Positions 1 to 64,000 are shown, counted from the stretch's first letter. The stretch is DNA of 64,000 nucleotides from Podarcis melisellensis (GCA_964234715.1 OZ174282.1); one strand, 5' to 3'. Made by a program: numbers and translations. Notes: generated by a model not told the origin, from the sequence alone.

Positions 1-71
1 CCATTGAGGACGCTGGCAGCAAGCTCCCTTGCAACTGCGGGGCCAAGCGCTGCCGCCGTTTTCTCAACTGA
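1..71 (+). CDS. KMT2B: Histone H3K4 methyltransferase KMT2B, end of last exon (post-SET domain)
   Basis: Frame from base 3 reads IEDAGSKLPCNCGAKRCRRFLN*, the MLL-family post-SET C-terminus; stop TGA at 69-71. The adjacent PSENEN/LIN37 favour KMT2B over KMT2A. Confidence 0.92.
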   Translation, partial: IEDAGSKLPCNCGAKRCRRFLN

Positions 72-673
72 GAGGCATTTTTTTGACCCGTGACCTGATT
101 CCTCAGCTCTGTACCTTTCTCCCAGCCTGGCGTCAGTGAGGGGGACACCAAGAGGCATGTCGGGAGCTTACCCACCTCACTGTAGCTTTCCAAGTGGGTT
201 GCTGCAGGACTGACTCGTCCCCTTAGTTCCCTGAGGCTTGGAAATGGCTCATCTCCCAGGAGCATCAGTGATGCCCGTTTTGTCTGGGAAGAGGGGATGC
301 TCTTGGCAGTGGACCTGTCTGTGGCTTGAAATTATGGCAAGCAGAGATATGGGGCAAGAGTGGGAAGGGTAGTCCTCCCTGGTTCCTTATCTGTGCCCGT
401 CTGCTTCGTAGACCTGATTTTCTTTCCCTCTCCCTTGTGGGGTGAGAACAACTTTTTCTTTAATTTTGTACTTCTAACTTTTGTGATTCTCTTTCCTTTC
501 CTGCTAAGGCTTTCTCTTTTAAAGTTAAAAAACAAAAAAAAAAACATCAAACCCAGGAGGATGTAAATATTTGTACAAATTTCTAAACCTGTTTATTTTC
601 TATGCACTTTTTTATTTAAGATGCTCAGTCAACTCAGACGGTAAAGGGTTGGATTCTTGTTGGTATAATTTTA

Positions 674-679
674 AATAAA
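674..679 (+). terminator. Probable KMT2B polyadenylation signal AATAAA
   Basis: AATAAA at the end of a U-rich 3' UTR, about 600 nt after the stop codon. Confidence 0.65.
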
Positions 680-1840
680 ACGCAATTTTGACACAAGACT
701 GTCACATGGCTTCCGTTGCAGCCTGAAGGAGGGGGCGGGGAGTGTGTTTGCGTGTAAACAACAAAGCCCATCCATCTGCAAATGGAGACAGCAACCATCT
801 AGTGATTTCATATCAAAACTCTTTGATTCCAAAATGCAAAGGCACTGGCTGTCTTACATGTTCCAGAGCTTTACATATGAGCTCCCCAAAAATATAGTGG
901 TGCACTGCCCGTGTTGATTATGCGTTTGTACTGCACACATTAATGGTGGAGTCCACATAGATCCATATCTAATGGCCTACTCCTTTCCAGAAGAGTGGCC
1001 AAGAAAATAAAAATAGAACCATTTATAGAGCCCCTTATGCGATTTGTTTGCTGAGTTCCCGTAGAAAGCACTTAGAACAGTCAGGTCGGGTACCTCCATC
1101 TCATTGGCTACCTCCCCATTTTGCCTGAGAGGCTCTTTTGTGCAGGCCACACCCACCCACCCAACACCTGACATATCTGACTTCAGGTGTGAGGGCAGGT
1201 AAGAGCAGGATTTCAAATGAAGAACTAGGAGCTTGGAGAAGTCCTTGCAACGTGGACTTCAAAGTGCAGCATCACCTGCCTGGACTGCCAGGGTTGAAGA
1301 GGGAAAGATCTGGCCCAGCAGCCAAAAATGTGCCCTACAGAGATTTGGGGGGGGGGGGTTCAAAGGCTGCTTTTCTAGATACTGGGTGTGGGACAGAGTT
1401 AAGTAGTTAAGGAACAGGCCCTGCCAATGTCTGATGCCTGGTGTGGCTGTGGGGTGGGGAATGAGGGTTACGCCCTAAAGAGGTCCCTCATAAGGAACTT
1501 AACTGTGAGGGTTTAGAAAATGATAATGTTACCTTAACCATACTTTGCTTGTAGTATAATTCATTCTCAAAATTATGATGCACCTTGCATCTAACGTGCG
1601 TCAATAAGGAGCAGGTGGCAAGTCTATGGGGAAGTGCACTTTACACATGCTCAGGAACATACTTCCTATCTGAAATCTGATTGTGAGGCAGAAGCAGGAG
1701 AAAAGCCAATAGGTGTTCAGGTTTCGCCTCCTCTTTGTTGGCAAAAACGTGGCATAGCAAGAAGCAGCTTTGGTCCTGCACAGCGTTTTACCTTTAAAAT
1801 CACAAAATACGGAAAGGAAGAGCTGCTCGTGTCACTATTT

Positions 1841-1853
1841 CGCCATCTGGTGG
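1841..1853 (-). promoter_or_regulatory. CTCF-like motif
   Basis: Reverse complement CCACCAGATGGCG fits the CTCF core; it lies between the KMT2B 3' end and the next promoter. Confidence 0.5.
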
Positions 1854-1870
1854 GTTGAGGCGGTAGGGCT

Positions 1871-2338
1871 TTGTTGTTGTTTAGTCGTGTCCGACTCTTC
1901 GTGACCCCCTGGACGAGAGCACACCAGGCACTCCTGTCTTGCACTGCCTCCCGCAGTTTGGTCAAACTCATGCTGGTAGCTTCGAGAACACTGTCCAACC
2001 ATCTCGTCCTCTGTCTTCCCCTTCTCCTTGTGCCCTCCATCTTTCCCAGCATCAGGGTCTTTTCCAGGGAGTCTTCTCTTCTCATGAGGTGGCCAAAGTA
2101 TTGGAGCCTCAGCTTCATGATCTGTCCTTCCAGTGAGCACTCAGGGCTGATTTCCTTAAGAATGGATAGGTTTGATCTTCTTGCAGTCCATGGGACTCTC
2201 AAGAGTCTCCTCCAGCACCATAATTCAAAAGCATCAATTTTTTGGCGATCAGCCTTCTTTATGGTCCAGCTCTCACTTCCATACATCACTACTGGGAAAA
2301 CCATGGCTTTAACTATACGGACCTTTGTTTGCAAGGTT
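1871..2338 (-). mobile_element. BovB (RTE-clade LINE), 5'-truncated 3' end
   Basis: ORF 1717..2334 reads KVRIVKAMVFPVVMYGSESWTIKKADRQKIDAFELWCWRRLLRVPW...GVTKSRTRLN, followed by a (CAA)n tail. Candidate TSD GGT[A/C]GGGCTTTG at 1862-1873 and 2339-2350. Confidence 0.93.
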
Positions 2339-2350
2339 GGTCGGGCTTTG

Positions 2351-2520
2351 AGGAACTACAACTCCCAGCAAGCTCTTGGCCCCTGCTCCCTATTATCCGC
2401 CGCAAATAAGTATATCCCAGCATGCGCTGCGGCAGGGCGTTGTTTTGAACCGTAGACTTAAAATGACAGACGCGTCGTGTCTGAATGCTGTGAGCTCGTC
2501 TTCGGAGGTCGGGATGCCGC
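2351..2520 (+). promoter_or_regulatory. CpG-rich promoter with ZNF143/SBS-type motifs, probably the PSENEN promoter
   Basis: ACTACAACTCCCAGCA at 2355-2370 and TCCCAGCATGCGCTGCG at 2415-2431, with local CpG enrichment upstream of the PSENEN exons. Confidence 0.55.
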
Positions 2521-2729
2521 AGCTTGCAAACTAGGGAAATTTAGGAATTGAGCAGGCTGCTGTCCCTCAAGCAAAAATGAGCAGCAGAGATGAGAGTTCG
2601 CGCTCTAATTAACTCAGGTCTTATTGTGTGTAGGGTTTTATATATATATATATATTAAAAAGTGAGCCTTAGGAAAAGCGCAATGCATCTGCATGCAGGT
2701 CCCTGGAGTTGAAAGTCCTGCTTTCAACG

Positions 2730-2929
2730 NNNNNNNNNNNNNNNNNNNNNNNNNNNNNNNNNNNNNNNNNNNNNNNNNNNNNNNNNNNNNNNNNNNNNNN
2801 NNNNNNNNNNNNNNNNNNNNNNNNNNNNNNNNNNNNNNNNNNNNNNNNNNNNNNNNNNNNNNNNNNNNNNNNNNNNNNNNNNNNNNNNNNNNNNNNNNNN
2901 NNNNNNNNNNNNNNNNNNNNNNNNNNNNN
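2730..2929. other. Assembly gap (200 N)
   Basis: Run of N; true length unknown. Confidence 0.99.
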
Positions 2930-3468
2930 AAGTAGGGGTGATCACATGAGCAGCCAGTCAACTATAGTTAAGAAGTAAAAGGGATGAAAAGAAAGATGGA
3001 TGATTAAATGGAGATGCAGCACACCTTGGGTTTATTATGAATTCCGTGGAATGCTAGGTTGGGAGGTCTGTATGTAAATATTCAGCGTGGAAGGAATGTG
3101 ATGTGCAAAAGGAAAAATGGAAGATGCATAAGTATTATATATATATCCACACAGTAACAGAATGATTCCTTAAAGTTGTTTTTTATTTTATTTAAAAAAG
3201 CACTATTTCACCCAGGTGCATAGAACTTGGGAATTTCTACTGCGGTAAGAACTGGTGTGTGTACATTTTGGTGGCTTATTAGAAATGTTATGTTTTTGCC
3301 AACTTGCTTAGACGGTAGGCAGCTGTTTTTTCAGTAGGCAAAGTGAACCTTTTGGAAAAATACAGACCTTTTTTTTTCATTTTTGCAGCCCCTTTTAAAA
3401 TAGGAAAGGTGAAGGGGTTTAAAAACACACACATATAAATGAGTCCTTTCTTTCCTTTGTTTCTCCAG

Positions 3469-3573
3469 GTGGCTTTGCTCTGCTGCCTTTCCTGTGGCTG
3501 GTGAACGTTTTCTGGTTTTTCCGAGAGGCCTTTCTGGTGCCGGCGTACACTGAGCAACTACAGATAAAGCGCT
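3469..3573 (+). CDS. PSENEN: Gamma-secretase subunit PEN-2, middle coding exon (105 nt)
   Basis: ttctccag|GT GGC TTT... encodes (G)[34 protein letters not shown], ending |gtgag. Confidence 0.95.
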
Positions 3574-3860
3574 GTGAGTTGTGGTGCAAATCCTAGGAAG
3601 TGGGAGGGCAGGGGGCAGGGCAGGTGTGAGATCCCTCCACATGTTGCTGAACTACAACTTCCATCAGTTCCAGCAAGTATGACCAGTGACCAAGAATGAT
3701 GGGAGTTATAGTTCAGCAACTTATGGAAGACCAAAGATTTCCCACTTCTGCGCTAGGAGGGGAGCCCAGGCCACCTATTTGGGCAGTGCCAGATAGCATA
3801 AGGATCTGTGCTTAAATGGAGGTGACTGTGGTCATGGTTTTCCATCTGTTTCCATCCCAG

Positions 3861-4000
3861 ATGTCCAGCGTTCAGCCATGGGGCTTCTTTTCTGGGTGAT
3901 CGTGCTCACCACGTGGATCAGCATCTTCCAGGCGCGCCGGGCAGAGTGGGGCGAGCTTGGCGACTACCTCTCCTTCACCATCCCCCTGGGCACTCCGTGA
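3861..4000 (+). CDS. PSENEN: PEN-2, last coding exon
   Basis: catcccag|AT GTC... encodes [46 protein letters not shown], including the diagnostic DYLSF motif. AATAAA at 4204-4209. Confidence 0.96.
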
Positions 4001-4487
4001 CCAATCCCTCCTCCCTTCATGTCACCAGCGTGGAGCTTTTAGGGTTGTATTTTTTTTTCAATGGACTCCCTGGGTGGCATGCTGCTCTCCCCTTTTATGG
4101 AACCAGTGTGGGATTGCGCCATGGTGAACTCCGGTGAGGCTGCCTCTCCTTGCAGAATCCTCTGTTCAGTATGCCCTGATCACAACCTGGGGCAGAGGTG
4201 ATTAATAAACCTGGGGTTGCCTACGTCTGCTTGCCCACAGTGTGGTGGTATTGGGAAGAAGTGAGAATGGGGATAGAACCATTAGAAGAGCCTGCCAGAT
4301 CAGGCCAGCAGCCCATCTAGTCTCTCTTAGGCATTGCATTAGCACTAATGGCTTGCCCGCAATTTTAAACATCTGTCCTCGGCTGCATAAAGCAGAGAGG
4401 CAGGGGTACAGTAGAAGGGCAAAATGAATTATTTCTCTGTGGACATTTGGGCTTTAAAAAAAACTATACATATCTAAACATATAGCA

Positions 4488-4600
4488 AAATAAAAAAATT
4501 CCTTCCAGTAGCACGTTAGAGACCAACTCAGTTTGTTATTGGTATTAGCTGTCATGTGCATGCACATTTCTTCAAATACCTCTTTAGTTACATGCCTGTA
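4488..4600 (-). mobile_element. Degenerate Penelope-like element fragment
   Basis: Homologous to the left arm at 40790-40877 (AATTCCTTCCAGTAGCAC..AGACCAACT..GTGCATGCACA.TTCTTCA.ATAC). Flanking repeat CTAAACATATAGCA at 4474-4487 and 4981-4994. Confidence 0.7.
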
Positions 4601-4610
4601 ACTAAACATA

Positions 4611-4968
4611 GGTAAAGGTAAAGGTACCCCTGCCCGTACGGGCCAGTCTTGACAGACTCTGGGGTTGTGCGCCCATCTCACTTAAGAGGCCAGGGGCCAG
4701 CGCTGTCCGGAGACACTTCCGGGTCACGTGGCCAGCGTGACATCGCTGCTCTGGCGAGCCAGAGCCGCACACGGAAACGCCGTTTACCTTCCCGCTGGTA
4801 AGCGGTCCCTATTTATCTACTTGCACCCGGAGGTGCTTTCGAACTGCTAGGTTGGCAGGCGCTGGGACCGAGCAGCGGGAGCGCACCCCGCCGCAGGGAT
4901 TCGAACCGCCGACCTTTGGATCGGCAAGCCCTAGGCGCTGAGGCTTTAACCCACAGCGCCACCTGCGT
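4611..4968 (-). mobile_element. Sauria SINE (subfamily with GGTACCCCTGCCCGTA end)
   Basis: tRNA-like head with B-box GGTTCGAATCC on the minus strand and an (ACCTTT)n tail. TSD TAACTAAACATA at 4599-4610 and 4978-4989. Confidence 0.9.
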
Positions 4969-5989
4969 ATATGTTTATAACTAAACATATAGCAGGATAT
5001 TCTTAGACTCAAGTGGTTGGCTGTCAGGGATTTATTCTTCCCAGAAAAACCTTCACTTTTCTGCCTCTTGTACAATACTAACAATTTCCTACTAGAAGAC
5101 ACCCTTTTGTGTGTGTTTGGTTTTTAAGTAAAATTACTGTGTTTAATTCAAAAGACGTGATTTCTGACTTAGCAAGTCTATCTAGTTAGATGATAATATA
5201 CTATGGGCCTTTCCCCCTACCTCAGACAAATTTCTTCAGCACACCCTTGTATAGCTAGGGACATCCCTTCGGTCGCAGTGGGGGCTGGTAGGTGAGACCC
5301 AAGTCAAATCACAATGTATCTCCTCCTGCCCCACTTCCATTTAGCAGTGGTGACCTCCCCCCCCCCCATTTTTTTATATGAATGCTGCTTTAGCAGTACC
5401 TCCTCCCTCCCTGCCTTGTCCCAGGAAAAAATCGGGCAGAGAACCTGGCCAGGTTGACAAGAAGCAGTGGGGCAGGAGCTGCCAGTGCCAGGCATGGGGT
5501 CCTCCAAGCGTGGAGCACAGGGCAGTCATCATTATTTGCCCTCGCCAGGGACCGCCCTGTTTCCAGACTCTTCGGTTCCCATCATTTCTGTTGTTTGCCA
5601 TGTTGGCTAGGCCAATGGAAAGTGAAACCTTATCAATGTCTGGAGGGTCACAGGTTCTTCATCCCTGTTGTAAAGCATGAAGCACCTAGGCAATCCAACC
5701 GTTTGATTCAAACCCAAAAGAGATGGAGGCTTTACGAGGTAGATGTCACGCTTTCTAAAGCCTGCTGTTTCCACATTACATCTTCCTGTGTATTCAGAAA
5801 CCTAAGAAAAGCAGCCAGAAAATTGCCAGAGAATCAACTTGGAAAACGACCAGGGTCGCACACAGTATTTGCATGAAGGGGATCACTGATAGACCTATAT
5901 CAGGATTTTTTTAAAAAACAACAACACTGTGTTCCTGTGTGCTCTCCATTATGTGTGACTTACTGTGCTACTTCTTGCATTAGGAACAT

Positions 5990-6357
5990 AGGAGGTGCTG
6001 TGGTCTAAACAACAGCCTCTTGGGCTTCCCAATTGGAAGGTTGGCAGTTCAAATCAGCGTGACAAACTCCCTTTGCTCTGTTCCAGCTTCTGTCAACCTA
6101 GCAGTTTGAAAGCATACCAACACAAGTAGATAAATAGGTACTGCTGTGGCGGGAAGTTAAATGGCGTTTCCATGCGCCCTGGCTTCCGTCATGGTGTTCC
6201 TTTGCACCAGAAGCAGTTTAGTCATGCTGGCCACATGACCTGGAAAGCTATCTGTGGACAAATGCCACCTCCCTCAGCCTGAAAGCGAGATGAGCGCCGC
6301 GACCCCACAGTTGCCTTTGACTGGACTTAAGCATCCAGGGGTCCTTTATCTTACCCT
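5990..6357 (+). mobile_element. Sauria SINE, diverged copy
   Basis: Aligns by eye to the copy at 10307-10663 (CAAGTAGATAAATAGGTAC, TTAGTCATGCTGGCCACATGACC). Confidence 0.85.
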
Positions 6358-6510
6358 TCTTGCATTGTTGTAGTCCAGCAACATTGGGAGGGCCATAGCT
6401 CCCCCATTCCTGTTAAGCTCTGTTGATTTCCATGAAAACTAAAGGGTGTGTGTGTGTTTTTACTACAATGATAGGATTTTTACATATATATATATATACA
6501 CACATACATA

Positions 6511-6679
6511 CCGTATTTTTTGCACCATAACACTCACTTTTTTCCTCCTAGAAAGTAAGGGGAAATGTCTGTGCGTGTTATGGAGGGAATGCCTACGGGT
6601 GGCATGCCTACGGATTTTCCTCCTCTAAAAACTACGTACGTGTTATGGTCGGGTGCGTGTTATAGAGCGAAAAATACGG
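6511..6679. mobile_element. Tc1/mariner-pogo-type MITE
   Basis: TIRs CCGTATTTTT...AAAATACGG flanked by TA; a related copy is at 50202-50485. Confidence 0.8.
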
Positions 6680-9675
6680 TATTTAGATTTCTTGCTGGGC
6701 TTACTTCTGCTCTCCTTTGCAATTGTTGCTGAACAGCAACATGTTTACTTGGAAGTAAATCCTATTGCGTTCAATGGGGCTTACTCCCCGAGTAAAAATG
6801 TCCTATCCAGCATGCAGCAAAGGGAGATGTAGCCCGACAGCGCATAACGTGCCACAGTTTCTCCCTCCCTGTTCTTTTAGGATGGCGACTTCAAGGGCCT
6901 CATTCTTCCTTTAATGAGCAGCCCCCAGCTGCCGCAGTTTAAGCCTGTGCTGTGTTCCCCCAGTGCAATATACAGTAGACACTGGAATAGATCAAGGTCT
7001 CCTGGCATGGAAGAAAAGTTGCATAGAGAGAAAAAGCTTCACTTGGAATCTGCATGCTGAGTTGCTGTTTTCAAGGGACAGGCGTGGGGCGATGAAAGGA
7101 GGAGGAAAGTTGGCTGCTGTCCTAGGAGAGCCTTTCTCCCACACCTCCGTCAGCTGATTGGGATGTAGGATGGTGTGATAAACAGTGGAGGAAACAATGA
7201 GCCCAATGTTTCTCTGAGCCGCTGCAGCTTGCTCTGCAATTTAAATGGTGTCATTCCAGCAGGCCGGATACAGTCTAGTGTCTCAGAAAGAGATGGGGGA
7301 TCCTCCCTGCTGGTTAGGCAGCCGTGCCCTGCTGTACCTTCTCCCTCCTGCGCAGGCTGGGTGGGGAAGGGGGCGTGAGCTGAAGGTCGGTGATGTCAGC
7401 GGAGCATGAAGTAGCCTACAGCAGGTGTTGGCCTGCCTTGTATGAGGTCACTATCTGGCCTTTTCCATTGTGCTAAGCGGAGGGGGGAGGCGCAGGTTTC
7501 CTTCCAGCCATGAACTCATTGCAGGTGTCCCCAACCTTTTTGGGGGGCAGGTCCAGGGGGGCACATATTTAAAAATCTGAGCGGAAACTTGTGGACATCA
7601 CAAAAGAACCATTTCACAAAAGGGAAATAGGCAGAATTTTGTACCCGCTGCCTCACATCAAGGACAACACAGGCATGAAAAGCAGGTGACTTTCCCCAGC
7701 AAAACAAAATGAAAAAGCCCCTCCAACCTCAATTTTACAAACCAAGGAGAGAATAAAAGGTTATGGGATGCCAATGGAGATTTCAGAAGGACTGTGTACA
7801 ACGTTGGGGACCTAAAGCTCACTGAATGTTAATTGCAACCAGTCTCCCAGAATGGCTTCTGCGTAGTTATTTTTTTAAGTACTCATTTTTCTAGGTGGAA
7901 GTAAACCTCTAGAAGCAATTCTGCAGAAGCTCTGGAGGACACATGGTTGTGCCTAGGACGGGCGTGAGGAACCTTTGTCCCTCCAGAGGTTGCTGAACTG
8001 CAGCTCCCATCGTCCATGGCCGCTGTCCGTGCTGGCTGGGGTTGATGGGAGTCGTAGGTCAGCAACACCTGGAAGGCCAAAAGTTTGATTTTGTTGGTTT
8101 CCAATATTTATATACCACCTGACAACAAAAGTCCTATGGGCAGACTTAAGTTAAAACCTTAAAACGTAAATGGCAGTAGGAAACAAAAATCTAACAGAAT
8201 AAAAGCAGCAATAGAGAATGGCATCCAGTACAACAAAAATAAAAAGCAGTAAAAATATATATTTACAACTGAAAATGCTATCAGTGAAGTGATTGTGTTA
8301 AAAAATAAGAAGCATTCTAGATATTACCTGTCAAATGTCATTTGACTGATAAGGCCATTGGGGTGGAACCATTCTAAGTTATCTGAACAAGTCCCACTGA
8401 AAATCCAACCCATTTACTACAAAATATAAACCAGCAGCAAGCTGGTGCAGTGATATTGTCTTGTTTATTGGTATTGTAATTAAAATAAAACTGTTAATAA
8501 ATATATTTTAAAAAATAAAATAAAACAGCAGCTCCAAATACTACAGCTTGTTCAGGCAATCTGTATCTAATTGACTAGTTTTAAATTCTTGGCCAAAGTA
8601 TGATTTGGTCAGACGCTACAAATAAAATCATCTTAAACAAAAAACAAAAAACCAGCAGCAAGCTGCAGTATGGCCATCTTGTTTGCTTCTTTCTCTTCTT
8701 TCCATGTTTTTTTGTTCTTATCATTGCTACTCTTTTTATTTTTCTTGGTTCCACCTGCTTTGTTATCTCTGGAGCTGCTGACACAAATATACCAACTATC
8801 AGGTGTGGCTAATGCACACCCACTGAGGCTGCACATCGCCCTCTTCCAAAGAAGCTTGTTGTTAAAAGTGGAGCGGAGATGCCACCCAAGGTGGGTGCAA
8901 ATGGATGGAGGTATCTCGTCTGACCTGAACTGGCAGCCTCTCTAGCTTTTCACTTCCTTTGCCTTCTTCATCTGATTGCTGGAGCTCCTCACCCCGTCTC
9001 CTTTTTTCCATTCCTTCCTTGAAACCTGCTCAGGGTTGCTTTGGCGTTGAAGGCTGTACATGCACAAAAGCACATTTCACTTTGGATTTAATTTACCTCC
9101 CTTTGACAAACCAATAGCTAATTCAGAGTGAAACCAGCGCTTCACAGATGAATCTGTATTTCTAAAATGGGAGGGATGGAGCAAACATACTGTTCTTGCA
9201 TCTGTATGTGAAACAGTAATGTACCACTTGGCCATGAAGTTCGTGTCCCAGGTATTCAAACCCTGGTCTCCCGGGTCCTAGACCCATCAGATGTGGGAAG
9301 TAGGGGCAGTTTACCTATGTTCACCTCTCTTTATTGGGAAGCAATTCCTGCTGTTTGAGGAGCTGGGATTTGGAAGTCATTTCAGTTCATCTTGTTACCG
9401 TCTGCCTATCTGCTGCATATACAACGTATACAACATACATTTAAAGCACGTGACATTTATAGCTCACCTTTCTCTCTTGAGGATCTCAAGGTGGCAAATG
9501 TACATGGTTCTCCCCCTCCTTGCTTAATTCCCACAACAGCCCTGTGCGGTAGGTTAGGCTGAGAGCCCCAAGGTCACCTACGAGCTACGTGGCCAAATGG
9601 GGATTCAAACCCTGGTCTCCCAAGTCCTAGACCAGCACTTTAACCACTGCACTACTTTGGCTCTGCCTCAGTCCT

Positions 9676-10047
9676 TGTCTTGCCAAATGCAAGGTGGTTC
9701 TTTAGGGGGGGGGGAATTCAGAGGCAATACAAAACACACGTGAGTGAGAAGATTTAAGAATTTATTCTAAACAGCAAGCAATATATACATACCAAGCAAG
9801 AACTTCAGTCTGCCACTTTCTTCAAACTATGCCCAACATCAAAAGAAGGTATCCAGCAATATCACTTCCTCCCAACAGATTAGGACTAGGAAATCAAAGG
9901 CTGTTCTCAGCCATCATGGTGCTTAACAAAAGATAGGGAAAAGGGAGGTACGGGGCAGGAAGAGGGAAACTGAGTTAGATCACTCGAAATACAAATATAT
10001 TCCAGAGAGATTGCCCATGCAGTCCTTTATCTACATAACATAAGACA
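9676..10047 (-). mobile_element. Putative solo LTR
   Basis: Termini TGTCTT...AAGACA, with AATAAA on the minus strand about 85 nt from the 3' end; no clean TSD. Confidence 0.35.
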
Positions 10048-10306
10048 AGTCAACCTGGATCAGACCAAGAATTCATCAAGAACCCTGGTTGGGGACCTCA
10101 GACCCAGGGCCATGTGTAGCACTCCAGACCTCTCTATATCTGGTCCTTGGGACTCTCACCAGGCCTTGCATCAGCCCACCAGCCCTGCTTTTCATCCTCC
10201 TAGCGTGTTTTTGTCTAGGGTGGATGGAATGTGCTTTTAAAGTTGGATAATGCCTCTTGCTTGTTTGAATACAGGCTAGAGTAGCACATGAGCATGTGGC
10301 GCTGTG

Positions 10307-10662
10307 GGGACGCATGTGGCGCTGTGGGTTAAACCACAGAGCCTAGGACTTGCTGGTCAGAAGGTTGGCGGTTCGAATCCCTGCGACGGGGTGAGCTCCC
10401 GTTGCTCGGTCCCTGCTCCTGCCAACCTAGCAGTTCGAAAGCACGTCAAAGTGCAAGTAGATAAATAGGTACCGCTACAGCGGAAAGGTAAACAGCGTTT
10501 CCGTGCGCTGCTCTGGTTCGCCAGAAACGGCTTAGTCATGCTGGCCACATGACCCGGAAGCTGTACGCCGGCTCCCTCGGCCAATAAAGCGAGATGAGCG
10601 CCGCAACCCCAGAGTCGGCCACGACTGGACCTAATGGTCAGGGGTCCCTCTACCTTTACCTT
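10307..10662 (+). mobile_element. Sauria SINE, full length
   Basis: GTGGCGCTGTGGGTTAAACC head, GGTTCGAATCC B-box and TACCTTTACCTTT tail, flanked by a 52-bp duplication. Confidence 0.92.
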
Positions 10663-12299
10663 TAATGGCTCTTGCTTGTTTGGATACAGGATAGAGTAGC
10701 ACATGAGCATGTGGAAAGTAGCCTGCTGAACAAAGGTAGAAATTACATTCCTTGCTCTGTCCATTTTGGTCTCTGGCTCCACCTACCCCTGGCACCTAAC
10801 TTTCCATCCCCGAAGGTGTCCTAGAAGGAAATACGGACCTTGGAACAAAAAAGTATTCCTAACCCCTGATTTAGGATCTACAGCAGCGGGGAATGAAGCC
10901 GACAGTCTTCTCTTGTCTCTTCTCCTTCATGCCTCACAGCTGGTATTTGGGGCTAAACTGCCTCTGCATATGGAGGCGCCATTTGCACATTACGTCTAAT
11001 ACTGACCCCCCCCCCCAGTATTCCTGCCTGCTCTCCATAAATTCGCCCGATCCCATTTGAAAGCTGCAGCCATCACTGCATCTTGCAGCAGCAATTTGCA
11101 TCAATTAATGACATTACGTTTCAACGTTTAGGGGACTGTCTCTGCCAAACGAGAAAACCTAGAGAGGTTTGTCTGGCGTCTGTTTTACTAGCAGCGCCAG
11201 GCGAAGGACTCCCCACCCACCCCCTCCACTACCACCGAGCTTTCTGGGTGCAGTTTTAACCCCCTTGGCTGGTCTGTGCTTCTTTTATGATTATCTGGCT
11301 TTTAGCTTATTTTACTGCTTTTTTTGATGCTTTTAAGTCTTCTGCTCCTTTTGCTAACTGCCATGGGAACAGGATACAAGAGTAGCATAAAAACAGTGTT
11401 TTATTTTTAAAAACAACAACTGAGAAATGGGCTAGCGGTAGAGAGAAAATCCTGCTTGTTTTTTCTTCATGGAAGGGAGAAGTCTTGGAACGGTGTATAC
11501 CTGGAACGGCAACACACCTCTTATCCAAAAGAGTTGAGAGCAGCATTCCAGCCTTTTGATGTAATCCAGAAGACGCTTTGGCACAGTCCACACCCTTTCC
11601 CAAGCTCAATAGTCTGCCTATGAGCTACCCTGTTCTTCTGAATGCTTAGATCCCACTGTAGCAGCACTGATCTCATGGGGTAACTGCCCCACCTAACCCC
11701 AGAGGCAGCTGAACAAGCAGTCGGACTCCTTGCGGAAAATTGTGCTGCAAATCTTTTTAAATCCTTTGAGAATATGTGCGTGGAAGGTTCTGACTGATGG
11801 AAACAGCACGCGAGCTTTGCGAGCAAGGAGGTTGCAATATGGCATTATTTAAAAGTGTGTGGCCTAGTGGCTAGAGCATTGGACTAGGGAGACCAGGGTT
11901 TGAATCTCCACTCATCCACAAAGTCCCTGGGTGTCTCTCCACTTAACCTGCCTCACAGGGTTGCTGTGAGGAGAAAATGGAGAAGGAGGGAAACCCTGTG
12001 TCACCCTGAGCTCCTTGGAGGAGAGATGGGATATTCGTATGAGAATAAGCTGCTTCTAAGCTATTTGTTTTATTAAAAAAATCATTTTTATGCATTTTTC
12101 TTAAATCAAAATGGAACATTCCCTACAAACCGGAAACAACTCTGCACATTTTTTAAATATTATTTTTATGGTCAGGCCATGCCCCACTACTCCAATATTC
12201 TGGGTTTCAAAATGCATTATATAGCCTCGTAAAGTTGGGTGGGGGAAGAGTCTCTGTCCTCAAGTAGAACCAATTAAGTTACCCAGCTACCAAGATCAA

Positions 12300-12695
12300 T
12301 AAGTGTTAGCATATAATACCCTAAATGGCTTGGAACCCCAGTCCTGAAAGGAGTAACTCCCCAGCCATCTTAGGCCCTAAAATGGACAGAAGAGGACCTC
12401 TGGCTGCTGCCCACTTAGTATTGACCCATGACAGGGCCTTCTCGGTGGTGGCTCCCCATTTGTGGAATGGCCTCCCTGGAGCAGCGAATCTGTCTCCCTT
12501 GGTATTGGCTTTCAGGAGAAATTTATGGACATTCCAGTTTACGCAGATCTTTGATTATCAGCTATTGAAGTATCTATCCACTACTGCAATTGGTTTTAGA
12601 TGTTTTTAAAATAGTTTTAAAAATGCTTTAAATGTTTATAATGTGTTGTATTACTATTACTATTCCTTTGGGAGGAAGGGTCGGATACAAGTTGA
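12300..12695 (+). mobile_element. Old L2/CR1-group LINE 3' fragment
   Basis: AGGGCCTTCTCGGTGGTGGCTCCCCATTTGTGGAAT is homologous to 47921-48381. Confidence 0.55.
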
Positions 12696-13725
12696 GTAAT
12701 AAATTAGTGATGTTTGTCCCCCTCCCAAAGATATGCAGAGAGAACATAGTTCATAATACACGCTTTTATCATCTCCTTGGGCTAGGGAAAAAATATTCCC
12801 TCCCCTTTAACATATTCCCTGCCCCTGCTTCTTCTCAGCTCTAAATTATCCTCTCCCCAGGCTGCTTTTTCACTTTAAAAAATTGTGTTGGGGCTTCACA
12901 GCTGCATTCATTTGCAGGTAATGTATAATTAGCCCCTTCTAAATAAATATACTTAAGGTCAGGGGCACATCCTAAGGATTTCAATAAGAACGTTTTAAGT
13001 ATACACTGACAATTCTCACAGTTGAAACTGAGAGCAGCTAACAGTGCCAAAAGATTGGAACTTTTGTGCTCATTATACCACAGATGTTAATTTTGTAAAT
13101 TACTTTTCAGGGAAACAAAACAGCTTTACTAGTCTCACATCAATTAGCCTAATAAAGGCCTTGAGCAGGAAGCTGGGCTGCTATCCCTTCTGCTTCAAAG
13201 GTGATTTGGCATTTGAAAGGTGTGTCTCCCTAACCCAATCCCACGGCTTGCTATAGGAGGCGACATTGTATGCTCAGCAAGAAAAGTGTGCTTGTGGTAG
13301 GGAGAGATGACTGCTGTATGTAAACTGTGCATTAGAATGCCATTTAGTATATCTTTCAGCTGGTTCCTACACTTGTGGACCAAACACCATGGAGAGAAGT
13401 TCAAGCAAGTCAGAAGGCCTGATCCTGCAGGCCTGTTTTATATTACAGTACTTTCCAACCAAGGTTATTATTACATTCACCTGTGAGTCAAGTGTTGACC
13501 AGTTGTGTGGTCTACATGTCAAGATCCCAAACTGCATATTGAAAAAGCTGAACCACAAGACTCTTATTTGTGAAAGCCTCCTATTCTTGTTCCTCTATAA
13601 TATAGAGTCCCTTCTTTCCAACTACCTTTGCTTATAAAGAAGCAAAATTTGCTGTGTTAGTTCTCTCCCAGAGATTTGTATTAGAGGTGCGAAATATTTC
13701 TCAAAATGGTGACTTGAGGGAAATA

Positions 13726-13943
13726 TAGTCATACCTCATATTACATCCTCTTCATATTACGTTCTTTCAGGTTACGTCCCGCGGCGACCCGGAAGTACCG
13801 GAAAGGGTTACTTCCGCGTTTCGTCGCTCGCGCATGCGCAGAAGTGGCGAATCACAACCCGCGGGTGCGCAGACGGTTGCATTCTTTTCATGTTGCGAAT
13901 GGGCCTCCGGAACGGATCCCTTTCGCAACCAGAGGTACCAGTG
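13726..13943. mobile_element. Mariner/Tigger-like MITE (CAGTCATACCTC family)
   Basis: TIR-like ends; homologous to 49100-49339 and 52390-52625. Confidence 0.75.
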
Positions 13944-15579
13944 TGCCTATACTGTTGAGAAACTACAGGACTTCTGCAGCAGGTGGAGGTGTGAATCTGT
14001 CCCTTTAGCATGCTATGTCCCATTAAATCAAAGCGGGATGATTTGTGACCCTCCAGGTACTGCTGGACTACAAATCCCATCAGCCCAGCCAGCTTGGCCA
14101 AGGAGACAGGGATTATGGGGTTGCAGTCAGATAACGTCTGGAGGGGAACAGGTCCTGCAGTAAATGAACGAGATAAGCGTTTTTACATCTTTTGGAGCAG
14201 ACCTCCTGGGCTTCCTGTATCCCTTCCCCAGTTGGCATTCTGGATTCTCCTGCTTTGTGAAGGAAACCCCCCAGGTCCTTTGCAAGCAGTGCTACATAAA
14301 GGGAGAAGCTGCTGAAGCAGCTAAGCATGCTGGGTATGTGCTGTCTCTTCCATCAATCCATCACCTGGTCCTTGCAGGGTTGGTCCAGTGAGCTCAGGGT
14401 TCTGCCTTGGGCTGAGGAAGGGCAAGCAAGTATCTGCATGTTGCCAGGCGCAACAGGGATGCTTCCACTTGCGCTGAAAGGCAGCATAAGCATTTTAAAT
14501 ACCGTAAATTAAAATAATGCTTTGTGAACATTTCCAAACTCTTTTATTAGGTCATGTCACTGACACACACCATATATTTAAAGTGCATGGCTTCCCCCTC
14601 CCCAAGGCTCCCGGGAGCCATAGAGCTACGATTCCCACCAACACCCTTCACAAATTACAGTTCCCAGGATTATATCAGGCTAGAAGGCAAAACCAGGAGG
14701 AAGGGAAGGAAACAAGCGAATGTGGGTTGCAGGAAACGGTGTAAGGGACATAAAAGTGGAGAGTGGTGGTGTTTTTTGTAAAGAGATTTTATTGCATTTT
14801 AGAATATATACAAAAACCAGAAGAACTGATGACAACTGACAAAAAAACCCATCAGCACATAGAATATGTACATTTACTTCTGTGGCTTAAGTAACAAAGT
14901 CCAATTCATGAAAGAAAAATGAAAAGTTGTCTTCACAGTTTAAAGAAACAACAACACCCAGAGAATACATTTAGTGTTATTTGACTGTCAAGTGAAGTTC
15001 AGATTTGGCAGGCTTGTGTCCATGTTTGTCTTCAAAATGAAGGTTGTCCTGCCTATGTGACAAAGGAATGAATGCCAAATGATACAAAAAATGTCTGGAT
15101 TTGTGGAAATCTCAAATTATAGCGTACTTTCCCCTATGCTAGTTTTATTCCACTGCGAGTGGTGAAAGCGGAGACCGACGACCCTATGCAATTTCTTTTC
15201 TCTGAATTGTTGGTGAGGAGGGTCCCTAACCATCATCCGATGTAAACACCACAAACCTCAAAGAGTGCTCACGTTACAAAGATCTGTTAACGCGCGCTCT
15301 CTTTCAAAGGGAAACAAGGACTCAACATTTCTTCCAACAGTGTATTTTCGGCTCACCATCGTTTTGCCTCTCCCGTGTATAAAGGTAACGTCTGAAATGG
15401 GGCCGGGCAGCACCGACCAACGGGAAGAGAAACGATGTGCTTTCCCCCCTCCTCCCCCATCTAACCACCTGTCCCCAATTCAGACGTTACCGTTACACCT
15501 CCCTCCCACTTTGCAGCGTCGCAGCAGGGCCGTCGTTCAACGTGGGAATGGGCTGGATGGGAGCTTAAAGCCGGGGAAA

Positions 15580-15840
15580 CGCCGAGAGAACCTTCCCGGC
15601 TGCCTCCTTTCCAGAATAGAATCCTGATGGCATGGATGATCCAGACACGCCTTTCCCCGCTGAGCCGCGCCTCCGCCCATCGGTTCCCACGTGAGCCTCG
15701 AGGCTAGGCGAGCGCCAGGCCCCGCCCCTTTTCAGTGGCCCCGCCCACCCGGGCGCTTCGCGGGGCTTCCCGCTCCGTCCCGAAGGCTCTTCTGCGTTCC
15801 AGCGGCTTCCAGGGGGCGGAGCCGGCCGGGTATAAAAGGC
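15580..15840 (+). promoter_or_regulatory. CpG-island promoter of the small HSP gene, with GC box and TATA box
   Basis: GGGGGCGGAG at 15812-15821 and TATAAAA at 15831-15837, about 100 nt before the ATG at 15934. Confidence 0.8.
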
Positions 15841-15933
15841 GCCGCGGCGGGCCGGGCTGGGCGTGCGCTCCCCTGGCCGCGGTCTGTGTTCTGCGCGTCT
15901 CCGGCTGCTCGCCCGCCTTCGCCTCTCCGCGCA

Positions 15934-16158
15934 ATGGACATCGCCATCCACCACCCCTGGATGCGGCGCCCCATGGGCTTCCCTTCGGCCTTCCCGTCGC
16001 TCTTCCCGCCGCGTCTTTTCGACCAGAGGTTCGGCGAAGGGCTCTTCGAGAGCGACCTGTTCCCTGCCACGCTCAGCCCCTATTACATGCGCACGCCCAG
16101 CCTGCAGATGCCTGCGATGCCGCAGATGCCGCAGATGCCGGACACCGGGCTTTCGGAG
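15934..16158 (+). CDS. HSPB6: Small heat-shock protein (HSP20/HSPB6 by synteny, alphaB-crystallin-like), exon 1
   Basis: [75 protein letters not shown]|gtagg. Confidence 0.85.
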
Positions 16159-17454
16159 GTAGGTGTGCTTTGCGTTAAGTTTTGAACGCATCTGGGGCTT
16201 TTGTGCGGAATTGCATCGGAAAAGAAAAGAAAGATCACGGGAAAACTTAGTTTTCTAATCCCCCCCCCATGTATGTCGTGATGCCTCTGGCCATGTGCAG
16301 AATGCTTTTTTGGCCGAGCAACAGCGCGGCAGGTCCCCCGCCTAACCGGAGGCTGCTGAGGGGGGTTGCTTAGGATTAAAAGGGAGCAGAAATGCCCGAA
16401 GATGGGTAGGGCTCGGTGTCTGGACCTGCGTCGTGGGAATGGGTGTGCCTGCGTGTCGGGAATGTGACGAGGACCCGAAAGTAGTGGTGCTGCTGTTGCC
16501 AATTGGTGAAGGTGTGCGCTTGAAAGAGGAAAGGGTGCCAAGGGGCTGGCAGGCTGTGCTTACCTATTATGGTAACATTCTTCAGCCGCCCCAGCTGGCC
16601 CTATGGGGGAGCAGGGGGGAGACAATGCCAGCTGGGTTGTCTTGCCCTGCAGGGAAGGGGCTGGCATGCAGGACTCAACCCACGCTCCACTCTCTGGACT
16701 CTTGCTATACAGAAGACGCACTGTCTTGCTGGCTCCCTGCCCACAGCTGCCTGGAGTTACTTACCAGCATGGGGGCATAAGAGGTGGCCTTGCCCCAGAT
16801 CAGATTATTTGTCTGTTTAGCCCAGTACCACCTGCTCTGACCGGCAGTGACTCTCCAGGGTCCCCGGGGAGATCATTTCCCCACGTTGCCGCCAGATACC
16901 TGATCCCGAACTGGAGGAGTTGAACCTTGGACCTCCTCCATCACCCCAGATAGTTGCTGCCTATATTAGAGATGCTTCCTCGCTCAGTCGGACATTGGCT
17001 GTTGTTTCTGCTGTCCACACTGGTGGAGAATCCCAAGAATTCCCCCCACCCCCAAGTCCCTTCTGCTTGTGGTTAGAACGGGATGTGCCGGGGGGCGGGG
17101 GTTGAACCAGGGTCCTTCTCTGCATGCAAAGGAGCTGTAGTCATCAGCTCCATAAATAATAATGACTAAATAATATGTAATCGGACCTGGGAAACGAGGG
17201 GTTCTTTTAAGGGCTGTGGCATTACCACCCAACTGTTAGAATTCATCCTTGGGGAGATTTCAGCGCAGCCTTGCACTGCTGCTGCTGCTGCCGCCGCCAC
17301 TTAACTCCCCATGCATGACTGGCATACTTGGGCTTTTTCTGTCTTGCGCCTGCTTTTTCCAATGTGCTTCATCACACCCCTTGGCAGGGAGATTGCTCCT
17401 GTGTTCTTGGCGCACTGGCTCTAAATATACAGCGGTCCTACCTAGAAGACCCTG

Positions 17455-17585
17455 AGGAATAGCTCAGTCGGTAGTGCCTGAAACTCTTCAGTCTTGGGTT
17501 TGAGTCCCACACTGGGCAAAAGATTCTTGCATTGCAGGGAGTTGGACTGGATAACGCTTGTGGCCCAACTCTACAATTCTATGAT
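17455..17585 (+). mobile_element. tRNA-derived SINE with CR1-like tail
   Basis: TAGCTCAGTCGGTAG A-box, GGTTTGAGTCCC B-box and ATTCTATGA tail; a related copy is on the minus strand near 36497-36625. Confidence 0.7.
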
Positions 17586-18343
17586 ATTCTTAGCTAGCTA
17601 CAAAAGGGTGTAAAATACAGACCATTCTCGCCCATATTATAAAGGGTTGTGTTTAGCCTGGAGGGGTTGTTGCCGTGTTGGTTTCTGTAACTGCTACCCT
17701 GTGCTCATAAAGTGGCTTCATGGTGGCTCTAACTTATTATTTAACAATTAAAATGGCTGATTTCTTTCCTAACCACTGTGCATATATTAAGATAATATCA
17801 GAGGCAGGGAACTTTGGTCAGCCCAACGACACACTTCCCTTCTGGACAAGCTTTTGTGTTGGTAGGCGAGAATGAGCAGGGCAGCGAATGTGAATTCTGC
17901 CTTATGCAGTCAGCTAGTATCTGCACACCCTGGCATACCTGTTTGGTCCTCCATCCAGACAAACGAGAAGCCTTAGCATAATTCAATGACTTATTCCACC
18001 CAGGCAGAAACACTCAAAGAGGGTGTGGTCTTGGAAGAAATGTGTGAGTCTCAGGGCCACATACAGACCTGGAGGGCAGCATTTGGCCCCTGGGCCTGGG
18101 CATCCGATCCCTGGATTAAGACAGTTGCTTCTCACAGTCTGATAAGGCATGATATAAAAGGAAGAAGGAATGGTGAGGGAAGAGGAAAGCAAGCTCTGCG
18201 CTTTGGCTGCGTATGTTACTAGAGCACTTACTTTCTTCCCCAGGCTTTTGATGGACTGCGGTGGTGTTTGCTATTAGTTATGCTTCTGTTATTGGGGATG
18301 TCCGTCCCCCTCCTCCCCGTAGATGTGTTTTTATTATAATGTA

Positions 18344-18542
18344 CAGTGGTACCTCAGGTTACAGATGCTTCAGGTTACAGACTCCGCTAACCCAGAAATA
18401 GTATGTCGGGTTAAGAACTTTGCTTCAGGATGAGAACAGAAATCACGCGGTGGCGGCAGCAGGAGGCCCCATTAGCTAAAGTGGTACCTCAGGTTAAGAA
18501 CAGTTTCAGGTTAAGAACGGACCTTAACCCGAGGTACCACTG
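18344..18542. mobile_element. Mariner/Tigger-like MITE (CAGTGGTACCTC family)
   Basis: TIRs CAGTGGTACCTC...GAGGTACCACTG with a TA flank; four copies in the window. Confidence 0.85.
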
Positions 18543-18789
18543 TGCTTGTTTATTGTGCTCTCAGTATCTATTTTTTGGGAGACTTTGTTCAGCCGGCAAC
18601 TAACAAGTTCAATGAGTTATAATAGTCCTTGCTAAATATGCCCAGTGGTGTTAGTGCCTACCCTGTGGCTTGTTGAAGAAAGCAGTAAAAGGGTCCACAA
18701 CAGCACCTCTGTGGGCAGGGGCAGCTGGCCTGCAGAAATTGCTGTCTGTTGAATCCAGTTTTTACTTTGTTTTCCCCCCTTCCACCCAG

Positions 18790-18912
18790 GTGAAGATGGA
18801 CAAAGACAAGTTCTCTGTGCTGTTGGATGTGAAGCATTTTTCACCTGAAGAGATGAGCGTGAAGGTGATTGGGGACTACATCGAAGTTCATGCCAAGCAT
18901 GAGGAACGGCCG
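18790..18912 (+). CDS. HSPB6: Small HSP exon 2 (123 nt, alpha-crystallin domain)
   Basis: cacccag|[41 protein letters not shown]|gtatg. Confidence 0.9.
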
Positions 18913-19569
18913 GTATGTAGCTTCATGGGTTCTTTGTGGGGTGACCCTGACCTAAAAGATCCCTGTGGTGGCCGTAGGCCAGTGTTCTTCAACCTTGGGA
19001 GTTGTCGTTCAGCAAAATCTGGGGACTTGCCATCCTTGAGCTGCCATCAGCTAAGCTGCCTGGGAATAATGGGGTTTGTGGTTCAGCAACTTCCAAGACC
19101 CGAGGTTGAAGAACACTGGCATATCCAAAAGCAGAAAGTTAAAGCTGCCATCCTAAGTCAACCCCGGAAGCAAATCCTATTGAACTCCGGAGTCCTCTTA
19201 GTCTGTACGTAGGGATTTGGAAACCTCAGTAGCTGGAACTGCCTGGAAAAACATCTGTTGCTGCACCACCAGTGTCCAGAGCAGAATCCATGGCCCTCCA
19301 GAGATTGTTGGAATTGCAGCTTGCATTGGTCCCAACCAAAAGGGTTTATGGCCAGGGGTGCAGGGAATTGTAGTTCAGCAACATCTGGAAAGGCCACAGA
19401 TCCCGCCCCCACCACAAGCCGTGCCTAAAATGTGCAAAAACTACATGCATCGGTAAATAGAAGACATCTGAAGGCAGCCCTGTTTAGGGAAGCTTTTAAT
19501 GTTTAATAGACTATCGTATTTTAATATTCTGTTGGAAGCCGCCCAGAGTGGGTGGGTTATAAATAATAA

Positions 19570-19613
<44 letters not shown>

Positions 19614-20035
19614 GGCATGTGTTGCTGCCTGAACTTCCTGTTTGAGTTGCCTTGGGCAGGCAATATAAAGCGACTAACCAATTTAATAAATAAAATAACT
19701 TTGGAACTCCCTGCCTGTTGACATCAAGGAGGCGCCTTCCCTGCACTCTCTTTCAGTGCCTGCTAAAAACGTTCCTGTTGAAACAAGCTTACCTAGATAC
19801 TTAGAAAGCTGAGGCGATTTCAGTGTTTTAGTATTTTATCTCTAGAAGTAGGGTTCTAAAATTTTACTTGGGGTTACTGGTTTATCTTTCCATAAACTGC
19901 TTTGACCTTTTTCCTTTTAAACAATCAAACGGCGTATAAATTTTGTGAATTAAATACATAAATTTATTGGTGAGAGTGCTGGTTTCTGGACCCCCTTTAG
20001 TCACTTGCCTGTTTTTGCGTCTCCACTCTTTATAG

Positions 20036-20233
20036 GATGAGCACGGCTACATCTCCCGGGAGTTCCACCGCCGCTACATGATCCCCAAGGGGGTTGATCC
20101 AGCAGCCATCACCTCTGCCCTGTCTCCCGACGGGGTGCTATCCATCACGGCGCCGACTACCCAGGCTCTTCCCGGAGTGGAGCGCAGCATCCCCATCAGC
20201 CGCCAGGAAAAGCCTGCCGTCACCGGAAAGTAA
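20036..20233 (+). CDS. HSPB6: Small HSP exon 3
   Basis: tttatag|[71 protein letters not shown] at 20627-20632. Confidence 0.9.
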
Positions 20234-21458
20234 TAGGGTAGCAGCCTGGCTTGGCTTTTTGCTCTCCGTTTTTACCGGAAGCCAGCAAGCATCTGAGGCC
20301 TGCTCTCCCCTCGCTAGTAGCTGCAAGGGCTGCTCACTCTTCACAGAAGTGACATTCCCCTCTGCCCCCTCCCTGCTGAGGTTCTGGCAGCAGAGACTAT
20401 ATATTGCCTCTAGGGTGGTGATCCTTTAGTGCAATTTCCCTACACTCCAGTAGGACCTTCCTGGAGTAGAGATTGGGCCCTTTCTTCTTCTGGCTAGGAG
20501 TACCCTTCTGTTGCAGGCTTACTCTGTGCACCACTGTTTATGCCAGACTCCTTGCTTTGTATAAATACAGATGCCACTTGGGTACATGTACTTGCTTAAA
20601 AAACAGATGTCACATTGATACTTGCTAATAAACATGATGTTTCTGCCTTCTGAGTGTGTGATTGCATTCTGGACGTGGGAGGGCAATGAACCTTAAGGCG
20701 GCACCAGCAGGGAAGGTGGATGGTAGCAAGTTTCCACATCACTGACCATGGCATTGACCGCTGTATTCCAGATTAGAGCATAAGAGCATGGCAGGATCAA
20801 GCCTATCCAGCAGCATATTCCTTCAAGTGGACATCTTGAAAGTGAAGGAGCAAGACATGGGCATAAACGCCCTCTCCTTAGGAAATCCATAAAACACTCT
20901 AAAAAGGATAGTTATTTTGCAGAAGCCATGCTGATTCTTCTCTAGCAAAGCTTGTTCTTCTATTTTTTTCAGTGCTTTCCACCAGTTTTCCCAGGACAGA
21001 TGTCGGGCTAACTGGTCTGCAACAGCCCAAATCCCAATATATTTCCCAAATACTTAACCTTACACTAGCCACTTTCCACTCTTCGGGTACAAAGGTTGAT
21101 TATTAGCGACAAGTTGCATGTTGTTGTTAGATCAGCAGTTTTGCATTTCATTTCTCTTAAGAATGCTCTGAGGGCTGTCATCTGGACCCGATTACTTCTT
21201 TTGAATTGGTTGAGGACGCCTAGAGCATCATTGTGTGACGCCAATATTTGCAGTAGGACCTGGCAAGAGGATTTGGTTGTTAAACCCCTGGGAATTGTAG
21301 CTCTGTGAGGGGAATAGGAGTCTCCTAACAACTCTCGGCGCCCTTAGCAAATTGCCCTTCGTATAATTCTTTGGGGGAAGCTATGATTATTCAAAGGGCA
21401 AAGTGGCAGATGGGGCCTAACTTAGACCATTAATTTGAATGGGTCTACTCTCAGCAGA

Positions 21459-21810
21459 GGGATGCGGGTGGCACTGTGGGTTAATCCACAGAGCCTAGGA
21501 CCTGCCAATCGGAAGGTCGGCGGTTTGAATCCCCGCAATGGGGTGAGCTCCCGTTGCTTGGTCCCTGCTCCTGTCAACCTAGCAGTTCGAAAGCACGTCA
21601 AAGTGCAAGTAGATAAATAGGTACCACTCGGGCGGGAAGGTAAACAGCGTTTCCGTGCGCTGCTTTGGTTCGCCAGAAGCGGCTTAGTCATGCTGGCCAC
21701 ATGACCCGGAATCTGTATGCTGGCTCCCTCGGCCAATAAAGCGAGATGAGCACCACAACCCCAGAGTCAGCCACGACTGGACCTAATGGTCAGGGGTCCC
21801 TTTCCCTTTA
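21459..21810 (+). mobile_element. Sauria SINE, full length
   Basis: Same family as 10307; TSD TACTCTCAGCAGAG on both sides. Confidence 0.92.
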
Positions 21811-22395
21811 CTCTCAGCAGAGCTTATCTCACACTCTGGCTTATGTGGCACCATGAAGCTGTGTTTTGTGCAGCTGCAGCCATGTGAACCTGAAGCTTAA
21901 CAGACTCACTTTAATTACCCCTCAATGCCCAGAACAAAGGCCTATTGCCTCCGTCCTAATTGCCATTCAAGCTTCTGATTTTGAAACTGTAATTACAAAG
22001 CAGCTTTGCATGCAGTGTTTAAGATGCGTGAATCCTTCCACATTTCCAGATGTCTCCGCATGTATAGGCAAGTATCAAAAGTGCTTAAAATGTACCATGT
22101 TTTAACATCTGTGGGCACTGTAGTCCTGGCGGAGACACGCAATACGCATTCCACAAACGACAGAAACTTGGCGGGCTGCCTAATCCGTTGTGCCGATGGA
22201 TTAAATATATTTATTTTTGCAGAGGAGTCTTGTGGTGTTAGGCTTTCGCAGCAAAACAGTCATGTCAGTTGGCATGTCTTAACAAATTGGTTATGGCAGA
22301 AGTTTTTTGCGGGCTACAGTTCCAACTTCATTGTGTGCATCTGATACTGGAACATTCTGCTTGGGGAGCTACCTGGTTCTGCCTGGGTGGCTATT

Positions 22396-22506
22396 ACAGT
22401 CCATGGGACTCTCAAGAGTCTCCTCCAGCACCATAATTCAAAAGCATTAATTTTTTGGCGATCAGCCTTCTTTATGGTCCAGCTCTCACTTCCATACATC
22501 ACTACT
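22396..22506 (-). mobile_element. BovB internal fragment
   Basis: MYGSESWTIKKADRQKINAFELWCWRRLLRVPWT, near-identical to 2184-2295. Confidence 0.88.
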
Positions 22507-22521
22507 GGACCCTTAGACTAA

Positions 22522-22884
22522 AGGTAAAGGTAAAGGTACCCCTGCCCGTATGGGCCAGTCTTGCCAGACTCTAGGGTTGTGCGCCCACCTCACTCAAGAG
22601 GCCGGGGGCCAGCGCTGTCCGGAGACACTTCCAGGTCACGTGGCCAGCGTGACAAAGCTGCATCTGGCGAGCCAGAGCTGCACACAGAAACGCCGTTTAC
22701 CTTCCCGCTAGTAAGCGGTCCCTATTTATCTACTTGCACCCGGGGGTGCTTTCAAACTGCTAGGTTGGCAGGCGCTGGGACTGAACGACGGGAGCGTACC
22801 CCGCCGCAGGGATTCGAACCGCTGACCTTTCGATCAGCAAGCCCTAGGCGCTGAGGCTTTTACTCACAGCGCCACCTGCGTCCC
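22522..22884 (-). mobile_element. Sauria SINE (same subfamily as 4611)
   Basis: 15-bp TSD GGACCCTTAGACTAA at 22507-22521 and 22885-22899. Confidence 0.92.
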
Positions 22885-24804
22885 GGACCCTTAGACTAAC
22901 ATCTGTTAATTTGCTTAGTTTGTACTGACTTCGCCATGATGGTCAAGAAGATAGGGCCTTGAAACTCTAATCTCTGCAGGTGGAGAGAATCTCTTCCTTA
23001 GCTCAAGGGCCACATTAACCTTCCGGGGGCCATATTGTCATTTTTTTTAGAGGGACTTTACATGCAGGCCGCCTACAGCCTCTCAGATAAAGCTCTACCG
23101 CTTTGTCCCAGGTTTCTGTGTTAATGCTGCAAAGGATGGTATTTTTTTTTTTTTACACTGCTAAACTAGATGGTAATCTTTATTGATGGAAGAGGAAATG
23201 TTGTAGATTTTCCCAAGCAATTTGAGGAGGAAACACAAGACTTCATGTACTTACCACAAGCAAGATATAATCGGTTGGTTCAGCCAGGCTAGCTCTCTGT
23301 ACATAAGCCAGTAAGTGAGCAAATCTAGATGCAAAGGTGGGCAGAAAAGTGAAAATAAAATTTAACTTTGTATAGAAGGCTAGCTTCTACATCTACACTC
23401 ATGCTCTCTTGTCCACATGGCCCTCCCAAGTTTTTTCCAGGGACAATTCCTGGATTTACAGAAGCCGTCCCGGTTTCTGATTTGATCCCAGAATGTCCCA
23501 CTTTCCTTGGGACGTCCCTATTTTCATCAGAGAAATGTTGGAGGGAATGGAGTTCTGCGACCCCCGAGCCAAGGAGATAAGTAGCTATACAACCTTTAGA
23601 AGATATCTGAAGGCAGCTCTGTATAGGATTTTAATGTTAGATGTTTTATTATGTGTATGTATGTATGTATGTATGTATGTATGTATGTATGTATGTATAG
23701 GAAGCTGCCCAGAGTGGCTGGGTCAACCTAGTCAGATAGGCTGGGTAGTATTTTATTTTATTATTTTTATTATTATTGAAATGTTGGAGGATATGCCCTA
23801 CTCCTGCACCCTGGCAAGCAGGACGTATCAGAGTGCAAGGATGTATTCTAGCCAGGCAAGAAGGATGAGAAGCAGGCTAGTTAAGGCATGTAGCTGGAGG
23901 GAAAGAGGGTGTGACTTCGCAGTGTCCCCTGGCCCAGGTACAGATATTTGGAGGCTTAAAAACAACAGGGCTTTCTTGCCCACTAACAAAGGAGGTGGAG
24001 GTGTGGGCTGTGGCTCTGCCAAGCAAACATGACAAATCTTTCACACTTGACTTTTCTTTCTAGCACCACTGTGTCCTAAGAAACAGACTTTTTCAGCGAA
24101 GGCAGTGACCACAAAATAGCAAATAAAGAGAACAAAACTCGAGCAGAGTCAAAAGTACCATTACAGCTAGTTTGGACAGAAAACCCTCTGCACCAGTGTG
24201 TAACTCCTAAAGAACGGAATAAAAAGGGACACATTCTTCAAGTTGTCAGTGTTTGCCTGTGTTAAAACTTAATGAGCTTTGGTTGAGAAAGCAAGTTAAA
24301 AGAAGACGAAAAAAGCTGGCAGCCACCCAAACAGAAAACCACAAGTTTCCTCTGCTTTGCCTTTTCCAAAAGCAGAGGTTGCCAATGTGGTGTCCGCAGA
24401 GTCTCCCTGCCCCATTGAAATTAGTGTGCTATTGTAGCCAAGAGAAAATAGGTTGTGGTGTGTGCTTGGCTGCAGTATCTCTGCCTTGCAAATGTGCCTA
24501 CTGGCCCAGAAAACACTGGCAACCCCTGCCCTTATTGCACTGTGATCCGCTACATGAATACAGGGATATTTCTGCAGGACAAGCTGGCTGTGGATTCATA
24601 GAATCCTAGATCATCCCTGCTTATGCACACAAGTTGTTTTTGCAGCCTCTACATATCATCGCCCTCAAAATGCCATTCCGCTCCCCCGTGTAATCTGGAT
24701 TTACTTTTGCTTACTGAATTTCCTGCAGAAACATTAAACCCACATTAAATGGGGGAATCTGGGATAATGTTTTGAAGGGGGAGCTCATTTGGACGCTGCA
24801 CAAA

Positions 24805-24970
24805 ATTCCTGGAGTGGTGGAGCATCTGCTTTGCATGCAGAAGGTCCTGGGTTCAAACGCCGGCTTCGTCAGGGAGGGCTGGGAAAGAATCACTGCCTCA
24901 AAAACCATGGAGGGTTGCTGCCGGTCAGAGTAGACAGTACTGAACTGGATGGACCAATGGTCTGACTCAG
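24805..24970 (+). mobile_element. tRNA(Ala)-like-head SINE (Squam3-like)
   Basis: GTGGTGGAGCATCTGCTTTGCATGCAGAAGGTCCTGGGTTCAAAC head, followed by CCAATGGTCTGACTCAG. Confidence 0.65.
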
Positions 24971-25217
24971 AGGTGCTAACTTGTGCCCCAGATTGTGGGT
25001 GCCCAGTGGCACACATGCGTTTGATGCAACATCATGATAACAGGTGCCCGTGGTCTGCACTTTCTGGAAGCAACTGAACAGTTTGGTTCCGAATGGCTTT
25101 CCCGGCTGGGTAACTTATTGATATGTGTCTCTTTTGTTTTAATTCAAATGCATCTGCTGTTTCCTTTTTATTGTGCATTGCCTTGAACCACAGTGCAGAA
25201 GGCGATTAATAATAATA

Positions 25218-25443
25218 CAATGGTACCTCGGGTTACATATGCTTTAGGTTACAGACTCCGCTGACCCAGAAATAGTGCTTCAGGTTAAGAACTTTGCTTC
25301 AGGATGAGAACAGAAATTGTGCTTTGGCGGCACGGCGGCAGCGGGAGGCCCCATTAGCTAAAGTGGTGCTTCAGGTTAAGAACAGTTTCAGGTTAAGAAT
25401 GGATCTCCGGAACGAATTAAGTACTTAACCTGAGGTACCACTG
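25218..25443. mobile_element. Mariner/Tigger-like MITE (CAGTGGTACCTC family)
   Basis: TIRs and TA TSD. Confidence 0.85.
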
Positions 25444-25800
25444 TAATATGATGATGATGTTGATGCACTAGCTACAAAGCATTGGACTGTCCCCAACGTG
25501 TAATCTTATAACTTTAGTTCTTCCCCTGGTATCCTGGTCACCTTCACTGCTATGACACAGCAGTTCTCGTGACTCTTCTCAGCAAGGCCAAGACAGAAAG
25601 ATCCATGGTCTCAAGAGTGCGTTGGCTTTGGACGTGGGAAAACGCCAGGGGAAATATTTGCTCAGTCATGGAGCCTGTTGGCTGGCAGCCTAACTTCAGA
25701 GGTAAACTGAGAACCCCATGTAAGCTATCCCCAGCTGCTTGGAGTAAGGGTAGGATACACAATTGTCTAATAGTCTATATATATATATATATATATATAT

Positions 25801-26009
25801 ATGCAGGTTTTGGTGTCCTCGGGTGTCTTCCCGTGTAAAAGTTGGGGTGTCTAGGCGACGTTTCGACGAGGTCTCACTCGTCATCTTCAGCCTGAAGATG
25901 ACGAGTGAGACCTCGTCGAAACGTCGCCTAGACACCCCAACTTTTACACGGGAAGACACCCGAGGACACCAAAACCTGCATTCCTGTACCCGTGAAAATC
26001 TACGAAAGC
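25801..26009 (+). mobile_element. Penelope-like element remnant: inverted pseudo-LTR inserted in (TA)n
   Basis: Perfect 90-bp arms (25801-25890 and 25892-25981) plus a 3' extension; a hammerhead core sits at the centre, with (TA)n on both sides. Confidence 0.8.
25892..25928 (+). ncRNA. Minimal hammerhead-ribozyme core (mirrored on the minus strand at 25854-25890)
   Basis: CUGAAGA-U-[GACGAG UGAGAC CUCGUC]-GAAA-CG-UC; only 2-3 bp of stem I remain. Confidence 0.65.
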
Positions 26010-26020
26010 ATATATATATA

Positions 26021-26515
26021 TTTTTTTTTTATAAAAATTTTTATTGAGATTTTTTACAGATACATATTTAACAAACAAAATAGGTTTCATAACATCTTTT
26101 CATTCTATTGCGGACTCCCTCACGTCTCCCGCTTCCACTCTCATCATTAAAAACGAATTTTTCCAAGCAAATTATCATCTTGTTTATACTCTTAAGTGCA
26201 ATGTTTAGGTTAAACTCAAATAAAAAATTATAATTTTAATGGTAGACAGTTATTTCTGCTCTGGCTTCCTTGTTAGGATTCAACCAAATTACAATACTTT
26301 TGTAAATAAATCTTAAATTTCTTCCAGTCTTCTTCAACCCTCTCCTCTCCCAGGTCGCGGATTCTGCCAGTCATCTCGGCCAGTTGCATATAGTCCATCA
26401 GCTGCATCTGCCATTCTTCCAGTGTTGGTAGATCTTGGGTTTTCCAGCTCTTAGCAATAAGTATCCTTGCCGCCGTTGTAGCGTACATAAAAAATGTTCT
26501 ATCCTTCTTTAACAC
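26021..26515 (-). mobile_element. L1-clade LINE 3' end
   Basis: ORF2-like C-terminus FFMYATTAARILIAKSWK...EEWQMQLMDY...EDWKKF, then AATAAA and an A-tail on the minus strand. Confidence 0.8.
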
Positions 26516-26523
26516 GTTATATA

Positions 26524-26571
<48 letters not shown>

Positions 26572-27588
26572 GATTTCAGCTTCGTCACATTCAAGAATAG
26601 GGATAAATTCCCCACCCGCCTGAGGGCTATATTTTCCAGAATTTTCCAGACATTGCGGGATTCGGCTGTCAGAAACAGTGTCCGGGCAGAAATTGCTTAA
26701 ACATCCGGGGAAATCCAGACATACGGCAAACCCATGTCGGAAGTGTAGATTTCGGCAAATTTCCTTAAATATAGCTTTGAAACTTCTTTTTCTTGTTGAG
26801 ATCTTGTGAAAATAGCTCAATGACTTTTGTGTCCGGATTTTCTCTTTTTGAAATACGGCAACCCTATTGTATTCCCTTCTGGACAACTTCCCAGAGGTCA
26901 CATGACAGTGGTGGGTGGGGCCAGAAGCACATACCCTCCAATTGAAATCCTGGAGAGTTACTGCCAGTCAGGGAGCCACTGAGCTAGAATGGACCACTTA
27001 TCTCTGTTTAAGGCAGATTCCCATGTTCCTATGGCATTAATGGACCTAAGTTAGTGATGTCCATTCACGTCTATGAGGCTACACTGCTTAATAGTGGATG
27101 CAACCCAGTACTGTATGTCTTTCCCCACTTCAGTTAAGTGGATGAAACGAAGACAGCTGTGGGCTTGAGTGCGAAAGGAGTGTGAGCTCAGTTCAGTTCT
27201 GGAGACAAATTCCTAGGCGAAAGATGTGAGCCTTGTTCTTTAATCCTGACTGTATGTTGTTTGCACCTGGTTCTGGTTGGCAGATCTCGAGGTTCTAGTG
27301 AAAAACTAAATTGACCCAACAGTTTGGATAGTTTGTGCATGCCTGATTTGCAGGAGAGCTGCAACTTGCACCCATTTAACCTGCGCACATTCAACTTTAC
27401 ACACTTGGCAATAAAAAAATAAAATAAAAATAAGGGTGCAGGCATCTGGGAAAAAATACATTGCCAATCCCATCTGCCTTTGCACCCAAAGTGCTTTGAC
27501 TATGCGTGATTTTGACTTTGTGCTCTATCCCTGGAACATGAGAGTCAACTGTAGTAGACAATACTACCTAGCAGAGCAAGGCTTCGGT

Positions 27589-28113
27589 GTGGTATGAAGT
27601 CCTTCCAAAGGAGCTGACCAGTGAAGGAGAGGGGCAACAATAGTTCGGCATTGGAAGCAGCTGACAGGGACCGTGCTGAGGATCAGGATCCTCAATCTTC
27701 CCAGGAGCAGTGGGACAGTATAGATTTGGAACAGTGGTTTGCAGAGGGACATAGTTCAGAAGACAGAAGTTGGGAAGAACTGGGTGGTGAACAGCTAGGA
27801 GAAGAACTGGGAGAGAGTTAACAGACTCTCTCTCACTGGTAAGCATCCATCCGCTCAGCCCAAGGTCAAGGAGAGCAGAGAGGGTGGCAACACAGAAAGC
27901 ACAGTGGTTGCAAGACGAGGAACTGACATGGGTGACTAGGGGAGGAAGCAGGTGGAACCCTTAACTGGGAGCACCTTCATTCCTAGGAATGGATTCTTTG
28001 TTCTCTCTCTGTGATCATTAATATCTGTAAATGGTAAGAGACTCCTTTCGCTTTGTTCTGCTTATCTACTGCCAAAGGGGGCAGGGAGTAAGCAGAGTCC
28101 CTGAAGCCTGACA
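27589..28113 (+). mobile_element. Putative solo LTR (Gypsy-like)
   Basis: Purine-rich U3-like segment with a ...CCTGACA end; the left boundary and TSD are unclear. Confidence 0.35.
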
Positions 28114-28992
28114 GCAGCCTTATGTCAAGGCAGCCCGCTGCTCAGTCTAGCTCAGCATCACCTGCACTGACCGGCAGCAGCTCTCTGGTGCTTCAGTGAG
28201 GCGTCTTTCCCACTCCTACCTGGAGATGCTGGGGAGGCCATTTGCACACATGTGCTCTTGAGACCTGCTGGTGAAGGGCAGGAAATAATTTTAATAAAAC
28301 GTGCCCGACCACTGAGCTACACCCTTCTCCACCAAACATCACAGCAACACAGGAAGATGTGGTGAAGGGGAGAGTGCTCCTGCACCCGGGTCCTGCTTGC
28401 TGGCTTTGGCATCTGGTCAGCTGCTATAAGGAACAGGCTGCTAGGCTGGGTGAGCCCTGAGCCCCATCCAGCAAGGTCCTTCTTATGAGTCAGACCCCTA
28501 GCTCTCCACACTGGCTGGCAGAGGCTGTCCAAGATTTCAGGCAATATTTTCTCCCAGCCCTACAAGGACACGCCAGGGATTCAACCTGGGTATTGAACCT
28601 GCACTCAAAGCAGGTGTTCTTCCACTGCATCACAGTCCTTCGCACCAACGGGTGTTCTCCGAATCCAGCCCATAAAAAGCCACTCTGGAGATCTCCGGCT
28701 GTGTCACACTCCACTGACTCACCGGGCCCAAATGTTGCTCTGCCTATCAAGCCTCTGGCGACCCGCCGAGTGGATTTTTGCTGCCGGCCTGATATCGCTG
28801 AGAAAAAGGGCATGAGTTGCCAAGTCCTGGTGTGGCAGCTGTGCAGGGCCATTCCTCTCTCCTCACCAGGTCCATGAAATGAAACTCAGGAGGCGATTTA
28901 GCTGGACTTTGTTCTCATCACCCTCCTTTTCAGAATTATTAGGTCTCTAGCCCACCTTTTATATGCCTGTTGTCTTTGTCCATGGAGTTTTC

Positions 28993-29182
28993 AGACCCTG
29001 GTGTTGGGAAAGATGGAGGGCACAAGGAGAAGGGGCCGACAGAGGACGAGATGGTTGGACAGTGTTCTCGAAGCTACCAACATGAGTCTGACCAAACTGC
29101 GGGAGGCAGTGGAAGACAGGAGTGCCTGGCGTGCTCTGGGGTCACGAAGAGTCGGACACGACTAAACGACTAAACAACAAAA
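28993..29182 (+). mobile_element. BovB 3' end
   Basis: Matches the reverse complement of 1871-2060; TSD AGCCCACCTTTT at 28949-28960 and 29183-29194. Confidence 0.9.
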
Positions 29183-29284
29183 AGCCCACCTTTTCTCCAA
29201 GAAACTCTTCTTTCCCCTCACAACCATGCCTATAGGTGAGCCAGGGGGTATAGGACAAAGCCAGTACTCAGGAAAAGCCAAGAG

Positions 29285-29596
29285 CAGGGGTCAGCAAACT
29301 TTTTCAGCAGGGGGCCGGTCCACTGTCCCTCAGACCTTGTGAGGGGCCGGACTATATTTTGAAAAAAAATATGAACGAATTCCTATGCCCCACAAATAAC
29401 CCAGAGATGCATTTTAAATAAAAACACACATGTAAAAACACCAGGCAGGCCCCACAAATAACCCAAAGATGCATTTTAAATAAAAGGGCACATTCTACTC
29501 ATGTAGAAACACACTGATTCCCGGACTGTCCGCAGGCCAGATTGAGAAGGCGATTGGGCCACATCCGGCCCCCGGGCCTTAGTTTGTCCACCCATG
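29285..29596. mobile_element. hAT-type MITE
   Basis: CAGGGGT...ACCCATG ends, 8-bp TSD GCCAAGAG and an internal tandem repeat; same family as 37132. Confidence 0.88.
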
Positions 29597-29998
29597 GCCA
29601 AGAGGGTAAGCTCAAAGTGCAAGTCAGAAGAACAGAGGGTGCAGGTAAGTGCTAGGGCTAAGGAAGATCCTTGCTGAGGCAGAAAACTCTTTATATTATT
29701 TTCTGCCTCAAGAGGATTCATTGGGCAGCCTGGGGGTGGGGGAGCCAAGGGAATCAAGTCTAGGGTCTGAAGAAGCTGCCCAACCTCACACAGATTATCA
29801 ACACCTCTAGACAATTCATAGCATCCTGGTTTACCTGTGTGGGTCCTCCTCAGCTCCAAGAAACAGATATATACTCATATATACTATTCCAAATACTGTG
29901 TTTATTGTTCCATAAAACTGAAGCCAGTTAATGCCAAGGCAAAGGACTCCAGGGAAGGGGAGATTTACAAGGTTGTTGGCTATGGTCAGGTGTGTCTC

Positions 29999-30080
29999 TC
30001 ACTGCCGCTCGTACATCTCCTTCAGAATCTTCATGCTCTCCGAGTATCGCAGCTGGTTCTTGTGCGATCCCTCTTTCCAC
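29999..30080 (-). CDS. LIN37: LIN37 (MuvB/DREAM subunit), last coding exon
   Basis: [26 protein letters not shown]; AATAAA on the minus strand at 29901-29906. Confidence 0.95.
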
Positions 30081-31126
30081 CTGTGAATAGCGGAGGCTAC
30101 AAGTCAGCCACACAGCCCCGTACGTCTCTTTATACCCATGGCTCTCTCAGATCAGTTGTTTCCCACGATCCCCACAAACAGCGGTCGCTGGTGCCCCTTG
30201 AGGTTGGTAGGGTGTAAGGCGGGGAGACCAATGGTAGGTGGCGCTAGAGTCTTATGGTGGGCGGAGCTACCTAGTTCTAGTTTCGTCTCCAATTTCCTCC
30301 CTGCTAAGCTCTATGGCAGAGCTTCCCAAACTTCTCATGTCAGTGACGCATTTTTTAGTCATGCGTCGGTAATTCGGTTTTACTAGTAAGCCGGAGGTTA
30401 AAGTAACCCCTTATAAGAGCGTTCACACAAGCATGCCTACACACTAACGTGCTGCAACACACAGTTTGGAAAGCTCTTCTGCTCTACAGGAATCAATGGA
30501 GAGGAAGCCAGGGCCACTCCCTTGACTGGCCACAGGTAAGGAGGGAGGCAGGTAAGGGGCTGGGTTGAGGGCAGAATGAAGTTGGTGGCAGTGGCTTTGG
30601 TAATATGGTGCCCTGAGGGAGGACAAAATCCCCCCCTTCTTATTTTCACAATAATTCATTTTGGTACAGTTGATTTTTTATATACCTGGTGGTGTTGTTA
30701 TTTGGCATTCCTTCAGCTTGGTGCCCTGTGTGGGCGACCAGCTTGCACCACCCTAAATTGCCTGGCACCATTATTCACTTTTAGGTGCCAGGCAAAAACA
30801 TTCCTCTTCAGCCAGGCCTTTGGCTAACATCCTATATCACTGAAAATGTGTTTGTGTGAGTGCTGGGGAGGGGCGGTTATGGGTTTATTTCATTCCTGTT
30901 TTTATTATGTATTCTGAGTTTTAATCTAGTATTTTTATGCTCGCGAACCACCCTGAGATCTACCAAGGAAGGGTGCTAAACACAATTAATAAAGGACAAT
31001 GGTCATAAATGAATCTGGCAGTTTGTGGGGCAGTGCCCCAGTTTGCCTTAATGGACCGGCCTCCTCTGCAAAAGGTTCTCTGGCTCATGCCCTCCTCCTC
31101 CTTGCTTCCAGAGCCCAGCATCCTAC

Positions 31127-31200
31127 CTCTGCCTGATCTTCTTCCACCGCTCCATGTTCTTGTAGATGAGGGAGGACATTGATGGTACGGCATCAGAAGC
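31127..31200 (-). CDS. LIN37: LIN37 coding exon 8
   Basis: ASDAVPSMSSLIYKNMERWKKIRQR, flanked by AG/GT. Confidence 0.93.
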
Positions 31201-31207
31201 CTGGAGT

Positions 31208-31211
<4 letters not shown>

Positions 31212-31272
<61 letters not shown>
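31212..31272. repeat. (GA)n microsatellite
   Basis: About 30 GA units. Confidence 0.97.
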
Positions 31273-31276
<4 letters not shown>

Positions 31277-32433
31277 GATTTCGTCAGCACTCTGCTTGGC
31301 CTAAAGCCCTGTAGGGCTGACACAGCAGCCTGGCAAGCAAAATAACCCAATCAACTCAAAAGCTATCCAAAGGCCAAGAAGCAAATGAAATGAAGATGCA
31401 GTAACCCCCTTAGTTGGAGAAAATAAAAATGCAGAGATATATTTTCTTGCGGAAATCACAGTCAACATGCTGAGAGTCCATTGACCTTAAATAATTATCT
31501 TTACTTGTTAAAAGAAAATGTTTAAAATGGCCTATACATTCAATATTTGCACGTGTAAAATTTGTGTATTTATGCGAGTGCAGCTGCCACCAGTAGCAGA
31601 CAATACTAAGCTTCAGAGATCAATGTTTTGGTTGGTATAAGGCTTCCTATATGTTTATTGGCTGCCGTCCACTTCAGATAAAATGCCACCCTCAGTTGAC
31701 AACTCTATCTACACACATAAAAAAAAGGTGGAGGGGAAGAGAGAGAATGTGAACAGCGGGAAATCCCTGGTCTTGACAGAGCCCCTAGTGAATAGAATCA
31801 AACTTGCCGGAAAATTCTAGTTCAGTAACTATTAGTTGATGGTTGTTCAGCCTTTGTAGTTATTTATACTCAGCTTTCCCACATAGCTCAAAAGAAGCTT
31901 GCAACTTTGAGATGTCATACTAATGCAACAATAAGGAAAAAGAAGAGTTCAGTCCCCAGTCTCAATAATAAAACCCAACAGCACTCAATATTGCTTAGAG
32001 CAAACTGCAAGCTCTTACAAATTTCCCCAGGTATTCCAGAAACCGAGGGAACGCTGTGGTGAATTGCAGTCCGTGGCTGCCCAGCCTGGCCAAGGATTTT
32101 AACACTGCAGCAGGTGAAGCTGAGGCCCCCATCTGCACAATTCGTTTAAAGCAGTATCATGCCACTTTAAACAGTCACGCCTTCCCCCCAAAGAGTCCTG
32201 GGAACTGTGATTTAATGCTGGGAGGTGTCAGGAGACCCTTCTCCCAATTCCCCTCCCAGAGCTACAATTCACAAAGTGGTTTCACAGTCAGACCCTCTTC
32301 CTGGAAATTGCAGCTCTGTGAGGGGAATGGGATTTCCTGACAGCTCTCAGCACTACAGTTCACTGGATCCTTATTGTGGATGTGTTTGCTGCTCTTGGCT
32401 CCTGCAGGAGGAAGAGCAAGATATAAATATAAA

Positions 32434-32580
32434 CAGTGCTTTCCCCCCTAAAAAAAATGCTTAGGGGTACTCTCATTTTCCTACTCATATTGAAATACTG
32501 CCCCTCAAAGAGGCCAAACTTAGATTCACAAAATGTTTAGGGGTATGTGTCCCCTGTGTCCCCCCAGAAAAAAAGAACTG
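32434..32580. mobile_element. hAT-type MITE
   Basis: CAGTGCTTT...AAAGAACTG ends; 8-bp TSD AATATAAA. Confidence 0.7.
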
Positions 32581-32591
32581 AATATAAATAT

Positions 32592-32944
32592 AGGTAAAGG
32601 TAAAGGGACCACTGACCATTAGGTCCAGTCGTGGCCGACTGGGGTTGCGGCGCTCATCTCGCTTTATTGGCCGAGGGAGCCGGCGTACAGTTTCCGGGTC
32701 ATGTGGCCAGCATGACTAAGCCGCTTCTGGCGAACCAGAGCAGCGCACGGAAATGCCGTTTACCTTCCCGCCAGAGCGGTACCTATTTATCTACTTGCAC
32801 TTTGATGTGCTTTCAAACTGCTAGGTGGGCAGGAGCAGGGACCGAGGAATGGGAGCTCACCCCGTCACGGGGATTCGAACCGCTGACCTTCTGATTGGCA
32901 AATCCTAGGCTTTGTGGTTTAACCCACAGTGCCACCCACATCCC
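32592..32944 (-). mobile_element. Sauria SINE
   Basis: TSD CTGAATATAAAT at 32578-32589 and 32944-32955. Confidence 0.92.
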
Positions 32945-33030
32945 TGAATATAAATTGCTTCAAATCAGCAGAGCTCCCACACTCCTTTTCTCCCTTCTCC
33001 CCCAACTCCCTGCTTTTAGGGTGCTCTGAC

Positions 33031-33180
33031 CGTGTCAGCAGCTACTTTCGCCTTGTCTTCAGGCTCTAGCGGGGATGGGATACGAAGGTTTACTGGTTCC
33101 CCTGCGGCATTTGTGTGGCAGGGAGCAGGAGGCGGCAGCTTGTACACATCCTGGCTCTTCCCATTCAGACCTTCGGCGCC
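33031..33180 (-). CDS. LIN37: LIN37 coding exon 7
   Basis: GAEGLNGKSQDVYKLPPPAPCHTNAAGEPVNLRIPSPLEPEDKAKVAADT, phase 0/0. Confidence 0.9.
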
Positions 33181-33445
33181 CTAGGATCAAAAACACGGGG
33201 AAAGAAGAGAGGCACAGGTTCAGTATCTCTTCGACTGTGGACTTGCCAAGCCGAAAAGTCCTCCCCCTCCATTCATTTCCTATGTTTATACCCCACCCCT
33301 TTCCCAGCTTGAGGCAGTATACATGGGAATGTTCCAATTTCATGATCACAATGTAATCTGGGAGGTAGGTTAGGCAACGATTGTGTGCTGTGGGGGGCTG
33401 AGTAGGGATTTGAGCCTGGTCTCTGCGGTCCAACTCCAAACCTCT

Positions 33446-33876
33446 TTATTAAAAAATATTTTTATTAAGTTTTACATAACAAATTTAAATTCAAACACAT
33501 CTTTCACCTCCTCATTTAGACTCCTCTGAATCTCTTGACTTCCCTCTGCCCTTCCATTGTTACCATTGTCAATCTTTTTCCCCCTTCATGTGCTTATCTT
33601 ATTTTCTCTAATTTGTTAAAAGAATAATAATCTATTTTCCCATAGTTTCTTGTACATTACAAGCACCACTCAAATCCTGCCAAAGTTTTTAGTTGTTTAC
33701 AGTGTTCTCTTAAGTACATTATAAATTTTTCCCATTCCTTCTTAAAATTCTTCTCTTCCTGGTTTCTGATTTTCCCAGTCAGTTTCACCATTTCGGCATA
33801 GTCCATCACCTTCATCAGCCATTCCTCTCTGGCTGGAACTTTTATCTTCTTTCCATCTCTGAGCCAGGAGCCAAGA
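33446..33876 (-). mobile_element. L1-clade LINE 3' end interrupting an older SINE
   Basis: Homologous to 26021-26515; TSD CCAAACCTCT at 33436-33445 and 33877-33886. Confidence 0.7.
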
Positions 33877-34450
33877 CCAAACCTCTAACCACTATGCCAC
33901 ACTGCAGGGCTGGCCTCATCATTGGGCAGAGTGAGGTGGCAGCAAATTATTGGTTATTTAAAACTCAGAAGCAAAGTGGCTGTGTGAGCTCCTCTCTGGG
34001 AGGCCTGCAAATTTGTGTGGTCTTGCTGAGCCAAGGTGTGGCCTAACATGTTGAACCTCGCCAGTACACACAAAAGAGTATTAATCAAAAAGAGTGAGCT
34101 TTGTTTTCATGGCAGCTGGGTAGAATTCTGCCCAATGTCAGTGCAGACCGACCACAGCCAACCCTTCCCCTCTGAAGTTTTGTGGTAATATTTTTTGATG
34201 TTGGATTAGGTGGTAGTAGCACAGGCATTCCTAGATCCCTTGAGGTAATAGTAAGCTGTGAGAGTTTTCTGGGCCACCTTTGCCAGGCCCTGCCACACTG
34301 AAACAAGATGGCGGCAGCAGCGGATGGGGGGAGGAATACCAGTCTGCTACCTCCCCCTTGTCTGCCACCTGTGGCAAAGGGCTCACTCTGCCCAATGAGA
34401 GGACTGGCCCTGCCACACCCTTTCCTAAGTGAGGGCCTCTTATTTAGTAC

Positions 34451-34617
34451 CTCCTCATCCTCCAGTAGGACAGGCAGATTCGGGCTGGGAGATCGCTCCT
34501 GTTCCCGGACCATGGGGCTGTTCCGCATCCAGGCCCGACAGATGGGGTACAGCGGGGTGCTCTCCGAGAACTGAGCCAGGTCGACGCTCCGGTCAAACAG
34601 CTTGATGACATAGGTGT
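34451..34617 (-). CDS. LIN37: LIN37 coding exon 6
   Basis: (N)[55 protein letters not shown], containing the conserved CRAW motif. Confidence 0.97.
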
Positions 34618-34720
34618 CTGCGGGGGACAAGGTAGCAAGACATAGCTCTGCAAGGCAGCCCTTTTAAAATGTCATCCAATTCTTGGGGTTATATGGGAGC
34701 CAATAAGGGCTCCATTTATT

Positions 34721-35200
34721 ATCAATCAATCAATCAATCAATCAATCTTTATTATGGTCCAGAGACTCAACAAATCGTTACAAAGCAATGCACAATTCAG
34801 ACAGCCTACCTCCAGGTTAAACAAGCATTTTGTTCAGACTTAAGGATAGGAATCATTGGTTCTTGCAACCACTGATTAAAAACTTTGCCACTGCTAATGT
34901 TCTAGCATTTGTCCGGTCTTCCAATAGGAACCTGACATAGTGAGCCTCTGATTTTCCTGGGAAAGGTACCAGCAAGGGTAGTATCAGTTCAGCCCTGGCT
35001 TGCTCATATTTTGCACAGTGCTGCAAAATATGTTTTATGGAATTGATGTCTTGAGCACACGAGCAAAGTCTGTCCTGGTAGGGAACTCCTCTCAACCTGC
35101 CATCCAACACGGCAGAAGGAAAGACGTTTAGTCTGGCTTTGGTGAAAAACCTTTGATAATTTGGTACTGTCAGGTTTTTAATGTAAGATGTTAACTTAAA
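34721..35200 (-). mobile_element. Non-LTR retrotransposon 3' end with CCHC knuckle (RTE-X-like)
   Basis: RFFTKARLNVFPSAVLDGR...RLCSC...KHILQHCAKY, followed by an (ATTG)n tail. Confidence 0.7.
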
Positions 35201-35505
35201 GACATGTCCAATTATTATTATTATTATTATTACCAGTGTTGGTAACAATAGGTGGAGCCAGAGCCAATGACACACAAAGCCATGACCTTACCAGTTGTAA
35301 GGAAGGAGGCAGGGAATGGCTAAGGGCAGAATGAAGTTGATGGGGCAGTGCCCCATTTGCTCGGATAAGCTGGCCTGCACTGGCTTCAAGGATTGCCAGC
35401 TTCAAGGAGGGGATAGGCTCCACCCACATCCTGGTTCGGCCAACTCTGAGATCAACCACATCTTTCGGAGGAGTCCTGCTGGATCAGCCCAATGTTTCTA
35501 CTCAC

Positions 35506-35591
35506 TCTGTTTCTGCTGCCCACCCTCCGTCAATCCATCATCCGTCTCTTTCCTCTTCTTGCGGCGGTGGTGAGAGAACCGGCTGGACGGC
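35506..35591 (-). CDS. LIN37: LIN37 coding exon 5 (basic NLS-like)
   Basis: PSSRFSHHRRKKRKETDDGLTEGGQQKQ. Confidence 0.93.
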
Positions 35592-36701
35592 CTGAGAGCA
35601 ACGCCACAGTTTAGAAACTGTGCAGCTAGCCGACTCGCTGCACAAGTGTCAGAAAGGCCTGGAGGCACTTTCCAAGTCCTGGGGGCAAGGCACAGCATCT
35701 CTTGTGCAACCAAAACTGAAAGCCGCTAACACTGGCTGATTATTATTACTATTATTTATTAAATTTGTATATTGCACAGTTCACAGCATAAAATTACAAC
35801 ATAAAAAACACAAAATACAAAATCTGATGGAAATGCTGCATAGCGCAAGCCTTAAAAGCTGGAATATCTGACCCTCCAGGTCTTGCTGAATTACAATTTC
35901 TATCATCCCAGGCCACTAGCCATGCTTTTTGGGGCTGACAGGAGCTGTAGTTCATTCTGCAACACCTGGAGGGACGAAGGGAGAGGGCTCACCTGTTGAC
36001 CTTGAGACAGGCTCTGAGGACCTTGGAAGCAGCAAGAAGCTGCACTGCTTCTCAGTCTGTGTGTGCTCAGGCACAAGATCCCAACCTTTCCTCAAGTTCC
36101 CCCTGCATGTCAGTGGGTGGTGTTGGTGGCAAATACAAGCAACAGCTGGCCAACAAAGCCAACCAAAATGTGTGAGCCCATGAAGTAACACAGGGCTAAC
36201 TCAGTTTTACTCAGAGTAGGATCCACTGAACTTAATGGACCTAAGTTAGTCATGTCCATTAATGGCAACGGATCTACTGAGTAGGACTAACACAGGATAC
36301 AACCAACAGTCTGATGTTTGCAGCAGCAATAGTTTCAAGCCTGAGAGACCTGTGCTAGAGAACCTCCAGAAGGTGTATTTTGAGTGATAGGCTTACTTAA
36401 CTTTATTATTTGAAATCCAGCTCAGGAGCATCAACTGGCCAATCCACACTGCCTAGTCCTAAATGCCATCTTCCGGTGAATGAGTACAGTGGAATAACAG
36501 ACTCGCAGAATTGTAAGAAGGGACCACGAGGATCATCTAATCCAACCACCTGCAATGCAGGAATATTTTGCCCAATGTGGGGCTTGAACCCACAACTATG
36601 AGATTAAGAGTCTGAGCTAAGCTGAGCTAAGAAAAGTGAAATCTGAAATCTCCCATGCTATTGTTATCAACAGGTGGGAAAGACGCTGTAAAGAACCATA
36701 C

Positions 36702-36731
36702 CTCTTTCCTGTGGCAGTAGGAGAAGAGTCC
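36702..36731 (-). CDS. LIN37: LIN37 coding exon 4 (30 nt)
   Basis: tttcag|G DSSPTATGK AG|gtatgg; keeps the reading phase. Confidence 0.85.
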
Positions 36732-37131
36732 CTGAAACCGCAAAGCAAGAGGATTTAGGAATTGCCCAGAATGCAACAGCTTCACCAGCAAGAAGAAAAA
36801 GGAAAAAAACCAACACCCTACTCTCCAGGATAGCTGGTCCCAGGAGAGGATTAACCATTCTTAGGGTTTGGGGCCCCCCAAGAACACTCCTCTCCCATGA
36901 CTTTCAGTAGAAGTCGGCTCCATTTTTAAAGCCCTTATATAAAAATAAATATCCCACAGCAACTTTACAAATTAAGATCTTTTCTATTAGCCCTCTTGGC
37001 AAACACAGACACACAAAACCTAGTAGATAGGTTTGTTTATTTTCTGCATATTGTTATATCCCTAACATATCAGGATATTTAGGGCAAAGCTGTGAGGCTC
37101 ATTTTCACAGGTTCCTTCCATTCTCCTAGAC

Positions 37132-37453
37132 CAGGGGTAGGCAACCTAAGGCCCGGGGGCCGGATGTGGCCCAATCGCCTTCTCAATCCAGCCTGCAGAC
37201 GGTCTGGGAATCAGCATGTTTTTACAGGAGTAGAATGTGTCCTTTTATTTAAAATGCATCTCTGGGTTATTTGTGGGGCCTGCCTGGTGTTTTTACATGA
37301 GTAGAATGTGTGCTTTTATTTAAAATGCATCTCTGGGTTATTTGTGGGGCATAGGAATTTGTACATATTTTTTATTCAAAATATAGTCTGGCCCACCACA
37401 TGGTCTGAGGGACGATGGACCAGCCCATGGCTGAAAAAGGTTGCTGACCCCTG
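37132..37453. mobile_element. hAT-type MITE
   Basis: CAGGGGT...ACCCCTG TIRs; 8-bp TSD TCCTAGAC. Confidence 0.9.
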
Positions 37454-38242
37454 TCCTAGACACTTTGGAGAGAAAAGAAAGGAAAGAAACCCAGAGAAGA
37501 AGCAGGAAACAAAAGCCAACTGTCTAAACACATGATTCTCAACAGAGGTGGGCCTCGGGGGGGGGGGGAGAAATCTTTCCTTTACTCAGTTTCAACATAC
37601 GCCTGGGCAAGAGTCTTGCCCACCTGTTCACATTCAGTGTAACACAGGAAGTATGTGCAGTCATAGTGGATTTACTGGATTCAGTGGGGCTTACTCGCAG
37701 GTAAGTGGGGCTACACTATCAGCCTCATCCACCCAACCCTAAACTGCTGGGAATAAACAATGAAGTATGGTCATTACCATTCTGCACTGCCACAGCAGTT
37801 TTTAAAATATATTTTACTTCTGCAAACCTAGAGTTCTCCCAGGTCTAACTTTTTTGTGCATGGGTGGTACCATTCTGGCAACTCTGGCACCCTCAGCCCA
37901 ACCATCAGAAATAAAGGGAATGGTGTTGTTTGCTGCCCAGGATCCCGGAAATAGGATACTAGACAAAATGGACCTTTGCCCGGTCTAGAAGGGCAATTCT
38001 TAGTTCCAAAGTGGCAGGACCACAGGATCAAAGAATTTTAGTTTTGTAGGTCAACTACTTCAATACAGGAATCTCCTCCACCCACCCCAGTTTTCCCTGG
38101 CTGGCAGACATAGCTACAATATTATTATAGCTATCTAGGAGCTGGCTCTTGGCAACAGCCTCCTCCCCACCCAAAAACTTCATGGCATGGCACAGCAGTC
38201 AAGGGCAAGCGAAGGCAACTAGGGAATGCTTGAGCATCTTAC

Positions 38243-38293
38243 TTGCTGAGTACATCTGAGGGAGTCTTCCCAGAGTCCTCTTCCATCTGCTCC
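38243..38293 (-). CDS. LIN37: LIN37 coding exon 3
   Basis: EQMEEDSGKTPSDVLS, flanked by AG/GT. Confidence 0.9.
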
Positions 38294-38394
38294 CTGCGGA
38301 GATGAGTCAGGAAAAGGGGGAACAGGATGTCAGCAGCCGTGTCCGAGGAGGAAAACTGGCATCTCACTTGAGGACCCACCTCTTGGAGCAACTA

Positions 38395-38625
38395 CAGTGG
38401 TACCTCGGGTTACATATGCTTCAGCTGTAAGCTAACCCAGCTGTTCTGCTAACCCAGAAATATTACCTCAGGTTAAGAACTTTGCTTCAGGATGAGAACA
38501 GAAATCGTGCAGCGGCGGCACAGCAACAGCAGGAGGCCCCTAAAGTGGTGCTTCAGGTTAAGAACAGTTTCAGGTTAAGAACGGACCTCCGGAATGAATT
38601 AAGTACTTAACCTGAGGAACCACTG
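38395..38625. mobile_element. Mariner/Tigger-like MITE (CAGTGGTACCTC family)
   Basis: TIRs and TA TSD. Confidence 0.85.
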
Positions 38626-38766
38626 TACTCCTTGCAGGAGAAGGAGCTAGTCGCAAAGCACGCCACAAGGAATCTAAGGCCTTTTCCTTCTAGGCAAGGC
38701 TAGATGAGAAATCGCAAGCATACACATTGCCGACTCCTTAACCCAAAAGAACCTGGAAATACTTAC

Positions 38767-38842
38767 CGATCAACCTCAGACTTCTCGAGTAGGCATTGCA
38801 GCACAGCATCGAGGCGGTTTCGAGCATTGGCCGTCTCTAGAT
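38767..38842 (-). CDS. LIN37: LIN37 coding exon 2
   Basis: DLETANARNRLDAVLQCLLEKSEVD. Confidence 0.93.
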
Positions 38843-39075
38843 CTGGGGAAGGTCCGCAGGAGAGGAAAATCATTATTCTGGCAGAAAGCGTTTACCCATC
38901 CCCTCCACTTTACAGTACAACATAGGATCTCTTCTCTCGCCATAGCAGCTGTCCCCAACCTCATGCCCAGTGGGTGCTGTGGGGCTGCAATGATGAGGTC
39001 ACTTCTGCACTGCCCTTTCAGCCGCTGCTGCTTTCCCCTGACTTTCGTGGCAGAGTTTTTTCAGAGCCCCCTTAC

Positions 39076-39109
39076 CTGGCTTTTCCGTTTTCACCTTCGT
39101 GTGCAGCAT
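39076..39109 (-). CDS. LIN37: LIN37 first coding exon
   Basis: ATG at 39109: MLHTKVKTEKP G|gtaag. An acceptor at 39131/39130 implies an upstream UTR exon (candidate donor at 39626). Confidence 0.88.
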
Positions 39110-39879
39110 GTTTACCAGAATCACAGTTCCCTGCAAGAGAAAAAATAAACCTGTGTCTCACTTGATACAGAGGATTCTGGCCATTACGGCCAAGTGATAT
39201 TGAATGTTCAAAATGGGAAGATATAGTGTATGAACTAAGGAGGCAAACTGAAAATACCTTAAAGGTTGGATGGGTACCTTTAACAAGCATGGGATTTTGC
39301 AAAGAAGGGCCACAAGACTGCACCTCTTGCGCACATTTCTGGCCTCCGTGTTTACAGCAGCTTTACCTTTTTTTACCTTACAGCAGTTTCCTCTTTCTCT
39401 ACCGACCCTTCACGTGATCGATGAAGCGGGATCTCTGGGATCTTTTTTATTTTTATGTTGCCAAGCTCCTGCCAGGCAGCCAGCCCTGTAAGCTCTTGCC
39501 CGGGAACAAGCCCTACTGAACTCGGTGGGGCTTACTCCCGAGTAGACACACGCGCAGCATTCCACTGCCCGGCTCGTCACGGGCTCCAAGGTACAGGAAA
39601 GGCTTTCGGTTCTGCTGCAGCTGACCTTTCGGAGCTGCTTCTTCTGCGCTGGATCGCGTTGCCTCCAGGAGAGAGGGCAGAAGCCGGTCCCCGATTCTCC
39701 GGACCAAAGGACTTTGCTTCTTGCTTTGCTGCTGGCCTTTCTGCCCTTGCTCGGCCTCGCGCGATCCCGGACACCCCCAAGCGAAGAAGCAGCAAAACAC
39801 CCGCAGTTGCAACAGCAGAAGCCACCTCTCTGCCAATCGCTCCTTCCCTGATGCCAGTTCGCACGAATGCAGAAAAACC

Positions 39880-39990
39880 GCCTCTGGCCCGCTGCATGCT
39901 GGGAGTTGTAGGCGACTTTTTGCCGGGGGCGGGGCGGGGGCGGCAAGCTTCGGCCAATGGGCTGCCCGCTTCCCTTCTTTGAATTGATCT
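39880..39990 (-). promoter_or_regulatory. LIN37 promoter
   Basis: SBS/ZNF143-type CTACAACTCCCAGCATGC (minus, 39894-39911), tandem GC boxes at 39925-39942, CCAAT at 39954-39958, and a CpG island. Confidence 0.75.
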
Positions 39991-40367
39991 CTGCGTTCTG
40001 TGCGTGTGTATTTTAAGGAGCAGGTCACAGTGTAAGATTGGGAGTCATGGGGTTGGTGGAGAAGAGTGTATTTATGAACTTAACAGTGCTTAGTTTATTA
40101 TTATTTTTTTGGTTGCTCTTTTTGTAGAACAGCCCAGTTGGAAGGGTCATTGAATCCTGCCCACAGCTGTTGCCCCTGGGTGGGCTCGAACCACCAAACT
40201 TCCTAAGCCTCTCTGCAAAGTTTTCGCATTTCACATTTTTTGCATACTGAGTTAGTAGTAGTAGTTGCTGACCACTGACCCGTATGGAGAATCTGGTCCC
40301 ACCGCAGGAAAGCCTCTTGATTGCTAGGATGGAATGGAGGGGAAATAGGGCTGGCTCCAGGTCTGGT

Positions 40368-40690
40368 GGGACGCGGGTGGCGCTGTGGTCTAAACCACAG
40401 AGCCCAGGGCTTGCCGATCAGAAGGTTGGCGGTTCAAATCCTGTTGATGGGGTGAGCTCCTGTTGCTCGGTCCCTGCTCCTGCCAACCTAGCAGTTTGAA
40501 AGCACGTCAAAGTGCAAATAGATAAATAGGTACCGCTCCGGCGGGAAGGTAAAGTGGTTCGCTAGAAGCGGCTTAGTCATGCTGGCCACATGACCCGGAA
40601 GCTGTATGCTGGCTCCCTCAGCCAATAAAGCGAGATGAGTGCCGCAACCCCAGAGTCGTCCACGACTGGACCTAACGGTCAGGGGTCCCT
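40368..40690 (+). mobile_element. Sauria SINE with internal deletion
   Basis: GGGACGCGGGTGGCGCTGTGG head and family body. Confidence 0.9.
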
Positions 40691-40786
40691 GGTGGAACCC
40701 CTACCTGGGTCCCCTTCTGTATATCCCCATGCTGGTCTAGATCCTTAATGGGGGCCCTGCTGCTAATGCTTTCCCTAAAAATCTAA

Positions 40787-41007
40787 ACAAAAAAAATTCC
40801 TTCCAGTAGCACCTTAAAGACCAACTAAGTTAGTTCTTGGTATGAGCTTTCGTGTGCATGCACACTTCTTCAGATACACAGTGTGCATGCACACGAAAGC
40901 TCATACCAAGAACTAACTTAGTTGGTCTTAAGGTGCTACTGGAAGGAATTTTTTTAAAAATTTTTTTTGTTTTGACTATGGCAGACCAACACGGCTACCT
41001 ATCTGTA
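40787..41007 (+). mobile_element. Penelope-like element remnant (second family), inverted pseudo-LTR
   Basis: Inverted arms of about 76 bp (40790-40866 and 40880-40955) plus a 3' extension; 13-bp TSD CCTAAAAATCTAA at 40774-40786 and 41008-41020. Confidence 0.82.
40840..40877 (-). ncRNA. Minimal type-I hammerhead ribozyme
   Basis: GUAU-CUGAAGA-A-[GUGUG CAUG CACAC]-GAAA-GC-UC-AUAC: stem I, core, stem II and UC cleavage site are all intact. Confidence 0.75.
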
Positions 41008-41153
41008 CCTAAAAATCTAAGCATCCTAAATGACCGTAATAAGTATTCTTAAGGTAGTGACTCTCATTGAACTCAGTGGAACTTGTTTCTGCTTAAATAA
41101 ATTTAGGGTCAGGTTTGCAAATTTTCAGTTCTATTGTCTTGTTTTGCTGTAAA

Positions 41154-41500
41154 CATAGGCGCCGACTCCATGGGGCTTGAGGGGGCCCGAGCCCCCTCAA
41201 AAATTCATTTGGGGGGGCTCTGCCCCCCCAATAATCTCCGGGGCCCCTCCAGCAGAGCGCCATCGCCGCCCCTCCCCCAGCCCAAAATGCACAGGGAGGG
41301 GCGGGCTGCATGCCTCCTGCCCTCCCTCCCGAGCAAAAGCTCCGAGCAATTTCCTTTGGAGCTGATTAATAGGCGCAGCACGCTCTCCCCTATTCGCTCA
41401 CGAGGAGGCGGCACCACTTTATTTGCATATTCATGAGCTTATTTATTATTCATGAGCTTTCCCGGGCCCCCCCAATATTTTTTATAAGTCCGCGTCCCTG
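41154..41500. mobile_element. hAT-type non-autonomous DNA transposon, GC-rich
   Basis: Imperfect TIRs CATAGGCGCCGACT / AGTCCGCGTCCCTG; perfect 8-bp TSD GCTGTAAA. Confidence 0.8.
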
Positions 41501-42513
41501 GCTGTAAATAATTAAGAATAAATTTAACTGCTGTTGTTAATATTGTTTTATAGATTAAAAATGCCGTGTTGATTTGTTAATCATATAATAGGACTTTTGC
41601 TTTAATTGTGATGTTTTGCTTTGTTAAGAGTGTTTTATAGGTTGCAATTGTTTCACAATATGATTTATGTTGTATTTGTGATATTCTATTATGTTCTATT
41701 GTGTTATGGTTATTTATTTAAGTGTGGCTTATGATGGTGAGTAAGAGTCCAGAGCTTTCCATTATGCCTATCCTGTGGTTGCTGACAAGTTTCTCCCTTT
41801 AGTTTGGGCTCCTGTGTTTTTTTTAACAGTTGCTGCCTGGCAGAGAAAACCGACATTTTTGGTTCTGTGGGACTTTCTGAGGCTTACCTAAGGAAAGTTC
41901 ATCACCCAACTGCTTCCCACACTCCACCCTTGGTCGTGCATCCTTGTGAAGAGTGCTACCTTATGCGCAAGCTTAACAGTGTCTTGGCCCCCAGCAGGAG
42001 CACCAGTTCTGGATTGCTGCCTTAGTTTGCAGCTTGAATTTTTGCTGATCCAAGAAATGGTAATTACAGGTGCTCACAGTGCTGTAGGGGCTCCCATGTA
42101 GGTGTCAAAGGAGTATCCTTTGTTCCTGAGCATCATAAAATACACTGTCACTCATTTCAGCAGGCATTCTTCTCCCACTCTTGCTCGACACCACCCTATG
42201 AAACAGCAACTCTAGATGCATATTTTTATGGGGCAAGAAATGGTTGGCACTCGGAGAGATAGGCATGTCCTACTTTGGACATGCCTATCTGTGTTCCATT
42301 TAAGCAGGGCTCTCTAGCAGTTTCCTTTGCTGCTGCTACTATATATTTGTTGTCTCAGAGGACTTGTAGGAGCACACTATAATACTGTAGACATTTTTAC
42401 GAAGAACTTACACCTCCAAGATGCCTGCCCTGCCTTTTGTTAGAAATGCTCACCTGAATTTTCGATATCATTGCTGGAGGGCTGTATTAGTGCTAGAATA
42501 GTGTTTCCTAACA

Positions 42514-42519
<6 letters not shown>

Positions 42520-42576
<57 letters not shown>
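42520..42576. repeat. (TA)n microsatellite
   Basis: About 28 TA units. Confidence 0.97.
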
Positions 42577-42580
<4 letters not shown>

Positions 42581-42870
42581 ATCTAATGCTTTGTGTCCTC
42601 CTTGCGAGTGGGAAGAATAATTGTTTCCCGATGAATGAATGAATCGATTTATTTCGGTCACTGCCCAGAGTGTACTTGTTTCCCGATATCCCTTTTAAAT
42701 ACTTCTAAAGTGCTAAACAGGCCACAGGATTACTCTAGCTAGCGTACGTGATAATTTTCAGAATTGCTCAGCCCTAGTGTTACAAATACATTTCAGGACA
42801 CGATTGCAGTTAGTCACGTACTTGCAGCGCCTGCTTAAAAATAAGTCCTGCTGAGTCTAATGGGACTTAC

Positions 42871-43088
42871 CATGGGCGTAACCAGGATTTTTGTTGGGAC
42901 GGGGCAAACAGTTGAGCTTTTTTGGGGAGATCACGGGTAAAAATGCTTCCCCTCCCAAAAAAAGAGACCATTACGGGGGGCCGGCTTCTGCTGTGTGGGG
43001 GTGCAGAACCTCAGTTTATTGAGTATTTTAAATGCTTTTCAATACTTTTTGAGGATTTGCCCCCCCCTCTCACTTGGCTTCGCCCATG
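42871..43088. mobile_element. hAT-like MITE abutting the PROSER3 promoter
   Basis: TIRs CATGGGCG...CGCCCATG; 6/8 TSD match (GGACTTAC / AGACTCAC). Confidence 0.65.
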
Positions 43089-43094
43089 AGACTC

Positions 43095-43461
43095 ACACCC
43101 AATCAAGTAGTACCAGAGCATGACGGTATTTGTAGTTTGTGCGCCCGACCGGAACTGAGAAGCCATCTGGCGTATATTCCCCTCCCGGAGGGCTCGGCGC
43201 GCAATGCTTTGTGGGAATCGTAGTACTGAAGCCGACAGGTCGATGAAAAAGCCGCGCACCCGACATCCTCCGCGGGCAGCGACTTCCTCTTTCGGTTGCT
43301 AGGTGACGGCCAAGGCGGCAAGCTCATCTCGGGTTGAGCGGGAAGAAGGGCTTTAGGCCCCGGGGAAGGGACGCCAGAGGTCACCGAATCCGGGGCCGCT
43401 CTCCAGGCGCAAAATCCCGAGGGACTGGTGCAGAGGAGTATTCCTTGGGGTTCACTGTCAG
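43095..43461 (+). promoter_or_regulatory. CpG-island promoter and non-coding first exon, assigned to PROSER3
   Basis: CCAAT at 43099, SBS-type ACTACGATTCCCACAAAGCATTGC (minus, 43201-43224), X-box at 43295-43307 and donor CAG|GTAAGT at 43461. Confidence 0.7.
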
Positions 43462-43677
43462 GTAAGTGTGTTTTAGCGGTGTAATCCTACGCAGGCTTAC
43501 TTCCTGGTAATGGGGTTTAGGGTCGCAGCCTAAGCTTGTCAGTGTCATCGTAGAGCTGGAAGGGACCCTGAGGAGGAGCTGCTAAAATGCTGAGCCGTGA
43601 ACAGCTAGAGGCAGAGAAAACACACCTATGCACAGTGGTTCCCCCCCCCCCGGGGGACGGGACGCATATCCCTAAAC

Positions 43678-43798
43678 CAGTCTTTCTCAACCTGTGGGTC
43701 CCCAGATGTTGTTGAACTACAACTCCCATCACCCCTAGCTAGCAAGGCCAGAGCTCAGGGATGATGGGAGTTGTAGTCCAACAACATCTGGGGACCCG
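43678..43798. mobile_element. Hairpin MITE with ACTACAACTCCCATCA arms
   Basis: Internal inverted repeat with CCTAAAC on both flanks; related copies near 3615, 7960, 14030, 56833, 57400 and 58050. Confidence 0.75.
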
Positions 43799-43900
43799 GC
43801 CTAAACATTTTGTGACTCTTTGTACTTTTGTCCATTTACTGTACTTATTTTCCCCGATTTGAACTAGAAAATGGTGGTTTTCTTGAGTCTAGTGAGAGTA

Positions 43901-44126
43901 CAGTGGTACCTCAGGTTAAGTACTTAATTTGTTCTGGAGGTCTGTTCTTAACCTGAAACTGTTCTTAACCTGAAGCACCACTTTAGCTAATGGAGCCTCC
44001 TGCTGCTGCTGCACCATCGCTGCACAATTTCTGTTCTCATCCTGAAGCAAAGTTCTTAACCCGAGGTACTATTTCTGGGTTAGCAGAGTCTGTAACCTGA
44101 AGCGTATGTAACCCGAGGTACCACTG
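43901..44126. mobile_element. Mariner/Tigger-like MITE (CAGTGGTACCTC family)
   Basis: TIRs; opposite orientation to the copy at 25218. Confidence 0.85.
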
Positions 44127-45678
44127 CACCCCTAAACATTTATTTAGAAATAAAAGCACTGCCTATATAGTTGGAGAAAGTAACAGGCATGGAGATTTCA
44201 GTGGTGGAAGAAGCTTCCTCTGCTAAGGTTTGGCTTCTATCAGTCCTAAGGGCACATGAGCTGGGCCCTGCCGGGGGGGAAAAAAGGAAAGGAGTGGTGG
44301 TGGAACTGGCAACCTAATCTGTTTGTGCTTGTGTGGTAAATGAAGCCAGCTCTCTTCCCTTCAGCTGTGGCTGCTAGATTTTCCTGTGTGCAGGGAATAT
44401 TGTTTTCAGTAATGCAGGCCCCGTTACCTGTGAATTCTAGTTTAGGTTGGAGATTATCCCAGAATTAACTCCCGCAGAGCAGAAGAGATTGCACTGTGCA
44501 TTGAAAGACGCCACCCCAGAGCTTTATTCATTTCTAGACTTGCTTGTTTGGGATTCGTTTGGTATGATTCTCAAAACTTAACACGTTTAGGCCATTTCAC
44601 ACGTTACCTGGCAACAGACCTAGGTTTGTCCCTGTGCATGTACTTTCAAAAGGGAGCTTCAGCTGCTTCTGATGTGTACCTATTTGCATTTGCAAACAAG
44701 CTTACAAGCTTGTTGCATTCATATGTTGTTGTTTTTTTAAGCATATCCTTAAAGATGTGACATGTAAAGTGGTCCCACCTAGGTTGCGTTTTTTGCAGTG
44801 CTTTGATAAACACATTGAAAACATTTGGTTATTATCTGAATATTGCTCCAGCCTATAATCTGCAGGACCTCTCTATTTTTAAACCAGTGTTTGGAATGTG
44901 TTAACTTTGCTTTGGAGCCTCTCGCTCATCAGCAGCTTTTACTCTTGTAATTATGGGTCTGTGACTAGCTGGAAGCTTTCTGCTTTAAGACCCCTGTGGC
45001 TTCTGGCTTTATGTGACTTTTGTTGATGCTGAACTTTCCGTCCCTCAGATTTGCCTTGGGTTTTGGGATCATAAAAAAAAAATTAATAGTCCAGCAATTT
45101 GCATGAATTGTAAATTGGCTCTGATCAGGTTTTGAGTTGGAAGTGAGCGACTGACACAGCTCCAAAACTTTGAAATGACTTGTGAGGCTAGTTTAGCTAT
45201 TCCTAGGGCTTATAGTTTCTAAGGCTGTAGAGTGTGGCTGTTGTATCTGTTAATGGACCTCTTTGCACTAGTATACAGATCTCTCTAGTTTTATTTGGAA
45301 ATCATAATCCTGCCTTCCTTCTCTGATGATTTTTGGCAAAGTGAAAGCAATGCAACCTGGCTTGTCAGCAGAGTGAGCCAGCTGTGGCCTCACCTGCAGA
45401 CGCAGGGAGTGTCCTGGGAGCCAGTGCAAGAGAGAACTGATGGGGTGTGTCCCTGCCCATTCCTGTGTAATAGGATAGGTTGGGCCCTATGGTGAGAGTA
45501 TGAATTGCACATCCGTATGTTCTCATCTCTTTAGAGGAATGTCCTGATCTCTCTGGAAGGCCCTTGGAGAGGCTGTTATTCGTGTCCCTTAATGTCTCAG
45601 TGACCAGGGTGGTGTACTTAGTTATTTCTGCATTTCTGATTTGTACTAAAATCTAGTAAGTTAATTAGTAGAGGACTA

Positions 45679-46010
45679 TAAACCACAGAACCTAGGGCTT
45701 GCCAATCAGAAGGTCGGTGGTTTGAATCCCTACGATGGGGTGAGCTCCTGTTGTTTGGTCCCTGCTCCTGCCAAACTAGCAGTTCGAAAGCATGATAAAG
45801 TGCAAATAGTTAGATAGGTACTGCTCCGGCAGGAAGGTAAACAGCGTTTCCGTGCGCTGCTCTGATTCACCAGAAGCGGCTTAGTCATGCCGGCCACATG
45901 ATCCAGAAGCTGTATGCCAGCTCCCTTGGCCAGTAAAGCGAGATGAGCGCTGCAATCCCAGAGTCGTCTGCAACTGGACCTAACGGTCAAGGATCCCTTT
46001 ACCTTTACCT
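45679..46010 (+). mobile_element. Sauria SINE, 5'-truncated
   Basis: Family body and TTTACCTTTACC tail. Confidence 0.9.
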
Positions 46011-47920
46011 ATATATCAAGCACTTTTCTTTTACCCCCTCCCTAATCTTATTGGGTTAATAGGTTCATTTTTATTTTTAGCCAGAAGGCCATAACACATT
46101 TTTTTTTTACATAAGAAACAAAATACTTAAATGCACATATTACAAGAATTGTGTGGTTCAGAAGCTAGGTTGCATAGCCAACCTGATCTAACTATGGAAA
46201 TGATTGGAATAGTAATATACTGTGTCTGAGTTTTTAAAAAAGTATCACTAATCTGTGGTGTAACTGTTGCGAACTACATAACTTTGGATGGTATAAGAAT
46301 GCATGTAATTTTGGGGATCTGGTAAAGAGGAATATGAAGAATTTTTTTTGTCAAAAAAGCAGAGCTGTCACATACTAATGTGGAGGACTTTCAACCACAA
46401 ATTGTAGATACTGAATTTGATCCTTTTGAGGAAAGGACTGTGTTTATGATGGTCTCCCTGACCAACTGAAACGTAGACCTTATTTATTAACTTGAGTGGA
46501 GCTTGACTTGCATTAGTAGCCCCTGGTGTATGTAGCAGCTACAGTAATTGCACAAGGGGAAGGGGGAAAAGAAAACAGTAACAGAACATGCTGGGATTCT
46601 TTTCTTTCATCCCGTAAATGCTGACAACTGGAACTTCTGATGCCAAAAAGCAGGACAAGCCAGAAAACAGGCGAGAACATCTACATTCAGTGAAGACCGA
46701 TTCAAGCCTGAGCTGGTGCCATAAAGTAAGCCACAGGCAATTTATTTAATCCATCTGGGTTGAAGATTCTCTCTTCCTTTGTGCCACCCTATTAAAATGC
46801 AAAGCTAGCCTGCTTTACGTGCCAACCCACAGTGGCATTCTTTAAACCTGCCAACCTAAAGATGCCAGTTTGAAACCAAGCGAAGGAACATTGACGCAGC
46901 CTTAACCCTTTTTGCCAGCACATGACGAGGCTCCCAAGCTTGCAGTTCGGAGATGCACTGCTCACAGCACCAGGATCTGTGTGAGAATAATCAATATCTC
47001 CTGCCATATCTGTAGGTAATGTGAAGTAGGATCTTGATTTGCCAAGGTGGAAAAGCAGGATGGGTGGTGTGCTGGAGAAGGAAGGGAAGTTGACATCTCC
47101 AGCTAATGAAGCAACCTGCATACCACTGCAGAGATGGCGAAGTTCTGTGCTAACTCTCAGTGCTAGACAGGTCTCTCGTAGCTGTCTGCTTAAATTATCA
47201 CTGCTTGGTTAAATTATGAATTATGCACGTCCATGTTTCGTCAAGTGCTGTGGTGTCAAATATTCAAGGAAGAATCTCTGTGCTTGCTGGGGGTATTGCA
47301 AGAGGAGGATTACCTTTGGGGCCAGGGAAGACTTTTTGAGCAGCAGCATGGATTAAGATATTTAAATCTTTGCTTCTGTTTTAAGGCTTTGCTGCTTCCA
47401 CTCCAGACCTTATTTGAGATTTGTGGCAGATGAGTGGCCTATTTTGAGGCATACAAAACACTCAACTGATCTGTCTTTTTGGCACCGAAAGACCATGGAA
47501 ATCCACTCAAGTGCATGTTTACTGTGCTTAGCAGTTTAAAGAGGGGCCTGCTTCTGTTCTTTAATTTTCTTTGCCACACACAAAAAAGTGAATGGGATTG
47601 TTGCAAACTGGACCTGGTGATTGCCTGGAAGTGGAGCTGATTATGTCCTCGTGTCCTTGCCTGGTTTCCCATTTACCCCTCTAGTGCTGCATCAAGGCTC
47701 TGCAAATAGCATGGTTTAGCACTAAACTGGAATGGTGGCAGAAATTCTGAGAAAAATAATTGTGGGGGTGTTTTTGCATAGTGATCTCAGAGGAATCTTT
47801 AGTTTGTGTGCGTGTGTGTGTGTGTGTGTGTGCCACTCCTGCTGTTCCCTAGTCTACAGTTTAAAATAGAACAGCAGAATTTCCATTTGATCCTGTTGAA
47901 TCAACATATCTGGCACCTAT

Positions 47921-48381
47921 CAGGACCACATAACACCAGTCCTGAGAGATCTGCATTGGCTCCTAGTACGTTTCCGAGTACAATTCAAGGTGTTGGTGCT
48001 GACCTTTAAAGCCCTAAAGGGCCTCGGTCCTGTATACCTGAAGGAGCATCTCCACCCCCATCATTCAGCCCCGACACTGAGATCTAGCGCCGAGGGCCTT
48101 TTGGCAGTTCCCTCATTGCGAGAAATGAGGTTACAGGGAACTAGACAGAGGGCCTTCTCGATAGTGGCGCCCGCCCTCTGGAACCGCCCCCCCCATCAGA
48201 TGTCAAGGAAATAAGTAGCTATCTTATTTTTAAAAAACATCTGAAGGCAGCCCTGTTTAGGGAAGTTTTTAATATTTAATGCTGTATTGTTTTTAACACT
48301 CGACTGGGAGCCGCCCAGAGTGGCTGGGGAAACTCAGCCTGATGGGCGGGGTATAAATAATAAATTATTATTATTATTATT
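47921..48381 (+). mobile_element. L2/CR1-group LINE 3' end
   Basis: DHITPVL...FKVLVLTFKALKGLGPVYLK-like degenerate ORF end with an (ATT)n tail; shorter 3' pieces near 19450-19610 and 23545-23780. Confidence 0.8.
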
Positions 48382-49099
48382 AGTAGTAGTACTAAAAACT
48401 CTGCACTGAGAGTTCCCTAAATTGTGTTGTTCTTGTATACTGCAAATGCATTCTAAATCCATTTTTTCTTCTTTCCATTTAGACTGCTGTCTGTCTCTCA
48501 TTGACTCTCTTCACATGTCCCATACGAAAGAATTAGAGAACTAAATAATGCACCAGTACAGTTTGAAGAATGGATTCTAGCATTTCTGTACTTTCTCAAA
48601 GTGCATGGTAGTCTATTGGAAAGCGGTAATGGAAGCGGTCACTGGATCACCCTTTCTGTATGTCATCTGCTGCTAATGCAACGTGAAGTTGTTTTAGGAG
48701 ATAGTATTCATGCTTGCTAATGGTCTTTGTTCTGCATTTGCAGCATTTGGGCTAGATTGTAGCCACTAAAAAAAATCATTAATGCTTCCTCAAGCATTAT
48801 AAAGAAATGGGCCTGGCCAGCTGAATTTCATGTACAAGTGCAGTGTGGGGGAGAAATAAAGAGGACAATCCTTTTGTCCTTTCGCAGGAAGAGATGTCCA
48901 GTTAGAATGTTGTTTGGCATGGAAAAAATACTTTCCATTCCTTGCCAGTGTTAGGTGCCTATGCAGGGCTAAAACTGATATTTCAAATTTTCCACTATAT
49001 ATGTCCATTGTGACTCAGGTAAGGGATCTGGCCCTAAAGCGAACCCCTATTTTTCTGGTAACACCATATTTCGTATTGTATTGTTAGCTGTAATCACTA

Positions 49100-49339
49100 C
49101 AGTCATACCTTTGGTTGTGAACGCTGCAGGTTGCGCGTTTTCGGGTTACGGACCACGCCAAACATGGAAGTACTGGAACGGGTTACTTCCAGGTTTTGGA
49201 GCTCGTACATGTGCAGAAGCGCTAAATTGTGCTTTGCGCATGTGCAGAGGCACCGAATTGCAGTGCTGTGGGTTGTGAACGCTGCAGGTTGCGAACGTGC
49301 CTCCCACACGGATCATGTTCGCAACCCGAGGTTCCACTG
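49100..49339. mobile_element. Mariner/Tigger-like MITE (CAGTCATACCT family)
   Basis: TIRs with TA TSD. Confidence 0.82.
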
Positions 49340-50139
49340 TATTCTGTTTGATAAGGCATAGAAGCCCGGGCTTGAATTGCTTATGGCAACCCCAGTTGTG
49401 GTGTGCACATTCTCTAACAGTGCAAGCCTATACATCCCTTTGACTTCATTGAGGCTTGACCCCTAAGTGTAGTAACAACAACAACAACAATTTATTACCG
49501 GTACTTGTGTCCCATCCATCTGACTGGGTTGCCCAGTCATCCTGGGCTGCTTCCAATGGAATATATAAAAACACACACAACATTAACATTAAAAGCTTCC
49601 CGATCCAGGACTGTCTTCAGATGTCTTCGTGTATGAATGCAGCCTAAGTTAAGGAATTTCATTTTCACCATGCCTTCAATTCTGCATTTGCTTCTGGGAA
49701 CAAATGTGTAGAGAAGGATTATTTTCCCCTAGAGAAGCACCAAAGTCCAGAGGTCTTTCAGTCAGCATATTCAGCACCTCACAGGTGTACAAGTAGCTTC
49801 CTGTTCATCTGCTGACATTAGCATGTCAGAGGCCTTTGTTGTTGTTTTTAAATATATTTTTATTAAAGATATATTGGTTTACAAATGTATGTGCTATGTC
49901 TCTCTTTTCAAGTTACGTTTTCTACAGATCAGTTTTATTTGTTGAGACATTAGGGTTACATTAGGAAGAAAAAGGGGAAAGAGGTGGAGGGGAATGGTGA
50001 GTGGGGTGGTGTAGAGTGGCAATGCTTCTATTCTACTTAGTGTATGTGTGGGGTTTTCTGTCAGCATCACTTGTGTGGGTTCTCTTTACTATTCACTTGT
50101 ATTCCTTTGGTGGTGAGAGAGGTTGGAGTTGGCCTAGGG

Positions 50140-50608
50140 CAGGGATGGCCAACTCCCAAGAGACTGCGATCTACTCACAGTTAAAAACTGGCAGTGATAT
50201 ACCGTATTTTTCGCCCTATAGGACGCACTTTCCCCCCTCCAAAAATGAAGGGGAAATCTGTGTGCGTCCTATGGGGCGAATGCAGGCTTTCGCTGAAGCT
50301 TGGAGAGCGAGAGGGGTCGGTGCGCATGTCTAAGCTGCGGATGTCTGCCTGAAGCGCGGGGTGCCCTGCTTCAGCGCGCCCCGCACTCTGTGCAGCAGGC
50401 TGCTATCCACAGGCTAGGGAGCCCTTTATTTCCCCCCATAGGTGCGTCCTATGGGCCGGTGCGTCCTATGGGACGAAAAATACGGTACCCCCTTTTGGGG
50501 GGTTCAGTTCAAAGGGAGGAGGAAGGCCCATTTTTGGGGGGTGCAGGGCAGCCACTGATCTACCAGTGATCTACCGGTAGATCATGATCTACCTGTTGGA
50601 CTTGCCTG
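50140..50608. mobile_element. hAT-type MITE containing a nested pogo-type MITE (50202-50485)
   Basis: CAGG...CCTG ends with TSD [G/T]CCTAGGG; inner element CCGTATTTT...AAAATACGG with TA TSD. Confidence 0.75.
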
Positions 50609-52389
50609 TCCTAGGGTATGGTTGGTTGTCTTTGTTTGGCCATAGTGAAATTTGTTTTCATGTGTCTGCTGGGAAGCCCCATTGTCCTCCTTCTCAGTAC
50701 TGTGTTGGGGCAAGGTGTGGCTTTAAAGGCACAGGCCAGTGCAAAAAATGAGGACTCAGGATTGGCACAGTCAGCACAGTTCTATCCTCCAGGCAGAAGG
50801 GCTCAGGGGAATGGACTGTCCCCACCTGCCCCTAGGGCCACAGATTGCCATTGGTGAGATCTGACGTGTTGGCTGCAAGTAGCAGCCTGTTAAGTTGTCA
50901 CAATAGTTAGCAAAACAGGCTGTCTTGGTAACCATTTCAGGCTGGCGGTTCTGCTATGAACGGATTTTCACTGTTCTGTGTTTGAATGATCGTATCTGAA
51001 CTATCCTCCCAGCATTTACTGCAGCTGTGCCTGATGTGTGGGCCTAAATAAGTAAGAACTCGCTTTGGCTACAGCATTTCTTACAGTGTAACTCCATTTT
51101 ACAGGTGGACAACTGAGACCTCCTTTGCTGGGAGATGGACAGGAAGATGCTCTAAAAGCACAGAGATGCTCTCACAGATTTGTCAATTGATGGGTGCACT
51201 TAAAGAGTTGAATTTTCTTTCCTCATTATTCTGTCCAATTTTCATAGCTCTGATCTTCCAGTGATAGTCCTAAAGGCTATACTATCCCATACCAACCAAT
51301 CCAGTTGCTTGCTCTGTTTTGCTATAGTAGGAATTACTCCACCTTTTGATCAGATGTTAGTTGGAGTCATAACATTTTATTCCAGAGCAATGGAATTCAT
51401 GCTGTTCATCGTTTCATAGTATGGCAGGGTCAGTGAATGGGGTACTTTCACCGGGGGGGGGGGAGGGGGAACACACAAAAACTGTTGCCTTGGCAACTGC
51501 ACACTGCGGTGCAAACAAGTGCCATGGAAATTTCCTTCCTAGCTGCAGGAAGGAAAGAATTCATTTATGCAAATAATTCATTGCACTGAACCACAGCTAA
51601 GTTGGAAATTCATAATATCGTGCAGCAGATTAGCTGCTCTAGAACATTTCCCAGGTCTGGATCTTATCACAATTTGGAATTGTTTTGCTTCTGTGTCAAT
51701 GGATTTATATAAAGTTCCCTGGGCTGGATTAACAGATACACTACACATACCTTAGAGTGAGGCATTAAGTTTGTATGAAGGATGATTTTATCCCACCTCT
51801 GCAGTGCAGGGCTCTTCTTTCTTTTTTTAACGTTCCCACAGTTGAGAACGTTGTGGTTGGTTTCTTTGCCAGGCAAACGGTGGCCAAATTCCTGGCTGTG
51901 GAGAAATGTTAAGGTGGTTGGAGCCTGTATAGCCCAAGGAGCAGACTGATGATGTGCAATGAGGCAATTTCAGGTGTTAAAGTAGCAGGACATAATTTTC
52001 TGTTAATTTATTGCATTTATATTCTGCCTTTGCTCCATGATGGTACTTGAGATGGCATAGATGGGCAGATGGAAGCAGAGAGTGGCATGAATTAGAAGAG
52101 GGCGAGACTTTGAATATGACTCCTTAACTTTATCTTTTAATCTTCCCGAGTTACATGTTGACAGAGGCAAGGTACAGGGGGTGAGAAATAGTTTCCAGGT
52201 CGACATGCCAACTTTGTATTTGAGAGCCATTGTAATAGTGATGATGAGTATGAGCTAGAGCTTCTCAGTTCAGCCATGTGTTTGTCGGGAGCCATTGATG
52301 AACCACAATCTCTGAGCCTCTTGTCCCCTAGTTTACCTGCAATGTGGGAATAATAGTGCTGACCTTTAAATGATTGTTTATAAAGATTA

Positions 52390-52625
52390 CAGTCATACCT
52401 CAGGTTACAGAAGCTTCGGGTTGTGCGATTTCGCCAAACCTGGAAGTACCGAAACGGGTTTCGGCGCTTGCGTATGCGCAGAAGCGCTAAATGACACTTT
52501 GCACATGCGCAGAAGTGCCGAATCGCGACCCACGTGTGCGCAGAAGCGGCAATGCAGTTTGTGAATGCTGCGCGTTGCGAACGTGCTTCCCGCACGGATC
52601 ATGTTCGCAACCCGAGTGTCCACTG
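52390..52625. mobile_element. Mariner/Tigger-like MITE (CAGTCATACCT family)
   Basis: TIRs with TA TSD. Confidence 0.82.
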
Positions 52626-53017
52626 TACTGAGCCAGTGTATATGAAGGGCTTTTGAGCACTTAGAAAAAGCAGTGACCTGAGTTCTCTGAGTGCCCCTCC
52701 TTATGCTGGCAGAACTGCATCTTAATATTTTTGCCCCCATTCTTCATGCCTTTTTGCCCCTTTCCCCTCCTTCAGCTAAATCATGATTGCCAGAAATATC
52801 CCAATAAAAAACAAAAGGGAAGGTTGGAGGAAAAGCCTATGGACATTTGGAAACAAAATAAATTACGTAAAAGAAGTAAAGCCTATCCCGAAATGTATGT
52901 ATTTATTGTTTCTTCTGTTTGCAGCACAAACTTTGGGAAGTCTTCGATCATCCCATGAGGAAAGTGTGTAGAGACCACATCCGCAGCCATCAAAGCTGAA
53001 CACCTGGGTGTAGAATA

Positions 53018-53028
53018 ATGGATTCCAG
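53018..53028 (+). CDS. PROSER3: Proline/serine-rich protein 3, first coding bases (exon 52925-53028)
   Basis: ATG GAT TCC AG|gtatga = MDS(S), paralleling mammalian MDRS; phase matches the next exon. Confidence 0.75.
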
Positions 53029-53135
53029 GTATGAGAGCTAGCGAAAGAAAAGGGTTTGACCTGATGGGTTTCCTTCTGCTAAGAAGTCTAGGCAGGGCGG
53101 GGCCTCACTAACTGGGATTCCTTGCTTGCCCGCAG

Positions 53136-53244
53136 TATGGCTGTTTTCTCCACCCTGGGAAGCCCCTTTTTGGAGCAATCTTGTTCGCGGAGCCATTACC
53201 ACCCTTCCCAGGCACACCCACTGAGGAAGGAGCAGCGATATACG
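53136..53244 (+). CDS. PROSER3: PROSER3 coding exon 2
   Basis: MAVFSTLGSPFLEQSCSRSHYHPSQAHPLRKEQRYT, similar to mammalian PVFS..SPF..RSHYWPSQ. Confidence 0.85.
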
Positions 53245-53797
53245 GTGAGATGGGGTGGGGGGAGACAAGGTGGGCAAATAATGCTGCAGAGTCACTAGCG
53301 GGGAAATCAAATGGAGCAGAGCTGCTAGCAGGAAGAGTCAAAGAGGTCTTTTGGATATCTATTGAACCAGTCCCTTTCAGGAGCTGGATAAAAATTCCAT
53401 GGTGTTGGCTATCCAGTGGAACATGAATGCTCCACTTTGAGCATTTCTGTATTCTTGGGAGTTGAGCTAGGCCTGGAAAGAACCAATAAAGTATATTGAT
53501 TAGATGCTGGGAGTTCAAATCCCATCTCAGCCATGACGTAAGCCATTCATCCTTTCTTAGCTTAGCCTCCCTCGCAGGATTGTTGTGATGGAAAAGGATG
53601 TGGGGGTAGGAAACTACGTTTGATGCCCTCAGTTTTTTGGAGGAAGGGTAGGATAAAAATGTAATGATTAAACAGTTGTCAAGTGGAGCTACAGGAAGAG
53701 GGAGTTATTTTACATCTTGGCTTGAACTTTTCTGGAAGGTTTATGCCAGCCCTTTGGGCCCACCGACTCTGAAAACTCACTTTCCCGCTTTCCCTAG

Positions 53798-54096
53798 GCT
53801 CTGAGCCCGTCTCGTTTACGACACAAGAATTGCCCCACCTCTCCCAAGAAGGCAGAAACACAAAGTCCTCCAACCCCAGGTTTGCTTCCTGGGTCCAGTT
53901 ACCAGGAGGTGAAACCCCCAGACTCAGACTCCACAAGCCCCTTCAATGAATCATGGCCCTCGACTGAGCGCAGTTCTTCCTCTCTGACTCCCGAGGGAGC
54001 AAAGGGCCTTCCCTCAGAGCAGATAACGGGGATCAAAGCACCGGCTTCGCCAAAGCCCCCAGAATCTGTTTCAGACAGTGATTCAGTTATTGCCAG
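53798..54096 (+). CDS. PROSER3: PROSER3 coding exon 3
   Basis: ALSPSRLR...PFNESWPS...DSDSVIAR, flanked by AG/GT. Confidence 0.88.
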
Positions 54097-54234
54097 GTAA
54101 GCCTGCAACTAAGGGTTTCTTCTCAGGTGGGTGGGCAGAGTAGCAAGAGTTTACTGGACTTGTGTGGGGATGGGAGTCCTGGGTTCAAATACTTCCTGGA
54201 AGAAGAACACATCTGATACTCTCAGTCAAGTCTG

Positions 54235-54554
54235 TTTCTCAAACTTAATTTGTTCCGGAAGTCCATTCTAAAACCAAAGCGTTCCAAAACCAAGGGCACT
54301 TTCCCATAGAAAGTATTGCAAAACGGATTAATCGATTCCAGACTTATAAAAACAACCCCTAAAACAGCAATTTAACATGAATTTTACTATCTAACGAGAC
54401 CATTGGTCCATAAAATGAAAGCAATAATCAATGTACTGTTCTATTTAAAACAAATAAGACAGTACTGTAGATGATATTTTTTAAAAAAAATCTTAACCTG
54501 CACTGATGATAGTCATTGTTTGGATGGGGGGCTTTTATCCATTTCCACAGTCAC

Positions 54555-54593
<39 letters not shown>

Positions 54594-54872
54594 GTAGCTG
54601 AACTGGGTTCCACACAGTCACAAAAACAAATTAACCGAAAAGCCTCCGAAACAAAAATGCAAAATAAATAGCAAAAACAAAAGTGCCAAACTTAATTTGT
54701 TCTGGAAGTCAGTTTGACTTCTGAAATGTTTGAAAACCAGGGCGCAGCTTCTGATTGGTGCAAGCACCCCAGAAACAATAGCCAACAGCAGCATCGGATG
54801 TTCGGCTTCCGAAAAACATTCGAAAACCGGAACACTTACATACCAAGGCGTTTGAGAACCAAGGTACCACTG
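54235..54872. mobile_element. Mariner/Tigger-like non-autonomous element with internal (ATCA)n
   Basis: Right TIR AAGGTACCACTG followed by TA; left end eroded. Confidence 0.7.
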
Positions 54873-54966
54873 TACTGAGTCTCTAGTCTAGCCTGGGAGT
54901 GATCACTACATTGAAGTAAAGTTCTTTTTCCATGTCTGTGATGCGGCACCTTTGATCCTTTGGCAG

Positions 54967-55112
54967 GTATATGGAGCGATTTCGTTACGGGCAGCCCACA
55001 AGCCGCAGGGAGCGCTGGGCACCAAATGGTCACTCTGCACAGTTCTGGTGGCTTGGCCACTCGTTTCCCCCTGAATGCAACATCTCCAAGAAGGAGACAT
55101 CGCCAACTTCAG
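54967..55112 (+). CDS. PROSER3: PROSER3 coding exon 4
   Basis: YMERFRYGQPTSRRERWAPNGHSAQFWWL..., a conserved Y..RFR..QPTSR.ER / FWWL block. Confidence 0.92.
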
Positions 55113-55979
55113 GTACTTGAGTCCAACAAGTAGGGTGCCGATATGGGGAACACTTTTATCAAGGCAGACCAGGATGAGTGGGCCCTCGGAAAAATTGGAT
55201 TTGTGTTGGAGCAGTACCTGCCCTAGCCAAAAGAGTGGTTGCTATTGGTAGGAAAAACTTCAGATTTGAAGACTTGCAGATTTAGATATGGACACACACA
55301 TTGGAGATGTGTCTTTGTCCAGGACTTACCTGTTAATTCCTACGAAGTAGAACTTTTTAGCAGTGGCGGGTAGCGCTCACAGGTCGCTCCTGTCCTAGCT
55401 TTTCCCATAACAGAGACATATGAGACCAACTTGGGACCAGGTTATCTGAGAGACTCGCCTGGTCAGTAAGATAATCTCAGTGGCCCTCTTCCTTGTGCCA
55501 TAGTCTGCAGGTGCCCATCTGGCATCAACTGGGAAGAGGGCCTAAAATAAATAATAGGAGTGTGCCAGGATTTTAAAAATCACAATATTTAAATCTGTCC
55601 CCTCCTCTGTAGTTATCAGATAACTCTGCATATGCTCTAAGGTATTTTCTTTAAGGTATCAAAGCAATCCAAAGTGAGATGGGGGAGCCTCTGACGGCCC
55701 CCATTATTACGTGGGAGTTCTGTGTAATTTTAGCACCCATTTCTCACAACCAAGCAACCCATCCAAAGGGTGGATTCATGTTGGCCTTTTTCAGGGTTCT
55801 TCACCTATAATTTAGAAGATAACTTAAAGTCAAGCATATAGTTTTTCAGGCCTATGGATGAAAGGGGAAGGGAAGGAGGGAGGGAGCCTAGAGCCACCCA
55901 AGAGTTAAAGATTAGGCTCTTTGCAAAGATGTCTGAACTGTGTGAGTCAGAAATCTGTAATGAAGGTGTCTCCTTGCAG

Positions 55980-56041
55980 GCAGTAGCCAGAGTGAAGTGA
56001 GGCAGTCGCTTTTCAGTCCTGCTCTGGACCAGTCTCCCTCG
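55980..56041 (+). CDS. PROSER3: PROSER3 coding exon 5
   Basis: ttgcag|GSSQSEVRQSLFSPALDQSPS|gtgag; needed to bridge phase 1 to phase 0. Confidence 0.65.
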
Positions 56042-57018
56042 GTGAGTAAGGAGGTTCTCTCTAGGAATGGGGAGGTATCTACTCTGTCCACCAAAAAAGG
56101 ACATAATATAGTTATGTTATCTTTGTGGATCACTGTTAATCTCAACCCTCAGGGTTGAGGAATATTGTACAGAATCTGGAGGCATGGGTTCTAATCCTTG
56201 CTCAGCGATAAAGCTCATTGAATGACCTTCAGCCAGTCATATCTTAGAGCCTAGCCTTTTACGCAGGATTGTTGTGACGATAATATGGAATAACCACACA
56301 TGCTGCCCTGGTCTCCTTGAAGAATATAAACATGATAAATGGGGAAATCATATGTGTAAAGTTGGTCCTGCTTTGAGGACTGTGCTCTGGGTGGAGAAAA
56401 TTGTGATGTTCACTATAGATAGCACTTCTCAGCAGGATGATTAGTTTTTGGTTTCCCATTTGGATCTTTTATTAAGAACCAAGCGACCTTAAATTTTCAG
56501 AATTTGCAGGCAGGCAGGCAGGCAGGCAGGCAGGAGTCTTGCTTGGTCCTGGTTTGGCTGATTACTTTGACAGATCAGAAGACCATTTTCAATTTCCTCT
56601 GTCTCAGTAGCTCCCTGCTTATTATTGCTGGTGACTGTTTCACCTTAACTGGTGTTCTTATGTTTTCTGTCCCTACTTTGTCTGCACCAGAGGATCAAAG
56701 TACCTTTGTCCCATTGGATTGACCATCTTCTATTTTTTGGTCATGAGCTTGCTAACACTAGGCAACTCCATAGGTGCTGCAGCTTCTCTCCTTGCCCTGC
56801 TGCCAGAATCCTGACATTCTTTTCCTTATAGAGCAGGCATGGGGAATGTGTGACCCCCTGGATTTTGTTGGACTAGAGCTCCCATTATCCCTGACCATTT
56901 GCCCCATGAGCTAGAGCTGATGGGAGTTGGAGTTCAACAACATCTGGTGGGCCACAAGTCCCCCATCCCAGCTATAGAGTCTCCTATCTGACCCATTCCT
57001 TTGTATGTTCTTTTGTAG

Positions 57019-57098
57019 GGGGACTCACAGGATTCTTCCACGCTGGACCCTGAGACTGTTAAGCTCCAGGAGAGAGCAGCCAGGCTGTTACACAGAAG
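57019..57098 (+). CDS. PROSER3: PROSER3 coding exon 6
   Basis: GDSQDSSTLDPETVKLQERAARLLHRS, matching LD.ET..LQ.RAARLL.RS. Confidence 0.9.
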
Positions 57099-57244
57099 GT
57101 ACTAACCTCCCTTGTATTTCACTCATCATCTAGGCTGCCCTTCCTCAGTGTCTAATGGGCCTTCCAGCTTCTCTTTCTGTTCTCTCCCCAGCTGCCCCTC
57201 ATTCCTAATAACCTGCCTGTCCTCATATGTTTTTCTGCATGCAG

Positions 57245-57363
57245 CACATCCCCGTTGAGCAGCTCCAGGCATGCAAGCTCTACCCCCACGTCCACCATCA
57301 CAAATGCTGACACAGACATGACTGGTTGTGCTCCACATCACCTTGGTCTTGGCGAGCTGCAAG
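57245..57363 (+). CDS. PROSER3: PROSER3 coding exon 7
   Basis: Ser/Thr-rich open frame TSPLSSSRHASSTPTST...GELQ; phase 2 to 1 fits both neighbours. Confidence 0.7.
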
Positions 57364-58346
57364 GTAAATTATGAGATCCAGGACCTTGCCTCTTAAGGGA
57401 GTGTTTTTCAACCTGGGGTCTCCACATGTTGCTGGACTCCAATCTCAACAGCCCCAGCTAGCTTAGCCACTGGTAAGGGGTGATTGGAGTTGTAGTCCCA
57501 GCACCTGAAGCCCAAGGTGGAAGAACTCTGTCTTGAAGGAATGCCAGTGTTGTGGACAATGACAGAAAGTGAGTGTTGTTGAGGGGGGGAAGTGAGGAAA
57601 AGAAAGTTGGCTGGACTAGTAACTGGCTGAGTGCAAGTCTGATTGCCTCCTAAACAGTGTGGATATTCTTATTTGGCAATTTATGAAGAGTGATGGCTGC
57701 TTTAGTACAAATCTTTAGACTGTCCTATCTTTCAGTGCATCACTCAAAGGCAGAATTTGGTAAGGGGCATCCCAGTAATCTCCCCTTTCATTTACAAACA
57801 AACAAATTGCTAACCCTTCAGGCAATCCTTGGTAACTTTCAAAAGGCCAGAGGGGTTGCTGAGCAGGATCTCACATGGACAGGGTAACATCAGCTGAATA
57901 AACTGGGCAAAACAGCAACTGTACAAATTTGTATTGCTAAATTTCTAGAGGTCACAGAATTACTGGTATAGAATTTGTGTTGTCTTGATATTAAATCGAT
58001 TATTGTTCAAAAGCACACATGCCTTATCATATGCTGGTTGAGTTGAATGGGCTCTTTTGGACTCTAGCTCCCGTCATCCCTAGCTAGCATAGCCAGTGGT
58101 GAGGTATGATGGGAATTGTAGTCTAACAACATCTGTGGAGCCATGGGTTCCTCCTGCCTGCTGTAAAAGATCCAGTGACTGATATAAGCCATCACCAAAG
58201 GAGACAAATCAATATACAATTTTTCAAAGATGATGATCCCAAAATGAAAACAGCGATGGACAATGCCTGTATCTTGCAGAACTTTTTCAGAAGTTCACTG
58301 CAGACACTCCATTCATGTGCACCTCTCTCTCTCCCTGCCTCCCTAG

Positions 58347-58537
58347 GTAGTCTGAATGCTTTTCCTTACTATATCACTCAAAGATCTCAGCCATGTTCTT
58401 CTTCAAAACCAGAAGATGATATCCTTTTCCAGTGGCGACTGCGGCGAAAGATGGAGGAAGCGAGCCAGGCTGTTGCTGTGATGCCCCCTCTAGCTTGGAG
58501 GACTCCACATATCCAGCCAACCTGTGCTTCCAGCCTG
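58347..58537 (+). CDS. PROSER3: PROSER3 coding exon 8
   Basis: Contains KPEDDILFQWRLRRKMEEA (conserved PEDDIL.QWR.RRK). Confidence 0.93.
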
Positions 58538-58983
58538 GTAAGAGTTTGAGGTGAATACGTTTGCCATTGTTCCGTGCTGTGTAGCTTCAAGGCAAAAGCC
58601 TTGGAAGCAGGGGATGGAACCATGCTTTTGGTTCACAACAAGATAGAGAAGCGCAAGCAATAGGCAGGGTGTGATGCATGAGAGGACCACAGCTCTTGCT
58701 ACCTTGTTGTTGAGAGGCGAAGTGGAAGAAACCTTGCAAAGTTCATGCACTGTTTCAGGCCGCTCCATCTTTATAACTTCCAAGATGCTTGTGGCTATTC
58801 CACTTCAATCGTTTTGGAGTTGATGAGGTAAACAACTTTCCCATCATAGTATTGATCCTATACAGTATGGCAAAGCATTCAGAGAGGAGTGGATCTGCTT
58901 CTAAGCATCTCGCTACTCCATCTCAGAAAGCCCAGTACATGCAGTCTGAGTCATGTATATTTTTCAATCGTCGTTCCCTGCAG

Positions 58984-59490
58984 GTAGAAAGAACGGCCCA
59001 GAAGCCATCAGAACCTGCAAGTTGGAAGCGTGAAGATGGAAGAGTGCAGCCAACTTCGGAAACCGAGCTGCATGTGAAATCCACCCTCCATGATTATCAT
59101 CCCTGCTGCCCCACAGACTCTGTGAAAAATGGACCATGCTCCACGCAGCTCATAGAAGCCGCTCCCTTCAGCAGTGGGATTGTACTGGTTGGAAGTTCAG
59201 AACCAAAGAGAGAGCAAGGAGTGAAGGAAGTAACTCTGCAAGAGGAACATGTCCCTGCATACCGAGACTCTCCTCCCCTACCAAGGCCTGCAGGAACCAG
59301 CAAGCTTTTGGGCCAGAGCACTTTGCATCAGGATCAACAGGCAGCCCACCCTGTAGAGAGAGTGCACACTGAGCCCAGAGGGAACCAGAAGGCATTCAGA
59401 ACCCAGCAGGGCCAAGCCAAACCAGTCAGAGACTTCCGAGGGCCACCAGTCAGTCGCACAAAAGATTCTATTCAACACGTCTTGGGAGAG
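58984..59490 (+). CDS. PROSER3: PROSER3 coding exon 9 (507 nt, low complexity)
   Basis: ctgcag|VERTAQKP...SIQHVLGE|gtataa, open and phase 0/0. Confidence 0.82.
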
Positions 59491-60905
59491 GTATAAACAT
59501 ATGATCTGGCAATCTTTGTGGCTGTCATCACAGTGTGATGTAGAGGCCTATCATGCAGAATAGTGAGCTCTTCAGTCCGGATGATTTTTCTAGTCCTCAT
59601 GGTTGCAAAGACAAATGTGAATGCTTTTATTGGCAGCTACTGCTAAAGATTTAGGAATAAGGACTAGGCTGAGGTTTCCATTAATCTCAGACAGGGCTCC
59701 TTGACTCAGTGCAGGCCCCTCCCCAGTTCTACCTAGACACTTTCTATCCTTAACACTTTTCTTGCCCTCTGATCCCCCCCCAATGTGTTCCAGTTGCCCC
59801 CACTTCCTTTATGGGTAACAAAAATTTAATGCTAAATTGTGAAGTATCCCCACATTATATTTCACTGGAGCAGTGGTTTTCAAACTGTGTTCCAGGGACG
59901 TTTATGTGAGGCCTTCATGTGGGAGGCAGTGACGATCAGTTCTGGCAGACAGAAAATTCATTTGAAAGACAGCTTATTCATCATTATTGACCTTCTGCAA
60001 AGCCGCTGGAGAGAAAACAAATTCACAGGCTGTGCTGTGAATTCAGACAGGAGTGACAGTGGGACCCAACAGGCCTGGCTAGTGGCCCATGTGAAGTGTT
60101 TGCCCTAGTGCATGCCTGTGATGGGCTTGGTCAGGTGGGTGGAGGGACATCCATGGGAGCGAGAGACAATGTGTTTAAAGCTGGAAGAGGAGTATTTGTG
60201 CTCCTCTCTTTATTGCAGGTAGTTTTTTCGTTCGTTCCTTCCACTTTCATGGCAGCCTTCTAGGGAGGCTTCTTCCCCTTTGAAGGTGAAGGAGGAACAT
60301 CATCAGCACCTGCATTCCAGGAGCTGCAAATACATGCACCACACACACATCTCTTGCTTGGACTTGGTTTCCTCTTGGGTCCCTTTCTCTAGTGCTGCCC
60401 AAGCCTGATTCTGGTCCCTCTTGCTCCCATGGGAATCTTTAATGCATCCAGTTATCAAACTTGGTTTAGCAGCCTGCTCCCCAACTGCTACCCTTCAGGC
60501 TAACCAGACTGACGTGTGGCCTGCTGTGACATTATCTCAAAGCACTGGATGCTGCAGCCAGATTGGTTCAGACAGCAGGCAAGCATCAGGCCTTCTCTGC
60601 ATGGACATCTTGGTAGATGTTAAGGAGTTTCTCAGTAGGTAACGTGATGTGGACCCCTTAAAGACCACTGTGCCAGAAAAAAGCACTTTCAGAAAGTTTA
60701 TGTAGATAAACAAAATGTAATCAAGTGGCACACTTGCAGATTTCCCAGTGGGTTGTGGGGATGACTTTTCTATAGATAAAGAAGATGAACCATCATCCAG
60801 CAGCTCCATTTAGCTGCTTGGGGGTATCTGAAATGGGCTCTTCCACTTCTGCTTTCCTTCCCAGGAGGACAGGAGGAGATTTAACTAGCTTTCTCTCTCA
60901 TCCAG

Positions 60906-61077
60906 GTGATTGCCGAAAGACTTTTCTCCCCACCTGATTCTCCAGGTCCTCATAGGGACAAACCAAAGAGGAATTCAAAGAGTCAAAATCTGGACGAAGC
61001 TCGGCCAAGAGCTGTTTCTGCTCCCTCACATCCCCAGCTCCTGAACCTGGCTGCTCAGCTGCTGGAGCAGGCTGAAG
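60906..61077 (+). CDS. PROSER3: PROSER3 coding exon 10
   Basis: VIAERLFSPP...LAAQLLEQAE. Confidence 0.87.
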
Positions 61078-61862
61078 GTGGGATAGTTGTGGGAATGGCA
61101 GATATGTGGATTTCATGGAGGGCTTTAAACATTCATGGTGGGGTCCATTTCGTCCCACCCACGCAAGCATGTTCCTTTAGTTCCTGCCTGGCTTCACATT
61201 TCATAAACTCTGGACAGGAAACCTAGACCTGGAGTCTGGACCACTGAGTGGCCGTCACCGGCAATGGGCGATGATGATGCTCTGTTCAGTTTCCACTGGG
61301 CAAGCATGAGCTTAATTCCAATTTTGCAACTATTCTAAACACATTGACCAAATCAGTAATGGGTGGAATGGAAATGGAGATGTGGCTAGAGAAGGAACAG
61401 AGTAAGCAAGAGACAGGGTGTCTAAAGATGCCTACACCAGTGAGGTTTTTTTTTAATACAGACCTAGAACTACACATCTTGTGTGTCATAGTGTTGGTGC
61501 TGTAACAGGAGCTATTTGCCGCATGCCTTTAGTCAAAGTACAGGCATAGCCAGAGGCACAATACAGGCACAGCCCAGAAGGAGAGAAAAGTGTGTGGGCT
61601 TTATGGGAGGGGGTAGAAGGTGAAGAAGGCTGGAGCAAGAGGAGGGGAATATGTGGAAGTGGGAATTGAGCAGGAGGAATTGGTAAGTGCCTGGGAAGTG
61701 GGTTATTTTACAGGTTTGTGCTGATCGTTTGGTTCTAAGCAAATAAACAACAGACAGCTTGGAACATCCCTGCAGATATTTATTGGAGAGCTCCATCCAC
61801 AGCCTTGACTGGTAGGAAAAGGAGAAAGCACTTAAAGTGGAGTTAATTTTTCTGTTTTGCAG

Positions 61863-61944
61863 ACTCGGATGGCACAGAGTTTGAGGACGACCCCCTGTTA
61901 CAGGTGCTAAGGGGCCAGAGGGAGTTGTTGCGCAGCCAGCTGAG
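61863..61944 (+). CDS. PROSER3: PROSER3 coding exon 11
   Basis: DSDGTEFEDDPLLQVLRGQRELLRSQL. Confidence 0.9.
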
Positions 61945-63088
61945 GTGGGTCGCTGCTCACTGCAAACTGTCCAGAGGCATTCTCTCTTGGGATTGCTGCT
62001 GTTTAAAAGCCTTTGCTAGCTGCTGAGAACGGTTGCCTTACGTTGCCTGGTGTCCTGCCAGGCTTTCCATGCCCCTCTCCTTTGGCTTTGAAGCATAATG
62101 GATACCTGAGAGCAGATCGTTAGAAGTGTTGTCCCCTTTGTCATCATCCCTGGTGCCTTTGCAGTGTCAACACATTCTCCGTATGTGTCTTCTTCCCACA
62201 CACCCCAGCTTTAGATGCAGCTCCTATGAAAAGAGGTCGTTAGAATTCATATTGTTTGATACATATTCTTCCCTCCTTCAAAAGAGTTTAGGTGGTGTGT
62301 ATAGTTTTTCTCTCCACCCATTCTGTCCCCACAACCAATCCTGTGAGTTAGGCTGAGAAATGATGGCTGGCCCAAAGTCATTTGGTGAGTTTTGTGGCTG
62401 GGTAGGAATTTGAGCTGGAGTCTCTCTGGTCTTAGTGCAGTGTTGCAACCATCACACCACACTGTCTCTCCATAAGGATCTGTAAGAGGTTGCTTATGTT
62501 TTAGCATCAGGCAAGAACTCAAGGTTTTATAGTTCATATTCATGCAGATTTAATCCTTCCCTAAAGTACAATTCTTGGTATGGACAGGATAGTGGATATT
62601 CAGTGATTCCAAGCAATCACTTAAATAATAATAAAAGAGAGCACAGAAGTCAGCTTTTTTTGATGGCCTGTATTCATTTTTGCAATGTTTCTAGTCTTTA
62701 CAGCTGTGACAACTGAAAGCATGTAGGAAATAATCTAGTAATCTCAAAAGTCAGAAGTGTGGCTTATGTTTATTTATTTTTTTAGTGGATTTAGGCATCG
62801 CACATGCCATTTTGACACTTTTCATATGTGAGAGAAGCAGAATAAAGTATGCAGGAAATAGAATTTGCTTAATTTATGCACATCTTAGAATTTATGATAA
62901 GTTGGCGCTTTTTAGTGCAAAGGGCATTTTGCTTTCAGCTATGAGCAGTTGCTGAGTGCTGCCCCACTGCTCCAAACAAATTGCAGCTGCCTGGTCTGAT
63001 GGGCAGTTTATTCTGTGACAGTATGCCTGTGTTGCTTTGGTCTCCAGCCCTTAAAGGTGGTATGCATTTCTACTCTGTTCCATTGCAG

Positions 63089-63155
63089 AGCTGTGGATGT
63101 CCGCGTAGCGCAGCTTGAAGGCTACCATTCTGATCAAGACTTATCCCATCGATGA
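63089..63155 (+). CDS. PROSER3: PROSER3 last coding exon
   Basis: AVDVRVAQLEGYHSDQDLSHR*; AATAAA at 63481-63486. Confidence 0.8.
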
Positions 63156-64000
63156 CAGACGCCTGCACGATCTTCTCTGCACCTTGAGTGTGGTTGAAGG
63201 CTCTCCGATTCATAATTTGGGATTACAGCAGTGGACTGGGTCCTGTGCTCCTTGCTCAGACACCTCTGGATGACTTCAGCAACAGGGTTTGGGAGAGGTT
63301 CTTATTTATGCTAGCACCCTTCTGGTTTTGGCTGCGCTGCCTGTACCCAACAAGCTGGTGTGTTCATCAAAGTCAACTGGGAGTGCAAAATGACCAGGCA
63401 CTGGTGTGTAGGGATGTGCCTAAAGCATAAACAGTGCCTTGTTTCCATGGTTTCATTGTGTATTTTTGTGGTGAGATTAAAATAAAAAGTGTATTTTTGG
63501 ATCAAAATGAACTGTGATGGTTTGCAGTAAGATGACATAACCTATCCAGTACCTCCTGTCCAATTAAATGATGGTTAATGAAGTCCAAAACCATTTGACT
63601 TGGAGAGGAGGCACTAGGCAAACATTTTAAATTTATTTTAGCCACCTTTGGAATGGAAAGGACGGATGAACAATCCCCAAATAAATACATTTTATTTTAT
63701 TAAATGTTGTATTCCACCTTTCTAATTAGCCGTCAAAGGCACCTTGCATCGAATTGTGTTTTATTGGATTTTAAACAACGTAATCCCAAAAACAGTAATA
63801 AAAACCAACGGTAACATCAAAACACTAGGAGAGTTAAAACTGGCAACAGTTATAATTTTGAATTAAAAAAAACCAAAAACTGGCAACAGGACTCTATTGG
63901 GGAAGGCACAGGAAAATAAAGAGGTGTTTACTTGGGCCTTAGGTGTGCCTCTTTGGGGAGGGTTTTTCACAGGACCTTTTCAGTTGTGGCACCTCATTTC

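Follow-up and report, generated by a model that had tools for sequence, protein, structure and literature searches.

The HSPB6 gene and its product

The window, a stretch of 64,000 nucleotides (64 kb) of Podarcis melisellensis DNA (GCA_964234715.1 OZ174282.1), contains the gene HSPB6 on the + strand and, as its neighbours, PSENEN, LIN37 and PROSER3. HSPB6 has three exons at 15934-16158, 18790-18912 and 20036-20233, whose translations (75 + 41 + 65 residues) give an sHSP (small heat-shock protein) of 181 aa; the ATG is at 15934 and the TAA stop ends at 20233. The first-pass annotation had described a 181-aa protein with an HSPB6-type core and alphaB-crystallin-like termini, with RRPM at the Ser16 position and an IXI motif, and all motifs that it quoted are present on translation. 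A tblastn search within the 64 kb window returned no second HSPB6 copy and no other sHSP-like sequence at E up to 10.

A TATAAA box detected by pattern scan at 15831-15836 (+ strand), with GC boxes upstream at 15673-15819, marks the putative promoter and lies 20-50 bp upstream of the RNA 5' ends, namely the start of a spliced contig at 15855 and RNA-seq molecule ends at 15881. The 5' UTR (15855-15933) has an approximate start, taken from the first position of RNA contig X1 record 1, with RNA-seq depth from the 15777-15953 bin on. The 3' UTR (20234-20644) contains the poly(A) signal AATAAA at 20627, found by pattern scan; the contig reaches as far as 20644, and beyond the 20556-20732 bin the RNA-seq depth drops.

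Exon 1 (15934-16158) encodes residues 1-75, the N-terminal domain (PF00525, alpha-crystallin N-terminal, E 1.5e-24), and is identical to Podarcis muralis HSPB6 in 74/75 residues. Codons 11-14 (15964-15975) read R-R-P-M and take the place of the eutherian R-R-A-S (Ser16) in the alignment to human HSPB6; in chain 5ltw_C of the human protein 'wlrrAS' stands opposite the lizard 'wmrrpm'. RNA-seq of relatives carries A>C at 15973, which yields M14L as in other lacertids. A nine-base repeat encoding M-P-A/Q (16108-16140) varies in copy number among lacertid proteins, P. lilfordi having one unit less and Zootoca one M-P-A unit more (184 aa in all), and contig differences are concentrated at 16113-16124. 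Exon 2 (18790-18912) encodes residues 76-116, the first half of the alpha-crystallin domain through HEERP (HSP20, PF00011, E 5.6e-8), with 41/41 residues identical to P. lilfordi HSPB6. Exon 3 (20036-20233; PF00011, E 3e-10) encodes the last 65 residues, all 65/65 identical in P. lilfordi and in Zootoca. Its codons 168-170 (20189-20197) read I-P-I, the C-terminal anchoring IXI motif, opposite ERTIPITREEKPAVT of human CRYAB.

Both introns have GT..AG boundaries. Intron 1 (16159-18789, 2631 bp, GTAGGT...CCCAG) is spanned by 73 + 110 RNA junction reads and intron 2 (18913-20035, 1123 bp, GTATGT...TATAG) by 79 + 113, each with one contig in addition. High-copy SINE-like repeats occupy about 17370-17720 and 18255-18608 of intron 1, with a repeat depth in the millions in a DNA run, and at about 19317-19670 intron 2 contains a repeat plus an (ATT)n run. 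All RNA data derive from lacertid relatives rather than from P. melisellensis: stranded RNA-seq of one relative matches the junctions 16158/18790 and 18912/20036 exactly, with an exon depth of 80-220x in two samples and zero intron depth outside the repeats, and in a second species a single spliced contig of 1040 nt joins both junctions exactly. Against P. lilfordi the coding sequence shows 10 synonymous and 1 non-synonymous differences, and the introns are 92-95% identical; the 10:1 ratio indicates purifying selection on the coding sequence.

The domain order, PF00525 followed by PF00011, an RLFDQxFG-type motif at residues 27-36 and a coding part divided into three exons by phase-0 introns behind ..GLSE and HEER[P/Q] place the protein in the CRYAA/CRYAB/HSPB6 subfamily. 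Koala and lizard HSPB6 have the intron point between HEER[P/Q] and DEHG in common with turtle CRYAB; in turtle HSPB6, too, the exon starts with DEHG. For full-length protein steps P. lilfordi HSPB6 (P0003), which differs by M14L and one MPQ unit, served as proxy. AlphaFold2 gives pLDDT > 90 for the alpha-crystallin beta-sandwich and low confidence for the termini. The lizard protein is built as is usual for an sHSP, with a disordered N-terminal domain, the well-folded alpha-crystallin beta-sandwich in the middle and a short extension at the C-terminus.

Chromosomal neighbourhood and relationship to CRYAB

Two conserved exons of PSENEN (PEN-2) are located at 3456-4000 (+ strand; tblastx against the koala PSENEN region, 70-79% identity, E 1e-30); PEN-2 is found upstream of HSPB6 in turtle as well. 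LIN37 (29999-39750, - strand) is convergent with HSPB6 and was recognized by PF15306 (E 1.3e-23, frame at 34085-34630) and by tblastx matches collinear with koala and turtle LIN37, its exons lying at about 29999-30083, 31126-31203, 33049-33210, 34450-34634, 35500-35594, 36698-36748, 38237-38302 and 38766-38852. Conserved PROSER3 exons at 54965-55054, 58397-58486, 60241-60288 and 61847-61945 (gene 54965-61945, + strand) are collinear with koala PROSER3 at 50-67% identity. The same neighbours occur at turtle, elephant and koala HSPB6, and PROSER3 flanks HSPB6 in elephant and koala. The gene order differs slightly, as PROSER3 adjoins HSPB6 in mammals and LIN37 in the lizard window. Neither HSPB2 nor any other sHSP besides HSPB6 is present in the 64 kb window. 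A separate CRYAB locus was demonstrated in a turtle genome, where CRYAB lies on another contig than HSPB6, head-to-head with an HSPB2-like gene and adjoining CFAP68 and a gene with an FDX-ACB domain.

In a maximum likelihood tree of 76 proteins HSPB6 (98/89), CRYAB (95/90) and CRYAA (100/100) form separate clades; the lacertid proxy falls within lepidosaur HSPB6 and outside the CRYAB clade. Turtles, frogs and caecilians contribute one protein each to the HSPB6 and CRYAB clades, and a single turtle assembly carries both genes, as do Hymenochirus, Pelobates and Rhinatrema. An AU test marginally rejected a clade of non-mammalian HSPB6 with CRYAB (p-AU 0.046) and did not reject a clade of the lepidosaur proteins with CRYAB only (p 0.216). 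The tree groups mammals with turtles (100/99) against the species tree, a sign of attraction by composition or by long branches; the composition test was failed by two eutherian rows. Taken alone, sequence is not decisive between HSPB6 and CRYAB. Because the neighbours are shared and the near-identical lacertid proxy is placed in the HSPB6 clade, the gene is regarded as an HSPB6 orthologue and not as CRYAB, in agreement with the first-pass annotation.

The likeness to CRYAB (HSPB5; PDB 2KLR, 3J07, 2YGD) varies along the protein. The first 13 residues are almost identical (N-tip of the proxy 12/14, vs 3/14 for Bos HSPB6), the tail matches CRYAB in 14/23 and Bos HSPB6 in 4/23 positions, and ESDLFP, LSP-[FY]-Y, DTGLSE and the tail ER-x-IPI-x-R-x-EKPAVT are common to both proteins, whereas the alpha-crystallin domain is identical in only 54-55/83 positions to CRYAB vs 62/83 to Bos and 72/83 to turtle HSPB6. 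The CRYAB core residues (FGEH, SVNLDVKHF, HEERQ, HRKY) are absent: the lizard protein has RFGEG instead of FFGEH, LL instead of N-L in beta3, HEERP instead of HEERQ and HRRY instead of HRKY, and its locus lacks HSPB2, CFAP68 and FDXACB1. In a search of solved structures human CRYAB was the best match of the whole protein (229 bits, vs 178 for a 149-residue HSPB6 chain), of exon 1 (60 bits, vs 48.5 for human HSPB6) and of exon 3 (77.5 vs 64 bits), the exon 3 alignment covering residues 1-64 including the tail for human CRYAB and only residues 1-44 for rat/human HSPB6.

The gene is already annotated as HSPB6 in related genomes and as 'CRYAB-like' in a few. The risk of mis-annotation as CRYAB, against which the first-pass annotation had warned, is real: the name 'alpha-crystallin B chain(-like)' is given to orthologues from Vipera, Platysternon, Pleurodeles, Rhinatrema and Podarcis muralis. 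With the exception of the P. muralis entries these were included in the tree, and all four belong to the HSPB6 clade.

Tail motif and Ser16 site across vertebrates

Non-mammalian HSPB6 (Zootoca, Podarcis, Sceloporus, Thamnophis, Sphenodon, turtles, Xenopus, Latimeria and others) has the same architecture throughout. Identity to the lizard protein is 96-100% exon by exon in lacertids, about 80-86% in other squamates and tuatara, and about 66-70% in turtles, amphibians and coelacanth; differences concern small details only, such as M14 vs L14 and how many units the MPQ/MPA repeat has. An I/V-P-I tail is present in 56/56 of these proteins (lepidosaurs 22/22, turtles 5/5, amphibians 27/27, lobe-fins 2/2), and RRxS is lacking in all but one of them. 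In the first 30 residues neither Rxx[ST]xP nor RRx[ST] occurs in 19/22 lepidosaur orthologues or in the P. melisellensis protein, where residues 11-16 are R-R-P-M-G-F. Crystallin-like ends were found in HSPB6 of every non-mammal sampled, including coelacanth, lungfish, frogs, turtles, tuatara and snakes, and in CRYAA too. They are not peculiar to this lizard, and the motif pattern says nothing special about P. melisellensis.

Eutherian HSPB6 (human O14558; PDB 5LTW, 4JUS, 2WJ5) shares with the lizard the locus beside LIN37, PROSER3 and PSENEN, the division into three exons, one intron being placed identically between HEERP and DEHG, the segment GVDPAA.TSALSP and 62/83 identical domain positions. 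Unlike it, the lizard protein is 181 aa rather than about 160 aa long, differs at the N-terminus from the eutherian MEIPVPVQPSWLRRASAP, keeps the pre-domain segment (DTGLSE strand) and has a 26-residue tail with IPI in place of a Pro/Ala-rich tail without IXI. The sequence features of the human/rat functional type are thus not found, RRAS/Ser16 and RxxSxP being absent and IPI being present at 168-170 in a CRYAB-type tail. All 18/18 eutherian proteins, elephant, tenrec and sloth among them, combine RRx[ST] with Rxx[ST]xP, and the true tail motif occurs in 0/18, one chance VPV match lying elsewhere in the tail. Among the 63 HSPB6 proteins from outside the eutherians, 2 have RRx[ST] and another 2 have Rxx[ST]xP, and none combines them.

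Marsupial HSPB6 (koala, opossum, antechinus, Tasmanian devil) has the same neighbours as the lizard gene, lacks Ser16 (RRPAP, in one case RRPT) and retains a VPI tail in 5/5 proteins (ER-[KT]-VPI-AQG), but unlike the lizard it has the therian MEIPVPIQPSW start and an Ala-rich LAALCP segment and has lost DTGLSE. It is thus an intermediate form, with the lizard type on one side and the eutherian type on the other. Monotreme HSPB6 has the tail motif in 0/2 and no RR-x-S-x-P; both tails come from gene prediction, and they do not agree with one another.

Because they are common to CRYAA, CRYAB and every non-mammalian HSPB6, the crystallin-like termini are considered ancestral, as the first-pass annotation had supposed. 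Its statement on the lack of the IXI motif in mammalian HSPB6 is valid for eutherians and monotremes but not for marsupials. Its proposal of the Ser16 switch as a mammalian innovation has to be narrowed: since 18/18 eutherians have RR-x-S-x-P while all marsupials and monotremes examined are without it, the Ser16/14-3-3 site would seem to be of eutherian origin, a eutherian rather than a mammalian gain.

Interpretation and proposed evolution of HSPB6

The locus very probably contains a single, intact, transcribed lacertid orthologue of HSPB6 in a conserved neighbourhood, with crystallin-like ends that are ancestral and a human/rat form that is derived. That the gene is instead lizard CRYAB or a CRYAB duplicate, HSPB6-like in the core only, is most improbable: the top match among solved structures, the CRYAB-type names of several orthologues and the unrejected clade of lepidosaur proteins with CRYAB speak for it, but the neighbours PSENEN, LIN37 and PROSER3 are those of elephant, koala and turtle HSPB6, the HSPB2-like partner accompanies turtle CRYAB on another contig, the tree separates the two clades with turtles, frogs and caecilians in both, and the alpha-crystallin domain is nearer to HSPB6 (62-72/83). 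The mixed regional identity, with CRYAB-like termini and an HSPB6-like core, would also fit a lizard-specific mosaic in which CRYAB gene conversion had overwritten the first and last exons of HSPB6. This is likewise most improbable, as the HSPB6-type RFGEG (CRYAB FGEH) lies inside exon 1 and the same termini occur in all non-mammalian HSPB6 and in CRYAA; the pattern is therefore inherited and not due to recent conversion. Decaying or silent copies such as the R-to-H-rich extras in Podarcis muralis and Candoia are known in relatives (P0004, P0030, P0085), but it is scarcely credible that the present reading frame is one of them, given the intact frame, the canonical splice sites, exons 2 and 3 protein-identical to two other lacertids, the predominance of synonymous differences and the correctly spliced RNA of the related species.

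For the preferred reading, an HSPB6 orthologue with ancestral ends, the following course of evolution is proposed. The common state of CRYAA, CRYAB and HSPB6 would have comprised a crystallin-type start, a DTGLSE strand ahead of the domain and an IPI-bearing tail, and lobe-finned fishes, amphibians, turtles, tuatara and squamates keep it. The N-terminus was probably altered on the stem of the mammals (MDVPV.. / MEIPVP..), eutherians lost the tail motif, monotremes lost it too in what was apparently a separate event, and RR-x-S-x-P (Ser16, a PKA/PKG target and 14-3-3 mode-I site) may have been gained once, on the eutherian stem.

Large oligomers are correlated with the IXI tail motif, which human HSPB6 does not have (PMC6073470, PMC6119766), and phosphorylated Ser16 drives a 2:2 complex of HSPB6 with 14-3-3 (PMC6802120). 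Lizard HSPB6 would be an ATP-independent holdase whose IPI tail may dock into the beta4/beta8 groove of neighbouring dimers, giving CRYAB-like polydisperse oligomers or co-oligomers, and it would lack the PKA/PKG and 14-3-3 switch at position 16; both oligomer formation and the lack of PKA/14-3-3 control are inferences from the motifs. Other N-terminal serines may be regulated, with S48-P opposite the CRYAB LSP and R53-x-x-S56 opposite RAPS of human HSPB6. Possession of an IXI motif does not suffice to form large oligomers. A review stresses that factors besides the tail motif contribute to the stability of the oligomer (PMC6073470). This last point, the groove-forming alpha-crystallin domain and a 10-residue motif conserved with mammals, R53-T-P-S56 opposite the human R-A-P-S, and the marsupial combination of VPI with a therian N-terminus, by which both features can coexist, would suit a lizard protein that works like eutherian HSPB6, mainly dimeric or hetero-oligomeric with HSPB1/CRYAB, phospho-regulated elsewhere in the N-terminal domain and possibly bound by 14-3-3 via another site. 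We consider such a function unlikely, as the first 30 residues of the window protein and of most lepidosaur orthologues are free of either phosphorylation motif, and conservation of the tail ER-x-IPI-x-R-x-x-KPAV for > 400 million years in three paralogues argues for its use.

Returning to the crystallin-like ancestor, it is conceivable, though we stop just short of calling it probable, that in mammals HSPB6, at first an oligomer-forming, CRYAB-like chaperone, was converted step by step into the dimeric signalling adaptor known from human. In three steps, the N-terminal I-A-I would have become a V/I-P-V groove-binding motif on the mammalian stem, the C-terminal IXI would have become dispensable, being lost twice (monotremes, eutherians) and kept in marsupials, and RR-x-S-x-P would have arisen in a single origin on the eutherian stem. 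If this is true, the smooth-muscle relaxation pathway from cAMP/cGMP via pSer16-HSPB6 to 14-3-3 would be an invention of placental mammals, and lizards and all other non-eutherian vertebrates would be without it; the lizard protein would then represent a natural 'before' and the marsupial protein a 'halfway' version for studying the loss of sHSP oligomers.

The HSPB6 gene and its expression

The HSPB6 gene of Podarcis melisellensis has three coding exons on the plus strand, at 15934-16158, 18790-18912 and 20036-20233, which translated singly give 75, 41 and 65 residues and sum to 181; the introns of 2631 and 1123 bp are both GT..AG. A TATAAA box (15831, +) lies upstream of the ATG and an AATAAA signal (20627, +) downstream of the coding exons. 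No perfect nGAAnnTTCn heat-shock element occurs within 330 bp 5' of the ATG; the pattern scan returned a single upstream TTCnnGAA at 15609. The Pfam matches are the alpha-crystallin N-terminal domain in exon 1 (E 1.5e-24) and the HSP20 domain in exons 2 and 3. In the protein search, exon 1 was compared as part of the 164-codon open frame in which it lies, which allowed matches to full-length relatives. With tblastn, no second HSPB6 copy or other small heat-shock protein (sHSP) was found in the 64-kb window.

The full-length steps (tree, fold and PDB search) were run on a proxy, Podarcis lilfordi HSPB6 (P0003), which is identical in exons 2 and 3 and differs in exon 1 only by M14L and one M-P-Q unit. 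The nine-base M-P-A/Q repeat at 16108-16140 varies in copy number among lacertids: the window reads [12 protein letters not shown], P. lilfordi is one unit shorter, and Zootoca carries an additional M-P-A unit.

The gene is live, being expressed, correctly spliced and under purifying selection. The RNA evidence comes from relatives of the species. In two stranded RNA-seq runs of a related lacertid the three exons are covered about 80-220x and intron depth is zero except at repeats; the joint 16158|18790 is crossed by 73 and 110 reads and the joint 18912|20036 by 79 and 113. A third species supplies a 1040-nt contig that is the complete spliced mRNA, from 15855 to 20644. Differences between RNA contig and window concentrate at the M-P-A/Q repeat. 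One further run, X15, spans the whole stretch, introns included, and consists of genomic DNA reads. Relative to the locus in P. lilfordi, 10 coding differences are synonymous and one is non-synonymous, and intron identity is 92-95%.

Very high-copy repeats occupy parts of the introns (17370-17720, 18255-18608 and 19317-19670), where word depth in the DNA run peaks in the millions and both strands are abundant in RNA-seq. The element at 18.3-18.6 kb shows 'opposite strands' joints, indicating an inverted-repeat SINE-like element, and the stretch at 17.44-17.50 kb is tRNA-derived in appearance. Further upstream, a 205-codon open frame at 1717-2334 (-) is similar to the C-terminal portion of a LINE ORF for reverse transcriptase, and a near-identical 424-bp copy (95.5%) of this element region is present in the P. 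lilfordi locus. A run of 200 N at 2730-2929 marks an assembly gap or mask.

Neighborhood and orthology

The koala and turtle loci, compared with the window by tblastx, served to place the neighboring genes. The layout is PSENEN (exons at 3456-4000, +), the sHSP gene (15934-20233, +), LIN37 (exons from 29999 to about 39750, -) and PROSER3 (exons at 54965-61945, +); a reading frame at 34085-34630 (-) matches Pfam LIN37. By locus annotation, genes of this set also flank HSPB6 in other genomes: the order in turtle is PEN-2 (PSENEN), HSPB6 and then LIN37 (convergent), in elephant PROSER3, HSPB6 and then LIN37 (convergent), and in koala PROSER3, HSPB6, LIN37 and PEN-2. CRYAB lies on a different contig of the same turtle assembly, head-to-head with a 182-residue HSP20 gene (HSPB2-like), and also adjoins CFAP68 and an FDX-ACB-domain gene. 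Within 10 kb on either side of HSPB6 in P. lilfordi, no neighbor gene was called. For squamates, no paper on the CRYAB/HSPB2 locus was found in searchable full texts. The GC-rich segment at 39400-40030, which separates the LIN37 (-) 5' end from the PROSER3 (+) start and has long open frames in both orientations, is probably their shared bidirectional CpG-island promoter.

The sHSP phylogeny that the first-pass annotation had called for was built by maximum likelihood from 76 proteins (LG+C20+F+G4). It separates HSPB6 (98/89, starred), CRYAB (95/90, starred) and CRYAA (100/100), and places the lacertid proxy within the lepidosaur HSPB6 group, outside CRYAB; turtles, frogs and a caecilian have one protein each in HSPB6 and another in CRYAB. 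The alternative that the gene in the window belongs with CRYAB was weighed by AU tests. A clade of CRYAB with the lepidosaur proteins alone is not rejected (p 0.216), and a clade with all non-mammalian 'HSPB6' is rejected only marginally (p 0.046), so orthology rests mainly on synteny, which decides for HSPB6. Two of the eutherian sequences do not pass the composition test, and turtle HSPB6 (P0056-P0060) groups with mammalian HSPB6 (100/99), contrary to the species tree. Because of these features and the AU results, synteny is taken as the decisive evidence, with the tree in agreement. In place of the [11 protein letters not shown] kept by lepidosaurs and amphibians, turtle and mammal HSPB6 both have LAALCP.GLGP, a segment rich in Ala, Gly and Pro; the grouping of turtles with mammals is probably due to convergent change driven by GC content. 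We hold with high confidence that the gene is an HSPB6 orthologue with termini in the ancestral state. As far as the window goes, the finding is unremarkable: an ordinary, conserved, expressed HSPB6 orthologue.

Four extra HSPB6-like entries lie outside the window, in Podarcis muralis (P0004, P0005, P0030) and Candoia aspera (P0085). They are named 'alpha-crystallin B chain-like'. Arg has become His at many positions (RR to HH, ERS to EHS, SRQ to SHQ) and the exon 2/3 junction is disturbed, a pattern that resembles CpG decay of a gene copy that is redundant or dead. Turtle, tuatara and squamate orthologues are among the matches listed, but none from a bird or a crocodilian is; a study of the HSP gene family in chicken mentions HSPB6 zero times. 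Gene loss or an assembly gap could account for the missing orthologues.

The termini and the origin of the eutherian features

Knowledge of HSPB6 comes nearly entirely from the human, rat and mouse protein, a dimer that lacks the tail motif and is phosphorylated at Ser16, which leads to 14-3-3 binding. Phosphorylation of Ser16 and binding of 14-3-3 have been linked to smooth-muscle and cardiac effects.

In the translated exons R-R-P-M occupies residues 11-14 and the tail motif I-P-I residues 168-170; these and all other strings quoted in the first-pass annotation are present. Its description of an HSPB6 core with CRYAB termini is accurate by region-by-region identities, which were used in place of signature columns because fish CRYABs are too variable (at an agreement of at least 85% only G36 versus H separates HSPB6 from CRYAB). 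The first 14 residues of the proxy match CRYAB at 12/14, turtle HSPB6 at 10/14 and bovine HSPB6 at only 3/14, and the C-terminal 23 residues at 14/23, 13/23 and 4/23, respectively, whereas the alpha-crystallin domain is closer to HSPB6 (turtle 72/83, bovine 62/83) than to CRYAB (55/83). Among solved chains the best match of the whole proxy is human CRYAB with 229 bits versus 178 bits for HSPB6 (149-residue chain); exon 1 gives 60 versus 48.5 bits and exon 3 gives 77.5 versus 64 bits.

A lizard peculiarity would be one reading of these crystallin-like ends. It is rejected by their distribution: the MDI[AT]IHHPW[ML]RRP start and the ER-x-[IV]PI tail were found in the retrieved squamates, tuatara, turtles, frogs, salamanders, caecilians, coelacanth and lungfish, and starts and tails of the same types occur in CRYAB and CRYAA. 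Judged from this comparison, the termini represent shared ancestral characters of the CRYAA/CRYAB/HSPB6 subfamily, as had been proposed for the lizard protein, and mammalian HSPB6, with its long branch in the tree, is the form that changed.

Traits were counted over 81 HSPB6 proteins, with elephant, tenrec and sloth in the eutherian set. The tail [IVL]-P-[IVL] is present in 22/22 lepidosaurs, 5/5 turtles, 27/27 amphibians, 2/2 lobe-finned fishes and 5/5 marsupials (as VPI), in 0/2 monotremes and in 1/18 eutherians, there as a chance VPV elsewhere in the tail. The pattern RR-x-[ST] occurs in all 18 eutherians, in one of the 22 lepidosaurs (Gekko kuhli) and one of the five marsupials (Sarcophilus, RRPT), and in 0/5 turtles, 0/27 amphibians, 0/2 lobe-finned fishes and 0/2 monotremes. 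R-x-x-[ST]-x-P is likewise found in 18/18 eutherians; two of the 22 lepidosaurs have it (Lerista and Erythrolamprus), and the counts are 0/5 for turtles, 0/27 for amphibians, 0/2 for lobe-finned fishes, 0/5 for marsupials and 0/2 for monotremes. No non-eutherian protein among the 81 carries both site patterns.

The earlier suggestion that the Ser16 switch may be a mammalian innovation needs correcting in its timing: marsupials (WLRRPAP, one RRPT) and monotremes (WLRRPLG) lack RR-x-S-x-P, one change on the tree suffices, and the site is best read as a eutherian gain. The statement that mammalian HSPB6 lacks the IXI motif holds for eutherians and monotremes but not for marsupials; motif loss in the two monotremes rests on tails that are gene predictions and differ from each other. 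At the N-terminus, MD-I-A-I gave way to MDVPV in monotremes and MEIPVP in therians. Taken as sequence features, the dimer, tail-loss and Ser16 hallmarks appear confined to placental mammals among these orthologues. The shrew Suncus (P0148) reads WLRRPSAP, with Pro retained before Ser16, and the Tasmanian devil (P0120) WLRRPTP; these hint that a hydroxyl residue may have been added after RRP first and Pro changed to Ala later, or that later reversals occurred.

In open full texts, no statement was found that non-mammalian HSPB6 keeps IXI or that Ser16 is specific to eutherians; an earlier description of either point in subscription literature such as Franck et al. 2004 (J Mol Evol) is possible.

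Predicted function and significance

The tail motif fits the beta4/beta8 pocket of an adjoining dimer, and its presence is correlated with large oligomers; in human HSPB6, which has no such motif and forms dimers, an N-terminal V-P-V occupies this pocket instead (PMC6073470; PMC6119766). HSPB6 phosphorylated at Ser16 forms a 2:2 complex with 14-3-3 (PMC6802120). The AlphaFold2 model of the proxy has a beta-sandwich at residues 73-155 with pLDDT above 90; its termini are of low confidence (pLDDT 45-59), and it is silent on docking of the IPI tail. The lizard protein has the tail motif and is without the kinase/14-3-3 consensus. It would assemble like alphaB-crystallin into polydisperse oligomers or co-oligomers, act as an ATP-independent holdase and have no PKA/PKG and 14-3-3 switching at the residue-16 position, a biochemical reading that we consider moderately likely. 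S48-P and R53-x-x-S56, which line up with serine positions in CRYAB and human HSPB6, could carry other regulation.

The gene is an ordinary orthologue that shows a variant architecture of a well-studied protein. Genomes of relatives annotate it as 'heat shock protein beta-6' and several as 'alpha-crystallin B chain(-like)', so the anticipated risk of mis-annotation as CRYAB is real; such labels recur because HSPB6 orthologues retain ancestral crystallin-like ends. The comparison speaks against carrying the Ser16/14-3-3 mechanism over to non-placental models such as Xenopus, reptiles and opossum. Lizard-type HSPB6 represents a state kept in vertebrates for several hundred million years, and the sequence from lizard or turtle through marsupial to eutherian offers a natural series for the roles of the IXI tail and the N-terminal motif in assembly.
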